IMG/VR virus record: IMGVR_UViG_3300034106_003048
Reading direction: 5' to 3' (one strand)
Origin: an uncultured virus (IMG/VR IMGVR_UViG_3300034106_003048)
Lineage: Duplodnaviria; Heunggongvirae; Uroviricota; Caudoviricetes
Length of the DNA stretch: 64,000 nt
Below are positions 1 to 64,000 of this stretch, piece after piece. Numbering within the stretch: the first letter of the stretch is position 1; each line of letters opens with the position of its first letter. The position numbers and the translations under genes are program-made. The notes beneath the pieces are model-generated. The model saw only the letters and a program-made list of their open reading frames with translations. It did not search any database and was not told the DNA's origin.

Positions 1-2486
1 CTTTCTTTAGATTCTTCTGTTACTTCATAAATATAAAGTTCATTTTCTAAAACGGCTTCTCTATATGCCTTAAAACGAAGTGCTTTATCTAAAGCATCAC
101 CCGGAGGTAAAGGCTTTCCATAAATATCTGTTAAAGAAGAAAGACGAGCTATTTCTTTGTCAATTTCTTCTATTTCATCTAAAGATCCGTCATCAAGATC
201 TTCGTAGTTTCCAAACTTTTCTAAAAGGTTTCTTCTTCTATAAAGAGCTTCAATCTCTGATCTGTCTTCATCGGTTAGTATGTTCATTATATCATAGTAG
301 CTCTGAACATAAGGCCTTTCAGACAAAGAAAGAAGATCTTCTAATTGTTTTTTAAGTTTGTCTATAGTTTCAAAGTTCTGAATATCTTTTGTTTCTTCTT
401 GGAATATTTGATACTTTAAAGTTTCAATATCATTGCTAAAACGAATGTTATCAAAATCTCCATTAAGAACTTTGGCTGGGTATTCTTTTAGTTCTCCTTG
501 AACTTCAGTTCTTCCGTAAGCATCTGTTACGGTTCTCTCAATAAACTTTTTGACAGTTACTTCACGATAAAATCCTTTGTATAGTTTGTCTGCGTCTTCT
601 GTGTTTCCTCTCTCTGCTTCAAGCTCATCAAGTATTGCAGCCATTTCAGAAGCAATATTATCTTTTTCTGCGTTAACTGCTTTTAAACCGTCTTTAACAA
701 AAGTCGCATAGGCAGCAGTTAATTGAGCACTATGAAGTTCATCTGTCCTCATCCAAAACTGAAACATAGCATAAATAGGATTCCTAGGATCAGAACCATC
801 TGTTAATGCTTTTAGAATGTTTTCTTCGGTAGGGAGTGTAGCATCTCTTTTTGCAATAATTTTTTGAGATAATGCTTTTAATGTTTTTACTTTATTTTTT
901 TCTTGTTTAGTAAGAGTTCTTCGAGTTTCAATAAGAGCTAAACCATCTAATTCGTTGTTTACCCATTTAAGTTGTTCTGCATATTCTTTTTCTAAAGGCT
1001 CTAAACTGTCAGCAATTACATCAAACAAAGAAGAAGCTACAAGAGTTAATACACCTTCTTCTTTAAGCTTGAGTTCAATAGCAGACATATTTTCTTTAAT
1101 GTTGTCTATTGTTACTACAAGCCAATCATTTGATGCTAGTCTATTTGCATTTAACGCTGTCTTGTATTCATTAGTTATACTTTTTAGATTGTTAACAACG
1201 TTGTTTAGAAAGTGAAGATCTTTAATTAACTGAATTTTTTTCTCTTGAGAAATGCTAGATAGTCCTGAACCCTTCTTTCCTTTTTGAGCATTTTCTCTAA
1301 TAACAAGAGCAATTGGGTCTAAAACCTTTTTGCTGTAAACTACCATATCTTTACTAAACCTTTCTACATCGTCAAGATAATTAAGTACAGAAGAAAGAAG
1401 ATCAGTTACTCCTTGAAGTTGTCCATCTTTAATTGTTTCATTAATAGCCCTAATGTAATCTTCTGCAACACCCGTCTTCTTTAAAGATATTTCCATACCT
1501 CTTAACAAAGGCTGTATTTTTAAAGTAATGTCCCTAAGCTTTTGATCCATTTCTTTAGTGTAGCTTTTTTCAAAATTGCTTACATACTGAGGATCTACTT
1601 GAAACATATCATCTTGCAAGAACAAAGCATTAAAGTTGTATTGCTCGTTAAAGATGTCGTTTACTGTTTGTTTGAAAATATCTTTAGAAACTATAGACTT
1701 TAACCAAGCCCAAATTCTTTCAAAGATATTTCCTAGTCTTTCGTTATTAACATTTTTCTTGTCATGAAGACCGATATAGTATTCGGCTAAAAGTTTGCCT
1801 ACAGCTTCTCTTTTAATCTTTACTATGTTAGGAGAACCGTCTTCTAACTGGTATTGAGGAAGAGGACTATAAGCTTCTAAAGTTTCATCGTATATCTTAT
1901 AGTTAGTAACTTGCTCCATCAACTGAAGTCTGACATCAGATGGAAGCATTGCTTCAATTATGTGAAAAGCTTCTTCTACAAGTACTCTGTTTTCTCTACT
2001 AGGAGCATAGCGAACTTCTCCATACACCATATCACGTATATCTAATAAGGTTCTAGCAAGACCAGCTATGCTTGATCCTTCTAAAGTAAAATCAGGAATA
2101 ACTTGTACTCCTAGTTTTTCAAGAAGTTGTTTTACTTTAGCCATAGCTTCAGCTGAAGCTGTAGACTGATACACTGCAGGAGACTCTGTTATTTGTTCTG
2201 TGTCATATAAAGGAGTTGTTTCTACACCAGGAAGTTTATCAATTGCATCAAAAAACTTTTCATTAGGTGCAACCACAAATACAGGCTCACCATTAATGCT
2301 AGTTGGAAAGTATTTAAATGGAAGAAGATTTCCAGTATATCCTGTTTCTTTTTTAGTGGCTTGTTGTTGCCTTAAGTTTTCTGCTTCAAATTCGGGTACA
2401 TTGGTTACTGGTAAAACATAGTCTTCATCTATGATTCCTTTTTGCTGTAGTACAGCGATTCCTGTAAGTTGTAGGTTACAATTCAT
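1..2486 (-). CDS. Large putative virion cargo/ejection protein (3' end outside window) with degenerate zincin-like motif
   Basis: Not in the ORF track. I read the frame by hand: ATG at 2486 (MNCNLQLTGIAVLQQKG...) stays open for 828 codons to the window edge. Contains VLVEEAFHIIEAML (~1962-1976), then KREAVGKLLAE and IFERIWAWLKSI. Its only visible Cys is residue 3. Confidence 0.85.
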   Translation of the reverse strand, partial: MNCNLQLTGIAVLQQKGIIDEDYVLPVTNVPEFEAENLRQQQATKKETGYTGNLLPFKYFPTSINGEPVFVVAPNEKFFDAIDKLPGVETTPLYDTEQITESPAVYQSTASAEAMAKVKQLLEKLGVQVIPDFTLEGSSIAGLARTLLDIRDMVYGEVRYAPSRENRVLVEEAFHIIEAMLPSDVRLQLMEQVTNYKIYDETLEAYSPLPQYQLEDGSPNIVKIKREAVGKLLAEYYIGLHDKKNVNNERLGNIFERIWAWLKSIVSKDIFKQTVNDIFNEQYNFNALFLQDDMFQVDPQYVSNFEKSYTKEMDQKLRDITLKIQPLLRGMEISLKKTGVAEDYIRAINETIKDGQLQGVTDLLSSVLNYLDDVERFSKDMVVYSKKVLDPIALVIRENAQKGKKGSGLSSISQEKKIQLIKDLHFLNNVVNNLKSITNEYKTALNANRLASNDWLVVTIDNIKENMSAIELKLKEEGVLTLVASSLFDVIADSLEPLEKEYAEQLKWVNNELDGLALIETRRTLTKQEKNKVKTLKALSQKIIAKRDATLPTEENILKALTDGSDPRNPIYAMFQFWMRTDELHSAQLTAAYATFVKDGLKAVNAEKDNIASEMAAILDELEAERGNTEDADKLYKGFYREVTVKKFIERTVTDAYGRTEVQGELKEYPAKVLNGDFDNIRFSNDIETLKYQIFQEETKDIQNFETIDKLKKQLEDLLSLSERPYVQSYYDIMNILTDEDRSEIEALYRRRNLLEKFGNYEDLDDGSLDEIEEIDKEIARLSSLTDIYGKPLPPGDALDKALRFKAYREAVLENELYIYEVTEESKE

Positions 2487-2498
2487 TTTATCTTTAGA

Positions 2499-4859
2499 TT
2501 ATTCGCAAGTAGGTCTAGTGCCTTCTTCTATTTGTGGTTTTATTCCTGGAAAATAAGTATATAGTTTATTTTGAGTTCTTGATATGCCAGTGTAGATAGC
2601 CATTGCTATATGTAGTGGATCTCTTTCTTTAGGGCCATATAACATATTTTGTACATCTACAAAAGGATTTTTAACAGCTGATCCCTGTACTTTGTAATTG
2701 TTAACAACATATCCGTAAATACTAGTAACTACAGCATCTTTAAACAATGTAAACAAATCTTGTTTACTTACTTCTGCATCAAAAAACTTAACTCTAAAAA
2801 GTCCTTTTGATCTGATTTCATCCCAAGCTTCTTTTCTTGCTTCAAAAGCTTTTTCTGTAGGTATAAATATACTAACATCTATTGGATTCTTTCCGTCTCC
2901 TTTTTCATGATGTTTGACTGATCCAGTTATTTTATATGAAGGCATCTTAATAGTCTTTCTTTCATTCTTTTTGCTTTGAAACGAATAACTATGAACAGTC
3001 TCTTCTATACTTTTTACAAACATCTTACTTTCTTTTAACAACTTAATGTCTTCTAGTTTAGAACCATTGTTATATAAAGCAGAAGTATTTTCATTAGTAA
3101 GAAGAATAAACTCTCCCTCATTTATACCATTTTCGGCACCTTCTTCAAAAAGCTCTTCTCTTATTGTTTTTATAAGTTTTTGAACATTTTCTTTTGTGTA
3201 GGTGTTATAATTAATGTATTGAGTATATTCTGGATCTTGAAAATTATTTATGTTCTCTTCATACATATCTAAGAAATAATCTAAGAATACATCCATGTCT
3301 GTAAAGTTTTCCCACTCATCAGAATAGGCTTTTACGCCTTCAAATACTTTTTTAATATTTGGAATTCTCTTTCCTTCTGGTTGTTCAAGTGCTCTAAGTA
3401 TTTCGTTTCTTAAAGCCATTGATAAGTCTCTAACTCCGGCATTATTGCTTCTCCTGATTTTAACCAACTCAAAGTAGTGAGAAGGCTTTTTTCTTAATAT
3501 ATCAAGAAGCTCGCTAATTTTTTGAGAAGAAACACCAACAGGAGGAGTTTGAGCAACGTCTCCTGTAAAGATAAACTTAGGATACTTGCCAAACTTTTTA
3601 TAATAAATATCTGCGTAATTTTCTAATAACACTCCTAGATCTGGATTGATGTAAGCAAGATCAGTTTTGTAAGCATTATCGTCTTCGTCAAAGTGTTCTA
3701 CTTCTTTTAAATTAAGATTTAGTTCATCCACACTTCCAATCCCATTAATCATAGAAGACTCGTCTATTAAAAAGATTCCGTCGTTGTCTTCTACTAACAT
3801 CCTAGGAACTGTTGGATCTATTTTTTCTGAATCATTTTGTAATAAAGCTGCTCTTTCTATTACTTCTATAGGAAAACTAAAAAAAGCATCTGGACCCCCT
3901 TCAGCTCCAAGTTTTTTTGGTACAGGCTTAAGCCCTAATAAAGATTGTGCTGTAAATACTTTAACTGGTTTACCTTTGAAGTTTCTCTGAAGTACTCCTT
4001 TAGCTTGATGAGTAGGAGCAGCTAAAGTTGCTTTTTTCTTTCCAAGTACAATCTCGCTAATAAAAGTTTTTCCAGAACCACCGGGTCCAGATAAAAAGAA
4101 AGAGTGATTGTAAAAGTTTTCTTTTTTGTCAGAGGTTAAAGGAATATTCTTTTCTAAAAAGTTTTGAATCATTTGATAAGCGTCTATCTGCTCATCTTGA
4201 AGTTGTTTTGCAAGAACATCATTTCCTGAAGGATCTTCAGTCTTTTCATCTTCTGCTATAGCCTCATCTATAGTAAGTTGAGTAGGGCTGAACAATTTAT
4301 AATAAAAGTCTATTACTGCTTTTTGCCTTTGTGCATACTTTACATTTGTCTCTCCTTCTCTTCGACCTAAAGAAGTGCTTACAGGAACTCCGTTTTGAAA
4401 GTAAATTGTAACCTCATTTCCATAATAAGAAATTGTCTTCTCTGTAATAATAGGAGCAGGTTCAGTTTCTTTAATAATATCGGAGGAGTCTTCTAAGAAA
4501 TCTTGAGGAGTTGTGTTAGGCTGAGCTTTGTCACTAACAAAAACATCATAGTCTCTTTCTGCTACAGTTAAAGCATCTTCAATATTAATAATGTTGTCTC
4601 CTAGTTGTATACCGTCAGAATTAGTTACAGAGTATACTCCGTTATCTTGTTCTATTTTATATCCTTCCCTTTTTGCTATGTTTATTCTTTTTTGTAAGTC
4701 ATCTAATTCTTTTTGTGTAGAAGTAAATGAAGATATAGTAGGCTTTTCTTCTTTAGGCGCATACTTAGCATCGTATATAAGTTCAGCCAACAAAGGATTT
4801 CCGCCAGCTTCTTCAAGGGCTTTTTTAAACTCTGGGCTATTTGGATTTACACAACTCAT
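2499..4859 (-). CDS. SF1 (RecD/Dda-like) DNA helicase, probable virion cargo
   Basis: Walker A GPGGSGKT, motif Ia LAAPTHQA, Walker B IDESSM, motif III GDVAQTPPV, motif V KVQGS, motif VI YTGISR. Start reassigned to ATG 4859 (MSCVNPNSPEF), 1 nt after the upstream stop. Confidence 0.85.
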   Translation of the reverse strand: MSCVNPNSPEFKKALEEAGGNPLLAELIYDAKYAPKEEKPTISSFTSTQKELDDLQKRINIAKREGYKIEQDNGVYSVTNSDGIQLGDNIINIEDALTVAERDYDVFVSDKAQPNTTPQDFLEDSSDIIKETEPAPIITEKTISYYGNEVTIYFQNGVPVSTSLGRREGETNVKYAQRQKAVIDFYYKLFSPTQLTIDEAIAEDEKTEDPSGNDVLAKQLQDEQIDAYQMIQNFLEKNIPLTSDKKENFYNHSFFLSGPGGSGKTFISEIVLGKKKATLAAPTHQAKGVLQRNFKGKPVKVFTAQSLLGLKPVPKKLGAEGGPDAFFSFPIEVIERAALLQNDSEKIDPTVPRMLVEDNDGIFLIDESSMINGIGSVDELNLNLKEVEHFDEDDNAYKTDLAYINPDLGVLLENYADIYYKKFGKYPKFIFTGDVAQTPPVGVSSQKISELLDILRKKPSHYFELVKIRRSNNAGVRDLSMALRNEILRALEQPEGKRIPNIKKVFEGVKAYSDEWENFTDMDVFLDYFLDMYEENINNFQDPEYTQYINYNTYTKENVQKLIKTIREELFEEGAENGINEGEFILLTNENTSALYNNGSKLEDIKLLKESKMFVKSIEETVHSYSFQSKKNERKTIKMPSYKITGSVKHHEKGDGKNPIDVSIFIPTEKAFEARKEAWDEIRSKGLFRVKFFDAEVSKQDLFTLFKDAVVTSIYGYVVNNYKVQGSAVKNPFVDVQNMLYGPKERDPLHIAMAIYTGISRTQNKLYTYFPGIKPQIEEGTRPTCE

Positions 4860-4860
4860 T

Positions 4861-6336
4861 TTAATAACATTCTTTAAGCTTGTCAATTGCTTTTTGTCCG
4901 TATTCAGCAACAGTTTGTTTTATAAAAGGCAACACTTGTTCTACGGACATATTGTGTTTTTTAGAAAAGTTCTTTAATATAATTTCTTGTTCATCTTCAG
5001 TAAATGCAGACTCAAATGTAATAGGAGAAATTGCTTCAGATACTGTAGGTTTAGTAATGGCTTTAAGTGTATTAGCATATACATCTCTGATAGCTTCTTT
5101 AGCCTTTTCTTCTTTTTCTTTACCTACATACTCTTCTCTGGGTCTCCATTTACCTTCTTTCTGAACATTATAGTTTTCGATATCTCTACTACCTACTCCA
5201 GCAAAGTTTTTAGTTAGTGTTGGAGTCTCTATTTCTTCAAATTGGGTTCCATCAAACTTATACCATTTTTCTGTTGTAATATCCCACACATAAACAGGTT
5301 TGTTTAACTTAATACCTAATTGTACAGCAGTATTAGTACCTCCTTTAACTTTATCAAATTTATAAGATTTTATAGATTTAGTTATATCTGTAAAATTATC
5401 AGGCTTACTAGTATCAACACTATTATCTAGTTTAGCAATAGCGTATACAGCATCAGCATTATAAACTTGGTAAAAGTTTCTTACTTGTAAATTCTTTTGA
5501 AGTATTTGTTTTTCAGTATCAGTAGATTTAATTGAATAATCTATTCCTAATAATCTTCTAACCTCATTTCTTGCAAAATTCATTTGTTCATCAGTAAGAA
5601 TAGTAGCTTTTACTCCTGCATTTCTAAGCTTTTGAGATAAATTTGGATTATCAACATCTTTATAATGCATATGTTGAGTAACTCCAAACTCTCTGCCAAT
5701 AATATCCCAGTAAGTATCTCCACCATAAGCTCCTCCAGAATGATTTACAAGGTCAGACATTTTTTCTACTCCTTGAGTTGTTACAGATTGAGTAGATGGA
5801 GTTATTTCTTTGAGAGCTCTACGATTGATTTCATCTTCGTACTCACCAACAGTTTTTGCACCAAACTGTTTAAAATCTTGAAAAGAAAGAAGACTATGTT
5901 GATACTCGTGTTCGATTACAAACTTTTCCCAATCATCATATTTTGAAAATGCATCTTCTGGAAGTGCTGTAGCAAAAGAACCATCTTTTTGTTTACGTGG
6001 TTTAGTCCAAGCCTTTTCATCAAATTTCTTTTTAAGCAGTTCTCTATTTAGAAGAATTTGATTTTTTTCAGGAGTATATTTAGCAGCACCGGGTTCTCCA
6101 GTAGCAGCTTTAATATTAGGAGTATCAATTACACTAATACCTTTATATGTTTCTACGTCTGCTTCAAACACACCTTCTTCTTTTGGAAGGACTCCTTCAT
6201 TTTCAAAAGCCACATTCTCTTTAAGAGTTTTCATGTATGCTTCTTTATTATTGATGAAAGATTTTACATCCTTGTAAAGTTCAGATAGTTCTGTCTCGTT
6301 ATATGTTTTACCTCTAAAGGTATAGGTACATGCCAT
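4861..6336 (-). CDS. Putative cargo protein: N-terminal HExxH region plus SLOG/YpsA-like Rossmannoid domain
   Basis: HEYQH with downstream E (EYEDEIN). NHSGGAYGGD, RNFYQVYNADAVYAI, GGTNTAVQLGIKLNKPVYV and FAGVGSR resemble SLOG-superfamily motifs. Confidence 0.65.
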   Translation of the reverse strand: MACTYTFRGKTYNETELSELYKDVKSFINNKEAYMKTLKENVAFENEGVLPKEEGVFEADVETYKGISVIDTPNIKAATGEPGAAKYTPEKNQILLNRELLKKKFDEKAWTKPRKQKDGSFATALPEDAFSKYDDWEKFVIEHEYQHSLLSFQDFKQFGAKTVGEYEDEINRRALKEITPSTQSVTTQGVEKMSDLVNHSGGAYGGDTYWDIIGREFGVTQHMHYKDVDNPNLSQKLRNAGVKATILTDEQMNFARNEVRRLLGIDYSIKSTDTEKQILQKNLQVRNFYQVYNADAVYAIAKLDNSVDTSKPDNFTDITKSIKSYKFDKVKGGTNTAVQLGIKLNKPVYVWDITTEKWYKFDGTQFEEIETPTLTKNFAGVGSRDIENYNVQKEGKWRPREEYVGKEKEEKAKEAIRDVYANTLKAITKPTVSEAISPITFESAFTEDEQEIILKNFSKKHNMSVEQVLPFIKQTVAEYGQKAIDKLKECY

Positions 6337-6347
6337 TGTATTTTAAA

Positions 6348-9300
6348 TTAATCGCAGGTTTTTTCTATTAATTGCAAATATACGCTATTATTGTCCAAAT
6401 TGGTCAGTTGGATTATAAAGTATTCTTCTCCTTTTGACATTTCAACAATTGGATCTACTATACCAAATTCAGCCAAAGCAAGGTTATATATGTTAAAGCT
6501 TTTTTGTGAAGCAGCAGGCTCTAATCCTATAACATTTGAATAATTGTATAGAAGGAAATTGTCTGAAAAGTTATTCAAAGCATCTTTTAATTCAGATGGC
6601 TTTTGAGCTAAGAACTCTTTTATTGCTTTAGTTACTTTTTTAGCATAAATACTTTCAGGTATAATAGGAGCAGTGTTTCCTTCAAAGTATTGGAAACCAG
6701 TGCTTACGTATAAAGTCTCAAGCATTTCTGAAAAGAAGTTTCTTACCTCTGCAGCAAACTCCATATTTTCATGATTATAGTTTAAGAGTTTTACAAAGTC
6801 TGATTTAAATTCATCCTTCTGCATAGAAGTTAATTTGCTTCCTGCAGTAAAGATAAATGTAAAGAAGTCAGAATCTTTCTTAAAGAAAGGTTTAAAAAAT
6901 TTAAGAACTGGAAACTCTTTAACAAGATTAATCTTTTGTGCTTTAGCAGCAGAGATAAGTTTCTTATATCTTTTAGCTAGATTGACATCAGCAGGAGACT
7001 CAAAAGACAAAGGAGATATGTTTTCTATTCCTAAGTTGTTTGCTAGGAAGAAATTGCCTGCATCTTCTGTTTTATAATGATTGTGTATAATGTGCTGCAT
7101 CAAAGAGTCAATAAGCTTTCCATTTATCTTAGCGTAATCAAACTCATCAAAAGGAAGCTGTTCTTTTAATTGTTTAACCACATCAATAAGAGCATTAGCA
7201 ACAGTTTTATTTTTAAGAAGATTGTTAGTCTGTACTTGGAGATCTGCACTGAATGTAGTTAGACCCTCAAAAGGACTAATAACAGTCTGGTCAAAAGTAT
7301 TTAATCCATTAAAGTCATTAGGCAAGTCTACAGTTTGTTCTTCTGTTCTAATTTTATTTTCAAACAATCCGCTTTCTTTTCTAGTGTCAGGAGAATAGTT
7401 TTGGTCAAAAGAAACATAATTAGAAGACTTACCTTCTAGTGCAACATACTGAGCAAGATATAACAACTGATTCATATCTGTAGGATTAGTCAATTGTTTG
7501 GTTAGAGTCTCTTCGCTGAAGTAAGAATACTTAATAGGTTGCATAGAGTTTCTAATACGCATAAGAAGTCTTGGAAAACCAGTTGTCCAGTAGTCTTTAG
7601 CAAAATCACCTTTAGGATTAAAGTGAGTTATCTGTGCTTCTCCTGTGCTAAGTAATAGTTTTTTCTTAGCAGGATTGTTTTCTATAGACATTCTCATTGC
7701 ATACTCTAGATAACCTTCAGAAACTTTCTTCCATTCCTTACTTGCTTTTACTTCACTTCCAATTTTTTTAGCATTAACACCATAACTTGTTTCCATAATT
7801 TCTTTAAACAAGTCCTCTCTTCCATGAAACAAAGCTTTAGCAGCCTGATAATAATGTTCAGGGCTTCTAAAAGAATAAGTTTTCTTTCCTAGTTCTCCGT
7901 AGAAAGAAGCATCATAGAAGTTAGAAAGTTTTTCAAATCCATTTTTATCTGAAGACCAAACATTTACAGGTTTTACGTTAGGATTAAAAAGAACCGCATC
8001 ATAAACATTTTGTAAGGTAGAATATGTTAAGATATCTCCTTGTTTATTTGTAACTAAGAAATTAGCACGTTCTAGAGTAGATCTATACTTTTCTACAACA
8101 GAGTACAGAGCATCTTTTTTCTCAGTCGACAAACCAAGTGCTGATATAAACACAGACTTGGTGCGAGAAATATTATTAGCATAGTCATTAATGCTCGGCT
8201 GTAGAGTAAATGCAATAGCTTCTTCTACATTAGTTCCACGCTTAACAATATACATTTGAACAGGTCCTTTTATCTTGTTTACTCCTAATAGAGATATCCA
8301 AGCACCTTTTGCAATATCCACTAGTCCGTTAATATACTGGCTGAACATTGATGATATAAAGCGGCCTTTTTTATCTCTTAACATGGATAGAGAGTTTTCG
8401 TTATTTGTCTCTAACATGTAAGGACTTTCGCTAGTATCATACAAATTCATTTGAGCAGTAATCTGGTGAGTTTTGTTCATTCTAGCAGCAACACCAAGAA
8501 CAGCTTTACCTACCATGAATGATTCAAATATTTGGTTGGAGGTTACTGCTTTAATCAAAGAAGTAAAGCTTCCAGTTGCTTCTTTAATGTACTTTGTTTT
8601 ATTGTTAAAGTACTGTGGAAGAGACTGACCATCTTTTTCTCCTTGAAGATCTGGGTTAGAGTTAGGAAGAATAAGTTTAACTAAGATATCAGGATTACCC
8701 AAACGAGTAGCTATTACATCTACAAACTCATTTGACCTTCCATACTTTATTTTTCTAAGAGTATTTGTAGCTTCATTGATCTCATTCTTTATCTCAGACA
8801 TGAAAGCAAAGTTCTTTTCTATCTTCAAGAGAGCCTTGTTAATGTCTTTGCCTAAATCTTGAGTCATTTCAACAACTTCTTTGTTGGCGTCACTAAGTTC
8901 AGAAGTATTCATTACTTCTTCATCCTTAACCATGACATCTTCAGCAATAAGATTTCTTTCAGTTTCAATTACTCCCTTAGAAATCTCTGATACCTTTTGA
9001 TCAATAATTGCTAATATTCTCTCATCTTTTACTTTTTCTTTAAGAGCCTTAACTTGGAAAGCAAACTTTACTTTTTTCTTACTGTAAGTGTCAAGCAAAG
9101 AATCAAGTTTTTCCCTAATCTTTATTTCTTCTGTTGCAGAAATATAAGGATAAAAATCTCCATTCTCATCCATAGTAGGTTCAAACACAAACAATTTATC
9201 AATGTCAAAGTCAGAACCTGTTTTAACAACAATCTCTTCGGGAAGAAGCATTAGTGTTCCGGCAGAAGGAGGTAAGAACTGAACAACTCTCATTCTTTCC

Positions 9301-12300
9301 ATAGAGTTAAGACCTTGTGTAGGAACACGAGCTCCAACCAAAGTTACTTTCTTTCCATGCTCTTTAAAGAATTCTTCATCACGAAGCAGAGAATTAAGTT
9401 TAGCTATAGTTCCAATTCTTTCTCCTTTCCAAACAATATTCAACAAAGGTTTATATCTTTCAGAGAAAGCAATCTTTACATCGCAATACTGATAGTCTTT
9501 TGAGTAGAACCTCATATCGTTTGTGCCGTAAACTCTTTTTTGCAAAGCAGTTGCTTTAGTAAAAGGAGTGTTACCTAAGTTAGCACCTTGGATATAGTTA
9601 GTTCCAGAAAGCTTTTGTTTAATAATACGATTATAAACTATATTATCAAGAATACTGCTTATAGAACGTCTTTCAGTAGAGCCGTTATAGTCAAATACAA
9701 ACTCTTTGTTTTTAGTTACTAAGAAAGTAAATACTCCACTACTTACGTCTTTTGATTTTAACTCTCTTTCTAAAAACTTAGAAAGGGCAACACTAGATAC
9801 ATCAGAGAAATCATCCTTCTTAGCACCTAGTTGTTTTTTAAGTTTTTCTTTCTCTACAGAAATAAGTTCTTCAAGTACTTTTCTAAAGCGATTATATTGA
9901 CGATAAGTTACTTTGTCAAATTTTCCCTTTTCCGCTTCATCTAAGAAAAGAAGTCCTCGCATCTGAGTAGGGAATATAATTTCCTGTATACCTGTGTGAG
10001 GAGAGATTTTAACCTGTTCTTTAAAGAAGTCTGCGTAAACTTCATTTACTTTTAAAGGCTGTTGGTTTACATTTCCTTTTTCGTCATAAAAATCTTGGTA
10101 ATCAGAACCATCCATTAAAGCAGAGTCTTTAACACCACTTGCCATAACAAGATAGTCCACATTACTTTGGTACATATTCTCTACCATCTTAAAGAGATCA
10201 CTCTCTTCTATGATGATTTCTCCTTTACTGTTTACTGTAGGAACCAAAGTAAGTGAAGGAGTAGCAGGATAGATTGAGAACTTTTCAAAATGTGTTACAG
10301 GAAACTTGTCTGCAATAGGACCTGCATACTGAGGTTTCTGAGGTTCAAACACATAGTTTTGTTCTTCTATAAGATTATTAATTTGTCTTGCTATTCTTTG
10401 AGCAGCTGCAGGATTACTTAAAGAAGCTTTGTACTCTTTGTAAAGATTATAGATTTCAACTTCTTTTTCGTATATGGCTTCTTGTTCTGGCAACCATTCT
10501 CCAATTGTAAGCTTTGAAAATCTGTAAAAGTCTAAAGTAGCTATACCTTGACCATCAGCTCTTTCAGCTCCTTTACCAGTAGTGCCGTAACCTTCTAAGA
10601 ATTTTTTAGCTTCCTCTATATCAATTCCTAGTTCTTTAGAAACTAATTCAACATATTCATCTTTGTTAGGACTGTCAACTAAAGTGTCTTTTGTTATAGC
10701 AACTCTTATTTTATCGGTATATGGCGATGAAGTTCCAGTTGCTGCTTTTTGAAGTTTTCTTTCATAAGCAGCACTTGAGTTTAAAGTGTCTAAAATATCA
10801 GGACTAGTAATCATGTATGTACCAGTAGCTGAGTATTTGCTTAGACGTTTAAATACATCGTCTGTGTTTTTAAAGAATGCAGGGTCCCTATAAAAGAATT
10901 TAAACTGCTCAATTCTATGAAGAGTATCATAATAAGTATAAGCAAGTAAAAGCTGTGCAGTTGTAAATTGAGAAAACTTACCAGCATTAGGCAAAAGAGT
11001 TCTTAAGAATTTCTCTTCTTCTAGTGGGTTGAAAGAAAGTTTTTCAACAATGTAATTTTTTAAATCCTCAGCCTCCTGTTTAATGTAATCTGCAAACTGG
11101 AAGTTTACTTCATAATCATACAAAACATCAGTTATGTAATCTATTTTTTCTTGAATGGTAGAAAGCTTGTCTATAGCATTATGTAGGTTGTCTCCTTCAA
11201 GAACATCTGAAGTTTCTTTATCTACTATGTCAGCTAAGAATCTAAGTTTGTCTCCATTCTTATCGTAGTTTTTATATTTGTTTTTCTCTTTGTTAAGTTT
11301 TCTAGCTTTGTTTATTGCAAGAACTTCTGCTACTGCATGGTTCATAAAACCATCTAGGTTATCTTCCCAAGAGTCCCCAGTAAACGGAGTTATAGCATCA
11401 ATGTTTGTTGCAAAGCCGGTTGAAGTTACAGGTTGTTTGTAAACATCATTAAGAGGCTTCTCAATATAAACTGCGTAAGCACTTCCTTTATCACCAAAAC
11501 GAATATTCTCTTGAACACCTTTAGTTAAGAATCCTTGTATGTCAGTAAGGAGTTTATCTACGGAAGTAAGATTGGTGGTCTTTTTACCAGTAAGTCTTTT
11601 ATTTTGTTCGTATTCTGTTCCACCAAAGTGAACTACTTTAAGCAAAGCTTCAGGAGTTCCTTGAGCATTCAAAATACGATTTCCATTTATGTCATAAAGT
11701 TGAGACATCCAGTTACTACCATAAGAGAAAGGATCTATTGTAGAATCTAAATAACCTAACTGAGGTTTCATTTTTAACAAATCACCAAAGGTAGGATAGT
11801 ACTCTTCGTGGGTTTGGCTAACAGGAAGGTCTGTTATGTCTTTACCAACATATTGAGCTTTTAGACGTAGCATTGGTTGATTAATCCAACTTGCTACTTT
11901 GCTCATAAAGTGGAATTGGTTTTTCTTGTATATATAGTTTCCCTCTGGGTTGCTAGCTTCGTCAGTAAAATAATCATCTTGATTTTTAAGATAAGTACTA
12001 ACTAACTTACTAACACTTTTTGATACCATAAACTTTACCTGGTTTATAGGATCGTTTATAGCAACAGTAGGATTGGCTTGTCCGTAAGAAACAATAGCTT
12101 TAGCGTATTCTTTAACAGCTTGTATAAACTCTCTTTTTTCTTCAGTAGAAACAAGTTGTTCTGTTACACTTTGGTCTATGTAAATACCTACGTTTTCTGC
12201 AAGTTCTAAAGCAAGTTCAAGTCCAACTAAAAGAGTTTTTGCGTCTCTGTCAATTTGTTTTAAAGCTTCTTTTACTTTATTAATATCAATTTCTCCGGTT

Positions 12301-15300
12301 TCTTGTCCGTTACCCTTTTTAGTAAATTCAGTTCCTTCAGTTTTAAACCTCATACCCCAGTCTTTTAAGACTCTAGTAGAAGCACGAGATTCTGCAACGA
12401 TTACATTAGCAACTAATTTAGTTTCGCCTTTTGGATTGCTTTTTGTAGGAGGAACACTTTCACTATTAAGTCTAACTTTGAGCATATCAACAATAGGCTC
12501 AGAGAAGGTGTTAATAAAAGCTGTCTTTAAAGTAAGTTCTCCTTTAGTTACACCTTGTTGGTTATACTTAGGAAGAGACTCTAACAAGAAATTAAACTCA
12601 GGATTTTCTTTGGCTAGCTCTTCTATCTTATATAACATGTGAGCATAGTCAGTAACATTAGCCAAAAGTGAGCTAAGTATTTTCCAGTTTTTAGTAAAGT
12701 TATCCAAAACAGGAAGTCCCAACAAAGGAGTTCTTTCAAACCTATTGTTTTTGTGTTTTCTTATAGAAGCTACTAAAGCAATTACTTCGGGCTTACTTCT
12801 GCTTATAGAAGAAAACTCTTCAATGCTTTTGTTGAAAGCAAAGTCTTTTTGTGCTTCATCGCTGTTTTGAGAGTCTTCTAGGTACTCGTCATAAACAGAT
12901 ACTGCTCTGTTAGTAAGAACAGTAGAAAGCGTTGCATGAGCTTTAACAACTTTATTCCAGTCATTTAAGATAGCCTCATAACGTTCTATCATAGGAGCAC
13001 GATCGCTCTTGTTTTGTTTTTTAAGATCGTCTAGGTTTTTCTGAAGAGTTTCTTTTAAAACAACATAAATGTTTCCTATGAACTTCTTGTTCTTTTTATT
13101 TGCTAAAACAGTTCCAAGGGAAATACGCTTGTTTGTTCTTTCAGAAATATTATCTAAAACTTGACTAATAATAGTTGCATCTAAGTTAGATATAAGTTCG
13201 TTTAAGTCTCTGTCAGAAAAAATAACTTCTTTGCCTAAAGGTGTTTTTAAATTCAAAGAGTTTGCTCTACCAGAGAACAATTCTTTAAACATAAAATTGT
13301 TTTCGCTTGGAGCATACTGATTTATATTGCCAGTATACAAAGCTTCAAACATTTTGTTTATCTCAAACTGAGGATTATTAAATATCCTTTGAATAAATTT
13401 ATAGATCTTATCGTAAATTTTCTCTATTGCGTTTTTAGGCTTAGCCTCAGACCTTTTGATTGCGTAGTCTTGATATCCTTCAGCTAAGTACTCTTCTGCT
13501 TCTTTAAATGATACATTACCTATCTTTTTCTGAACATTCTTATAGAGTTCAATCTTTTCTGCTCTAGTCAAAAAGTATTGGCTAAATACGTGCCATGATT
13601 CGTGATAAAGATCTATATCGCTACTTCCTTCATAAAGAGTAATTAATCCTTTTGTAAAGGCAGCATAAGCTTGGCTGTTTACTACATTGAAGAGTCTTCT
13701 TACATCTACAAGTTTACCTATTTCAGAAGATTCAAACCACTCTAAAGCTTTTTTAGCAAGTTCCTCACTTTGTCTGCGTGGAAGATTTCTAGATCTAAAT
13801 AAACCATCCATGCTATCAAGATCAAAATCTTCTGGAGTTTGAGGTTCTTCAGGAAAATTAAACTCTTGTTCTTCTAGTGTAGTTGGTTCTTTAACAGTCT
13901 CTTTAGCAGCTTCCTCTTCTTTTTCTAAAGTTTCAACAACTTCAGATATAGGATTTAAATCTAAAGGAACAAATTCTTCATCTGGAACAAGAGCTTCATC
14001 TGGAACAGCTGGTCCTTCTACATCAGAAAAAGTAAGTTCTACAAAAGGTTCTTCTTGATCAACAAGAGTACTAGTTGTTTCTTCTTCAAATTCTGTTTCT
14101 AGAACAGGTTGTCCAAAATAAAACTTGCGATTAAATCTTGTTTGTAAAGGAACAAAGAAACTAACTTGGCTATTAACAAAGTCTTTGTAGTTAACTTGTC
14201 CTCCAGCAACCAACTTATTATTAGCAGTGTCTAAAGTATAAGTAGTAAAAGGGCTATACTTATTGTAGTTAGTGTGGTTAAAGTTTAAGTAACTATCTTT
14301 AAGTGTGTTTACAATGTCTTGTCCGTATATAACTTTTCCGTCTAGACTAGCAACAACTCTTCCTTCAACAATTTGAAAAGAAATACGTCCAGATTGACTT
14401 CTTGGATTAGTATAAACTAAATTGTTTATGTATTGAAGTTTTTTCTCAGCAGTATTAAGTTCTTTAGGTAGCTCGTTGTTTGGAGTCTCTGCAATAAATC
14501 TTATAACCTCTGCTTGTTCCTCAGTTAGTTTTGGAAAAACTACTCTTGTAAGTTCATCTTGGTAGTATCCTACAATATAACCTTTGGGTAGACTTGATTC
14601 AGACTCTTCTACATCAGTTCCAACAACAAGTAATTTTTCGCCATCAGTAGGAACTAATTTATATTTCTTACCATCTACCTCTTTAATTGCGCCACGAGAT
14701 AGCTCAACATCAGGAACAACAAACACTAAAGAAGGATCATTCTTAAGTTGGGTCCTAACATCATCCATATAAATAATTGCTTTTTGGATAATAGGATTTA
14801 AGAAATCAACTTTAATAGCTAAATAGTCTTCAAGTATTGCTTTGCCTTTTATTCTTCCTCCGGCTTTAGGTAAATTTCTGTGGATGGGAATACCTCTTGA
14901 GTTAAGTCCTTGTGGAGTATATCTTAGTATGTTTCCTTTCTTATCAGTAATAAAGAAAGCAGGAGCTTTTAAATCTTCATTAAATTGTTTTAGTCCATTT
15001 TCTGCCCACCAAGCAAGAGTCTTTGTGTAGAAAATAGGTTTGTTATATTCAGTAAAAATTTGAGAAAGCTCTGTAAATTTCTCATCAATAGATTTAGCTG
15101 AGTCAAGTACCGAACTAATCTTAGCAATAATGTCTGGACCCATCAACTTCTCAAGATAACCTTGCATAGAGGTTATTCTTGCAGAAGGAAAATCTGTTAT
15201 ATTTTTTAGAATTGCATTAACTGCTTGACTGTAGTCGTCCTCAACTTCTTCGTCTTCTTTATCAAACTCATCAGATGAAGTTATAAAGCCAGACTGAGGA

Positions 15301-18300
15301 AACAATATACGATTGTCTTTTTCTTCCCACTCTCCAAGAACAGTATCTTCATCGGTTTCAACTAATACTTGATCTATGTTAGGATCTTGGCTAATAACTT
15401 GGTCTTTTAATTTTCTAGCAGATTTTAAAGTAGCAACAGGAATTTGAATTAAATTTGCATCCCTGTCAAAACCTTCTATATAATCTGGACCAAGCATATT
15501 AAAGTCACCGGCTTCTACTTTAGTTCCATCAGTTAAACTAATTAGGTAGAATGCTTCTGGATTAGCATTAATAAGTTTGTCTCTTGTTGCAACTTGTTGT
15601 TTGGAAACAGTTCCAACTTTTTTGCTTCCTTTCTTTCTTTTTTTACCTTTTGTAGGAGTTTCTTCAGGTCCTTCTACAGGAACAAATTCTTCTTCGGGTG
15701 CAAAAGTTTCAGGAACTATAACTTCTTCGGGAGTAACGTCGAGGGTTTCTTTAGCATCAGGTCGTTCAATATATTCTAGAAGTTCAAATAAATAATTTAA
15801 TTGCACTTCTGCATTCTGAGTTGCTTTAACTAAAGACTCAAGTTCTTTTTCTTTATTATTAAGTTGTTCTTCAGTTGAGGTAGCAAAGTCAATAGAGTCT
15901 GAAAGTTTTTGAACTTGTTCTTTAGTAGGATATTGTCCCTCTTCTAAGATTCCTTTTTGTGTAGAAAGAATCTCTGCAATGTTAGAAATTGCTTGTTTAA
16001 GTTTTTCTATTACACGTTTTGCTTTATCAACAAGTTTATTTAAGCCTTTAATTTTATTGTCTAAGTAGTAAATCTTTTCCCAAATATCAGGAATAGTAGC
16101 TTGTCCAGATGCTACAAGAGATTTATAATAATTAGATTTGTTTTGAAGATTTCTTTTAAGCTCACTTATTCTTTTTAAATTATTCTCTACTTCTCTAATG
16201 CTGTCTATAATAGATTGTAGTTTAGTAAAATGAGATCTGACCTCTTGTTCTAGTTGAGATCTTCTGTTAGCTATATTTTCAGAACGTTTGCTTCCTTTAG
16301 GTGCAGTAATCTTGCTAAACTCTTTCAGTTCTTTTTCTGCAGCCTGTACAGACTCGCGCATTATTGCTTTTTCTTCTTCTAACAGAGTGTCAAGAAAAGC
16401 AAGTCTTTCTTTTTCTACATCCATCTCAGCAGTAAGAGCTTTTATCTCTTCTTCAATAGCTGCTATCTTCTCACCAGTACTAGCAAATTGTTTATCACTA
16501 GCAATAACAACTCCAGTAGCAGAAGTCTTAGTTTCTTCTTGTTCTTCTTGTTGTTCTTCTTGTTTTTCTTCTTCTACTGTTGGAGCAGCTTCTCCTTCTT
16601 TAGAAGGTTCTGCTTTAAGTCCTGAAAGCCTGGTTTTAAGTTCTTGTATAAAATCAGCAGGAACACCTTTACCCATAACTCTATAAAGAGATCTGCTAAT
16701 AGTTCCCTTGTTGAAATCTTCTTTAAACTTTTGTAAACTTTCAGCTGCAGTTTCTGGAGAGACCTTCTTAAAAAAGTCTTCCATCCTATTGAATAAATCA
16801 TCTAGGCTAGTAAAGTTGTCTCTAATAATACCTAAAGATGTATTTACAAACTTTGCTTTTATTTCGCTTCTTGCTGCAGCTTGCTCTTCAGCATCTCCTT
16901 CTATTTGAGAAAGTTCTTCTTGATATGCAGTAAAAGCTTCTTCTATCATAGAAGGCACTTGTTCAGGAGAAACTGTTTCTGCAGTCTCTGCTGGAGGAAA
17001 TGGCTGATTTGCATCAGTCATTGCTTTAAGTTCAGCTACTCTTTCAAAAAATTGTTCTTTTAAATCTGTAAGTTTATCTTCTCTTTCTTGTCCTTCTAAC
17101 CCTTTTACAAATTTAGAAAATAAAGTATCTTGTATATAACCTTCTCTAATTTGATGTAGTAAAGGACGACCATTACTCACTAGTGGTCTTTTGTTTTTAT
17201 CTACAGTTACATAGTTTCTAGCAAGAGCTTCAATAAACTGATTTTCATCTTCAATAGCAAAAATTGGACCGGCTGTACTTAAGAGTGATACTCCTAGTAT
17301 ACCTTTCATTGTTGCTACTTGAGTTTCATTATATAATTTTGCATTTTGTGAAAGCAATCCAATTTTATAATCTAATTGCTCAAAAGTTAATCCTTGATTA
17401 TTGTTAACTATAAATTTAAAGAAATTATCAGCAGTAGCTTCTCTTGCTTTCTCTAATGAAGTTATATGTGCAGTTAAAGGAAAAGCAAAAACTTTAGGAT
17501 TTTGTTTTTGGTCTTTTTTATAGTGTTCAATTAAATGATCGAGCAGTGCAGGAGAAAGATCTTCGGATTCAAGAATGTCTTTTCTTTTTCTTTCATAGTT
17601 ATCTGCAACAATTTTATTCTTTTCTTCAGTTGTTAAATTTTCATATAAACCAGCAGCTTGTTCTGTTTTATAGAGTTGACGATCTACCTCTTCTAGTTGT
17701 TTTGTATATTCTTCTTTTTCTTCTTCGGTAGGAACATAGTTAAGTAGTTTTTGTTTCTCAAGAATATTTGAAAAATAAACAGCCTGTGCATCTTTATCCT
17801 GTAAGAGAGTTTTCATATCCCTTACAGAGTTTATGTTTATAGGTAAGGTTTTTAATTCTGCTTCATACTTTCTTATTTGTCCTACTTTTTGAAGGTATTC
17901 TTCTTGCGTTATTTTGTTAGCATCAAGTTGGTTTGTCAAATAACTAATGTAGTGGTCTGGATTGTTGGCTATTTTCCAACGATAGATTGCTTTGTTAAAG
18001 TTATCAGCACGTTTAGTGCCTCCCCCCATAGCAAACGCAGTTAAAGCCATACCAGCTATAGCCTCAACTCCAGTATCAATTATGTTATCTACTGTTAAAT
18101 CGTTTTGTGTAACATACTCAGGGTTTAATCCTACAGCATATTGGTCAACAAAATGATTTCCCACTAAAGCTAGTTCTTCTTCTACTATTGCTTCTTGTGC
18201 TATATCTTTAGTAATGCCTACAGCCCTTTTAGCAATTCTACTGTCAAGAATTCTTCTAACTGCTTTATTAGTCATACCTGGAAATAATCCCCTAACTGTA

Positions 18301-20204
18301 TTGCTTAATGCTCCAGCAAGTTCTCTTTCGTAAGAAGTTGTTACTCCTTTAATTAAGGATCTTGTTCCTGATGTAAGTAAATCAGGAGCGTTAGGAATGA
18401 TACTTTCAGTTAAAGCTTCTACAGCAGAACGCATTGTTGCAACAGATGCTGCATCTGAAGAGTCTTTAAAGTTATTATATTCTTCTAGATATATTTTAGG
18501 ATACGATGTAAGAAAAACAGATCCAAAAGTTGCAACGTTGGGAGCCAAACTACCAACAACTCTAGTTAACGCAGGAGTCATTGTTTTAGTGACTAGCATA
18601 CTTATGGCCATTTGAGCTCCGACAGGAATACCTGTTTCTATAGCTGCCCAACCATTATAGTGAGTTTCTCCGTCTTGATCTTTCCAACGAAATTTACCAG
18701 AACTTACAGGTTCTCCTTTTTCGTTTATGCCTATGTTATATCCTATATCATCAAATTTATCTAGAGTATTAGTCATTACGTACTCTGGAGTAAATATACT
18801 TCCTGCTGAAATAGCGGATTTTATAGGAAATATTAAATCATTAGAAAGTTGTTTAAATCCTCCTTCTACAGAAAGATCTAATCTTGCAGCAAGTTTTCCA
18901 AATTCTTCTGTATTAAATACGTCATCAAGAATATTAGAAGCAAGGTTGGTAGGACTTATGATATTTAAATTTTCTGGATTATATCCTATGTCCCAAATTT
19001 TTTGTTTTTGTTCTTTTAATTCTAATTCTTTAAATGCTTCTGCATAATTCTTTTTCAAATAATCTCTAAAGTCTACTTTATTAATTTCGCTTTCTAGTCT
19101 ATCTGACTCTTCAAGTTCTTTAAGTAAAGGTTCTAGATTAATTTTATTTAAAGGATTACTATCATTAAAAGATGCAGCTCTAGCTAAAGCAGCTAATTTT
19201 TGTGTCTTATCTCTATCTACTATATCCTTAATAGCTTTTAATCCTAATAAGTCTGCAGAAAAATTAATTCTTTGTGCATTAGCATTTTCAGGATCAGCGG
19301 TTTCAAACTCTTCTCTTTGTCCTTTTCCATATAGAGCACTTCCAGGTTCTTTAGCTAACATGTCTTTTCCAAAAGAATTTATAAACTCTTTAGGATAAGC
19401 TACTATGTTAGAGAGAGGAACGTTTGGATTTTTAGTTTTAAAGTATAGAGAATTAGCTATAGCTCTAACTTTATTAGCAAGTTCTTGTGCAGGCAATAAG
19501 CTTTTATTATTATAAAAAGCTGATCCGGAATAAGGAATTCCAGACTTTCCTTTAGCCATAGGACCTTGTATATAATCTGCTAATTTGTATAGAGCATCAT
19601 AGTTTTGTTTTTCATAGTAGTCTTCTACATTATTTAACTCATCATAAATGTTTTTAAAATAACTTTCTTTTCCTTCGTTGTAGTCTCGAGTAAAATCTGG
19701 TTTCTCTGCTACAAATGTAGTTTTTTTAGTTGCGGGATCATAAATTGATCTATACTGCGTAGCTTCTTTATCAAAATATTTTTGATAATCAGCAGGGTTC
19801 ATTCCTCCCCACGCATTTGTTTTAAGAGGCTGCATTTGATCATACAAAGAGTTTACTTGTTTGATTAAAGGCATTCTTAGATCATCTGCATCTTCAAATT
19901 GGCGTAGTATGTTTCTTTGAAACTCTTTCTCCTTTTCTACATAATGATTGTAAATATCTATCTCTTGAGGAGTTGCTTGCTTTTCTTTAGCTCTAGTAGC
20001 TATGTCTTGCATAGAACGATCAAGAGCTGCTTTTTGACTTTTTACGCGAGCATCTTTGATAGCTGGATCTACAACTTTAGGAATTACTTTGTCTAAGTAT
20101 TCTGTAAAAGAAGGCACTTGTCCTTCTTTAGTAACAAAAAAACTAAAATCGTTTTGTTCTGGTTTTGGTAGAAACGAAGGAAAGGGTTTATTTTCTTCTG
20201 CCAT
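6348..20204 (-). CDS. Giant virion-associated RNA polymerase polyprotein (crAss-like vRNAP) with zincin and NADAR domains
   Basis: 4618 aa. Catalytic-loop motif GSDFDIDKL (~9192-9218) preceded by RVPTQGLNSM. Also DGQG and KPQYAG, zincin YHESWH...AEEYLAE (~13480-13606), a NADAR-like segment (~7550-7965), coiled coils and an N-terminal Ala/Gly-rich hydrophobic region. Confidence 0.88.
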   Translation of the reverse strand: MAEENKPFPSFLPKPEQNDFSFFVTKEGQVPSFTEYLDKVIPKVVDPAIKDARVKSQKAALDRSMQDIATRAKEKQATPQEIDIYNHYVEKEKEFQRNILRQFEDADDLRMPLIKQVNSLYDQMQPLKTNAWGGMNPADYQKYFDKEATQYRSIYDPATKKTTFVAEKPDFTRDYNEGKESYFKNIYDELNNVEDYYEKQNYDALYKLADYIQGPMAKGKSGIPYSGSAFYNNKSLLPAQELANKVRAIANSLYFKTKNPNVPLSNIVAYPKEFINSFGKDMLAKEPGSALYGKGQREEFETADPENANAQRINFSADLLGLKAIKDIVDRDKTQKLAALARAASFNDSNPLNKINLEPLLKELEESDRLESEINKVDFRDYLKKNYAEAFKELELKEQKQKIWDIGYNPENLNIISPTNLASNILDDVFNTEEFGKLAARLDLSVEGGFKQLSNDLIFPIKSAISAGSIFTPEYVMTNTLDKFDDIGYNIGINEKGEPVSSGKFRWKDQDGETHYNGWAAIETGIPVGAQMAISMLVTKTMTPALTRVVGSLAPNVATFGSVFLTSYPKIYLEEYNNFKDSSDAASVATMRSAVEALTESIIPNAPDLLTSGTRSLIKGVTTSYERELAGALSNTVRGLFPGMTNKAVRRILDSRIAKRAVGITKDIAQEAIVEEELALVGNHFVDQYAVGLNPEYVTQNDLTVDNIIDTGVEAIAGMALTAFAMGGGTKRADNFNKAIYRWKIANNPDHYISYLTNQLDANKITQEEYLQKVGQIRKYEAELKTLPININSVRDMKTLLQDKDAQAVYFSNILEKQKLLNYVPTEEEKEEYTKQLEEVDRQLYKTEQAAGLYENLTTEEKNKIVADNYERKRKDILESEDLSPALLDHLIEHYKKDQKQNPKVFAFPLTAHITSLEKAREATADNFFKFIVNNNQGLTFEQLDYKIGLLSQNAKLYNETQVATMKGILGVSLLSTAGPIFAIEDENQFIEALARNYVTVDKNKRPLVSNGRPLLHQIREGYIQDTLFSKFVKGLEGQEREDKLTDLKEQFFERVAELKAMTDANQPFPPAETAETVSPEQVPSMIEEAFTAYQEELSQIEGDAEEQAAARSEIKAKFVNTSLGIIRDNFTSLDDLFNRMEDFFKKVSPETAAESLQKFKEDFNKGTISRSLYRVMGKGVPADFIQELKTRLSGLKAEPSKEGEAAPTVEEEKQEEQQEEQEETKTSATGVVIASDKQFASTGEKIAAIEEEIKALTAEMDVEKERLAFLDTLLEEEKAIMRESVQAAEKELKEFSKITAPKGSKRSENIANRRSQLEQEVRSHFTKLQSIIDSIREVENNLKRISELKRNLQNKSNYYKSLVASGQATIPDIWEKIYYLDNKIKGLNKLVDKAKRVIEKLKQAISNIAEILSTQKGILEEGQYPTKEQVQKLSDSIDFATSTEEQLNNKEKELESLVKATQNAEVQLNYLFELLEYIERPDAKETLDVTPEEVIVPETFAPEEEFVPVEGPEETPTKGKKRKKGSKKVGTVSKQQVATRDKLINANPEAFYLISLTDGTKVEAGDFNMLGPDYIEGFDRDANLIQIPVATLKSARKLKDQVISQDPNIDQVLVETDEDTVLGEWEEKDNRILFPQSGFITSSDEFDKEDEEVEDDYSQAVNAILKNITDFPSARITSMQGYLEKLMGPDIIAKISSVLDSAKSIDEKFTELSQIFTEYNKPIFYTKTLAWWAENGLKQFNEDLKAPAFFITDKKGNILRYTPQGLNSRGIPIHRNLPKAGGRIKGKAILEDYLAIKVDFLNPIIQKAIIYMDDVRTQLKNDPSLVFVVPDVELSRGAIKEVDGKKYKLVPTDGEKLLVVGTDVEESESSLPKGYIVGYYQDELTRVVFPKLTEEQAEVIRFIAETPNNELPKELNTAEKKLQYINNLVYTNPRSQSGRISFQIVEGRVVASLDGKVIYGQDIVNTLKDSYLNFNHTNYNKYSPFTTYTLDTANNKLVAGGQVNYKDFVNSQVSFFVPLQTRFNRKFYFGQPVLETEFEEETTSTLVDQEEPFVELTFSDVEGPAVPDEALVPDEEFVPLDLNPISEVVETLEKEEEAAKETVKEPTTLEEQEFNFPEEPQTPEDFDLDSMDGLFRSRNLPRRQSEELAKKALEWFESSEIGKLVDVRRLFNVVNSQAYAAFTKGLITLYEGSSDIDLYHESWHVFSQYFLTRAEKIELYKNVQKKIGNVSFKEAEEYLAEGYQDYAIKRSEAKPKNAIEKIYDKIYKFIQRIFNNPQFEINKMFEALYTGNINQYAPSENNFMFKELFSGRANSLNLKTPLGKEVIFSDRDLNELISNLDATIISQVLDNISERTNKRISLGTVLANKKNKKFIGNIYVVLKETLQKNLDDLKKQNKSDRAPMIERYEAILNDWNKVVKAHATLSTVLTNRAVSVYDEYLEDSQNSDEAQKDFAFNKSIEEFSSISRSKPEVIALVASIRKHKNNRFERTPLLGLPVLDNFTKNWKILSSLLANVTDYAHMLYKIEELAKENPEFNFLLESLPKYNQQGVTKGELTLKTAFINTFSEPIVDMLKVRLNSESVPPTKSNPKGETKLVANVIVAESRASTRVLKDWGMRFKTEGTEFTKKGNGQETGEIDINKVKEALKQIDRDAKTLLVGLELALELAENVGIYIDQSVTEQLVSTEEKREFIQAVKEYAKAIVSYGQANPTVAINDPINQVKFMVSKSVSKLVSTYLKNQDDYFTDEASNPEGNYIYKKNQFHFMSKVASWINQPMLRLKAQYVGKDITDLPVSQTHEEYYPTFGDLLKMKPQLGYLDSTIDPFSYGSNWMSQLYDINGNRILNAQGTPEALLKVVHFGGTEYEQNKRLTGKKTTNLTSVDKLLTDIQGFLTKGVQENIRFGDKGSAYAVYIEKPLNDVYKQPVTSTGFATNIDAITPFTGDSWEDNLDGFMNHAVAEVLAINKARKLNKEKNKYKNYDKNGDKLRFLADIVDKETSDVLEGDNLHNAIDKLSTIQEKIDYITDVLYDYEVNFQFADYIKQEAEDLKNYIVEKLSFNPLEEEKFLRTLLPNAGKFSQFTTAQLLLAYTYYDTLHRIEQFKFFYRDPAFFKNTDDVFKRLSKYSATGTYMITSPDILDTLNSSAAYERKLQKAATGTSSPYTDKIRVAITKDTLVDSPNKDEYVELVSKELGIDIEEAKKFLEGYGTTGKGAERADGQGIATLDFYRFSKLTIGEWLPEQEAIYEKEVEIYNLYKEYKASLSNPAAAQRIARQINNLIEEQNYVFEPQKPQYAGPIADKFPVTHFEKFSIYPATPSLTLVPTVNSKGEIIIEESDLFKMVENMYQSNVDYLVMASGVKDSALMDGSDYQDFYDEKGNVNQQPLKVNEVYADFFKEQVKISPHTGIQEIIFPTQMRGLLFLDEAEKGKFDKVTYRQYNRFRKVLEELISVEKEKLKKQLGAKKDDFSDVSSVALSKFLERELKSKDVSSGVFTFLVTKNKEFVFDYNGSTERRSISSILDNIVYNRIIKQKLSGTNYIQGANLGNTPFTKATALQKRVYGTNDMRFYSKDYQYCDVKIAFSERYKPLLNIVWKGERIGTIAKLNSLLRDEEFFKEHGKKVTLVGARVPTQGLNSMERMRVVQFLPPSAGTLMLLPEEIVVKTGSDFDIDKLFVFEPTMDENGDFYPYISATEEIKIREKLDSLLDTYSKKKVKFAFQVKALKEKVKDERILAIIDQKVSEISKGVIETERNLIAEDVMVKDEEVMNTSELSDANKEVVEMTQDLGKDINKALLKIEKNFAFMSEIKNEINEATNTLRKIKYGRSNEFVDVIATRLGNPDILVKLILPNSNPDLQGEKDGQSLPQYFNNKTKYIKEATGSFTSLIKAVTSNQIFESFMVGKAVLGVAARMNKTHQITAQMNLYDTSESPYMLETNNENSLSMLRDKKGRFISSMFSQYINGLVDIAKGAWISLLGVNKIKGPVQMYIVKRGTNVEEAIAFTLQPSINDYANNISRTKSVFISALGLSTEKKDALYSVVEKYRSTLERANFLVTNKQGDILTYSTLQNVYDAVLFNPNVKPVNVWSSDKNGFEKLSNFYDASFYGELGKKTYSFRSPEHYYQAAKALFHGREDLFKEIMETSYGVNAKKIGSEVKASKEWKKVSEGYLEYAMRMSIENNPAKKKLLLSTGEAQITHFNPKGDFAKDYWTTGFPRLLMRIRNSMQPIKYSYFSEETLTKQLTNPTDMNQLLYLAQYVALEGKSSNYVSFDQNYSPDTRKESGLFENKIRTEEQTVDLPNDFNGLNTFDQTVISPFEGLTTFSADLQVQTNNLLKNKTVANALIDVVKQLKEQLPFDEFDYAKINGKLIDSLMQHIIHNHYKTEDAGNFFLANNLGIENISPLSFESPADVNLAKRYKKLISAAKAQKINLVKEFPVLKFFKPFFKKDSDFFTFIFTAGSKLTSMQKDEFKSDFVKLLNYNHENMEFAAEVRNFFSEMLETLYVSTGFQYFEGNTAPIIPESIYAKKVTKAIKEFLAQKPSELKDALNNFSDNFLLYNYSNVIGLEPAASQKSFNIYNLALAEFGIVDPIVEMSKGEEYFIIQLTNLDNNSVYLQLIEKTCD

Positions 20205-20238
20205 TTTATTTATTTTTAATGCAGTTTTGTAGTTAAAT

Positions 20239-21960
20239 TTATTTGATAGAACTGTTTAAAGAATTATAGAGACTGTCTATTCCTCCTTTTCCTGTTATAG
20301 AAGTTTCAGGGCTTTTAAAAAGATCTGAATAAGATGTGGGAGCAGTAGGAACAAATGGAGATGGGCTTTGAGGTGTTGGTTGCATATATCTAGAACGAAC
20401 ACTTTGTTCATAGTCTCCATAGTAAGGCTTTTCAAGTTTTAATTCTGTCCTAAACGCTTCATCAAATTTGTCTTGCCAAACTTCAACTATTCGATCTTCT
20501 CCAGCTTCTTTAAACCTTACGTTAAATCTATAAGTTTTGTCTGGGTTTTGTTTAATACTAACATCATTCAAATCAAATCCTTCTTCTGGAACAGCATTAG
20601 GATCTCCGGTGCTATTTATTACACCATTCTTTAGAATGTTTTGTAAAGCAATTCTTTCATCTCCTGATAAAGCTGCTACATTTAATGGTTCCCAAGTTTG
20701 AGAGGTAGTTCCATTATTAGTAAACTTTTTAAACTTTTCAGAAGCTTTTTGTGCTGCTTCTATTGTTAGTCCCATTTCTTCTTTTCTAGCCTCAGTAAGT
20801 TTTAATGGTATGCCTCCAGGACCAATTACATAGGTATTAGCATCTTCTCCATCTTTTGTTAAACCAAGTCTTTGTTTTTCTTTAGCCAAAGTTACTTCTT
20901 TATAGTAATCTTCATTTTTACGAAGGCTAGATTGGAATTGTGCTAAAGCATAAGGATTAGCAGTTAACTCTTCTTTTACTTGTTTGTAAGCGTAGAAGTC
21001 AGATTGTCCAGTTATAAATTTAGCATAAAGATCGTTTATGATTGCAGAGTCTGCTACAGCTTCTGTTTCATTAAAATTGGCTAGAGATTCTGTTAGTGCT
21101 TCTTTTTTAAGTTTTAGTGTTGCTAAATTTTGTCTGTCGGCATCACTAAGAACTCCTTTATATTGTTCGTATTGAGCAATCATATTGTCAAGCGTACTAA
21201 GTTGTTTTCCTCTAGTTTCATAGTAATAATCTACTTTTTTCTCGGGACTCATGTTTCTAGCTTGGTACATTGCATCAATTTGAATCTGTTGCTTTATATG
21301 CGAAGGTAAAGCATCTTGCATAAAATTAAACAAGTCATTATTAACTAATTCTTCTGTAACAGTTTCTATGTTATATTTTCCGTCAGGAGTCATAGTTATT
21401 TTAGATTTAATGTCAGGTTTAGCAGTTTTAAGCAATTCATTAATATACTTAGTAGGATCGTTATAAGGAACATATTCTTTTCCTGAACTAAGACTGCTTC
21501 CTACTTTACCATCGTTAAGCCATTCTTTAGCATCTTGTAAGTATAGCCAATCATTTGCTGCATTTCTTTCATCAGGCTTCATCTTAGAGAGAGTTTCATA
21601 TCTTCTTGAATATTCTTTGCTAGACTTAATAGCATTAAGCAAATTAACATCGGTTTCAAGAGGTCGAGAAACTGCTAAAATATTTCTTACATTTGCCATA
21701 TTAGCAAAGTCTGTTTTTCCAGAACTTTCATTAATAGCTTTCATATACTTATCCATTTCTTGAGAAAAGTATTTCTTGTCACTATCTTTTATAAGTTGGA
21801 ATCCATACTTATCTAATTCGCTAATATGTTTTTGAACCTTTTCTACGTTAGTGTCATAAGCTTGTTGTTTGATAGCACCAAGTTTAATAACCTCATCGGC
21901 AGGAAGAGGACTTACATATTCAGGATATTTAAGAAATTGATGTTTATGTGAAATAGGCAT
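20239..21960 (-). CDS. Putative ejection/cargo protein
   Basis: 573 aa, helical-looking, no Cys seen. Lies directly upstream of the vRNAP gene, as internal virion proteins do in crAss-like phages. Confidence 0.6.
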   Translation of the reverse strand: MPISHKHQFLKYPEYVSPLPADEVIKLGAIKQQAYDTNVEKVQKHISELDKYGFQLIKDSDKKYFSQEMDKYMKAINESSGKTDFANMANVRNILAVSRPLETDVNLLNAIKSSKEYSRRYETLSKMKPDERNAANDWLYLQDAKEWLNDGKVGSSLSSGKEYVPYNDPTKYINELLKTAKPDIKSKITMTPDGKYNIETVTEELVNNDLFNFMQDALPSHIKQQIQIDAMYQARNMSPEKKVDYYYETRGKQLSTLDNMIAQYEQYKGVLSDADRQNLATLKLKKEALTESLANFNETEAVADSAIINDLYAKFITGQSDFYAYKQVKEELTANPYALAQFQSSLRKNEDYYKEVTLAKEKQRLGLTKDGEDANTYVIGPGGIPLKLTEARKEEMGLTIEAAQKASEKFKKFTNNGTTSQTWEPLNVAALSGDERIALQNILKNGVINSTGDPNAVPEEGFDLNDVSIKQNPDKTYRFNVRFKEAGEDRIVEVWQDKFDEAFRTELKLEKPYYGDYEQSVRSRYMQPTPQSPSPFVPTAPTSYSDLFKSPETSITGKGGIDSLYNSLNSSIK

Positions 21961-21981
21961 CTTTTAGTTTTTTAATTGTTT

Positions 21982-24900
21982 TTAACGAACTGAACCTTCA
22001 TTTTTCTCTCTTCTTTTTCTTAGAGGAATTGTTATTTCTGGCAAAGGTACAAAATTAGAAGTATTAATCATTTGATCTATGCCTTGAGGTTGCATATTTG
22101 CTATTTCTTGAGGAAGAGACATAGAAGGCACAGATGTTGATTCAGTTGTTGAAGTTTTTTGATTTGCTTGATTTGCTTGATTTGCCCACTGACTGTTCCA
22201 GTAGTTTCTTGCATTAGGATTTACTTTAATAGGATTTCTAAGATCTGTTCCTTCGTAATAGTAGTTAGGGAACATTGTAGTAAAGTACATCATCTTAAGA
22301 GCTTCATCCCTATTGAATTTAGCATTTTTATCTACTAGATTAAATACAGCATTTAATCTTTCAGTTTCTGCAGCATCCATTGCTGCTGCTCTGTATTCGT
22401 TATAGACTTGAGCAGCAGAAGATACGTCTCTAAAGTTTTCAAGATCTCTTGCTTGAGCATTATACTGATCTGCTTGGAAACGAGCTTGTGCATCATAGTT
22501 TTGCTTTTTAGCAAAAGCTTGTTGTTTAGCTTGAAGAGCTGTATTAAACAAAGCTGAGTTTCTAGAATTATCCAAAGAAGGATTACCTGTAGTTTGGCGA
22601 ACAGCTGATTGAAAAGTACTGTTTATACTTTGAAGTTCGTCATCAATATTTAAGGTAGGAGGAACAATCTCTGTATGAGTATAGTCAGGAGTGTAATAAG
22701 TATAAGGAGTCATACCTGCTAAGAAACCAAGAACTTCTGGTGCTCCTTGATATAGAGGAAATTTACCAGGAGTACTAGGAACTTGATCATATGGAGGCAT
22801 AGGATTGTACTTGTTTCCTGGAGGAGTTCCTTCTGGAGAAGTGCCTTCTTCTTCCTCTACAGCAAGATAACGAGGATTTCCTACATAAGCAGCTGCATCA
22901 TAATGTTCAAATCCTCCAAGAGCATCGTCACCCATAGATGGTCTAAAAGTACCACTTGGGAAAGTCTTTTCCATAGACTTAGTAATCTCTTCGTAACGAT
23001 TATTGTTTTTATAAAAATCGTCTGTAATAAGATAACTGTCTGGAGTATTTGCAGCAAGGTCTGAAAGTCCTATTTCAGTTAAGAATTTCTTTCTGTTTTC
23101 AGCTTTTTGTTTAGAATCAGTACTTTCAGCTAAAGCAATTGCTTCATCTTGAGACATACCTTCAGCAATAGCTCTTGAGTAGGTAGCTCTTTGCTCATAA
23201 TCCATAGGAGTGAATCCTCCTACAAAAGAACCTGCAGAAAGTCCTTCTGACTCTTTTCCAGATTTATCTTTTGTTTTAACTTTTCTACTAAAGTCAGAAG
23301 TACCGGCTTGAGAATTAATTTTATATTTAGGAGTACCAAAGTGTTTACCACTTACGTTAAGAACTTGGGAAATAGCAAGACGTTCTCTAAAGTTAGGTTT
23401 AAATCCTCCTAATATATTTATACTACCATCTTTGTTTTTAGTTACAGTTCCGTCTTTAATACCTTTTTCAATAGCACCTTCTGCTAGTTGAAGTAAAACA
23501 TTATTTTCAGGAGATTGTTGAGCCCAAGCATTTACATAAGCAATTCCTTCTTTAGAGTCAGCTGCAGAAGAACTTTTAGTTGTGTTTGCTACTATCTTAG
23601 CTTCAACCTTACTTACTTTTTTAACTGTACCATCTTCAAAAACAACATAGTCTCCAGCTTTAATTGATTTATCGCCTTCTTTTTTAACAGTAGCATCTTT
23701 CGGTACTTTGTATTTTCTTTTTGTAGCAGGGTTTACATAAACACCGCCTTCTTTAAAATAAGTATTGTCATTATGTGCATATACAGTATTAGCTAAAGAA
23801 AGTTCTTGTTCTGTATTAGCATAAGGATTATACATACCTTCATCCTCTTGATACATTCCTCCTTCTTGAAAGCTAGAGTCCCCTCCTACATAGTAAAAAC
23901 CATTATTATTATAATTAGGAGAAATTACATTTCCATAAAAAGTAGAACGATTATCTCCCATCATAGGAAACTGTCCTCCATCTTTAAACTCTGCGTAACC
24001 TCCATAATATTGTCCACCGTATTCAAAAGGATTAGTAAAGCTTAGTTTTTCTCCTTCTCTTAAATCTAATCCAAATTTACCCATAATTTCTTCTTGATTC
24101 ATTTGAGCAACCATTTCTGGATTCATGCCCATAGACTCAGCAGCTTGATCAGTTCCGTCAGAGTTTCCGTTTTGAATCTGTTGGTCTTGGAATAATTCAT
24201 TAAGAATTGATTCATTACGATCAAACATTCTTCTAGCTGTATTTCTATCTACTGAATTTGCATAAGGATTGTCTAGAATTTTTTTAAACTTATCTGTATC
24301 GTACTTTTTTGCAAGTTGAGCATAAGTCTTCTTGCTACCCATAGGTTTTAAGAAATCAGAAAACACTCTGGTACCTTCGGGTAAGTTAGTATGTACTCCT
24401 CCTTTTGCGTGAGAAGGTCCTTGAACATGTTGGGTTTCCATGTCAGGAAGTTGTATAAACTCTCCACCTTCTACTTCTACATCAGTAGTTTCTGGAGATG
24501 TTCCTCTGCGGATATTTGCGCCTTTTTGTGCCATAATTAAACTTTGGTATTGAGTACCTCCACTAGCATCTGGTCCATAGAGGTAATTGTAATCGTAAAT
24601 AGGTTTTTGTGTAAATACGTTTCTTAATCTTTTTTGATAATTGTAGTTGTCTTGGATTGCTTGGTTTCTTCTTAAAAAAGCATCAGTTCCAGCAAGTCCT
24701 AGAGTTATAGCTTCGTTTCTTTTAAGTCCAGAAAAAGGATTTTTTAGTTTTTGATTTCTATCTGGAGCAGAACTTGTAGGAGCTACATCTGTTCCAGTAG
24801 TAACTTGATACTGAGGCTCATCTAGAGTCATTGGCTTTGGTCTTTGATAAAGACCGGCTGCTTGTTCATTAAACTCTGGAGTTCCCCAAGTATTCCAAGA

Positions 24901-25077
24901 AGGGGCTGTAGGAAGTCCTGTTAATTCAACAGGTTTAGCATTTGGAGAAGTTTGTGTATTCTCGTAAACATCCGCAGGTTTTTTAACTGGTTCATTTAAC
25001 CAATTAAATAATCCTACTTGTCCTACTTTTTTATTAGACTTATTAGACTTGTTAAGTTTGTTAGATTTTTTAGCCAT
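21982..25077 (-). CDS. crAss-like cargo/internal virion protein
   Basis: 1031 aa with EVEGGE...GPSHAKGGV...VFSD segment, repeated F-x-x-GG motifs and an Ala/Gln/Asn-rich C-terminal helix. No Cys seen. Confidence 0.7.
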   Translation of the reverse strand: MAKKSNKLNKSNKSNKKVGQVGLFNWLNEPVKKPADVYENTQTSPNAKPVELTGLPTAPSWNTWGTPEFNEQAAGLYQRPKPMTLDEPQYQVTTGTDVAPTSSAPDRNQKLKNPFSGLKRNEAITLGLAGTDAFLRRNQAIQDNYNYQKRLRNVFTQKPIYDYNYLYGPDASGGTQYQSLIMAQKGANIRRGTSPETTDVEVEGGEFIQLPDMETQHVQGPSHAKGGVHTNLPEGTRVFSDFLKPMGSKKTYAQLAKKYDTDKFKKILDNPYANSVDRNTARRMFDRNESILNELFQDQQIQNGNSDGTDQAAESMGMNPEMVAQMNQEEIMGKFGLDLREGEKLSFTNPFEYGGQYYGGYAEFKDGGQFPMMGDNRSTFYGNVISPNYNNNGFYYVGGDSSFQEGGMYQEDEGMYNPYANTEQELSLANTVYAHNDNTYFKEGGVYVNPATKRKYKVPKDATVKKEGDKSIKAGDYVVFEDGTVKKVSKVEAKIVANTTKSSSAADSKEGIAYVNAWAQQSPENNVLLQLAEGAIEKGIKDGTVTKNKDGSINILGGFKPNFRERLAISQVLNVSGKHFGTPKYKINSQAGTSDFSRKVKTKDKSGKESEGLSAGSFVGGFTPMDYEQRATYSRAIAEGMSQDEAIALAESTDSKQKAENRKKFLTEIGLSDLAANTPDSYLITDDFYKNNNRYEEITKSMEKTFPSGTFRPSMGDDALGGFEHYDAAAYVGNPRYLAVEEEEGTSPEGTPPGNKYNPMPPYDQVPSTPGKFPLYQGAPEVLGFLAGMTPYTYYTPDYTHTEIVPPTLNIDDELQSINSTFQSAVRQTTGNPSLDNSRNSALFNTALQAKQQAFAKKQNYDAQARFQADQYNAQARDLENFRDVSSAAQVYNEYRAAAMDAAETERLNAVFNLVDKNAKFNRDEALKMMYFTTMFPNYYYEGTDLRNPIKVNPNARNYWNSQWANQANQANQKTSTTESTSVPSMSLPQEIANMQPQGIDQMINTSNFVPLPEITIPLRKRREKNEGSVR

Positions 25078-25128
25078 AACTTTTAAAGTTAGGTTGAGTT
25101 AATAGAAATATAACTCTCTGTATTATTA

Positions 25129-25158
25129 CAAAGATATATTAAAATTTATAAAAGTCAA
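25129..25158 (-). promoter_or_regulatory. Bacteroidota sigma-A type promoter for the cargo/vRNAP operon
   Basis: Minus strand TTG-N19-TATCTTTG, matching the -33/-7 (TAnnTTTG) consensus, in the intergenic gap upstream of the 25077 start. Confidence 0.75.
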
Positions 25159-25179
25159 GTTAATTCTTTAGGTTAAGAA

Positions 25180-25341
25180 TTACTTACGTCCTTGACCTCT
25201 ATAGCGTTTTTTGTAGTTCTTAGATGTTTTAAGACCAGAATTGTTCTTTTTAGATACAATTCCTTTACGTCTTACTTTAGGTTTAGCTTTCCTAATAGAA
25301 ACTCCTAGTGAGCTCTTACTAGATCCTTTACTTGGTGCCAT
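25180..25341 (-). CDS. Small basic phage protein with C-terminal YRGQGR motif (53 aa)
   Basis: Below the ORF-track cutoff. Hand translation MAPSKGSSKSSLGVSIRKAKPKVRRKGIVSKKNNSGLKTSKNYKKRYRGQGRK. Start overlaps the end of the upstream gene. Confidence 0.75.
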   Translation of the reverse strand: MAPSKGSSKSSLGVSIRKAKPKVRRKGIVSKKNNSGLKTSKNYKKRYRGQGRK

Positions 25342-25690
25342 ACTTTGATTTTAATTTAGGTTTAGACATCATTCCACCAGCTCTTAGATAAGATTCTTTA
25401 AGCTTTAATCCGCTAGATTTAAAAGGATGGCTCATAGCAGGAGTGTTTCTATTGTCTTTGTATCCTCCTTCAGCCATGTACATTCCTTCTTGTCCTTTGC
25501 GAGATTTTGCCATTTTCTTAAAAGTCTTAGCAAGATTGTAACGCTTAGAGCCAGGAGGACAAGTAGGTCCACCAAATTTAGCACCGGTGCATACACCTTC
25601 GGTTCCTCTGCGTTTGATTGAGGCAGTAGCTTTTTGAATCCAATTACCGCCTTTTTTCATGTAACCGTAGTCAGTCATTTCGTTTTGCAT
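25328..25690 (-). CDS. Small basic putative head-internal protein
   Basis: 120 aa with NWIQKATASIKRRGTEGVCTG...KRYNLAKTFKKM block and MKKGG/MAEGG/LRAGG motifs. Confidence 0.7.
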   Translation of the reverse strand: MQNEMTDYGYMKKGGNWIQKATASIKRRGTEGVCTGAKFGGPTCPPGSKRYNLAKTFKKMAKSRKGQEGMYMAEGGYKDNRNTPAMSHPFKSSGLKLKESYLRAGGMMSKPKLKSKYGTK

Positions 25691-25692
25691 TT

Positions 25693-27924
25693 TTATATTT
25701 TATTAGGTTTCTGTTTTGAATATTTTAAAACTTGATTTACTTGAGATCTAGATTGTCTTATTACTCCACCTTCTTTTAATTTTGGAAAACCTGCAGCTTT
25801 CCATTTGTCATATCCACCAGGTCCATACTTTGTATAAAGTTTTTGTAAGTCAGAAGAACTCATATTAAGTATATCATTTCTCTTAGATTGGTTTTTATCT
25901 GCTGTTTTTTTACCAAGTGTTTTTTCCGTAAAATAATCTACCATTTCTCCCATACCTTTTCCAGCAATTCCAGGAGCAGCTAAACCTATAATGCCTTGAT
26001 TCATTTGATTTTTATCTCCTTTATAGATTCCTTGAATAATATCAGAAAAATCTAATATATCATTTACCCCAGGGATAAAATTAGGAATTATATTCATAAA
26101 AGATCTAGTTTGATTAGATTTTTCCATACCAACTTGTCCAAATCTTTTATTCCCCATATTCTTCATAGGAAACTCTGTAACGTAACTTCCAGGAAAAGTA
26201 TAGTCTTCTCCTGGTTGCATCATTATTTGGTTTCCTAGATCATCTATTCCTAAAACAGGAAAGTCTACATCATTCATTGTAATTTGATTACTAGGAATAA
26301 TGTTGTAAGGATTATTTACGTCTGGAGAGTTTCTTTTGTATCCTTCTGTGGATACTCCTCCTTCTTTGTAAATGTTACCTTTTGCGTCTTTTCTAGGTTT
26401 ATACTCTTGAAGTGGAAATTTACTAGTATGAATAAATACTTTATCTAGTTGGTCTTCGGGTACTCCAGCTTTTCTTAAGTACTCTTTACGTTTTTTAGGA
26501 TTATCCCAATAAGATTCTACATTTCCTCCAGCATCAGTATAATACATATCTTTTGTTACAGGTAAGTAACCTGCTAATGTAAATGCTTCTGGATTTTGTA
26601 TTATTGGATAACCTCTTCCACTTTGAGAAAATGCTGCATCTCTTTTATTAATAATAGCATCTCTTCTTGCTAATAAAGCTTCTGCAAGAGGATAGCCAAA
26701 CCCAGTTTCACTTAAAATTGTGCCATAAATGTTACCATCTTCTCCTTTATCTGCAGGTATCATATACTTACCAACTCCTTCATCTTCAGGATTCTCAGCT
26801 ACATAACCTTTGTTTTCAAATGAAAAATACCTTTTATTCAATTTATTGTTTCGCTCCAATGCTACCTCTTCTTCAGTCATCGGTCTAAGCTTTATCTTTT
26901 TTTCTTTTTGAAGATTTATTCCTTTCTCTTTCAAATATTCAGCTATTTCAGGATTAGCTAGAAGCTCTTCTTGCATACTTTCACTATTATTCCAAAAAAG
27001 AGGAGCATAGTTAAAGTCTGGAGTATATGGTTGATATTCTTTTCTATACCCAAGTCCAAAAGGTTGTGGACCTGCTATAGGAGTATTTTCTGGATTAGAA
27101 TCTTTTGGCAATAAATAATAAGTATATAAAGGATTAGTTTCTAAATTTTCAATAGTTGTTTTTTTAGAAGGTTGTCCAAGTCTATCATTAGATGCATCAT
27201 AACCAATAAAAGGTTGACTTTCATTGTTAGCAAAAGATGTCCAAATTCTGTGGGGATTATATCCTTCATAAAATCCAGGCTTTTCTACTAAAGGAAGACC
27301 TCCAAAAGTTTTACCAAAATACATATTTCTTAACTGAGACTCTTCTGGTATAGCTTTTAACTCAAGAAGTCTTTCGGCAGATAGTGAGCCAGATTGTACT
27401 CCTGGAGTATATGGATCAGAATCTGTTATACTTTCATATCCTTGATTAAATCTAGGTAACTGTTCATAAACAGCTTTAAATTCTTCTAAAGTAGGATTGT
27501 ACTCAAATGAATAATTTTTCCATCTATCTATAGGTGTAGGAAAAAGTCTTTCTTGAGTTTGGTTTTTTGAAGCATCCCAAGTTAAATTAGAGTTTGAACG
27601 AAGATCAGTTAATTGATTATTTTTTAATGCAGGATCGGTTGTTAGTGTAGTTCCAAATATTGACTTAGGTTGATTAATTTTTTTTAAAAGTTCTTCTCTA
27701 TTTATAGGACTAGTAGAAAAATTTCCTGAAGAATCTATAGCATTATCATAAAGATTCCAATCACTAGGCAGAGTTGTTTTAGGAGCATGCGGAAACATTT
27801 TATATTCTGGACCAAAAGGTTTTGGAGCAGAATTCTCAGAAGTTTCAGTGCCTACTTGAAACTTAGGTTTACTTTGCCTTTTCTTTTCAGCAAGTTCTTT
27901 AAGATATGATTTATTTATTCCCAC
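25693..27924 (-). CDS. Putative cargo protein, paralog of 27911-29062
   Basis: 743 aa. Shares N-terminus and core with the next gene. Carries an extra NIIPSNQITMNDVDFPVLG...MMQPGEDYTFPG module. Confidence 0.75.
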   Translation of the reverse strand: MGINKSYLKELAEKKRQSKPKFQVGTETSENSAPKPFGPEYKMFPHAPKTTLPSDWNLYDNAIDSSGNFSTSPINREELLKKINQPKSIFGTTLTTDPALKNNQLTDLRSNSNLTWDASKNQTQERLFPTPIDRWKNYSFEYNPTLEEFKAVYEQLPRFNQGYESITDSDPYTPGVQSGSLSAERLLELKAIPEESQLRNMYFGKTFGGLPLVEKPGFYEGYNPHRIWTSFANNESQPFIGYDASNDRLGQPSKKTTIENLETNPLYTYYLLPKDSNPENTPIAGPQPFGLGYRKEYQPYTPDFNYAPLFWNNSESMQEELLANPEIAEYLKEKGINLQKEKKIKLRPMTEEEVALERNNKLNKRYFSFENKGYVAENPEDEGVGKYMIPADKGEDGNIYGTILSETGFGYPLAEALLARRDAIINKRDAAFSQSGRGYPIIQNPEAFTLAGYLPVTKDMYYTDAGGNVESYWDNPKKRKEYLRKAGVPEDQLDKVFIHTSKFPLQEYKPRKDAKGNIYKEGGVSTEGYKRNSPDVNNPYNIIPSNQITMNDVDFPVLGIDDLGNQIMMQPGEDYTFPGSYVTEFPMKNMGNKRFGQVGMEKSNQTRSFMNIIPNFIPGVNDILDFSDIIQGIYKGDKNQMNQGIIGLAAPGIAGKGMGEMVDYFTEKTLGKKTADKNQSKRNDILNMSSSDLQKLYTKYGPGGYDKWKAAGFPKLKEGGVIRQSRSQVNQVLKYSKQKPNKI

Positions 27925-29062
27925 GTTTAGTTTTATAAGAAGTTTTTAATTTAGATTCAACTTTTCCGCCTTTTTTGTAGATATTACCCTGTGCATTTCT
28001 TCTAGGCTTGTATTCTTGGATTGGAAAAGCATTGGTGTGAAAAAGAATATTATTTCTAATATTAGCATCATTTGGTACACCAGCTTTATTTAAGTAAATC
28101 TGTCTAAGTAAAGGATCATTTATACTAGTACTATAACTTCTTCTTTTTAAAGGATCGTAATCATTTGTTTCAATATTAGTATCTTGCCAATCTTGATATA
28201 AATTTAAATCAATAGGTAGGTATCCCATTAAGTTAAATTGAGTAGGGTCTTGTATAACAGTTCCTCCACCAGTAGCTTCTCCTATTGGGTATTTAGAAGC
28301 ATCTCTGCTTGCTAAAATAGATTCAGAAAATGGGTTTGCTCTCCATGGAAAAAATTTTGCTTTCGGGTCTTTCTCTTTTGGGTTAAAGTCTTTTTTAGTT
28401 CTAATTTCATAATCACTATAATCTCTTCTGCTAAAATCATTTAAATCAATACCTTTTTGTTTTGCATACTCTACTATTTCTGGATTTGTTACAAGTTGTT
28501 TTCCATACTCAAGTGAGTTAAACCCGTATTTTGAAAGTTGATCGTCTACTGTAGACATAACCTTTTCATTTTTAGGAGCTAACAAATATAAATAAGAAGG
28601 ATTAGACTGCAGATTTTTTGCTTGAAGACGCTCTTCAGATGGAAGATTTTCTTCTTCAGAAGGATTATATTGATAGTAAGGACCATTTCCTACCCAAGTT
28701 CTGTTTGGCGAGTATCCTAAGTACAGAGCATCTCCTTGTATTACAGGAAGTGTTCCAAATGTTTTACCTATATATTGTTGTTTTGCTTGTTCATCACTAG
28801 GTAGAGCTTGTATTTGTTTAGATCTTTCAAGCTCACTTGGTCCTTGTTGGACTCCAGTCATTTTAGGATTTACGTCATAAACACTTTCATATCCAAAGTT
28901 TATACTAGGAACACTTTCATAAAAATTTTTAAACTCTTTTAAAGTAGGTTTAAAGTCTGAAGTTTTAGAAGTGCCAGTCTGAGTACCTACCTGATACTTA
29001 GGTTTGTTCTGGCGTTTTCTCTCTACGAGCTCTTTAAGATATGAAGAATTTAGTTTTGACAT
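27911..29062 (-). CDS. Putative cargo protein, paralog of 25693-27924
   Basis: 383 aa. Shared blocks with the paralog: PTLxEFK, GYES, GKTFGxLP, QEYKPR..A.GNIYK.GG. Confidence 0.75.
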   Translation of the reverse strand: MSKLNSSYLKELVERKRQNKPKYQVGTQTGTSKTSDFKPTLKEFKNFYESVPSINFGYESVYDVNPKMTGVQQGPSELERSKQIQALPSDEQAKQQYIGKTFGTLPVIQGDALYLGYSPNRTWVGNGPYYQYNPSEEENLPSEERLQAKNLQSNPSYLYLLAPKNEKVMSTVDDQLSKYGFNSLEYGKQLVTNPEIVEYAKQKGIDLNDFSRRDYSDYEIRTKKDFNPKEKDPKAKFFPWRANPFSESILASRDASKYPIGEATGGGTVIQDPTQFNLMGYLPIDLNLYQDWQDTNIETNDYDPLKRRSYSTSINDPLLRQIYLNKAGVPNDANIRNNILFHTNAFPIQEYKPRRNAQGNIYKKGGKVESKLKTSYKTKRGNK

Positions 29063-29075
29063 AGTTTAAAGGAAA

Positions 29076-29468
29076 TTAGCACTTCCAGCGTCTACGAGCT
29101 TGGCGGATTCTTGAGTTAGGATCGTTTTTAGTTTCTGCAGAAGATCTCTTGAGTTGTCCAAGAGAACGAGCACAATAAGACTTTCTGCGATTGGCAGCTT
29201 TACTACCAGGTTTTACTTTACCAGTTACAGCAGTACTTAGTTTAGAACCAGGGTTAGCTCTGCGATAAGCAGCTACTCCCTTTTTAGTCATACCAGCTCC
29301 CTCTTTAGTAGGGCGATAGTTTGCACCTGGTCCTTTAGTGGTATGAGGGATGTTTCCTCCCTTTTTGAAGAAGGGACCCATTTGATCGGAATAGGTCCCT
29401 CCTCCATATTTCATACACCCTTGACCACACGACTTCATGTAAGCGTTTTTTAGTCTAGAGCCTTTCAT
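29076..29468 (-). CDS. Small basic phage protein (DUF6321-like)
   Basis: GMTKKGVAAYRRANPGSKL...RRKSYCARS...DPNSRIRQARRRWKC matches a widespread phage family as I recall it. Needs HMM check. Confidence 0.65.
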   Translation of the reverse strand: MKGSRLKNAYMKSCGQGCMKYGGGTYSDQMGPFFKKGGNIPHTTKGPGANYRPTKEGAGMTKKGVAAYRRANPGSKLSTAVTGKVKPGSKAANRRKSYCARSLGQLKRSSAETKNDPNSRIRQARRRWKC

Positions 29469-29480
29469 AGGGATTTTAAA

Positions 29481-30272
29481 TTAACCGAGTGATTGAAGAT
29501 CTTTACCAGCCATCAAAGGTGCAGGGTATCCAGGCATAAAGCGTCCACCAGCTTGCATTTTCTTTTTACCTTTACCTTTAGGCATAGATTTGCCTTTAGC
29601 ATTATTAGCCATTGCTTTTTTCTTAGCCATAGCTTTTTCTTTCATGCTTTCTTTAAGCATACCGCTTAGAGGATTTTCTTCTTTCATTCCTCCCATTTGG
29701 TAGTAAGAATTAGGAATAGAAGGAGTAGCGTTTTTCTTAGTCTCTTTCATTACGTTCATTCCTTTTTGTCCTTTTGGCTTGTTAATTACACCACGGCCCA
29801 TAAGAATATCCGCTTTAGTAACTTCTCCGTCTTTGTTTAAATCAGGAAATCCACCTTTTTTCATTTTAGGCTTAGATTTTATCATTCCCCCCTTTTTTTG
29901 ATATTGTAGTTGAGAATTTTTAGGTATATCAGCAGCACTCTTCCCCCACATTCTGCCTAAATTAGGTAAACCTTCATAAATAGACTGCATAGTACTTCTA
30001 CTGTCCATGTAATTTTTTAACTGACTTAGTTGATTATCATTTAATCTACCTAATTCATTTTTTATTGGTCCAGCTTTTTTTACAAAAGTTTTGTCAATAG
30101 TTCCCATACCTCTTTTTTGGTGCGCTAAGGATTCTAATTCTTCCGAAGTTAAAGTTCCTCCGCCTTTTTGGTATTTTTTAGAAGTAGACATTTTAGGTTT
30201 ACCAGACATAGAATTCATAAATCCTTTAAGTCCCATGGCTTTCTTAGCCATTTTGTTAGTCATCTTTTTCAT
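29481..30272 (-). CDS. Lys/Met-rich putative head protein with EF-hand-like loop
   Basis: 263 aa with FPDLNKDGEVTKADILMGRGV (DxNxDG loop) and several xKGG/xxGG motifs. Confidence 0.7.
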   Translation of the reverse strand: MKKMTNKMAKKAMGLKGFMNSMSGKPKMSTSKKYQKGGGTLTSEELESLAHQKRGMGTIDKTFVKKAGPIKNELGRLNDNQLSQLKNYMDSRSTMQSIYEGLPNLGRMWGKSAADIPKNSQLQYQKKGGMIKSKPKMKKGGFPDLNKDGEVTKADILMGRGVINKPKGQKGMNVMKETKKNATPSIPNSYYQMGGMKEENPLSGMLKESMKEKAMAKKKAMANNAKGKSMPKGKGKKKMQAGGRFMPGYPAPLMAGKDLQSLG

Positions 30273-30289
30273 TTTATTAAGATTTGTTT

Positions 30290-31573
30290 TTATTTGTATT
30301 TATTAAGATAAGCTTGTTTTAGTTTTGAGGTTTTTCCTCCTTTTTTAAATCCTCTTACATCTACTCCTTGAAAAGGCCAAGTGCTGGGATCTCCATATTT
30401 AGCTACAGCTTTTCTTTTCTGATCAGCATTCATAGTTTGCCATCTTTGTAAAATAGGAGCTGATCCTTTAACTGCAGGAGTAACAGGAGTTACAGGAGCA
30501 GGCTCCCTTGAAGTGGTAGGAGTACTAGTAGTTGGTGTGCTAGTTGTTCTAGAAGTACTAGAAGCAGTAGGAGTGCCACTCATTGGTGGAAGAATTGATT
30601 CAGATTCTGCTTCTCTAGCAGATGTGCCTGTAGATCCAGTTGTGGTTCTACTGGAACTACTTGTTCTAGGTGTTAGAGAAATACTTGTTGATGTTGCAGG
30701 TTTAGGCTTACCATACTTTTTTTCCCAAGCAATTTTTTCTGCTGGAGTTCTTAGTTTGTATGGTTTTACTGAAAGAGGATCATAAGTTAATATACTAGTC
30801 ACAGTTCCTCCTGGAGGAGTTAAACCTAGTGATCTTCTATCTCCAAGATCAAGATCATATGCCCTAGACTTATAAGTTAACTCTTGATTTGGACGTATAT
30901 TTAAATTAACTAAAGTAGAAGGAGCCATAGGGTCAATTACAGAAGGAAGGAGATCTTTATAATAGTATTTATTGCCGGTACCTGATTTAGTTGCAACAAG
31001 ACTTTGTGCAACAGCGTTTCTGTAATCTTGATAAGTTTTATTTGGATAAACATTTTTAAAATACTTATACTCCACAGACTTATCATTATTCTTAGATAAA
31101 ATATCTCTATATGTTTTTAAGCTTTCACTCTTTACCCAATCCATACGTGACTTTAAATCACTATAATAATTAGGCTCAACATCCACAGTTTTATACCAAC
31201 CTTTATTTTTTAAATTATCATAGTATTTCTTAATTGCCACAGCATTATTATAAACTCCTAAACTGTCTGCAAAAGTTGCTCTACCCATTCCTGCTTGAGC
31301 AAACATTTTTCCTCCACTTTTAAGCATACGGTCACTGCCTACTACTTTACCTTTCATATTCATAGCAAGTTTCTTAGCAGCATTTTGAGCAGGAGTCATT
31401 CCTCCGTCTTTCATATACATTCCGTATTCTCCTTTACGCCAAGTACCACCTTTAGACTTGTAGTATTTAGCAGCCCAACCATTTGCGTAGGCTGAAGGAT
31501 ATACATCAAACTTTTGTCTAGCCATAGATTTAGCTTTAGACCAAAGAGATGGGTTATTAGGTTTGTTTGCCAT
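30290..31573 (-). CDS. Putative cargo protein with N-terminal PSAYA module (DUF5872-like half) and Ser/Thr/Pro-rich linker
   Basis: LWSKAKSMARQKFDVYPSAYANGWAAKYYKSKGGTW at the N-terminus. Ends FKKGGKTSKLKQAYLNKYK. Confidence 0.7.
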   Translation of the reverse strand: MANKPNNPSLWSKAKSMARQKFDVYPSAYANGWAAKYYKSKGGTWRKGEYGMYMKDGGMTPAQNAAKKLAMNMKGKVVGSDRMLKSGGKMFAQAGMGRATFADSLGVYNNAVAIKKYYDNLKNKGWYKTVDVEPNYYSDLKSRMDWVKSESLKTYRDILSKNNDKSVEYKYFKNVYPNKTYQDYRNAVAQSLVATKSGTGNKYYYKDLLPSVIDPMAPSTLVNLNIRPNQELTYKSRAYDLDLGDRRSLGLTPPGGTVTSILTYDPLSVKPYKLRTPAEKIAWEKKYGKPKPATSTSISLTPRTSSSSRTTTGSTGTSAREAESESILPPMSGTPTASSTSRTTSTPTTSTPTTSREPAPVTPVTPAVKGSAPILQRWQTMNADQKRKAVAKYGDPSTWPFQGVDVRGFKKGGKTSKLKQAYLNKYK

Positions 31574-31575
31574 TG

Positions 31576-31854
31576 TTATCTTCTTTTGTGATTGTAGGGA
31601 ATTCTTTGAGATGAAGTTTTGCTTGATTTAAATTTAGCTCTTTCTTTGCTTGAAAGCTCAGATGAAGTTTTGGGAGTTTTGCTACTTACTCTTTTTGAAG
31701 GACGACAAGCTGGGTATCCTCTGCTTTCACCTTCTTGGCGACCGCAAGGTTTTCCTGTTTTTATATCTACCCACTTTTCAGCAAACCATCTATCAAGGCC
31801 ACCATGTTGACCTCCTTTTGCTAAAAAAGCTTGCTTAAGTCTTTGTCCTTTCAT
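31576..31854 (-). CDS. Small basic protein (DUF5872-like GLxRWF half)
   Basis: GGLDRWFAEKWVDIKTGKPCGR...YPACRPSKRVSSKTPKT. Confidence 0.7.
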   Translation of the reverse strand: MKGQRLKQAFLAKGGQHGGLDRWFAEKWVDIKTGKPCGRQEGESRGYPACRPSKRVSSKTPKTSSELSSKERAKFKSSKTSSQRIPYNHKRR

Positions 31855-33587
31855 TTCTTTTTAGATTTATATTTTTTATATTGGGTTGCTTGATAGCTAG
31901 AAACTACGGAACCATTTACTCCAGGTATAGACATGCCTCCCATTTGATAAGTTCCTTTGGATACTAATCCTCCTTTATTCATAGCACTAAGTTTTTTTGA
32001 ATAAGTGCCTGTGTGTGCTCTAGATGTATTTTTCCATGTACTAGGAGTTACTTCCCAACTCCTAATTGGTTGTAATACTTGTTCGCCAGGTTTTCCAATA
32101 TGAATATAATGAGCAAATCTATCATCTCTTCCAGGATAAAATTCAGTCTTTAAAAGCTTATTATCATATTTTGGTGGTATAAATTCCCATTGTTGGGACT
32201 TTGCTTTATTTATTACATCAAAATATTTTTTTTCGGTTTCTAAGTCACCAATTTTTTTTGAAAATTCATAATCTAATTTAGCTTCTTTTAATAAAGCTTC
32301 TTTATAATCTGAAATATTTTCATAATCAATGGGAGAAATATTTTTAGGAAACCCTTGTTGAAGAGGAGTTGTTTCTATGCCATCAATTTTAATTTTATTA
32401 AAAGATGGAAGATTAAGGCTATAATAAGAAGAATTATTTTGTGTTATCCAATCTTGCCTATTAGCAGATGAATAATTTGTTGGTCTTTTGCCTTTTACAA
32501 TATATCCTGTTCCGTAAGTGTACCCTTCTGCTCCTGGAACAGAATTAGTCGTATATAATGCATCATAACCTGATTTTTCAAAAAAAGGATCCTCTAAACT
32601 TGCTCTTTCTCCAATTTTTCTACTAGGTATGTGAGTGCCCATATATTCTGCAGCAGCTTTAGGATTATTTATATAATTAATTCCTTTGCTTTCAAAGTCT
32701 TTTACAATACTATTCCACGCTTTAGTACCTTCTTCTTTTCCGTATTTATTTATTAATCTATCTTGCAGTTCATCCCAGTTTGTAGTAACACCTCTGACAA
32801 AAGTATTATGTCTGTCCATCATACCTCTAATAGTTCTGTCAGTAAGTAAATTAGATTGTGCTATTCTATTTATATTTTGAGGAAGTTCGTAGCCATACTG
32901 CTGTGCAAATTTTTGAGCAGCTTGCAAATCAGATAAATTTCTAGAAATACTTGGTTTGCCTAAAGAACTAGCTCCTCTTAAAACTGATTTAGGAACCATC
33001 CTAGCTGCTCCTAAAAGTGGTTTGAACTCAGATACTGCAGGTACTACCTGTAAAGCATTTAATCCAGCTTGGGTTAATCCAGCACCTATTTGTCTAGGAT
33101 CTAGATTAGCTATTCCTTGAGCAGTTTGTCCTAATCCTCTTCCTATATCTTTTCCTGCGTAGTAGTAAGAAAAGGGATTAACTGCATCAAGCAAATCATT
33201 TAGAGGACTAGATGCTCCTCTAGCTCCAGCCCTTCCAGCAAAAGTTAAATTTTTTCTATTTTCATATTCCTTAGCCCATTCTCTATCTGCATCAGTAGTT
33301 TGTCTTATTGTTCCATTTATTCTTCTTCTGAGTTCTTCTGATTCTTTCTCTTTAATAGCTTTTTGTTCTGCAGGAGTTTTTGTTCTTACATATCCTTGAT
33401 CTCTCTGCATACCCATTTGATTAGCCATTTGACTTTTAGATCTAAAGTCAGATTTAAATCTTTTAGGCTTTTTAGCAGTTATCTGTACCTCAGACATAGG
33501 CACAGGATCATACTCAGTTCCAGACTGGAACTTAGGCTTGCGTTTATTAAACGCCTCTTTAAGATATGAAGAGTTAAGCTTGGACAC
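31851..33587 (-). CDS. Putative cargo protein, possibly with an ADP-ribosyltransferase-like domain
   Basis: 578 aa with GTG start. First 11 aa (MSKLNSSYLKE) are identical to 27911-29062. Gly/Ala-rich segment followed by HNTFVRGV...LYTTNS. The ORF is well supported; the ART call is weak. Confidence 0.65.
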   Translation of the reverse strand: MSKLNSSYLKEAFNKRKPKFQSGTEYDPVPMSEVQITAKKPKRFKSDFRSKSQMANQMGMQRDQGYVRTKTPAEQKAIKEKESEELRRRINGTIRQTTDADREWAKEYENRKNLTFAGRAGARGASSPLNDLLDAVNPFSYYYAGKDIGRGLGQTAQGIANLDPRQIGAGLTQAGLNALQVVPAVSEFKPLLGAARMVPKSVLRGASSLGKPSISRNLSDLQAAQKFAQQYGYELPQNINRIAQSNLLTDRTIRGMMDRHNTFVRGVTTNWDELQDRLINKYGKEEGTKAWNSIVKDFESKGINYINNPKAAAEYMGTHIPSRKIGERASLEDPFFEKSGYDALYTTNSVPGAEGYTYGTGYIVKGKRPTNYSSANRQDWITQNNSSYYSLNLPSFNKIKIDGIETTPLQQGFPKNISPIDYENISDYKEALLKEAKLDYEFSKKIGDLETEKKYFDVINKAKSQQWEFIPPKYDNKLLKTEFYPGRDDRFAHYIHIGKPGEQVLQPIRSWEVTPSTWKNTSRAHTGTYSKKLSAMNKGGLVSKGTYQMGGMSIPGVNGSVVSSYQATQYKKYKSKKK

Positions 33588-33591
33588 TTAA

Positions 33592-33981
33592 TTAGGAAAG
33601 AGTCAAGAGATACTGAGTTTTGTTAATTAAGGCACAGATTTCATCAACAATATTCTGAAGTTGACTTTCTTCAAAGATGCCTCTGTTGCTTTCAATGTAG
33701 GAGTAGAGTTGCTTTAAGTGAGCTTGTGCATTGATAAACTCGCTTTGAGGAATCTTAATAGAAGACTTCTTACCGGCTATACCAAAATAAGTTTCAATTA
33801 GATTGTCTGTCAAATCAAGAATACCTTCATAATACTTATTCAAAGCTTTGTGTTCTGCGTAACTTGTAGTCTGCAAATGAGTCAAGTGCATGCAATCACG
33901 AGAGTGAAACAATACTCCAAAAAATACTTCGGGTTTTACAAAAGACTTTGCCATTGTCTTTTTGAATATTTCTGTTGCCAT
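33592..33981 (-). CDS. Ferritin/Dps-like four-helix protein (DUF5856-like)
   Basis: HLTHLQTTSYAEHKALNKYYEGILDLTDNLIETYFG...LQNIVDEICALINKTQYLLTL has the His/Asp/Glu spacing of a ferroxidase-like centre. Confidence 0.7.
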   Translation of the reverse strand: MATEIFKKTMAKSFVKPEVFFGVLFHSRDCMHLTHLQTTSYAEHKALNKYYEGILDLTDNLIETYFGIAGKKSSIKIPQSEFINAQAHLKQLYSYIESNRGIFEESQLQNIVDEICALINKTQYLLTLS

Positions 33982-33985
33982 TTTA

Positions 33986-36900
33986 TTAGATGATGCTTGG
34001 GTTAGTTTGGGTTAATTGTAAAGTGTTAAGGAATCTGTAGCGGAAGTACTGATCTTGAATAAGACGTACTCTACATTGGGTTGATTTTAGAGGCATTTGT
34101 CTTCCTTGACGAGCTTGGTAGATAATTGCTTTGGGATTTAGGACCTTATCTGTGTAATAAGTATTTTGAAGTAAATCCCAATCAGTTACAAATATAGGTT
34201 GATTATTAGAAGTCCAGTTCACTGTATCCCAAAAATTATTAAATGTAAACTTCTGTTCTCTGTGAGAGTAAAGTACTTCTATGTGGTCAGGTTGTATTCT
34301 TGGGTACCTAGTTCTTTGAGAAAGATCGTTAGGACTTTCTGGAACTAAGTAAAGCATTCCACTACATTGTTCTTTGTTGTAAAGGAAAGCTTTAGTAAAG
34401 TTTACTTTGTTGGTATTGTTAGCACTTCCTAAAGAATAGTAGTCGGTCTTATTGTAGAACTTCTGAATGTCCTGGAATAAAGTAACAGAGTTAACAGTTG
34501 AAACCTGCGGAAGTGTGTCTACATTATATTCGATTACGTAAGGTTCTAGCTTATTGTAGTAAGTCTGATAACGTAAAGGAGAAAGAATATGGTGCCACAA
34601 ACCAGAGCTATTTCCAGATTGAAAGTGACTAGTTAATCCCACGTAATAGTTAGGACGGAAAGAGTAAAACGATATCCAGCCTTTAGTTATTGGAGAGTAA
34701 GCTATAGTCCAAGATTTATCTTCAAAGAAGTTAGGGTCTCCTAAGAATACAATAGTATCTAGGTAGGTAAATAATCCAGTTACAGGATCATAAATCAAAT
34801 CATCTTTAACAGAGTCTTTTACTTTGTAGTCTCTCTTGGTAAAGAATACCCTTTCAAACCTTTCATCCCATACCATAGCAATACCTACATCTTTGAATGA
34901 ATTGTCTACTGGAAAGTCAGGAAAAGCGTCAAGTATTTGGAAAGGAAGATTTCTCTTAAACCAGTTAAAGTTTTCCTTTGTGATTTCGTCAAAACCTGAA
35001 GATCCAGAAAGCTGGTAAATAAATCCTCTCTTAGCATCAGTCCAGAATGAACCATACTTACACGAGATGTAGGCTTTGTGTTGAGATCCTACATAACCTA
35101 AGTCAGCTCTTACATAATCAATAGGTTTAGTAGAGAACATATTTCCAGTTCCCAATTCCAATTGAGTAGGATAACTTGAGTCAATAATAATACGTGCATT
35201 GTAGGCTTGGGTTGTGTTTTCAAACCTAGCCAACATCTTATTATTTTCTACTTGGTTTAAGGCTATGAGTTTTCCGTTGGTTTTAGGAAAGTCGTAATAG
35301 TTATTAGTTCGGAAAATTAACCAAGAGTCTTTGTTTTCTTCTTGATTACTTAAATCCGAATAAATTACTCTATTGGGAAAAACACTCGAACAAATCTCGT
35401 CAGGTTTAAAACTAGCATAGGGTTGATTGTAGTTTTCAAAATTTTGTTTAGAGTATGTAGCATTGTATGAATAATAGTTATCAAATTTTATTGGAACTCT
35501 GTATTCTTGTAACCAGTCTCCAAAAGCATTAACGTCTGTTCCTACGTTAGGATAGAAGTTTTCTTCGTCAAAGTTTCTTCCATGACGCATATCTACGTTT
35601 ACTTCAGACTCTACAAAGAATACAGGAATACCATAAGCTGAAAGATAGAATTTGCCTTTTTGATAAAAAGGATTTCCTTTAAGGTCTTTTGTGTTAAAGA
35701 GTGCAGAAAAAGTTTTGGTAAATAATTCTAAAAGTTTAGTTGCACTTGAAGGATCAGTAGGATCAATAGTAGAAGCATCTGGAATATCAAATGGGTCACT
35801 ATTTACTAAAAGTGTTTCGTCGCAGTCTAAATTGTTTTTAGGAACAAAAGAAGCTAAAGTTTTTATTAAAACTTGTGAAACTGCAGCACCAAAACCAAGT
35901 TTTGTTGCAATATTTCCTATTTTTTGAAGATTTCCTTCTGGAACAACAAGTGCAAAAATTAATCCTGCAAGACCTAATGCTATACTACCTTTTACTCCAT
36001 TAGTAAAAATATCAGAAAGTAATATAGTGTCTGGAGAGGTTCCTATATAATAAGTAGGATAAAGAATATTAGGAACCAACTGATAATCAAAATCAATTCC
36101 GTCTGGTCTTCCTACCATATTTTGGATAAAGAAAGGCATTTTGCGTTTTAAAGCAAAACGGTTAATAAATATGTCTCCTCCAAATGTAGGGTAGAATTTA
36201 CATTTAATAAACCCTGTTCCATACTGATCATAATCTAATTCATAGAAATCCCCAGTGTTTACGTAACTAATACGATCTATTGTTCCATATTGATCTGGAA
36301 TAGTACGTTTTATAGAAACGTAATTTGCTTTTACTCTTCCTGATTTAATAGTGTCAGGAGCTGAACACCAACCATCTCCCCAAGAACCTAAAGTATTCCT
36401 AGAGTTATCTGGCTCATTAGCATAAAGATTGGCAAATTTTGTATTTATTTTGAGATAAACCGAAGACTCTCTCTGATAGTTATTTACTTGTTCGGTGCCT
36501 CCTGTGCCATTAGGTACATTTTGATTATTAGGAGAAAGATAAACTGCGGTTTGAAGTGGTCTTCTTATCTGTTTTTTTATTGAAAACTTTGCAATATTAT
36601 AATTTGCCTTAGAATGATACGAGTATGCATAGTTTACATAAGGAATAGATTTCTCTAATATGTCGTTAATTAAAGAAGTATTTGTTAATATACTTGATAA
36701 ATTAAAAGTTGTATTTGCTGTTTGTCTAGCTCCTGCAGTAACACTAAGATCGGTTACGCTACCATTAGTAAGTTCTGTTCCTAAGATAGTTCCTAAAACT
36801 GCAGAGAATGCAAAATCAAATTGGGTTAAAAATTTATATTTAGGATGTTCAGTGACGGGTTTAAAGTTTCCTTCCCAATTACCAAATTCTATAGACTCAA

Positions 36901-39265
36901 TCTTCATTTCAGTTCCTAATTGAGGAAACTGAAAATGTGTGTCTGGAGAGTGAAAAGTAAAACGAGTAAAATCACTATTTATAAAAGGCTTTTGTCTTAA
37001 CTCTGCTTCTTTAACACTGTTTATGTCAGAAGTAGAGTATATTTCATCAGAAGTAGATAAAAAATAGTCTCCCTTTTTTTCAGGATCTATGTCATTATAA
37101 GGATAGTTTGCGTAATAATAAGTTCTATTATTAGTTTTATCATTAGCTGTTGCTACGTCATAAGCTAAGCCTTTTGCTATTACACTCTTATTTCCAAAAC
37201 GAGAACTTCTCACTAATTCAAAGCCACAAATAAGATCTTTAAGAAGTAAATCTTTTTTCTTGGTTTTAGGATTGTAAATTTTAAAAACGTTTATAAGAGT
37301 ATTAAGAACGTTTAAATCTGGTCTTACACCTATTGGATAAATATTTTGTCTAAAGTTTTTATCGTCAATAGCATTATTGTGGATGTGATTTATTACACAA
37401 TCAGGAAACTTGTGAAAACGAATAGGAGTATCTGCAAGTCCATACAAAGGATCTTTATTTGGATCTCCCCAAATATCTTCATTACAAGGGTACTTAAGGG
37501 TAGATTCCCAATAACTAAACTCTCCTTGTTGTCCTAATTTTATTTCACAACCAAACTCTTTTTCTTTAGGATCATTTGTAGAAAGACATCTTTTAGGAGC
37601 AGCAAACTTAGAGCCTGTATTGTAAACTTTCCAAGTAGGAATAGGCTCAGCTTTGTCACAATTAGTTACTTGGCTAAATACATCTAGATTATCAGATCCA
37701 GGAGTCAAGAGAACTCTATCGTCTACTGTAGAAGTTCTTCCTGGAATATGAAATATCTTAGTGTATTTTCCAGTTTTAAGTTTAAACTTAATACCAAAGG
37801 CATAAACCTCGTCTCTCATGTATCCACGGAAGTCAGACACTATTACTCCATTATGATAGTTATATTGGTCTAAATCCGCAGGCATCTCTATTGTTTCCCA
37901 ATAGAGTTTAATTTGATTAGCTAAGGGTTGAAGATTATACTCAATATCTCCCTCAAGCTCTGCCAAGAAAAGAATATCGTCTGAGTCTTCTATAATTCCA
38001 GCGGTCTCGTAACGAGGAGATCTGTTTAAAATTCTAACAGAACTATATTCTTCTATGTTATTCCCCGTATAAGTATAAGTCTGAGTTTGTTGATTTACTC
38101 TAAACTTACCAACAAGATAATAAGTAGAAACTGTATCAACTGTTTGCTGAACGGCTAAGTTAAAGTAATCAAAAACATCAGTATGGTGAGTAATGTTCAT
38201 ACTAATTGACTTAGAAGTAATGTAGTCAGTATCTACTGTAATATCTCTTTCAAAGATTGGAACCTCTGAAGTTAAATCGAAATAGTCGGTAAGTTCGTTT
38301 CCGTCTACATCTGTATAAGCTAAAGTGAATCGGTAGCTTCCAGCTTTAAGTTGTCCAGATCCTTGAATAATTGTAGGAAGAATTTCTGGATGACAAGTTT
38401 TAGGAAAAATCTCAATTTCATTACAATTTAAAAATAATTGAGGTTTTCCACAAGCATCTACGCCTTTTGGAAGAGAAAGAGATATTCTGCGAGGAGGATT
38501 ATTTTTAGAAACAAAATAAAGGAAAGTGTCGCAAGGTAAAGGCTTATGTTTAAACCAAACAGGGTAATCTAAAGAGAAATTTAAACAAGAAGCATTTAAA
38601 ATTGTTTCATAAGTGCAGCAACCTAAAACAGGAAGAGAAGGACAAGGAAGATCATATTCTCTTATAAGATTTAGTTTTCCTGTCTGTTTAAGATCTGTAT
38701 AGTATATTAAGTTATCTTTTACACAAATAACAGAACCTGGACTAAAAGTACTTTCTGAATCAGGAGGTGCATAGTATTTTCCGTTACAATCAGTATATTG
38801 AAATTTAACATTATCTATATCTCCAGGGGGAGTTATAATCTGATAACAGTAACATTTAGAGCAGTTAGTTCCTTTTACTTCTGTTTCTTTTACATCGTCA
38901 ACTAGTTCGTCTTCTAGTATGTCTCCTTTTTGACAACCACAATCTTCTTCTTTTGAAATACGCTTAAGACAGTCTTTATTAAAGCCAGTTACTTTGCCTA
39001 TTTCAGATTCTCCTGTATCAGGATTGTGAAGAGCAAAAATTATTATATCCTGTTCAACAATGTAGTAAGGTTGTCCTACTACTCTAAAACCAGGTTTAAA
39101 AGTAGTACAAAGCTGGTTTCCCAACTCATTAGTGTAGGTAAATCTAGAACCATCAATAGACTGAATATTGGCATTTAGAGCCCATGTAACTTCTCCTTGT
39201 CCTACCTGGTTAGAGATAGAATCAAGGTTCATTCCTTTGATATTCTGATTTATTTTATTTTCCAT
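33986..39265 (-). CDS. Tail stabilisation / muzzle-type protein
   Basis: 1759 aa. N-terminal KGMNLD...ALNA...NELGN, GYMRDEVYAFGI, RFTFHSPDT, FGGDIFI, C-terminal WTIAYS...WISFYSF. Size and position match crAss-like tail stabilisation proteins. Confidence 0.8.
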   Translation of the reverse strand: MENKINQNIKGMNLDSISNQVGQGEVTWALNANIQSIDGSRFTYTNELGNQLCTTFKPGFRVVGQPYYIVEQDIIIFALHNPDTGESEIGKVTGFNKDCLKRISKEEDCGCQKGDILEDELVDDVKETEVKGTNCSKCYCYQIITPPGDIDNVKFQYTDCNGKYYAPPDSESTFSPGSVICVKDNLIYYTDLKQTGKLNLIREYDLPCPSLPVLGCCTYETILNASCLNFSLDYPVWFKHKPLPCDTFLYFVSKNNPPRRISLSLPKGVDACGKPQLFLNCNEIEIFPKTCHPEILPTIIQGSGQLKAGSYRFTLAYTDVDGNELTDYFDLTSEVPIFERDITVDTDYITSKSISMNITHHTDVFDYFNLAVQQTVDTVSTYYLVGKFRVNQQTQTYTYTGNNIEEYSSVRILNRSPRYETAGIIEDSDDILFLAELEGDIEYNLQPLANQIKLYWETIEMPADLDQYNYHNGVIVSDFRGYMRDEVYAFGIKFKLKTGKYTKIFHIPGRTSTVDDRVLLTPGSDNLDVFSQVTNCDKAEPIPTWKVYNTGSKFAAPKRCLSTNDPKEKEFGCEIKLGQQGEFSYWESTLKYPCNEDIWGDPNKDPLYGLADTPIRFHKFPDCVINHIHNNAIDDKNFRQNIYPIGVRPDLNVLNTLINVFKIYNPKTKKKDLLLKDLICGFELVRSSRFGNKSVIAKGLAYDVATANDKTNNRTYYYANYPYNDIDPEKKGDYFLSTSDEIYSTSDINSVKEAELRQKPFINSDFTRFTFHSPDTHFQFPQLGTEMKIESIEFGNWEGNFKPVTEHPKYKFLTQFDFAFSAVLGTILGTELTNGSVTDLSVTAGARQTANTTFNLSSILTNTSLINDILEKSIPYVNYAYSYHSKANYNIAKFSIKKQIRRPLQTAVYLSPNNQNVPNGTGGTEQVNNYQRESSVYLKINTKFANLYANEPDNSRNTLGSWGDGWCSAPDTIKSGRVKANYVSIKRTIPDQYGTIDRISYVNTGDFYELDYDQYGTGFIKCKFYPTFGGDIFINRFALKRKMPFFIQNMVGRPDGIDFDYQLVPNILYPTYYIGTSPDTILLSDIFTNGVKGSIALGLAGLIFALVVPEGNLQKIGNIATKLGFGAAVSQVLIKTLASFVPKNNLDCDETLLVNSDPFDIPDASTIDPTDPSSATKLLELFTKTFSALFNTKDLKGNPFYQKGKFYLSAYGIPVFFVESEVNVDMRHGRNFDEENFYPNVGTDVNAFGDWLQEYRVPIKFDNYYSYNATYSKQNFENYNQPYASFKPDEICSSVFPNRVIYSDLSNQEENKDSWLIFRTNNYYDFPKTNGKLIALNQVENNKMLARFENTTQAYNARIIIDSSYPTQLELGTGNMFSTKPIDYVRADLGYVGSQHKAYISCKYGSFWTDAKRGFIYQLSGSSGFDEITKENFNWFKRNLPFQILDAFPDFPVDNSFKDVGIAMVWDERFERVFFTKRDYKVKDSVKDDLIYDPVTGLFTYLDTIVFLGDPNFFEDKSWTIAYSPITKGWISFYSFRPNYYVGLTSHFQSGNSSGLWHHILSPLRYQTYYNKLEPYVIEYNVDTLPQVSTVNSVTLFQDIQKFYNKTDYYSLGSANNTNKVNFTKAFLYNKEQCSGMLYLVPESPNDLSQRTRYPRIQPDHIEVLYSHREQKFTFNNFWDTVNWTSNNQPIFVTDWDLLQNTYYTDKVLNPKAIIYQARQGRQMPLKSTQCRVRLIQDQYFRYRFLNTLQLTQTNPSII

Positions 39266-40131
39266 TAACTAATGTTGTATTTGCTAAATCTGTTACGTTG
39301 GCGAACAATGTCGTCGTTAACTTGTTGGCGAGTTCTTTGGCGCAATACACCAATAGCAGCTTGAAGCTTACTTAAACTATCTTGCTTGTAATATTGTAGT
39401 TTAGATTGAATCTGGTTAAAAGTTTCATCAACTACTGAGTTCCACAATTGTTCAAACAATTTAAACTTAAGATGGCTCTTTACGTATTCTTCTACCTCTA
39501 AGATTTCAGGAATTAAAGGAAGCCCTGTTTGTTCGTCTACAGGTTTAGAAAAGTATCCTATGTAGATACACCCTTTTTCAAAAGTAGCAGTAACTCCTTT
39601 GTGTTCATGAATAACTATAATGTCGTCGGCTCGAACACTTAAGTTACGACAGCCGGTTATACAAAGATCTCTTGATCCGTAATAAACCCTTATCCATTGA
39701 GGACGAGTCATTACGTAGCGAACATTCTGATTAGTCTGGCAAGTAATTTTTTCAAATACTTGGTATCTAGAATCACACGCACCTGGGAGAGCACAATCTC
39801 CTCCTTCGCAAGAAATGTCTTTAGAATAATACCCTACAGTAGAAGGAATCCCTGGACCTATGTTAAGGTTTCTATCAGCTCTCCTGTCATAAGAGATAGC
39901 GTAGTTTAAAAGATGAAAGTCAGGAGGGAGAGTGCCTTTATAATCTTCGATAAAAAGTATAGCTTCTTCGGGTTTCAAAGCAGCAGTTTTTAACTTACGG
40001 AGACACTGTTCTACATAAGTAGGAACCATTATCTCGGTAACAGCTCCTGCTTCAAAGTAGGACTTCATCTCTTCTTTTACTTCCGCCAGAAGAGTATCTA
40101 TTGAGGTATAGGGGTATTCTTTGTATAACAT
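39265..40131 (-). CDS. Putative tail ring/tubular protein
   Basis: 288 aa directly upstream of the muzzle gene. Contains LFIEDYKGTLPPDF and YIGYFSKPVDEQTGLPLIP. Confidence 0.6.
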   Translation of the reverse strand: MLYKEYPYTSIDTLLAEVKEEMKSYFEAGAVTEIMVPTYVEQCLRKLKTAALKPEEAILFIEDYKGTLPPDFHLLNYAISYDRRADRNLNIGPGIPSTVGYYSKDISCEGGDCALPGACDSRYQVFEKITCQTNQNVRYVMTRPQWIRVYYGSRDLCITGCRNLSVRADDIIVIHEHKGVTATFEKGCIYIGYFSKPVDEQTGLPLIPEILEVEEYVKSHLKFKLFEQLWNSVVDETFNQIQSKLQYYKQDSLSKLQAAIGVLRQRTRQQVNDDIVRQRNRFSKYNIS

Positions 40132-40583
40132 TAGATAGACTCTTTTAAAGTGGACTCTAAGTTAGAAAAGTCTTTGATTAGTTTTCTTTTCTGCTTTCTT
40201 GGAGCAATAAAATCAAAATCTAAAACAGAAACTCTTCTCTCATCTCCACTTACTTGAAAATAAACATGGACCTTTGGAACCATGTCACCTCTTTTTACTT
40301 TACCATGATAATTGGAAATGTTTGATTTGTGTTTAATCAAAGTTACTATTCCAAGATTAGGTATGCGAATGTTATAGTGACCTTTTGTAACAGTCTCTAT
40401 TATGAGATCATTTATTCGCTTGATAACCTCACTTCTGGTTTTTTGTGAAATATGTTTGCAGCCAGTGTTTTTTCTAAAAGCAAAGTAAGAGTATCTATCC
40501 ATTAAGGATTTTTCACTCTTGACTCTGTTTCTAGGAAGTTTAATTACTTCCTCATGGCTCTTCCCTGTTGTTGTCTTCAACAT
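40131..40583 (-). CDS. HU/IHF-like DNA-binding protein
   Basis: Basic 150 aa protein. EVIKRINDLIIETVTKGHYNIRIPNLGIVTL resembles the HU/IHF helix-strand core. An IHF-like gene sits between ring genes in crAss-like tail modules. Confidence 0.55.
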   Translation of the reverse strand: MLKTTTGKSHEEVIKLPRNRVKSEKSLMDRYSYFAFRKNTGCKHISQKTRSEVIKRINDLIIETVTKGHYNIRIPNLGIVTLIKHKSNISNYHGKVKRGDMVPKVHVYFQVSGDERRVSVLDFDFIAPRKQKRKLIKDFSNLESTLKESI

Positions 40584-41178
40584 CTTTAGGTAATCTATGG
40601 TAATTTAGCAATTCGTTATTACAAAGAGAAAAAAGTCCAGAAAGAAGATAAGGAGGAAACTTAAACTCTCTCTCGTACATAGAAGAACATTCGGGAGCGT
40701 TTATAGCTTCAGTAAAGTAAGCGTAAATGTTTACAGTCTCAATATCTTCGTTAAGTACATAGAGATAACGATTTTTAATAAGATAAAAGTTTCGTCTCTC
40801 TTTTACTCTAAGTTTATTATAGTTTATATTTTGCCTAAAAGAAGTTGGAAAAATTTCGGCAGAATTGCTAGGGTTAAATATCCCTTGAATAAAATAAGAG
40901 TAAAGACCTTCTTCTATCTGAGGAAGAGGATCTTTACTACGTCTAACTTTAGTAGTACAGTCACACTCAGTTCCGTCAACTAACACTAAATCAAGACATT
41001 CGTAAGTCTGATATACGTTATCAGAAGTAAGAAGTCTTCTCTTGTTTAGTTCTTGACGTAAAAGAAATGCGGCTTGTGTTTTTGCTATACGGTATACAAA
41101 ACGATCAGTAATCAAGTCATCATCTTGAATAGACTTGTTACTGGTTCTAATTTGACTTATAATTTCCGCATTAGTCAT
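40552..41178 (-). CDS. Putative tail ring/tubular protein
   Basis: Start reassigned to ATG 41178 (MTNAEIISQIR), downstream of the promoter. Assignment rests on size, position and the FYLIKNRYLYV...EFKFP pattern. Confidence 0.6.
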   Translation of the reverse strand: MTNAEIISQIRTSNKSIQDDDLITDRFVYRIAKTQAAFLLRQELNKRRLLTSDNVYQTYECLDLVLVDGTECDCTTKVRRSKDPLPQIEEGLYSYFIQGIFNPSNSAEIFPTSFRQNINYNKLRVKERRNFYLIKNRYLYVLNEDIETVNIYAYFTEAINAPECSSMYEREFKFPPYLLSGLFSLCNNELLNYHRLPKDVEDNNREEP

Positions 41179-41183
41179 TTTTA

Positions 41184-41214
41184 CAAATATAATTAAATTT
41201 AAAGCTAAATGCAA
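41184..41214 (-). promoter_or_regulatory. Bacteroidota-type promoter for the tail operon
   Basis: TTG-N20-TATATTTG, ending 5 nt before ATG 41178. Confidence 0.7.
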
Positions 41215-41226
41215 GATTTATTTTAA

Positions 41227-41257
41227 CTGAGAAGCCCCACAGAGGGGGCTTACTCAG
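41227..41257 (-). terminator. GC-rich stem-loop after the Cys-rich tail gene (terminator or stabiliser)
   Basis: CTGAGAAGCCCC / GGGGCTTACTCAG inverted repeat with one bulge. Weak U tract. Confidence 0.5.
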
Positions 41258-41296
41258 CATTCAAGGGAAAACCAATAAACCCATGAATTATGTCTT

Positions 41297-43039
41297 TTAG
41301 TACTTAGCAGAGAATCCGCTTAGTGACAAAGTGTATGTTCCTGCAGGAATAGCAGCAATTGTTTGGATAGAAAGAGATGATCCTGCCATACCAACAAATA
41401 TTGGATAAGTTCCCGGTGCTACAAGATCTACTAAGAAATATCCAGAAGACCAGTAAGTAGTTAAAGAAGGAATAACAGCACCAAAGTTTCCTAAAGAATG
41501 AACTGTTCCAGCTCCTAAGCCAGCACCACTAACAACTAAATCTACTTGTCCGTCTACAAAAAGTCTTCCTACACTATTCCATCCTACAAAGGTATCCCCA
41601 GGAGAAGGAGCAATAGGTCCTGTAGTAGAGTTAGCAACTGCTAAAGTTGCAGTAGGAAGTGCATAAATAAATGAAAGTGAACTACCAGTACTAAAACTAT
41701 TAGGATTGTATGTAAGAGTTACAGGAGTCACACCACCTGCTGGAGTTCCTACAGTCAAAGCTACAGGAGTAGCAAGAGCTGGGTTAGCAGTTGTAGTGGG
41801 ATTTAAAGTAAAGTTTATGTCAAAATTGATATTAGCTCCAGCCGTAGTAGTTATTGAACAACTTCCTGTAGTTGAAGTTACAGAAACAACTTTAGAAGTC
41901 CAGGAAGATCCGTTCCAAGCAAGAACTGCAGATTGAGAGCTTGGCACCATAGTAGCATCTACATCAGCCAAATTCTTAATTGAACAAGTACTTAAGCTTG
42001 AACAAGTAAATGGAGTAGGAGGAACAGTAAATGCTACGTCAAATCCACAACCACTACCTGAAGGAGTTACAGTAAAGTCAGAACTAAAGTTCAAAGTACG
42101 ATCTGCAAGAGCATCTACAATGCTAGCACCTTGAGCACTCAAAGTAGCTGAATCTAAGTAACCAGGCCACAAGCAAGAGTAGCTAGACCAAGGAAGAACT
42201 AAGATATTAGAACTAAAAGGAGTAAGAGACGCTGTATAAAGAGAGCAAAGACGATTCTTAATGTGGTTGATAGTCTGAATCAAGTTATCGGCTCCACTGC
42301 CGCCTAAACAAGCTCCTGAGTTATTAAAGGTATAAGGGAATACAGAAGTTCCAATAAAGGTCTGAATATTGCTTTGGAAAGTCTGTAAAGCAGTAATCTC
42401 AGTATCTAAGTTAAAGGTAATTGTACAAACATTATTTTGAATCCAAGTAATCCAGCTTCCAAGATTTACTCCAGAAGGAAGAGGAGTCCAAGAAGTCCAA
42501 CAAGCTGCAGGGCTAACTCCGCTAGTACTATTGAAAGAGTTTAAGCCACAAAGCTTAACTATAAAGTCATCAAGAATATTAACTAGAGTAGAAGTTCCGG
42601 GAATTAATCCTGAAAAATATGCACTGCAAGATCCAGGAATTGTAATGTTAGGAGTAACATCAACAGCAGAAGCTAATCCACAAAGAGCAATACTTGTTGC
42701 TTCTACAAATTCTTTAGCTGTAGTAATATTAGAAGGACCAGAACTAGTCAGACTTCCATCTTCACGAAGACACTGATAGTTAAAGCTTGCCCAGTTAAGA
42801 TCTGCAGGAGTTAAACTACAAATTGCAGTAGCAAGTTTATTTACAATTACGTCAAGATTTTCTCCGTTAGCTGCAGTTATTCCGCAAGTAATAGCATTTC
42901 CTGAGTAATATATACACCTTGCATAGTTAGTAGATATACATCCTGTAGGAGGAATACTAGCTGGAGTTACTAAAGTAGGGTTAGAACAAGTGCACTGACT
43001 TACGCAGTAGTTGCAAGAGTTACAATATGAGTTGCACAT
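41297..43039 (-). CDS. Cys/Ser/Thr-rich structural protein, probable tail fibre/appendage
   Basis: 580 aa with many Cys, CIYYSG near the N-terminus and a beta-rich C-terminus. Confidence 0.6.
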   Translation of the reverse strand: MCNSYCNSCNYCVSQCTCSNPTLVTPASIPPTGCISTNYARCIYYSGNAITCGITAANGENLDVIVNKLATAICSLTPADLNWASFNYQCLREDGSLTSSGPSNITTAKEFVEATSIALCGLASAVDVTPNITIPGSCSAYFSGLIPGTSTLVNILDDFIVKLCGLNSFNSTSGVSPAACWTSWTPLPSGVNLGSWITWIQNNVCTITFNLDTEITALQTFQSNIQTFIGTSVFPYTFNNSGACLGGSGADNLIQTINHIKNRLCSLYTASLTPFSSNILVLPWSSYSCLWPGYLDSATLSAQGASIVDALADRTLNFSSDFTVTPSGSGCGFDVAFTVPPTPFTCSSLSTCSIKNLADVDATMVPSSQSAVLAWNGSSWTSKVVSVTSTTGSCSITTTAGANINFDINFTLNPTTTANPALATPVALTVGTPAGGVTPVTLTYNPNSFSTGSSLSFIYALPTATLAVANSTTGPIAPSPGDTFVGWNSVGRLFVDGQVDLVVSGAGLGAGTVHSLGNFGAVIPSLTTYWSSGYFLVDLVAPGTYPIFVGMAGSSLSIQTIAAIPAGTYTLSLSGFSAKY

Positions 43040-43064
43040 TTATTTTATATTTTAAATTTTATTA

Positions 43065-43652
43065 TTAACAGGTTTTGCAGTATTTATTTGACATGCCAGC
43101 TTGTTCTTGTAAAGCAAGTATTTTGTAAACTAGAACATCCAACAAGTCTCCAAGTGTTTCAATAGTTTGATCAACACAAACCTCTCCGCAGAACAAACAA
43201 CGATATTTATAAATAACTGAGTCAGGAAGTTCAAAGTTCATAAAATCCTCAGTAAGTTTTCCTTTTACTTGAGGTTTAGAAGGATTGTTTACAGGAGTGT
43301 AGATTAGATTAAGACGATTCTGAAGAGTACAAGTAGTACCCATAAGTTCTCTAACTACATCACTAGTATAATAGTATTCAGAAACAAGTTTATTATTACA
43401 GATTTCCTGTTTTAAAGTAAGATTAGCTGTATTAATTATTTTAGGTACACAAGTATTAGCATTATTTAGATCAGCTGAGCTAATACGGCTACCTTTTGCC
43501 AAATCTGTAAGTTCACCATCTACTGCATTAAGAAAAGTAGTAAGTGAATTATCAGCTAAACACAAAGTTGACTGTGAAGGAAGAGTTCCTATATAAGCCA
43601 CACAATTACTTGAGATTATCTCACAGCATTTATTTAAGGGATTACAGATCAT
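43065..43652 (-). CDS. Cys-rich structural protein
   Basis: 195 aa. ISSNCVAYIG resembles ISTNYARCIYYSG in the neighbouring gene. Confidence 0.6.
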   Translation of the reverse strand: MICNPLNKCCEIISSNCVAYIGTLPSQSTLCLADNSLTTFLNAVDGELTDLAKGSRISSADLNNANTCVPKIINTANLTLKQEICNNKLVSEYYYTSDVVRELMGTTCTLQNRLNLIYTPVNNPSKPQVKGKLTEDFMNFELPDSVIYKYRCLFCGEVCVDQTIETLGDLLDVLVYKILALQEQAGMSNKYCKTC

Positions 43653-43827
43653 GCATCAATTGATTATAGGTTGTTTGGTCAAGATATTTTCCGTATTTTC
43701 TGAGACGGTTAAGGAAAACAAACCGTTTGTGGCTAGGAGGAGTCGTTAGATACCTAATAGCGTTTAATTGCTGAAGACCGGCTTTAGCAATTGCAGCAGT
43801 TAGAATTGAGTCGTTGTAAGAGTTCAT
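43642..43827 (-). CDS. Small hypothetical protein
   Basis: 61 aa, overlapping both neighbours within the operon. Confidence 0.45.
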   Translation of the reverse strand: MNSYNDSILTAAIAKAGLQQLNAIRYLTTPPSHKRFVFLNRLRKYGKYLDQTTYNQLMHDL

Positions 43828-44305
43828 TTGCTTTTTTATACAAGTCTACTGCTTTTTGGGGGTTACATACTTTTGCGTTTGCTTTTGCTCCTTCTATAAG
43901 CACTTCAATTCTCTGAAGATCCCTCATAAACCTAGAGTCAATATCACAGAAGTTTACAGTCCTTGCAAACTCTTGAGCAAACTTATATTCAATTTGACAA
44001 GTTCTCAAATAATGTTTGGTTTCAAACAATTGGTCGTTAGGACTAACTGAATAGGTAAGCATGTATAACCCATCAGGTAAGTCAATTAAACTGTCAACAG
44101 TATTAATCGTAGACAAGCCAAGTGAATACGAGTTATACGTATTCACTTGACCCGCTACAAAGTTAAATTGCACTGGAACAAATCCAGGGACCTCAATCAC
44201 TAACGTAGGATTTGTAGGAGTTACAGGGTAATAACTAGTGTCTAGAATTGCAAGAGTTTTACAATCGCAAGTTTCTAAAGGTTCTACGTTTAGTTGGAGT
44301 TTCAT
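43784..44305 (-). CDS. Putative tail hub/adaptor protein
   Basis: 173 aa with LAILDTSYY, LPDGLYMLTYSVSP and a Cys-rich C-terminus. Assigned by position. Confidence 0.55.
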   Translation of the reverse strand: MKLQLNVEPLETCDCKTLAILDTSYYPVTPTNPTLVIEVPGFVPVQFNFVAGQVNTYNSYSLGLSTINTVDSLIDLPDGLYMLTYSVSPNDQLFETKHYLRTCQIEYKFAQEFARTVNFCDIDSRFMRDLQRIEVLIEGAKANAKVCNPQKAVDLYKKANELLQRLNSNCCNC

Positions 44306-44308
44306 TTA

Positions 44309-44836
44309 TTATGCAATAGTAGATCCAATGTTTTCGATTACTACCCAATCAGCTCCGTTCCAAATAAGAACTACATAATCGGCAGCATCATTCATGGTAA
44401 TAGTGGTTCCACCAGATAGATTAACAGGAGTAATAACAGCATTTCCGCCACCGTCAACTAAAAGATAAATCTTCTTAAGTTGGCCAGTTACAGTACCATT
44501 AGCAAGAGTATAAGCATCTCCGCCTGCATCGGTGTTCAAAGTAGTAAAGTAACTAGTTACGTTAATAGCTCCGCCTACGCCAGCAGCAATGTTTTGTGGG
44601 GCTCCTGTAGGGTAAAAAGTTGAATACAAAGTAGACTCTCCAGAAGTAAATGTTACAGGACCTTCTACAGTCAAGCTATCTGCTACAATGTTTTTTACAC
44701 AGCAAGTATTAGCAGCAAGAATATCAAGAACAGCTTTAGTCAGAGAGTATCCACCATGTTTAATAATGGTTTTTGCTGTAGAACTGCCGCTTACGTAAGC
44801 GTGGTATGAACCGCTACTTAAAATTATTTCGCTCAT
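44309..44836 (-). CDS. Structural/decoration protein
   Basis: 175 aa, beta-rich, with TLANGTVTGQLKKI...VLIWNGADWVVI. Confidence 0.6.
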   Translation of the reverse strand: MSEIILSSGSYHAYVSGSSTAKTIIKHGGYSLTKAVLDILAANTCCVKNIVADSLTVEGPVTFTSGESTLYSTFYPTGAPQNIAAGVGGAINVTSYFTTLNTDAGGDAYTLANGTVTGQLKKIYLLVDGGGNAVITPVNLSGGTTITMNDAADYVVLIWNGADWVVIENIGSTIA

Positions 44837-44865
44837 TTTATTTTTAAATTTAAATTATTTTTTTT

Positions 44866-44901
44866 ATAAAAGTGGGAGGGGATAAACTCCCCTCCCCTTT
44901 T
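44866..44901 (-). terminator. Intrinsic terminator after the auxiliary capsid gene
   Basis: Minus strand GGGAGGGGA-GTTTA-TCCCCTCCC followed by ACTTTTAT. Confidence 0.65.
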
Positions 44902-44905
44902 AAGA

Positions 44906-46450
44906 TTAAACTAGGATACCAGTGAAGGTTTCGAGAGCAGTCTCGATGGAAGCAGCAAGAGCAGTGTTGGTTGAATCAACCCAGATTTCTACAGCTTCAG
45001 TGTATTCCCACTTCTTCTCAAAGCCTTTAGGCTCGTCGATGTAGTATTCTATGCGATACACAGTGTAAGTAGCGTTAGGATCTGAATACAACACGGTGTC
45101 GTTGTTGTAGATTGGGTTCCAGTAGTAACCAGCTTCCCAAACCATTCCAGGGAGATTGTAACGGAAGTAGTGACGCTCACGTTCAGCCATAGCAGAGCTA
45201 TCACCGATAGAGTAAGCAATCTCTTGGGTAGTGATAACACTCCAAGCATCACACTCTTGTTCGATATCAAAATCCTGAGTGTTGTAAGGACCTTCGTGTA
45301 CTACAGCATGGAAACGAACCAAGTTAGCAACGTAAGGAACTGCATCAGGAATACAAGGAGTACCAAACTCATCAAGAGCGTTACCAGTTACTTTGATACC
45401 ACATTTGCAAGTTCCAGTACCTTCTACGTAAACTTCTTCCCAAAGAATGCCATCAAAAGCATCAAAGGTAGACAAGCCACAAGACTCAGATACGCTCAAG
45501 GTAGCTACAGTGATGGTCAAGTTGTTAGTTGGAGCAGTTCCGCCCAAAGAAGTTCCTAGAATAGTAATAGTGTCAGAAGCTGAATAGCCAATACCACCAT
45601 CTACTACAGTTACAGTGTAAGTACCACCTGCTCTAGATACGTTAAAAGTAGCACCGCTACCACCACCTGAAGTAGTACCGGTAACAGCAGTGTAACTAGC
45701 AGTTCCTGCAGCAGCAGTACCAGAAGAAGTTACAGTGTTAATAACACTTGCAGGGTTTACAGTAAAGGTAGTGTTTTCAGTACCAGTTACATAGCTGATA
45801 GATCCGATACATCCTGCGTAGAAGTCTTCGATAGAAGTTTGGTAAGCAGCTACGTCTGCAGGAGTAGGAACAGTCAAAGTGTAGGTGTAGTAACCTTCAG
45901 TTCCAGTACAATCGCTAACCAACTCAGCAACAAGATATTTGCTCAAAAGAGGGTTGTTGTTGATTTGATCAACAGCTGACTGCATGAAAGCGTGACAATC
46001 CAAAGCATCACAGTTGCTAGAACATTCGTTGCAGCAAGAAGTTTTGATACGAACTGATTCACGAATCAAAGGCTGGTAGATACCACGAGAGTAGTATTCA
46101 CGGATCAAGAAAGTGATAATGTATTCTTCGTCACACTTGAAAACAGGTGCAGTAGCGTCACTAACACCATCCCAACCGATCCAAGTGATCTGCTGTTGGC
46201 TAGAAGTATTAGCTACAGATTTAGTGAAGTTGATAACTTTCTTTTCTTTGATCTTAGAAGATTTAAAGCTACCCCATTTGTCAACACCGCTACCAAAAGC
46301 TACCAAAAGCTGATCTACGTTGTAGGCAGAAAGAGCTTGGAAAGTGTTAGGGTTGTAGAAACCAATCTGTTGAGTGGTCAAAGTTGAAGTATCGCCAGTG
46401 GTAACTAAGCTACCAAGGGGGATAAATATTCGATTAATAGTGTAATCCAT
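44906..46450 (-). CDS. Putative auxiliary capsid protein with inserted Gly/Thr-rich beta domain
   Basis: 514 aa, third gene after the MCP as in the conserved crAss-like order. Shows the same C-ending codon bias as the MCP, suggesting high expression. Confidence 0.6.
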   Translation of the reverse strand: MDYTINRIFIPLGSLVTTGDTSTLTTQQIGFYNPNTFQALSAYNVDQLLVAFGSGVDKWGSFKSSKIKEKKVINFTKSVANTSSQQQITWIGWDGVSDATAPVFKCDEEYIITFLIREYYSRGIYQPLIRESVRIKTSCCNECSSNCDALDCHAFMQSAVDQINNNPLLSKYLVAELVSDCTGTEGYYTYTLTVPTPADVAAYQTSIEDFYAGCIGSISYVTGTENTTFTVNPASVINTVTSSGTAAAGTASYTAVTGTTSGGGSGATFNVSRAGGTYTVTVVDGGIGYSASDTITILGTSLGGTAPTNNLTITVATLSVSESCGLSTFDAFDGILWEEVYVEGTGTCKCGIKVTGNALDEFGTPCIPDAVPYVANLVRFHAVVHEGPYNTQDFDIEQECDAWSVITTQEIAYSIGDSSAMAERERHYFRYNLPGMVWEAGYYWNPIYNNDTVLYSDPNATYTVYRIEYYIDEPKGFEKKWEYTEAVEIWVDSTNTALAASIETALETFTGILV

Positions 46451-46495
46451 AATGAATTAATTTAGGTTAATGTTTATTTTTTTGTTTAAGTTAAT

Positions 46496-47209
46496 TTATT
46501 CATCCGAAGATGAGAGTCTGTTTTCAGCAGCTTGAGACTGGAAACCATTGTCTGTTGCGTGAGCAGCAAACTTAACAGCCAAATCTACAATGTCTTGTTT
46601 TGCGTACTCTGGGAGTTCGCAATCTTGGTCCACTGAAGGAGTGCCGTCTAACCTAGTATATCCTTCTACATCAATGTATTGTGGATATCTCAAGTAGGTT
46701 AAATGGATGCCAGTAATTTCAAAATCCGTTGCATATGCGTATAATCTATCGCTTCCCAAGGTTGCTAATGTTTCTCTCCATTCGAAGTTTGGGTTGTAGT
46801 TTACGTCAAAGTAATGGGTTCTTAAATCACCTTCTCTAACTAAGTTGTTGAATATTGCATCTTCACAGTGACCTTTCTTAGCCATAGAATGTGAAGCAAC
46901 ATAGAACATATAGTTAGGTGCATCTTTCAAAGAACAATAGTATGATTGGTAAACAGGTTCTGTAGTTTTAGTTACCGGAAGTTGGTAATCATTAACTTTA
47001 AGAACTTGTAGATCATCTATCCTTTTTCGTATAGATTCATATCCAGCCTTCAATACATTGTTGGGATTCATTTTAGTTTTAACCCAACTCATCTGAGCTT
47101 TGTTCAAAAAAGTAACTATATCTGGGGTAGGTAGGGAGAAATTGTCCTCCCTAGCTACCTTATTCAGAGATAATTTAAATTCGTTGATAAGCTCATGTAC
47201 CGAAATCAT
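46496..47209 (-). CDS. Putative head-tail ring protein
   Basis: 237 aa with FLNKAQ, KRIDDLQVL, LTYLRYP, DCELPE...IVDLAV, typical of crAss-like connector rings. Confidence 0.7.
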   Translation of the reverse strand: MISVHELINEFKLSLNKVAREDNFSLPTPDIVTFLNKAQMSWVKTKMNPNNVLKAGYESIRKRIDDLQVLKVNDYQLPVTKTTEPVYQSYYCSLKDAPNYMFYVASHSMAKKGHCEDAIFNNLVREGDLRTHYFDVNYNPNFEWRETLATLGSDRLYAYATDFEITGIHLTYLRYPQYIDVEGYTRLDGTPSVDQDCELPEYAKQDIVDLAVKFAAHATDNGFQSQAAENRLSSSDE

Positions 47210-48168
47210 CAGATACTATCTAATACTATTTTATTTTTAAGTTTGTCCTTGAACGCGTCGTAGACATCCTTGTTCGATTTGTCAAGTAGGAAGTGTTCAA
47301 ACTCCTCTACAGTTTTAGCCCAAACTTGATTACCTTCCATTACTACACTACCTTTCAAGCGGATAATGTTAGCTCTGGTTAAGTCAATCACAAAGGACTT
47401 AACTTCAATGAGTTCCGTAGACATTGAGGCAGTCTTGTTAAAGTTCTCAATAGGATCTAATCCTAATTGAGTAGCAGACTTGCTCAAGTAGTCATCTAGG
47501 ATGTTGTAAACATCTTCAGACTTAGTGTTAAAGCTAACACCCAATCCTAAGAGTTTTGCAACACGAGACCTTTCAATCGGACTCATTTGGTCAAGGCGTA
47601 CCCTAGCTTCGTTTGTTTTGCGTTTCTTCTCAAACTTCAGCTTAGAATCCATATCTTCATCATGAACATAGAACTTAACAATGCTTGAGTCCATTTTACC
47701 AGACTCAATCTCGTCAATGCTTAAAGCAATCATACCAGTTTCCATTAACCAGTAGTAAGTAACTGCTTCCCTAGCGTTATCCATGTTAAAGATATTGTCT
47801 CCATCAACTAGAGAGAATCCATTAACCTTTACTTCGTCATAGAACGGAGAATTGGGATTAATTTCTTCACCAAGAATAGACTCGTAATAAGCCTTCAAGG
47901 TTTCAATTCTTTCCCTTTCCTGTTGTCGGATTTCAGGATCAAAGATTGCTTTAATCTTTAAAGCATCTGGATCTATTCCTGTACGTACAGCTCCCCTTGC
48001 ATCTACTTTAGGAAGAAACTTCCTTAGAGTGTTTGGAATGAAAGCATGTCCATTTTTAAATAGACTTGATTCAATTGTCCGATCATTTGCCGGTTTCTTC
48101 ATGTAAGGCTTAATTATTTTAATGCCTTCTACCGGACTTCTTTCTTCTTGTTTTTTAGAACGTGCCAT
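47209..48168 (-). CDS. Conserved crAss-like protein downstream of MCP (assembly factor)
   Basis: 319 aa immediately after the MCP gene. Function not readable from the sequence. Confidence 0.6.
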   Translation of the reverse strand: MARSKKQEERSPVEGIKIIKPYMKKPANDRTIESSLFKNGHAFIPNTLRKFLPKVDARGAVRTGIDPDALKIKAIFDPEIRQQERERIETLKAYYESILGEEINPNSPFYDEVKVNGFSLVDGDNIFNMDNAREAVTYYWLMETGMIALSIDEIESGKMDSSIVKFYVHDEDMDSKLKFEKKRKTNEARVRLDQMSPIERSRVAKLLGLGVSFNTKSEDVYNILDDYLSKSATQLGLDPIENFNKTASMSTELIEVKSFVIDLTRANIIRLKGSVVMEGNQVWAKTVEEFEHFLLDKSNKDVYDAFKDKLKNKIVLDSI

Positions 48169-48196
48169 TGGTTTTATATTGGTTTAATTAAATTTG

Positions 48197-48229
48197 TTAA
48201 TGGGAGGGTCAATTAAGCCCTCCCATTAA
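48197..48229 (-). terminator. Perfect 12-bp stem-loop after the MCP gene
   Basis: TTAATGGGAGGG-N9-CCCTCCCATTAA. No strong U tract, so it may be an attenuator or mRNA stabiliser. Confidence 0.6.
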
Positions 48230-48238
48230 TATGTCAGA

Positions 48239-49804
48239 TTAGAGCTGAGGGTATTCTTTGATAAGGATAGTCCTTGTAGGATCTTCCAAGAAGATACCAG
48301 CCCAGTCTTTCATGATGATGGTATCATATGGATCCTTAGAGGTAGCCAAGTTTCCGAACATTTTAGCAATGCTAGAATCAGTAGCACCAGGGATATACTT
48401 ATACATCATGTTAGGACGAGTTCCGAGCTTACATTCGCGGATGTTTGATCCACCTTCGCCAGAGATATCAAGGATAATATAGATGGGAGGAGTTTTCTTA
48501 TCTGGACCAAGTTCCAAGAAAGTAGCATGTTCGTTCAACTGTTCAAGTTCTTTGAATTCAACCAAACCAGTCTCAACGGTCATGAAGTGGTCGAACTGGA
48601 ACGCATAACCTTGGTTCAAGCGACGGTCTTTACCGTTAGCACCATTAGCTTTGCTATCCAAGAAATCAGAAGCCAACACAGTGAAGCCAGAAGCGTTGAA
48701 GTCTTTCTTCATAGCGGTAGCAGCGAGTTCCATACCAGAACGGTTGGTGTAGATCTTAACGTGACGATCTTCGATACGTACACGGTTGTAGAACAAGTCA
48801 CCTACAGCAGAACGGAGAAGGTTGATAGAGAATTGACCACGATCGTAGTAAATTACGTTACCGAGGTGCAACTGCTGCCACAAACCAGCTTTAGCACGTA
48901 CAGGACGACCTTTTTCATCTACACCGTTACCTTTACGACCCCACATCAAAGTGTTAGCTTTCATGCGGATCATTTCCATACGCATCAACTTAGATACGGT
49001 AGGTTCCCAACCAACAGTTACGTTGATAGGTTGGCCGTTGATGTCGATTTCAGCGATAGAGTAGTAAGTGATGTCATTGATAGGCTTACCAGCAGCATCA
49101 TATTTAACACCAATTTTGGTAGCATCAGCCCAATCGGTGATGGTATGTTCGATACCATACTGCTGAAGAACGTCGTTTACAACTTCCAAGCTACCGTCGA
49201 TAGCACCCAAGCTAGACCAGCTGGTAGTGTATTCGCCAGACAACATACCGATTTTGAAGTATTCGGTACCAACACCCAAGAAACGCTGGTGAACGTAATC
49301 GGTAGATTCGCCTACAGCTTTACAAGTGTATTTGAAGAAGTTCTGGTAAGGTTCAAAATCAGAAACGATTTGAATCAAAACTTCCTGTTCACGACGATGA
49401 GCAGAGATAACGTCATTAACTGCAAACATTTCTTTGTCGAAAACCAATTCGAAGGTTTGACCATCAATACCAGGCTTAGGAGTAGTGTCTGCCAAGTTGA
49501 TCATGATCTTAGGAAGCTCAGCACGCTTCTTGATCTTGTAGGTGAAAACACCGTTAGGATCGTTAGAAACGAAAGGAGCACCAGAGTTCATTACCAAATC
49601 AACAAAGTCGTTTGAGTAAAGACGAGTGTCAGTGAAAAGACGGATCATAGCTTTGTCGTACTGATCAGGAGAAGTACGAAGCATAGTTTCAATGAAGTTC
49701 TTATCAGTAAACTTTCCAAGTTTATTCTTCTGATAGTAAGAACTAGCAGTTCCAGCGTTTGCGACTATTCGGCCGTTGACGCGTGGGATGTTCATGTTTG
49801 GCAT
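48239..49804 (-). CDS. Major capsid protein (crAss-like)
   Basis: 521 aa following portal and the acidic protein. Contains LMWG...GRPVRAKAGLWQQL and C-terminal GIFLEDPTRT. Strong codon bias and a downstream hairpin. Confidence 0.85.
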   Translation of the reverse strand: MPNMNIPRVNGRIVANAGTASSYYQKNKLGKFTDKNFIETMLRTSPDQYDKAMIRLFTDTRLYSNDFVDLVMNSGAPFVSNDPNGVFTYKIKKRAELPKIMINLADTTPKPGIDGQTFELVFDKEMFAVNDVISAHRREQEVLIQIVSDFEPYQNFFKYTCKAVGESTDYVHQRFLGVGTEYFKIGMLSGEYTTSWSSLGAIDGSLEVVNDVLQQYGIEHTITDWADATKIGVKYDAAGKPINDITYYSIAEIDINGQPINVTVGWEPTVSKLMRMEMIRMKANTLMWGRKGNGVDEKGRPVRAKAGLWQQLHLGNVIYYDRGQFSINLLRSAVGDLFYNRVRIEDRHVKIYTNRSGMELAATAMKKDFNASGFTVLASDFLDSKANGANGKDRRLNQGYAFQFDHFMTVETGLVEFKELEQLNEHATFLELGPDKKTPPIYIILDISGEGGSNIRECKLGTRPNMMYKYIPGATDSSIAKMFGNLATSKDPYDTIIMKDWAGIFLEDPTRTILIKEYPQL

Positions 49805-49854
49805 AATTTTTTAGAATTATTAGGTTAGTGAATATTTATTTATAGTTTAAGCGT

Positions 49855-51072
49855 TTAGCTTTGTTTCATGTATTTAGAGAAGACATTCTTGTTTGACTTA
49901 GGTTTGCTTGAAGTTTTAGTTTTATTCTGAAGACCTTTGAAAATTTCATTAGTCTTTTCAGTTATACCTTTCTTCATAACCGGACTCAAGTCAAGATCAT
50001 CTTCTACAAGTTTTACCAGTTGAAGATATTTAGCAGGATCGTCCTTTCGGAGAAGTGCTAACTTATATTCAAAAGGAGTAATCTTTTGACCATTTGGAAG
50101 AACGTAATCTTTGCTTAAAGCTGCATTAAGAACTCTGTCGTAATCCCTATTGTTAAAAGGAAGACCATTAAGTTCTCCATTTTGTACAGCCTCTTCAGCA
50201 ATTTCAGAATACATTTGAATTCTTTGATTTTCAAATTCTTCCATTTGTTGTTGACGAGCCTGTGATTCTGCAGCCATTCTTTCGCGTACTTTAGACTCAT
50301 TAGCTACTAACTTTTGTTGAAAATTAGCTGCTTTCTTTTCTAAACTACCGTTATTTCTCATGTAGTTAATCTGATCTGCAATTTCTTCTTCATCAGTTTC
50401 GCCTACTACAGATCTCAAATAGTAACGCACTAGTTCTACTTGAGTTCTTTCATTAGACAAATCAACATTTTCTACACTTTGTTGAGTTTGAAAACTAGCA
50501 AGATATTCGTGAACAGGAACCTTATTAATAAAAAGATCTTCAATTAATTTTATTCCTTCTTCACCGTAAGCTTCAGTTGCTAGCTCTTCCATACGAGCCC
50601 AAGCTGTGTTGTCTACAGTTTCGTCAAACTTTTCAATGAACGTTTCTTCGCTCCATTCAATAGAATTAGGATCTTCGTCGTCACCAAATTGAAACCTTCC
50701 GATATCAGCCAAACCTTTTGCAAAAACTGCATAAGGATTGTCTATACCTTCAGATTCTTCATCTTCGTCTTCGTCTCCATCATACTCTTCGTCTTCATCA
50801 TCATCTTCGTCAGAATCAACTTGAGTATTTTTTCTTCTACTGTTTAAGAACTCTAAACCATCTACGTATGGTTCATTTTCTTCCTCCTCAGAGTCTTCTG
50901 AATCTGAGTAATCTTCTTGATACTCATCTTCATCGGCTCCTTGAATCTCATTGGGATCTTGGAGGGTTTCGTCTACTTGCTCAACCTGATCTAAAAAACT
51001 ATTAATCTGGTCAAGGTTTACATTCCCGTCATCGTTAAGATAATCTAGGAAATCTAAATTATTGTCTGGCAT
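49855..51072 (-). CDS. Acidic scaffold-like protein
   Basis: 405 aa with D/E-rich N-terminal third and coiled-coil, between portal and MCP. Confidence 0.65.
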   Translation of the reverse strand: MPDNNLDFLDYLNDDGNVNLDQINSFLDQVEQVDETLQDPNEIQGADEDEYQEDYSDSEDSEEEENEPYVDGLEFLNSRRKNTQVDSDEDDDEDEEYDGDEDEDEESEGIDNPYAVFAKGLADIGRFQFGDDEDPNSIEWSEETFIEKFDETVDNTAWARMEELATEAYGEEGIKLIEDLFINKVPVHEYLASFQTQQSVENVDLSNERTQVELVRYYLRSVVGETDEEEIADQINYMRNNGSLEKKAANFQQKLVANESKVRERMAAESQARQQQMEEFENQRIQMYSEIAEEAVQNGELNGLPFNNRDYDRVLNAALSKDYVLPNGQKITPFEYKLALLRKDDPAKYLQLVKLVEDDLDLSPVMKKGITEKTNEIFKGLQNKTKTSSKPKSNKNVFSKYMKQS

Positions 51073-51142
51073 ATTGGTTTAAATTGGTTTTGTTTTAGTC
51101 TTATTTTAGTCTTAAATTGCAAAGTCTAGGCTAAGATTACGT

Positions 51143-51172
51143 CAAATATATATTTTTTAAAAAATAACACAA
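51143..51172 (-). promoter_or_regulatory. Bacteroidota-type promoter for the scaffold/MCP operon
   Basis: TTG-N19-TATATTTG. Confidence 0.75.
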
Positions 51173-51208
51173 GAAGTTATAATGGCAACCCTCTATATTA
51201 GCTAAAAA

Positions 51209-53671
51209 TTACTTCTTACTTTTTGGCTTTGGGTTAAGTGTGCCTTTATCCCTTAATTTGGCTATATCTAACGCATCTTTAGCTTTTTTCTCTTCAATGT
51301 CTAGTTTTCTATCTGTTTGTTGGAGTTCTTTTTGTTTTATTGTTTTTTCAAAATCCAACCTAGATCTTTCCATTGCAGTTTTAGTTTGCTCAGTTAAAAG
51401 CTCTGTTGTGTCAATTGTAGGGGAATAACTTCCTTCAGCAGCTATACCACGAAGTTGTTCAATTTGCAATTTGTTTTCACGATCAAGTTGTTTGTTCATG
51501 TTTTCGTTCTGCATTTCCTGCATACGCTTCTGTTCTTGAACTTGAATCTGCATTTCAAACTGTTGCTGCTGTTGTTCAAGCTGTTGTTGCTTCAACTGCA
51601 TTTCTTGTTGTTTAGCTTCTTGGTTACGCTTCTGTACTTTTTGTAGAACCTCACGTAGACTACGTTCAGAATTAGCAGTTAGCATATCTGCAATATCAGC
51701 CAAGTCTGCACCATTCTGCATAGCAGGCTGCATAAGAGACCTTAGTTTCTCAATAGTATCTCTATCTTCAGCGTAAGAAGTTACATAAACTTGGAGATCT
51801 CTTAAAAGGTCATCTCGAGTTACTTTTAAGAAAACAGACTCTAGATTATTATTAAGATAATTAAGCACTGAATCAGGTTTCTGTAATTCAATATATTGAG
51901 TCATATCAAGAATCATCTGATACACATCTCTTAAGATTACATCATGAAAATGAAACCAAGGTTCTGTTTGAGCAAATGACTGAGCCATTGCTGTCTGAGT
52001 ACCTGTAGCGGTTTCGGTAGCAAGAACTGATCCTGTACGTTGTCTAGTTACACCTACAAGTTCCCAAGCTTGGTTTCTAGCCCATTCAGCCAATTGAATC
52101 CTTGATTGAATATAAGTTTGTTGGCTTAGGTCTGTTCTTGTCATCTGGTTAAACTGAACAGGACCACCGGTATTCTCAACAGAAGTATCAATTACCAAGA
52201 AACCAGTTTGCTTAGCTACAGTCTTGAATTGATCAATAGCATCTGCGTCTTGGTTATTAGGAATTACTTTCATGTCAATAATCGCTTGTGTACCTAAGTC
52301 TTTTTCAAGACCTTCCCATAACTGATTAAGACAAATATTGTAAAGAACTTGGTAAGGCTTCATCATAGAAAGAAGAGACTTGCCTTGGGTGTTACGGAAG
52401 GTATTAACTATTCCTACGATAGGCATACAGTTTACATATTCTAAAGCTTCGCAGAAATAAATGTTAGCACCTATCTTAATTCCTTTCATCCAAACATTTT
52501 CCCAAGTCTTCTCAAGAGAGATATCTCCGCAGTCTTTACAAAGTTTATAGTCTTCATTTACAAAGTCACTTTGTTCGTAACCATATTCATCTAAGTAAGT
52601 ACGTTTGTAAATAGGTCTTTGGCTTTCCCAATAAGCAGTAATTACTGTGTAACTAAATTGATTAGAAAAAGCATAAGCATTAGGAGTAATTCCGTCTATA
52701 GAAAGATCTGCTGATTCAAAAGTAAGCTGCCAAATAGGATCATAGTTAGGGTTAGGCATAGCTGGAGAAAAAGCAGAATATTCGTTATTACGAAGTCCTT
52801 GAAGAGAATAAGTCTTCAAGTGCTCCATTTCCTCGTCAGTAAGCTTATAACGATTAATAATTTCAGCAAAAGTAAGTACTTCAAGAACTCCACCAGCCCA
52901 ACAATCTTTAGTCGTAATAGCATTTCTATAATTTAAAGTCCATACGTTAGCTGGATTCTCAACCCTGTAATCAAAACCTAAGCGAGAATTATTAGGATAA
53001 AAGTGATGATACTCTCTTCCTGTTACAAGAAGATCCCTAAATGACAAAAACGATTTATGATGAAAATCAAAATGGTGTTTAAGAGCACCTAAAGCTTTAT
53101 TTGCCCAATCTTCTGCAATAGTAGTATAACTTAAAACTTTATCCTGAATTTGTTGAGCAAACATTTGATTAATTTGTTCTTCGTCTACATCACCTGCTAA
53201 ACCAGCTTTCATTCTGATATTAGTCATAATGTATTCTTTAATCAAATTGGTTCTAAAGTCTATGTTCTCATCCATAGAAACATCATCTATAGCTTTTACA
53301 GAATACTTGTGAGGACGTTTAGTCATCTCTCCTAAAAGAGTATTAATAGGAGGATTAAGTATAGGATAATGCTTAAGATGCTGAGGAATATCTTGTTCTT
53401 GTCCAGGAACGTCTTTAAGATAGTCCAAAATCATTTTAGTTTCTGGAATTACCATATAGTCGGTAAAGTCAAACTCTCCGTTTAACAATTTATAGTTTTT
53501 ACGGAAAGCTTCATTCTGACGGTACTTGGAATAAGCTACACCAGCAAAGTAATCAAGATTCTTTTTAATCCAATCACCAGTTCCTTTTTCATGCATTGTG
53601 GTGAACTGATCGGGATAACCATACAGATCGGTAGTGTTTTTCTGTAGATTGAGGTATGCTTCTATTATCAT
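51209..53671 (-). CDS. Portal protein
   Basis: 820 aa directly after terL. Contains HYPILNPPINTLLGE, MKPYQVLYNI, GVTRQRTG...ETATG and a Gln-rich coiled-coil C-terminus. Confidence 0.85.
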   Translation of the reverse strand: MIIEAYLNLQKNTTDLYGYPDQFTTMHEKGTGDWIKKNLDYFAGVAYSKYRQNEAFRKNYKLLNGEFDFTDYMVIPETKMILDYLKDVPGQEQDIPQHLKHYPILNPPINTLLGEMTKRPHKYSVKAIDDVSMDENIDFRTNLIKEYIMTNIRMKAGLAGDVDEEQINQMFAQQIQDKVLSYTTIAEDWANKALGALKHHFDFHHKSFLSFRDLLVTGREYHHFYPNNSRLGFDYRVENPANVWTLNYRNAITTKDCWAGGVLEVLTFAEIINRYKLTDEEMEHLKTYSLQGLRNNEYSAFSPAMPNPNYDPIWQLTFESADLSIDGITPNAYAFSNQFSYTVITAYWESQRPIYKRTYLDEYGYEQSDFVNEDYKLCKDCGDISLEKTWENVWMKGIKIGANIYFCEALEYVNCMPIVGIVNTFRNTQGKSLLSMMKPYQVLYNICLNQLWEGLEKDLGTQAIIDMKVIPNNQDADAIDQFKTVAKQTGFLVIDTSVENTGGPVQFNQMTRTDLSQQTYIQSRIQLAEWARNQAWELVGVTRQRTGSVLATETATGTQTAMAQSFAQTEPWFHFHDVILRDVYQMILDMTQYIELQKPDSVLNYLNNNLESVFLKVTRDDLLRDLQVYVTSYAEDRDTIEKLRSLMQPAMQNGADLADIADMLTANSERSLREVLQKVQKRNQEAKQQEMQLKQQQLEQQQQQFEMQIQVQEQKRMQEMQNENMNKQLDRENKLQIEQLRGIAAEGSYSPTIDTTELLTEQTKTAMERSRLDFEKTIKQKELQQTDRKLDIEEKKAKDALDIAKLRDKGTLNPKPKSKK

Positions 53672-53677
53672 TTTATT

Positions 53678-55693
53678 TTATTTAAACATTGTGAAGGGAC
53701 TCCTTGAAGAGGAGAATAGACTGTTTTTCTTTTTTGCAATATTATTATAAGATTCGTAACGGGTATCAGGAGTACTAGATATCGTTACGGTTCGGTTTAA
53801 GTTCTTAGCCATTAAGAGTGCATAGCCAAATGCATCTTTTCGGTCTGCGTTAGCTCTAGGATGAAATTTAAGAAGCTCTTTAATCAACATAGGATCAAGA
53901 ATACGAGAAACCCCTAAAACCTGTTTGTGGTTTCCTTGATCATCTGTTTGAACTTCTACTACTTCTTGGAGGTATTCAATGATGGCTGAGTTGATATAAT
54001 CTTTAATTCCAGCTGAACTGTGTATTCCGTAAGTACGATTTACTCTAGTATTGGCGTGGATCTCTTCTCTTAAGATAGAAGGAGTTCTTTCTAGGAATTT
54101 GTCGGGATCTTTTTTCTCAATACAATGATCTATGAATCCCATATCCATGTTTTCGCAAAGAGTCTTGGCATTGTAGAATTCAAGAAGCTTTCTTGTTTCC
54201 TCATACCAAGTCTGAATCTTTTTGGGACGACCTACATAACTAGCTACTACCATGTTTTGGAATCTTTCTCCTGTTAGGTTGTGGATTCGTTTAAATATGT
54301 ACGTAGCCCCCAATGAAGTAGAGTAGTGGGCTTGTGATTGTTTGTATGGGTCAGTTCCTGCGGTATAGAGTCCGTAAGGAGCGTCATTCATAGGAAACTC
54401 AAATATCTGCACGACACCAGAGTTATCTTCTGAAGGTTTAGCAGGATAAGTGTTTACAGGTTTCTTATCTGTAGGTTTATGTTTTACTACTCCGTTGATA
54501 TCTCGGTACAATTCTACGTAATCTACTTCTTTGTTATAGATCCCGGACTCCAAGAAGTTAAGCTGCTCCTGTAATAAATCAACAGGAAAAATGTTCTCAC
54601 TAGCATCTAAAAAGCATTCTTCAGGGGTCAAAGGATAGTACATTACTTCTTTGAGGTATGCTTCCATACCAGAAGATTTCCTAGTTTGCTCCCTTCCTTT
54701 TAAAATTAAATCTTTTCCTTTTTCTTCATCAGCTACCCAAATAGTTACATTGTCTAATTCAGAGCCTTCTTCAGTTTCCAAATAGTGAGAAAGTAACTTT
54801 GCTTCTCTTGGAACTTTAAGAGATTGTGTACCTGGAATAAAAAGCGAAATAGAGGTACCGTCATCTTTGGCATTAACCGAAAGAAAATTGTAAGCCTCTG
54901 GGTTATTAAACAGTTCCTGCATGTCTCCTGCTTTTTTCATATCACCACCCGTAGCAGTGATTAGGGGAGAACATCTCCACCCATAAGGTGAGTCAAAACA
55001 CGGAATAGTCGCAGCTAGTGCGTTAAGAAACGGAAACTTACCTCCTTCGTCTAGAAGAAATCCTGATAGAGTCAAACCGGCTGCTGCTTCTGTATTGTTT
55101 CCGTCATCAAAGTTTCGTATATGAACCTTAGACCACTCGTGTCTTTTATTAGTCGCTTTCTCTTTGAAACCAAATGTAACGCACTTTTTCCAGTCATCCT
55201 CCACACGAGAAAACCTTAAGTAATCGGGAAGATTTCTAAGTCCTAAGTCTAGATAGTCGGTTAAGTTTTTTAAGTCAGGCTGATTACCACCTGACACAAG
55301 ACATTCGGTATTCTGATAAGCTATAGCTTGGTGAGCTACCTTTGAAGTAATAATTACCGACTTGGAGAGTCGACGAGAACCTACAATAGCTACACCTTTC
55401 TTTCCGTCTGGATGAGTCTCTGCTTTGTTAATTGTGTCGTCAATTAAAAGAAAGCTATCCCAGAATTGAGGTCTATCTAGTTTTCGAAGTACTCTGCCAT
55501 TAACCAAAGTATCAACATAAATACTCCATAGGTTAAGATGCCAATAAAGAAAAGGTGAGAAATGAAATCCATTTATAGTTACTCCTTCGCGAATCTTCTT
55601 AACCTCATTTTTCCAAAACTCTCTATACTCCGCTGAATCTTTATCAGGGAGATCTTTCATATTTATTAAGAGTTCTGGAGACTGTAAATTCAT
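53678..55693 (-). CDS. terL: Terminase large subunit
   Basis: Walker A-like GSRRLSKS, Walker B LLDEGG, motif III TATGG, nuclease motifs AGTDPY and DRKDAFG. Confidence 0.9.
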   Translation of the reverse strand: MNLQSPELLINMKDLPDKDSAEYREFWKNEVKKIREGVTINGFHFSPFLYWHLNLWSIYVDTLVNGRVLRKLDRPQFWDSFLLIDDTINKAETHPDGKKGVAIVGSRRLSKSVIITSKVAHQAIAYQNTECLVSGGNQPDLKNLTDYLDLGLRNLPDYLRFSRVEDDWKKCVTFGFKEKATNKRHEWSKVHIRNFDDGNNTEAAAGLTLSGFLLDEGGKFPFLNALAATIPCFDSPYGWRCSPLITATGGDMKKAGDMQELFNNPEAYNFLSVNAKDDGTSISLFIPGTQSLKVPREAKLLSHYLETEEGSELDNVTIWVADEEKGKDLILKGREQTRKSSGMEAYLKEVMYYPLTPEECFLDASENIFPVDLLQEQLNFLESGIYNKEVDYVELYRDINGVVKHKPTDKKPVNTYPAKPSEDNSGVVQIFEFPMNDAPYGLYTAGTDPYKQSQAHYSTSLGATYIFKRIHNLTGERFQNMVVASYVGRPKKIQTWYEETRKLLEFYNAKTLCENMDMGFIDHCIEKKDPDKFLERTPSILREEIHANTRVNRTYGIHSSAGIKDYINSAIIEYLQEVVEVQTDDQGNHKQVLGVSRILDPMLIKELLKFHPRANADRKDAFGYALLMAKNLNRTVTISSTPDTRYESYNNIAKKKNSLFSSSRSPFTMFK

Positions 55694-55696
55694 AGA

Positions 55697-56008
55697 TTAA
55701 AAGTCGTTCATCATTCCGTTAATCTCTAAGTTGCCACGAGCTTGAGCCTTCTGAGCTTCTTTTTCTCTCATAGCCTCTACTTGTTGGAGCATTAAAAGAT
55801 ATTCTTTCATTGTATCTCTTAGAGATTTGATTTGTTGTTCTACAGAAGCAATAACCATTGGCATAGTTCCGCCTTTAGCTGTAGGCTTCCATTCTATCCT
55901 ATCTTTTAAAGAGTGGATAGGATTGTTGTCAATGTACTCTTTCCACTCAAGTAGTTTCTTTTCGCACCACTCAAGTTCTGCTGAGGTATAGACTTCTCTT
56001 TTTGCCAT
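55697..56008 (-). CDS. Hypothetical protein, possible terminase small subunit
   Basis: 103 aa, helical, immediately upstream of terL. Function is inferred from position only. Confidence 0.45.
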   Translation of the reverse strand: MAKREVYTSAELEWCEKKLLEWKEYIDNNPIHSLKDRIEWKPTAKGGTMPMVIASVEQQIKSLRDTMKEYLLMLQQVEAMREKEAQKAQARGNLEINGMMNDF

Positions 56009-56202
56009 TAGTTTTCGTAAAATTTATACTTTGCAACAAACTCTTCTCTGGGAAGAATCATTAAGTCTTCTACCATATTGGTAAAAAAGAGATGTTCATT
56101 CTTTTCTTTGTTATGCCTGTAAGCATAACCACCTTTCCAGAATAGCTGAAAGATTTCAAATATTTCGTCTTGAAAGGTATCGGTTTTTGGTTTTTTGTTC
56201 AT
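56008..56202 (-). CDS. Hypothetical protein
   Basis: 64 aa, tightly packed in the operon (TAATG overlap with the next gene). Confidence 0.6.
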   Translation of the reverse strand: MNKKPKTDTFQDEIFEIFQLFWKGGYAYRHNKEKNEHLFFTNMVEDLMILPREEFVAKYKFYEN

Positions 56203-56204
56203 AA

Positions 56205-56360
56205 TTATTTGTCGGTTACACGATTAGGAGTCAGAGGTTTAGCAACTGCATAAGGCATTACATAAACTTCTACTCCGCACTTAGTGCCTTTTTTACCTCC
56301 ACAACCATTAGTGATAGTGTAGGTTACTTTAGCTGGTTTGGTAGTACTTACGTTTTTCAT
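56205..56360 (-). CDS. Small hypothetical protein (51 aa)
   Basis: Likely start ATG 56360 (MKNVSTTKP...). The longer track ORF overlaps the Zn-finger gene in another frame. Confidence 0.5.
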   Translation of the reverse strand: MKNVSTTKPAKVTYTITNGCGGKKGTKCGVEVYVMPYAVAKPLTPNRVTDK

Positions 56361-56376
56361 ATTAAATTTTATAAGT

Positions 56377-56754
56377 TTAATTATCTTGTTCCCTAAATGC
56401 TTTCCATTTAAGTTCTTGTTTTGTTTCGGGGTGTCTCTGATTGTGAGTCTCAAGACCGCAATTAGAACTAAAAGATGTAATCTTAAATTTGAGAACACAT
56501 CCGCAGATTCCGCAGTGTTCATCTTTTCTGCTTGAGTGGTAGTGTTTACCATAAAGTTTAAAGTATTCTTCGGAGTTTCTTGCATTGATTGAATTGTAGG
56601 GACACTCTGCACAGGCTTTTGTTCGGTTTAGAATTTCTTTCTTTTGAGCTTCGGAAAGAGTCTTTAGGTTGATTTCGTTCCAAACTCCTTCAACAATCTT
56701 GTCAAAGTTTTTAATTCCTTTGCCTGCTAGGCTAAATAGTTCTTTGATGTTCAT
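56377..56754 (-). CDS. Zn-finger protein
   Basis: CAECP...CGICGC...CGL...KW pattern. Confidence 0.65.
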   Translation of the reverse strand: MNIKELFSLAGKGIKNFDKIVEGVWNEINLKTLSEAQKKEILNRTKACAECPYNSINARNSEEYFKLYGKHYHSSRKDEHCGICGCVLKFKITSFSSNCGLETHNQRHPETKQELKWKAFREQDN

Positions 56755-56783
56755 ATCTTATTGGTTTATAGAATTTATAGAAT

Positions 56784-57503
56784 TTATAAATAGTATCTTA
56801 TGTCGTATTCGGGAATATAGATTTGTTCTAACTCGTCTATAGTAAGGTATTTACTTTTGATCCTTTCTTTATAGTGGGCTTTGTTCCCCCACTTCTCTGC
56901 TAGGTCCGGATTTTTAGAAAGAAGAAAGTCTTTATATTGTTGTGCAAATTCAGCTGAACCTAACTTTTCTGCTTTAGTCAAAATCCTAGGAGCAAAGGCT
57001 TCATACATTTCCTTTAACTGCTGGATAGTGCATTGAGTCAATTCATCTGTCATGTGAGAAACTTGATCTATGTTATAATAGATGTTTCCCACCACGTTTC
57101 TTACACACATATAAGAGACATGCTCTTTCTTGTTGCAGATAGTACAGGCTTCAAAGTCTTTTATCATCTTAGAAAGAGTGTGGTTAAGTACTCTCATACA
57201 TTTCTCCACCCGTAACTCTCTTTTGGGATATTCTATATCTTTGAGAATATCGCACATATAGATTATCTGTTTAAAGAAAGTCACCCTCATCTTTCTAGGA
57301 TTTACCCTAAACTCGCCTAAGTTAGTCAGTACCAGTTTGTTAACCTCTGGTAGTGTCTCGATCACTTGGTTTACATAGTCAGCGTAAATCTTGTCTACGT
57401 CTGAAATATTGATGCCAAGTTCTTTGGCTACTTTAGAGTAAAAATTAAAGACTCTAAGCTCAGGCTTCCTGCGATCCGGTTCTGTTTGCCTCTTGATTAA
57501 CAT
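56784..57503 (-). CDS. Protein with N-terminal HU/IHF-like domain
   Basis: KVAKELGINISDVDKI...LVLTNLGEFRV. Confidence 0.55.
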   Translation of the reverse strand: MLIKRQTEPDRRKPELRVFNFYSKVAKELGINISDVDKIYADYVNQVIETLPEVNKLVLTNLGEFRVNPRKMRVTFFKQIIYMCDILKDIEYPKRELRVEKCMRVLNHTLSKMIKDFEACTICNKKEHVSYMCVRNVVGNIYYNIDQVSHMTDELTQCTIQQLKEMYEAFAPRILTKAEKLGSAEFAQQYKDFLLSKNPDLAEKWGNKAHYKERIKSKYLTIDELEQIYIPEYDIRYYL

Positions 57504-57816
57504 TCATGATTAAAGTTAAAGCAAATGGAATCTCTTTTGGAGGAGTAAGTTTAGGAGTAACCTTAGATCCTTCCAAGTGTTTCAGCTTTCTAAGTTTAGA
57601 AATTCCATTAGCGACTACTTGTTCATTTGTCTGATTTCTTTCAGCAATCATTAATTTTACCTCTTTGTCTAACTTGTCAAATAACGCTGCATGTGCAAGT
57701 GTGCTTATATGCAGTTGAGTCATTTTAATACTTGCAAATGCAAGAATTACAGCGATATAACCCTCATAAAAAGAGATTTTATCCTCGTAATTCCTAGCAA
57801 TCCTTACATTTTTCAT
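57460..57816 (-). CDS. Putative HTH DNA-binding protein
   Basis: IAERNQTNEQVVANGISKLRKLKHL resembles a (winged) HTH. Confidence 0.5.
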   Translation of the reverse strand: MKNVRIARNYEDKISFYEGYIAVILAFASIKMTQLHISTLAHAALFDKLDKEVKLMIAERNQTNEQVVANGISKLRKLKHLEGSKVTPKLTPPKEIPFALTLIMNVNQEANRTGSQEA

Positions 57817-57830
57817 ATTGGTTTATTGAT

Positions 57831-57868
57831 TGATTTTAGTTGATTTTAGTTGATTTTAGTTGATTTTA
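57831..57868. repeat. Tandem 10-mer repeat (TGATTTTAGT) x3.8
   Basis: Directly visible between the promoter -7 box and ATG 57816. Confidence 0.9.
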
Positions 57869-57870
57869 CA

Positions 57871-57900
57871 CAAATATAATTCTTAAATAAAAAAAAGCAA
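57871..57900 (-). promoter_or_regulatory. Bacteroidota-type promoter for the terminase operon
   Basis: TTG-N19-TATATTTG. Confidence 0.75.
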
Positions 57901-57920
57901 GTGTTTTTTACACTTACTTT
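57889..57920 (-). terminator. Intrinsic terminator overlapping the -33 box of the next promoter
   Basis: Minus strand AAAGTAAGTGT-AAAAA-ACACTTGCTTT running into a T tract. Confidence 0.6.
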
Positions 57921-57949
57921 AATTTTTAGAATGATAATAATTTTGAATG

Positions 57950-58363
57950 TTACTTAGTTTGGAAATCTTTTAGGATTTTTTCATAATGCTCAACAATAAA
58001 TCCTAGTAAATAAGCAAATCCTTCTTCTGAAGACTCCTTTAGTGGCATATCAATAAATCTCATTATTTCACAGACTGCATGAAAAGACTCGTGAGCTATT
58101 ATGTTGAGGTCTGCTACGTCTGATACCTTTTTATATCTCATCACCGAATAGCCGTCATATAAAGCAGTCATTCCTTGATACCCTCTAGTTACTTTAGAGT
58201 CCTTAACTAGGCACTTAGCCTCTTTTTCTGAGACACCTTCTTTGATTAAGTTCTCTAAAAGTTCCTCATCAGAAACATTAACCACAATAAAAGACTTTGT
58301 TCTGTAAACCGGTATGTCAATTGGTATAAAGTAATTCTCTGTTTCTCTTGACTTATTTTTCAT
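57950..58363 (-). CDS. Small zincin-like (HExxH) phage protein
   Basis: IIAHESFHAVCEIM...SEEGFAYLLG. Confidence 0.7.
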   Translation of the reverse strand: MKNKSRETENYFIPIDIPVYRTKSFIVVNVSDEELLENLIKEGVSEKEAKCLVKDSKVTRGYQGMTALYDGYSVMRYKKVSDVADLNIIAHESFHAVCEIMRFIDMPLKESSEEGFAYLLGFIVEHYEKILKDFQTK

Positions 58364-58377
58364 TTTAGTTATATTTG
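58348..58377 (+). promoter_or_regulatory. Plus-strand Bacteroidota-type promoter
   Basis: TTG-N19-TATATTTG on the plus strand, 37 nt before ATG 58415. Confidence 0.65.
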
Positions 58378-58414
58378 GAATGTATCCTTTATCCTATTTA
58401 ATTTTTTTACAAAG

Positions 58415-58678
58415 ATGGATTTTACACCGAAACAAAGTCAAGTTTGGAGAAAATTTAAAAAAGCAGTAGAATCCAAAGGGTTTGTCATGATAACTGCAAC
58501 TGATCAGTTTAAAAAACAAATATACGACTCTTTTATAGAAAAGTATAGATCTAATCGCATGACAGTAGAAGAATTCGCTGGAATCATGATAGTTGTCTGG
58601 AATACTACTCCTCACAGAGCCATAGACAATATAGGAGGACAATACATGGGTCCTACACTTATGAAGCCCAAAGACTAA
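58415..58678 (+). CDS. Hypothetical protein, lone plus-strand gene in the late module
   Basis: 87 aa, with its own promoter and natural-looking composition. Confidence 0.65.
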   Translation: MDFTPKQSQVWRKFKKAVESKGFVMITATDQFKKQIYDSFIEKYRSNRMTVEEFAGIMIVVWNTTPHRAIDNIGGQYMGPTLMKPKD

Positions 58679-58847
58679 TATGATTTAGTGCTTTATTGAA
58701 TAAAGCCATCTCCATGGGATTCCTAGGAGGAATTAGTCTGACCTTTTGATTCTTACGCAAATAGATATAACTGGCTATAATCTCTAGCCCTTCGGGTACT
58801 GATACGTTTCCTTCTCTTAAGCGCAAGTTTATTTCCTCCTTAGACAT
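58659..58847 (-). CDS. Hypothetical protein
   Basis: 62 aa. Its ATG directly follows the stop of the 40-aa ORF. Confidence 0.55.
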   Translation of the reverse strand: MSKEEINLRLREGNVSVPEGLEIIASYIYLRKNQKVRLIPPRNPMEMALFNKALNHISLWAS

Positions 58848-58970
58848 TTATTCTAAATTAAGAGGTATAAACTCTTCTTGGCTTACTTCTATTGAGTAAA
58901 ACCTTTTTTTAACCATCAAATAAAAAGTACTTTCTTTTTGATTTGATTTATATTCTGATACTCTTTCCAT
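58848..58970 (-). CDS. Micro-ORF (40 aa), possibly leaderless
   Basis: Hand translation MERVSEYKSNQKESTFYLMVKKRFYSIEVSQEEFIPLNLE. ATG is 4 nt after a -7 box, and the TAA abuts the next ATG. Confidence 0.5.
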   Translation of the reverse strand: MERVSEYKSNQKESTFYLMVKKRFYSIEVSQEEFIPLNLE

Positions 58971-58974
58971 AGAA

Positions 58975-59006
58975 CAAATATAGTAAATATTACTTACTAT
59001 AACAAA
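58975..59006 (-). promoter_or_regulatory. Bacteroidota-type promoter
   Basis: TTTG-N20-TATATTTG. Confidence 0.7.
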
Positions 59007-59040
59007 AAAGATTAACAAAAAAAGTTATTTATTTTTTCAA

Positions 59041-59340
59041 CACCAAGTATTTGAACTCGGTGAAAGCTTGAGGAGAATGAATAGTGTGACTATTCCTGAA
59101 ACAGGTTGCACATCATTCATTACGCCTAACTTGATCCTATTGGTTTTTGAACTACGGAGCCAAGCCTTCGTCGAATGTCTTAAATCGTGGATTAGCCGTT
59201 TAAGATTGGAGTCAACTTTTCAGCTTCTAATCAGCCTTAGTATCCCTTTCTCTCCTCTGTGTCAAGGTTGGGTATGATACATTCCCCCGCTACCCTTAAA
59301 GTTTCTGTCTGCGGTGCACTTCGCGTCTCTACACAGAAAC
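59041..59340 (-). ncRNA. Candidate structured non-coding RNA
   Basis: About 300 nt without a credible ORF, GC-richer than its flanks, with at least four stems. The G-U pair in one stem favours the minus strand. Confidence 0.35.
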
Positions 59341-59348
59341 CGTTTTAC

Positions 59349-59735
59349 TTATTTGTCTGTGTCGCTACCAGGTTCGTCATCCTCAGACCAGTAATCTTCC
59401 CAGTCTTCATCTTCCCAATCGTCAGAGTCTTCGTCAAGTAAGTCTTCTAAGTCTATGTCTAAGAAGTCAGCAAACTCAATTATATCTTCTACAGAGTCAA
59501 GCTTAGTTACCTCAAATTTTTCTGGGTTCAGTCCCATGTCCTTGAATTCTTGGAAAAGAACCTCAAGCTCTTCGTCTGTTCCGTAAAAGGTAGTTTCGAT
59601 GTCTATGGAGACTTCAGGAAAAAGTTTTTTAATCTCTTCCATGTGAGGCGCAAGATCATGGTCTTCCACCCAGATATCATCTCCTTGCTTTTTAAAAGGA
59701 ATTCCTTTTTCTTCTAAGAATTCTTCAAACGACAT
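59349..59735 (-). CDS. Highly acidic hypothetical protein
   Basis: 128 aa, very D/E-rich with a DW/EDW tail, and its own promoter. Confidence 0.7.
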   Translation of the reverse strand: MSFEEFLEEKGIPFKKQGDDIWVEDHDLAPHMEEIKKLFPEVSIDIETTFYGTDEELEVLFQEFKDMGLNPEKFEVTKLDSVEDIIEFADFLDIDLEDLLDEDSDDWEDEDWEDYWSEDDEPGSDTDK

Positions 59736-59747
59736 AACTTAGTATTA

Positions 59748-59777
59748 CAAATATAATACTTTAAAAAAGGAATGCAA
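59748..59777 (-). promoter_or_regulatory. Bacteroidota-type promoter
   Basis: TTG-N19-TATATTTG. Confidence 0.7.
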
Positions 59778-59870
59778 CTCTACTTTGAAACATTTTTCCA
59801 CTTGAACCAGTGAAGCCCAATACAGACTAGAAAGTAGCCTAAAAAAATTATTAATCCTGTCATGTTTTTA

Positions 59871-60065
59871 TTATGTCTTTCTTCCAAAGGTTATGTTGTC
59901 TCTGACCTTTATGTCTTTGTGGGTAAACTGCCACATCTCTCCGTTATCTAGAATTACCGTATAAATAGTATCGGTCTCGTGTCCGTAATCTGTAACCAGC
60001 CAGACTATGCCTTTTCCTTTAGGAGTTATTACTTCTAGTCTATTGTGGGGTTCGTATATTGTCAT
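59871..60065 (-). CDS. Small beta-barrel-like phage protein
   Basis: 64 aa, VITPKGKGIVWLVTDYGHETD...GEMWQF. Confidence 0.65.
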   Translation of the reverse strand: MTIYEPHNRLEVITPKGKGIVWLVTDYGHETDTIYTVILDNGEMWQFTHKDIKVRDNITFGRKT

Positions 60066-60723
60066 CTCTTTTACATAGGGTTAAATAAAGTTCTTTGTCT
60101 GTGGACCACTCTTCGCCTGTCCACCACTCAAATCCTTTGTAGTCTGCTTTATAGGAAGAGCTTGATTCGTATCCTCCTAAAAGGTATAGGTGTTCACATT
60201 GAAAAAACTGGGCGACTTTGCACTCATAAAACTGAGACACATTACCAAGAGATAGTTTGGGGTTTTCATAGTCCCACAAAAACTGATAGGATACAAAAGC
60301 TCTACCTGTTTGGTCTCGGTATAGCTTAAAGATGTTTGCTCCTATAACCTTATTGTCTTGGTGATAGAGGATACATTCAAATCCTTTAAAGTCGTTAAGG
60401 TTTATGTCTCGTTTAAATCCATGTCTTTCTACGTACTTAAGATAGATAGGTTGTAAGACTTCTAGTATTTCATCAGACACAAAATGCAGGGAGTAGTCAA
60501 CCTGCTTACTTAGTTTTTTAACAGTCTTAGTAGGTTGGTATTCCTCCACTCTAAGTCTTACCGACCTTAAATTATACCAATAGTCTCCCCACTCTACCCA
60601 ACCTTCTTCTAAATACCTAAGATAAGTAGTATCCAAAGCTACTCCCTTGGGATCTGAATAGATGAAGTCTTGTTGAGAAACTTTACCAAATCCTTCTATA
60701 TGGTTAAACTTTACTTTTATCAT
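60040..60723 (-). CDS. ATE1/Bpt-like aminoacyl-tRNA-protein transferase (GNAT fold)
   Basis: WDYENPKLSLG, HLYLLGGY, SYKADY..FEWW.G.EW match the ATE C-terminal domain pattern (D..SLG...YLGY...YK...E). YLEEGW...RSVRL matches the N-terminal part. Confidence 0.65.
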   Translation of the reverse strand: MIKVKFNHIEGFGKVSQQDFIYSDPKGVALDTTYLRYLEEGWVEWGDYWYNLRSVRLRVEEYQPTKTVKKLSKQVDYSLHFVSDEILEVLQPIYLKYVERHGFKRDINLNDFKGFECILYHQDNKVIGANIFKLYRDQTGRAFVSYQFLWDYENPKLSLGNVSQFYECKVAQFFQCEHLYLLGGYESSSSYKADYKGFEWWTGEEWSTDKELYLTLCKRDDNIRTPQ

Positions 60724-61003
60724 AGTTTATTATAGTCTATCACAACTTAGGGTAATACAATAATACAAAGATACGGGTACTTTATAAAAACCCCCCACCC
60801 TATTTTTAAATTTTAATTTAGCCCCACCCCTTAGATTTTAGATTTTAAAAAATTTTTCCCAATTTTAGGTTCCCGAAAATTTTTTCAAAATTTTAGAAAA
60901 GGGTTTTATGTATAGGAGGGTAGACATCACCTTATAAAACTACCCCCATCAAATAAGGTGTGTGGGTGTACCCCGCACATCGGTTTATGCTAATACTTGA
61001 CAT

Positions 61004-61483
61004 ATGTCGGCAACAACACAAACTCGGACACGTGGTAAGCAACGTGGCATTTCTCGTTCGTTGAACGAGAACCCTGCAAATGCTACAAAGAAACTCACAG
61101 TACATGGTACGGTTAAAGAATTCTTCAAAAAGCACGGACTCGTTCCTGAAAGCGAAATTCGTGCTTCAAAGAATGAATTTAATCCTGCGCCAATTCTTCG
61201 CTTTCGTGTTACAAAAGACGTTCAATTAGGAAACGATAAATTGTACACAGTAAAGAACGAAGACGGTCAGATTGCGAACTACGGTATGGTTTTGTCAAAG
61301 AACGCTTCGGCATATTTGGCAGACGGCGATACCGAAGACCTTGCTTGCGTAGGTGTGCAAATTACCGCAGAAGATTGTGATATCCTGAAAGTAGCCGAAC
61401 GTACTAACGACGACGGCGAATATCAGGGTTTCATCATCATCACCAACAGCGGTAACGAATTCGTCGCCGCCAACCTTTGGTGA
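61004..61483 (+). CDS. Hypothetical protein, first gene after the strand switch
   Basis: 159 aa. Visibly GC-richer with different codon usage (many CGT/GAC/AAC) than most of the late module. Confidence 0.7.
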   Translation: MSATTQTRTRGKQRGISRSLNENPANATKKLTVHGTVKEFFKKHGLVPESEIRASKNEFNPAPILRFRVTKDVQLGNDKLYTVKNEDGQIANYGMVLSKNASAYLADGDTEDLACVGVQITAEDCDILKVAERTNDDGEYQGFIIITNSGNEFVAANLW

Positions 61484-62024
61484 TGCGTGTGTGAGTTTCG
61501 GGTTGTCTTGCGTAGTCCTCGCAAGAGCAATTGTCGTCGGGTCTCGACAGCAACCCAAATTCCAAATACCGTATGCGGTAAACAAAATGCGAATGCGTAA
61601 ATGCAGAAATACAAACTGCAAAAAACGCTTCGCATTTTTTTTGTTTCAAAACAATCGGTATTCATTCGTTGCACTCATTCATACGTGTTTAGTTTTGTTC
61701 CATTGCATTACACAAAACTTTCTATTTGGGGACGCTTCCTTCCATATTTGGACAGTGACTATGGCAACAATCGAGTATTTTCCCCCTTTTACAAGATTTC
61801 TTTGTAAAAAGTGGTGTTTTCCCGGGAATTTCGGAGACAAATCGAATAAAATCTACGTTGATAAGTGGTAAAAAGTGGTAAAAAGTAGTCATTTTTACCC
61901 CCTTATTACCTATGAATTGGTAAAAAATGGGGTAGTGAAAAGTCAAAATTTTGCTGAACAACGTGGCTAACTTGAAAAAAGGGGTTTATTTGACTCTAAT
62001 AAAGATATTTACTCATATCGGGTA

Positions 62025-63080
62025 AAAGGGGTTCTACAGCCTTACTGTAGATAGATATAACAGGCGTTGACTGAAGCTTGTAACCGTGTCATAGCGATAG
62101 GTAGTGTGATTACTACATTAATAGGCACGTGAGTTTCTTGCGATATGGGCAAATTTATCAATTGCTGATGTATTGCATTAAACAAGGAGGGAGTACAGGG
62201 TCTACAAATTGCCTGTACTCTCAGATTTTTTATGACGGGTGATGGCCAACATCAATAAAACAAAAGTGCAAGGCAGTAATCCTTGTCGCAACTAATAAGG
62301 CTAACCAATAATGCCTTATACATGTTCCCTTGCGAATTATCTGATTTGCAGGGGAACTTTAAAAATCTTCTCTTTGTGCTAACCCTTTTGGGTGAATAGT
62401 TGTAGGTACGTATTAAAATAACGTCCTATTGACCAGGTTGAAATAACCGTAGAATATCTATAACTAAGTGCGGAGAAAGTGAGTTTGTTTGGGCATTGTT
62501 CTCACTCTAATCTAGTGAATGCATCCTATCCAGTAAGTTACTGGCGTATCAGAGAAGATACAGTAATAAAAACTCAAATAATACATTGACTGTAAATAAC
62601 CGAGGGGGAGTCTTTGACCTTTGTACTCTATGCGGTTTACATGCAAGTAGAAATACTTGGGGGGGTTGTCGATGTTAAACAAAGTACTAATGCACCATTC
62701 TCACTTCCCAAGGGTGAGCAGTTGTAATAATGGTAAATATAGAATGTATCTATAAAATCTACGGACATTATTACAACTGAGTGCAGAGGGGTAAAACAAA
62801 CAACTAACGTTGCAGAAGAGCAATAGTAGAATAAGAACGTATGCTTATTTGAAAACAATCTGTTGTTTGTTATTTAAAAAACTCAATAACTTTCCAAGAT
62901 GTTGAGGACACCAGTTTCTTATTGACATAGTGATTTTAGCGGTCGTGCTATCAGTGTAAATCTGATAATGGAGCACATCAATTCCATGTAAAAACGTTAG
63001 ATATTGAACTAATGTATTGGATTACAGCTCTGCAAATCATGTAACTTAGAGTCTATGCAGCTAGCACAAATAAGCATAGA
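62025..63080 (+). ncRNA. Hairpin-rich non-coding region, candidate structured RNA(s)
   Basis: No credible ORF. Many inverted repeats, including a perfect 14-bp stem (62719-62732/62766-62779). Confidence 0.4.
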
Positions 63081-63142
63081 TGCTCATGCCGTTAAAGAAA
63101 TCAATAAGTTTTAGGTGTAAAACACAAATTAAAAAATTACCT

Positions 63143-63355
63143 ATGAAAATATTTGCAATAAACAAAAGGTTTTGGAATTCAAACCATGAAGGTTGGAAAC
63201 AATGGATTGAGTCTGAAATAATTTCTTATCATGCTACTGAAGAAGGAGCAAATGCTAAAATATCTTCTTTTGATGATAAAGATGAAGAAATTACAGATGA
63301 GTATGGCGATTTAAGTTCTGTTTACTTCATATCTTGTATTGAAGTAAAAGAATAA
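63143..63355 (+). CDS. Small acidic hypothetical protein (70 aa)
   Basis: Likely start ATG 63143 (MKIFAINKRFW) after an A-rich leader. Confidence 0.6.
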   Translation: MKIFAINKRFWNSNHEGWKQWIESEIISYHATEEGANAKISSFDDKDEEITDEYGDLSSVYFISCIEVKE

Positions 63356-63507
63356 AAGATGAAAGAAGAATAGAGTATTTCCGAAAACTGATTTAACGAG
63401 TAGGAAAAAGGGTAAGTCTTCTATTTTAGCGAAAATTGCACTGAGTAGCTAGGGTATATATATAAGAAAGTCAGGCATGCAGTGCTATGCATGTGGTTAA
63501 ATCATTA

Positions 63508-63552
63508 AAGGGAGTGACCTATAGGATCGTAGGTAGCCCTTTTGCTTTTTTT
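63508..63552 (+). terminator. Terminator-like hairpin before the tRNA-like element
   Basis: AAAGGG..ACCTAT / GTAGGT..CCCTTT followed by a T run. Confidence 0.45.
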
Positions 63553-63648
63553 GAGAGAGTGGCGAAATTGGTTGTGTCAATGGCGAACTAACTATGATTA
63601 TTCAAATGTTAGCGTACCATATTACAGGTTCGAATCCTGTCTCTCTCA
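63553..63648 (+). tRNA. tRNA-like element / pseudo-tRNA with non-canonical anticodon arm
   Basis: Acceptor stem GAGAGAG/CTCTCTC, D-loop-like TGGCGAAATTGGT, perfect T arm ACAGG-TTCGAAT-CCTGT. No canonical anticodon stem-loop. Confidence 0.6.
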
Positions 63649-63812
63649 CAAATCTATACGCATGGGTACTGGTGTGTAGTGCATAAAGACTGATCAACTT
63701 TATGTACACGTGTATCGCTTAGCATAAGGGCAACAAACAATGCAACAGTTTCTAATAACGTATAGCTAACGTGTTAGAACGGGACCTGAGCAAGTCTATA
63801 AACTGCTTATTT

Positions 63813-63885
63813 GGCCCTTTCGTCTAATGGTTAGGACAACAGGTTTTCATCCTGTAAATGGTGTGTTCGATTCATCCAGGGGCTA
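63813..63885 (+). tRNA. tRNA-Glu(TTC)
   Basis: Acceptor GGCCCTT/AGGGGCT, D arm GTCT/GGAC, anticodon arm ACAGG-TTTTCAT-CCTGT, T loop TTCGATT with a bulged T stem. CCA is not encoded. Confidence 0.85.
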
Positions 63886-63898
63886 CTAAATTAAAATT

Positions 63899-63970
63899 AT
63901 GAGTTACGTAATAGCTATTGCGATTGTTTTCATATTCGCAGCATGTATCGAGTCAAATAAAATAAACTAA
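63899..63970 (+). CDS. Possible hydrophobic micropeptide (23 aa)
   Basis: MSYVIAIAIVFIFAACIESNKIN after an A-rich leader. The next ATG at 63980 runs off the window. Confidence 0.3.
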   Translation: MSYVIAIAIVFIFAACIESNKIN

Positions 63971-64000
63971 ATAAATACTATGAAAAAGACAACTTATCAA

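Follow-up and report, generated by a model that had tools for sequence, protein, structure and literature searches.

The window, a stretch of 64,000 nucleotides from an uncultured tailed phage, contains four consecutive genes on the minus strand that encode a giant virion RNA polymerase protein of 4618 aa (6348..20204), a SLOG/DprA-like protein of 491 aa (4861..6336), a Dda-like SF1 helicase of 786 aa counted from its first ATG (2499..4859) and a gp49-like, RNAP-associated protein that runs off the window after 828 visible aa (3..2486). The two middle proteins are referred to below as wagons 1 and 2. The translated ORFs contain seven Cys among 6,723 visible residues, and six of the seven are either residue 3 or the penultimate residue, always on ends that face each other in gene order. 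The giant protein ends in EKTCD, wagon 1 runs from MAC to KECY, wagon 2 from MSC to PTCE, and the last protein starts with MNC. The lone non-terminal Cys is Cys3574 of the giant protein (context YQYCD). This residue-level pattern had been described in the first-pass annotation and is exact. The annotation had further stated that the giant protein, starting MAEENK, lacks an N-terminal Cys and that the 573-aa protein upstream is Cys-free, both of which translation confirms. The hypergeometric probability of finding at least six of seven Cys in the seven named slots is 3.8e-19, and with 42 slots (six residues per visible end) it is 2.9e-13.

Scarcity of Cys extends beyond these four genes. The block at 3..33497 comprises 14 ORFs with 15 Cys in 10,991 aa, compared to 148 Cys in 8,653 aa of the 27 ORFs in the remaining window. 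Upstream of the polymerase, after the muzzle gene, lies a nearly Cys-free, cargo-type group of ten minus-strand ORFs (20239..33497), none of which has a terminal Cys facing the polymerase; the 573-aa protein and a 1031-aa one, both upstream of the giant ORF, have zero Cys. Pfam identifies muzzle (crAss_MUZ), ring protein and Crass_capsid genes upstream of the cargo group, so that the polymerase block occupies the position after the muzzle and cargo genes of a crassvirus structural module. The three junctions between the four genes read TAA+11 nt+ATG, TAA+1 nt+ATG and TAA+12 nt+ATG. They share no DNA motif besides the Cys codons, and Rfam detects no intron in the window.

The giant protein consists of a part similar to ΦcrAss001 gp47 (residues 2106-2267, BLAST E 4e-9) fused, in that order, to a part similar to gp50 (residues 3401-3676, E 6e-14). 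It carries the catalytic motif DFDID (residues 3665-3669; 9198..9212, minus strand) and, as a fused payload, a NADAR domain (residues 4085-4199; 7608..7952, minus strand; Pfam PF08719, E 5e-12). Its C terminus is LQLIEKTCD, the codon of the penultimate Cys4617 lying at 6354..6356 (minus strand). By tblastn it matches RNAP genes of 94 phage records, the records listed being those of crAss-like phages.

Wagon 1 has Cys3 and Cys490 (codon 4867..4869, minus strand). In the AF2 model its core (residues 190-430) has pLDDT above 90; the model further shows a head with a hairpin, a linker that is disordered and, at the end, a helix reaching up to Cys490. The head, termed module A (residues 1-46, MACTYTFRGKTYNETELSELY...; 6199..6336, minus strand), is modelled as Cys3, a beta-hairpin at 4-13 and helices at 14-46, and the tail as a long C-terminal helix (465-490, ...IDKLKECY; 4864..4944, minus strand). 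The protein matches the DprA-like PHROG 768 (E 3e-7) and its fold weakly matches 3imk, while no Pfam family, DprA/Smf (PF02481) included, is found at E <=0.001; we therefore call it SLOG/DprA-like. Of its 82 homologs, 74 have no more than two Cys; the whole set totals 133 Cys, of which 88 are no further than six residues from an end.

Wagon 2 matches the PHROG Dda-like helicase family (2e-31) and, like the DFDID motif and gp47/gp50 homology of the giant protein, this upholds the earlier labels of helicase and vRNAP. Its head, module B, begins MSCVNPNSPEFKK... with the Cys3 codon at 4851..4853, and its tail ...GTRPTCE has the Cys785 codon at 2505..2507 (both minus strand). The ORF listing also gives an alternative upstream TTG start at 4910. 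In each of the six helicase homologs there are just two Cys, placed near opposite ends.

The visible part of the last protein has Cys3 only (codon 2478..2480, minus strand); its closest full-length homolog measures 1800 aa. A profile of its homologs retrieves crAss001 gp49 (E 6e-15), phi14:2 g065 (1e-13), cr108_1 gp052 and cr50_1 gp060, with scores of 27-53 bits for these four; single-sequence BLAST to proteins of the gp49/g065 type is weak (E 3.5e-4). Among the 107 representatives of at least 1000 aa in the 150 matches listed of 202 (cluster representatives at 50% identity), 97 carry a Cys somewhere in residues 2-6, 84 possess a single Cys overall, and a C-terminal Cys occurs in none, as would be expected of the last member of a chain. 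The other ten of the 107 lack a Cys within the first six residues: in six it stands at residues 7-9, in two further in, and two are Cys-free.

For three of the four (wagon 1, the helicase and the end protein), homologs thus show the terminal Cys to be conserved. We then counted facing Cys at 113 unique junctions (gap <=300 nt) from 78 related viral loci, which are related sequences and not independent events. Both Cys were present at 58 junctions and neither at 38, while 10 had only the N-terminal and 7 only the C-terminal one (Fisher p = 1e-13). Pairing therefore tracks protein order, as the first-pass annotation had anticipated. In most of the 17 discordant junctions a small ORF is inserted between the two partner genes, or a Cys does occur but 7-12 residues away from an end. 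The facing-end rule is not strict. In four loci (L004, L022, L036 and L037) the partner Cys sits at -7 to -12, in gp50 at -9 and in cr273_1 at -50; the lone Cys of an 861-aa protein of p-crAssphage is penultimate, and the next gene provides no N-terminal partner. Partner genes may also be non-adjacent or lie on opposite strands. Unique ORFs in the standard code that reach 1000 aa or more number 106; they contain 162 Cys among 277,104 residues, and 110 of these Cys are terminal. TAG-recoded relatives keep the Cys pairs, yet have 271 Cys in 59,592 residues, many of them internal.

Comparison of split and fused forms ties the pattern to gene breaks. While the giant ORF of the window joins polymerase and NADAR and leaves the SLOG and helicase domains to separate genes, in relatives these two domains sit inside single giant ORFs and are Cys-free there. 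Similarly, a Cys-tipped middle protein of about 307 aa matches the last ~135 aa of giant ORFs. At the corresponding point these ORFs lack a Cys; apart from a C-terminal Cys and, in some, one distant internal Cys, they are Cys-free. Junction Cys are thus absent from fused homologs, which the original proposal had suggested looking for. One gene break in cr108_1 is nothing but a group I intron, and no Cys pair occurs there.

The segments around the Cys are constant, and what they enclose varies. Head A is found on 32 unique proteins, never within fused ones, and its bodies include the SLOG wagon, AlkB-helicase wagons and end proteins of about 1150 aa; P0084, P0087 and P0088 combine head A with a helicase body and have no internal Cys. 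Tails of the form '..IK..C' precede head A in the window as well as in five distant loci. Domains among the homologs comprise AlkB, NADAR, ART-PolyVal, RNase H, DUF1848, SLOG/DprA-like and SF1 helicase. The idea that payloads are swapped between constant ends is borne out by AlkB inserted in 99%-identical relatives and by the same head on different bodies.

The same facing-end rule holds in the cultured crassviruses ΦcrAss001 (gp47, gp50, gp49) and phi14:2 (g067, g066, g065). Their polymerase cargo blocks resemble that of the window in having homologous proteins, detected in virions by mass spectrometry: gp47, gp49 and gp50 according to the available text of PMC10172136, and g065-g067 according to the phi14:2 record, annotated from MS/MS proteomics. 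In crAss001 the Cys pattern implies the order gp47, gp50, gp49 although gp47 is encoded on the other strand, and this predicted order matches the giant ORF of the window, gp47-like and then gp50-like. Unlike these phages, the window fuses the gp47-like and gp50-like parts and inserts two Cys-tipped enzymes before the gp49-like protein. These two wagons are what is new here; judging from sequence, both carry conserved, interchangeable head and tail modules. Inter-subunit disulfides are present in the tail and portal vertex of the crAss001 virion, where cargo density is unresolved and no cargo disulfide is reported in the available part of PMC10172136. Neither that part nor the phi14:2 preprint (10.1101/2020.03.07.982082) contains the word 'cysteine' or a cargo disulfide.

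The Cys pattern suggests that the cargo proteins are tied end to end, forming one thread for injection into the host. The four proteins would be cargo packed in the phage head and ejected, in the order gp47+gp50-type giant RNA polymerase, SLOG/DprA-like enzyme, Dda-like helicase and gp49-type polymerase-associated protein. Homology to the MS-detected gp47, gp50, gp49 and g065 argues for capsid location and ejection of the polymerase and end proteins; for the two wagons, Cys depletion, gene position and fused homologs hint at possible packaging in the particle. Each break would have a coupler, made of an upstream C-terminal helix with its Cys and a conserved downstream head (~25-45 aa) whose Cys lies within residues 3-5. 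Docking of the tail on its downstream neighbour in the virion would let the thiols form an inter-protein disulfide, all other Cys having been purged so that only facing pairs can bond. Separate gene products would thereby act as one linear, stoichiometric polypeptide with the order of the fused homologs, which would be threaded through the tail one member after another and, once in the host cytoplasm, be opened by reduction.

Taken as a whole, a cargo chain joined by terminal inter-protein disulfides is probably the best explanation, with appreciable room for doubt. What we observe directly is the Cys pattern, how it is conserved, how it goes with gene breaks, and that heads and tails stay constant while the payloads between them vary. 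Packaging of the wagons, the disulfide nature of the bond, ordered threading through the tail and reduction in the cytoplasm are inferred, which leaves the original interpretation as a whole partly supported, its sequence-level predictions all having been borne out in the sequences compared. Virions are assembled in a cytoplasm that is reducing, and the habitat of gut phages is anoxic; the moment at which the thiols would be oxidized is therefore in question, and this counts against a disulfide chain. A further, tentative and rather doubtful possibility is a portable coupler code, by which a Cys helix tail and a cognate 25-45-aa Cys head would enrol any enzyme at a set position of the train, to be packed in fixed stoichiometry, to leave the capsid as one thread and to be reduced apart in the host. 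Such cognate pairs may be reflected in head A following '..IK..C' tails and in its occurrence on differing bodies. If true, crassviruses could split, reorder and swap anti-defence payloads while keeping their co-delivery.

An oxidant would be unnecessary if nearby Asp, Glu or His residues joined the two thiolates of docked ends in holding a metal ion (Zn, Fe or Cu), which would fit anoxic habitats. Acidic residues or His often stand beside the Cys (TCD, PTCE and KECY in the window, NHCKGGK in cr130_1, DDCNK). However, each end offers a single Cys, no flanking ligand is conserved across tails, and the sole solved example, in phage A4, is a disulfide, so we consider a metal bridge unlikely. Bonding of a terminal Cys to the same Cys of a second copy, or to another virion part such as portal or capsid, has a parallel in the Cys47-Cys47 homodimer link of crAss001 gp57 (available text of PMC10172136). 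It is nevertheless quite unlikely, leaving unexplained why a C-terminal Cys is paired with the N-terminal Cys of the next protein, why both are lost jointly upon fusion, and why the end protein lacks a C-terminal Cys (0/107).

Other chemistry of the terminal thiols (acylation, thioester, enzyme-made ligation, or a packaging tag for some factor) could find recognition sites in the conserved head and tail segments that flank the Cys, but a Pfam search of the four proteins shows neither an intein nor a ligase domain, the Cys is not the first residue and the A4 precedent is a plain disulfide; we regard it as very unlikely. Ring closure by the two Cys of one protein, compatible with exactly one Cys per end in the middle members, is highly improbable. 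The giant and fourth proteins of the window, phi14:2 g067 and g065, and A4 gp27 and gp26 have a single terminal Cys, and 84 of the 107 end proteins have one Cys in total; with single terminal Cys in first and last members, the directional pattern indeed argues against self-cyclisation, as had been reasoned at the outset. Finally, chance, mutational bias or a DNA or mRNA signal at the junctions, for which nothing was found to speak, is refuted at the sequence level and practically negligible, given a chance probability of 4e-19, the absence of a shared junction motif, partner genes that are sometimes non-adjacent or on opposite strands, and persistence of the pattern among cluster representatives at 50% identity.

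The proposed disulfide-joined chain has its closest parallel in the cyanopodophage A4 (Anabaena phage A-4L), where, in the available text of PMC12002296 (PNAS 2025), cryo-EM shows the C-terminal helix of the pre-ejectosome protein gp27 inserted in gp26 and a disulfide Cys1715-Cys5. Residue 1715 of 1717 is the only Cys of gp27, and residue 5 the only one of gp26, encoded next. The window likewise has tail Cys (4617 of 4618, 490 of 491, 785 of 786) and head Cys (Cys3 in MAC, MSC and MNC), a Cys-bearing C-terminal helix predicted for wagon 1 (465-490), and partners that are otherwise nearly Cys-free, with one non-terminal Cys in 6,723 residues. A4 differs in having a single pair and belongs to another family (Saffermanviridae); the same text describes its bond as stabilising and does not describe a chain, conserved couplers or variable payloads. 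Window proteins show no sequence similarity to gp27 or gp26 (best BLASTP E 0.68), so any kinship would be functional only: by analogy, the chain of the window would work like the A4 pair and is not a family member. The earlier view that nothing of the kind had been described is thus to be narrowed, since the A4 pair is solved and Cys suppression is known in N4-like phages; for crassviruses, our literature search found no paper describing a cargo disulfide link.

In the N4-like phages (Schitoviridae; DEV gp71-73, N4 gp50) ejected proteins are strongly Cys-depleted, a trait shared by the block 3..33497. Depletion there is near-total (0.00075% Cys in gp71 homologs), whereas in the window each facing end retains one Cys; for N4-like ejection proteins the available part of PMC11445570 reports no paired terminal Cys. 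Split inteins and protein trans-splicing were rejected as a model: the ends have no Pfam match, the head being modelled as a 46-aa hairpin with helices and the tail as a helix. Polyvalent proteins of phages and conjugative elements, whose available description covers helicases and lacks the words 'cysteine' and 'disulfide' (Iyer et al. 2017, PMC5512222), resemble the window in domain repertoire (helicase, and the ART domain of the Pfam family named ART-PolyVal) and in the logic of injection with DNA. There the domains form one polypeptide; here they are encoded by separate genes, the breaks between which carry the couplers.

Every gene within positions 1..58,400 of the window lies on the minus strand. 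Pfam recognised a crassvirus structural module there, with the major capsid protein (48239..49804), the ring proteins and the muzzle protein (33986..39265). After the muzzle gene come, on the same strand, ten ORFs nearly devoid of cysteine (20239..33497), a giant ORF of 4618 aa (6348..20204) and, in this order, ORFs of 491, 786 and more than 828 aa. Two tRNA genes (63553..63648 and 63813..63885; Rfam, 32 and 50 bits) are located on the plus strand. The giant ORF has DFDID at residue 3665 and a NADAR domain at residues 4085-4199 (Pfam). Its residues 2106-2267 match gp47 of crAss001, followed by matches to gp50 at 3401-3676 and 3888-4014; because the gp47 match precedes the gp50 matches within one ORF, it is a gp47-like and gp50-like fusion. 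The 491-aa protein (wagon 1) matches the PHROG 'DprA-like' family (E 3e-7) and the 786-aa protein the 'Dda-like helicase' family (E 2e-31). Single-sequence phmmer did not tie the fourth protein to any named crassvirus protein; a profile of its homologs did, matching crAss001 gp49 (E 6e-15), phi14:2 g065 (E 1e-13), cr108_1 gp052 and cr50_1 gp060. No match was obtained by PDB sequence search with the giant protein, by tblastn of the helicase against phages, by searching viral contigs for a 39-nt pattern or by metagenome scans for relatives of the window; megablast of window DNA against phages gave no close relative, and single-protein scans of viral contigs no usable locus.

The first-pass annotation had proposed that cysteines at facing ends couple these four proteins, and translation reproduced its residues and counts exactly. 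The giant protein ends with EKTCD, the 491-aa protein reads MAC...KECY, the helicase MSC...PTCE, and the fourth protein starts with MNC. Their 6,723 residues include seven cysteines. Six occupy either position 3 or the next-to-last position of a protein; the seventh is Cys3574 of the giant protein (YQYCD). Such placement has a chance probability of 3.8e-19, or 2.9e-13 if any of six residues per visible end is allowed. The cargo-side block (3..33497) holds 15 cysteines among 10,991 residues; outside it, the window has 148 in 8,653. A DNA-level cause of the pattern was rejected: the three junctions have no common nucleotide motif, Rfam found no intron anywhere in the window and long direct repeats are absent from 1..21000. 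The same goes for readthrough or recoding, since the standard code already yields long ORFs in the window.

Three adjoining proteins of 580, 195 and 173 aa (41297..44305, minus strand) stand in direct contrast to the Cys-poor cargo block with 23, 13 and 8 cysteines; two of them end in Cys clusters (..KYCKTC, ..NCCNC), and the trio probably represents outer tail parts. Inside the cargo block, the minus-strand neighbours at 25693..27924 and 27911..29062, and also those at 29076..29468 and 31576..31854, have common N-terminal sequences (..SYLKEL.E.KRQ.KPK.QV and MKG.RLK..), which suggests paralogous pairs. A 130-aa DUF6321 protein of the block has a C-terminal Cys (..RRRWKC).

Terminal cysteines proved to be conserved in homologs of wagon 1, the helicase and the fourth protein. 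Among the 82 proteins found with wagon 1, many of them gene fragments off short contigs, 74 contain no more than two Cys; of the 133 cysteines in total, 88 lie within six residues of an end. Both ends are tipped in 22 proteins, only the C-terminal end in 40, only the N-terminal end in 4 and neither in 16. All six helicase homologs have exactly two Cys, one near the start and one penultimate. For the fourth protein, an exhaustive representative search gave 202 matches, and among the best 150 we counted 107 of at least 1000 aa, excluding 43 shorter ones as likely fragments. Cys occurs at residues 2-6 in 97 of these 107 listed representatives and at residues 7-9 in 6 more, 84 having exactly one Cys. 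The closest homolog among the matches listed, P0089 (1800 aa, 53% identity), starts with MNCSLELNS and has its sole Cys there. Whether the last gene of the chain lacks a C-terminal Cys was judged on homologs, the window's own fourth ORF running off the window: not one of the 107 listed homologs has Cys in its last six residues.

Pairing by gene order was examined in 78 viral loci with 10-kb flanks, retrieved through SLOG-domain alignment. ORFs of at least 150 aa were called on the plus strand from the first ATG, using the standard code by default and TAG=Q where this more than doubled ORF length (13 loci). Nested ORFs, junctions cut by the locus end, duplicates and gaps >300 nt were excluded; judging duplicates by 7+7 residues at the junction reduced 163 junctions to 136, and 113 were left after all filters. 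The suggested pairing is borne out by these junctions: Cys is present at both facing ends in 58 and at neither in 38, leaving 17 discordant ones, 10 with N-terminal and 7 with C-terminal Cys only. Fisher's test of the association gives p = 1e-13, a value which overstates independence since the junction sequences are related. In five discordant junctions the absent Cys sits 7-12 residues from the end (loci L004, L022, L036, L037, L054), in six a small ORF lies between two tipped partners (L012, L013, L058), and in four several genes are inserted between partners (L002, L050).

The standard-code loci have 106 different ORFs of 1000 aa or more, which contain 162 Cys in 277,104 residues (0.058%), 110 of these Cys being terminal. 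Loci in which TAG is a sense codon (L024-L034, L070, L078) have ~8x more Cys in their giant proteins (0.45% vs 0.058%); their 23 recoded ORFs, with 271 Cys in 59,592 residues, keep the terminal pairs. The giant ORF of L017 (2..13561) has 14 Cys, nine within residues 3797-3871, including CASSCVYC (CxxxCxxC pattern); the region resembles a payload domain that depends on Cys and was retained within a protein otherwise poor in it.

Comparison of fused and split forms answered the question whether fusion removes Cys from the junction: it is absent there in the fused forms compared. Most relatives carry the SLOG and helicase domains within single giant ORFs without Cys at this place, as in L002 (3456 aa, three Cys in total). 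A ~307-aa middle protein (MSC...AIC) occurs in L008, L015, L049, L055/56 and L067 and, more distant, in L009; it corresponds to the C-terminal ~135 residues of giant ORFs in L011, L041/43, L044, L046, L059, L064, L065, L075 and L007. Cys is present at the C-terminus of these ORFs but absent from the point corresponding to the split; three have one distant internal Cys, and that of L011 has an N-terminal one. Homologs P0084, P0087 and P0088 consist of the wagon-1 head, other domains and the helicase body with two terminal Cys only, the helicase's own 26-aa head being missing. In cr108_1 (L085, NC_055878), a group I intron at 20866-21184 (RF00028, 80 bits, E 8e-21) splits the polymerase gene, so that the annotated break gp054|gp053 is the intron cutting the catalytic motif GSD|FDID, with exons recorded as separate proteins. 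No Cys pair is found at this break, and the next, true protein break has one (...NLCK then MANVCPN). Judged from sequence, the intron break serves as a natural negative control.

The Cys-bearing ends themselves fall into recurring types. Of the 232 distinct N-terminal heads bearing Cys at residues 2-6, 32 are of type A (M-[AS]-C-x-Y-x-[YF]-x-G-x-x-Y...EE[LF]), 73 of type B (C-[PV]-N...[PE]-E-W-K-x-L) and 127 of other kinds; in the window, wagon 1 has type A, the helicase type B and the fourth protein one of the others. No fused protein was found to contain head A internally. In L004, L019, L036, L037 and L048 this head sits on a ~1150-aa end protein and is preceded by '..L-x-I-K-x-x-C' tails; in the window, the preceding tail is LQLIEKTCD. 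The AlphaFold2 model of wagon 1 (mean pLDDT 74.8) places Cys3 before a hairpin (4-13) and helices (14-46), followed by a disordered stretch (42-91), a confident core (190-430) and a terminal helix (465-490) ending at Cys490. Foldseek gave no match to this model at E <=0.001, 3imk being the sole weak lead, and complex prediction with the giant protein's last 200 residues scored 0.02 (mark 0.32), the partner's own fold being uncertain, so that the score weighs neither for nor against docking. P0002 and P0003, 99% identical to wagon 1 (4861..6336), carry a ~280-aa AlkB insert (2OG-FeII_Oxy_2) after residue 60, within the predicted disordered linker; the insert marks a very recent payload gain or loss. 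Other homologs have NADAR, DUF7831, DUF1848, RNase H, ART-PolyVal or UvrD_C_2 between like ends.

Eight named crassviruses were chosen by polymerase or SLOG similarity, without use of Cys content. In six of them the deposited annotation places facing Cys no more than nine residues from the ends. In crAss001, Cys -3 of gp47 (encoded on the other strand) faces residue 5 of gp50, and Cys -9 of gp50 faces residue 5 of gp49; the resulting order, gp47, gp50, gp49, is co-linear with the window's fused ORF plus fourth gene. In phi14:2, the last residue of g067 faces Cys3 of g066, and Cys2179 of g066 faces Cys3 of g065; in p-crAssphage LMMB, Cys1956 of 1957 faces MSC. Facing Cys are likewise present in cr130_1, cr108_1 and cr50_1. 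Two deviate. In cr273_1 the tail Cys lies 50 residues before the end, ahead of a low-complexity extension. crAss002 (L083, MN917146) fits if gp33 begins at an internal ATG giving MSCTPSNPKL, a typical type-B head; its annotated start (15954-16060) is probably 32 codons too early. None of the eight has a C-terminal Cys in the last protein. On the cargo side, upstream of the polymerase block, LMMB (L082, 4682-7267) encodes an 861-aa protein with a lone Cys860 and crAss002 (5259-6932) a 557-aa protein with a lone Cys550; pairing leaves both unexplained, as the next gene has no N-terminal Cys.

Taken together, the observations agree with a tether, head to tail, wherever the ejected polymerase module is broken into separate proteins. 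In this reading both wagons would be packaged, and the chain would be threaded in order and released by reduction. Chance fits both pairing and end members poorly and is rejected on the pairing data. The same holds for self-cyclisation, in which the two ends of one protein would join each other. Homotypic links would join copies of one protein, and such homodimers are likewise rejected on pairing. Other thiol chemistry at the protein ends is a poor fit to the pairing and the end members. As to the nature of the tether between neighbours, a metal bridge between facing ends competes with a disulfide; by analogy with cyanophage A4, a disulfide is most likely.

Among the phages of the human gut, crassviruses are the most abundant, and they pack megadaltons of cargo and eject it through a narrow tail. 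A sequence rule predicting partners and order makes the way they do so testable in two cultured phages by gels, mass spectrometry and point mutants. It also allows extra, likely injected enzymes to be recognised from sequence: a SLOG/DprA-like protein and a helicase here and, in relatives, AlkB, NADAR, RNase H and ART domains. Moreover, the rule accounts for the break-up of a giant polyvalent protein into genes with joint delivery retained. What the window newly contributes, as read from its genes, is a four-member chain, a split form of the SLOG and helicase add-on that is fused elsewhere, and evidence that head and tail modules are constant and can be interchanged.

Our literature search, with subscription journals and supplements largely outside its coverage, returned no paper that describes crassvirus proteins linked through terminal Cys. 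The available text of the crassvirus atlas (PMC10172136) places disulfides in the tail and at the portal vertex and reports detection of gp45, gp46, gp47, gp49 and gp50 by mass spectrometry; in that text the word cysteine is absent, nothing is stated on cargo ends, and the order in crAss001 is only 'likely to be controlled' by packing and mutual interactions. In their available parts, the phi14:2 preprint (10.1101/2020.03.07.982082) never mentions Cys, cysteine or disulfide, and the polyvalent proteins paper (PMC5512222) lacks the words cysteine and disulfide. Cys suppression is documented for N4-like ejection proteins in the accessible portion of the phage DEV paper (PMC11445570). The closest comparison is the pair gp27/gp26 of A4, joined by a disulfide between Cys1715 and Cys5 (PMC12002296, as far as its text is available). 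In the A-4L record the linked Cys are the only Cys of proteins of 1717 and 1114 aa; these proteins have no sequence similarity to those of the window.
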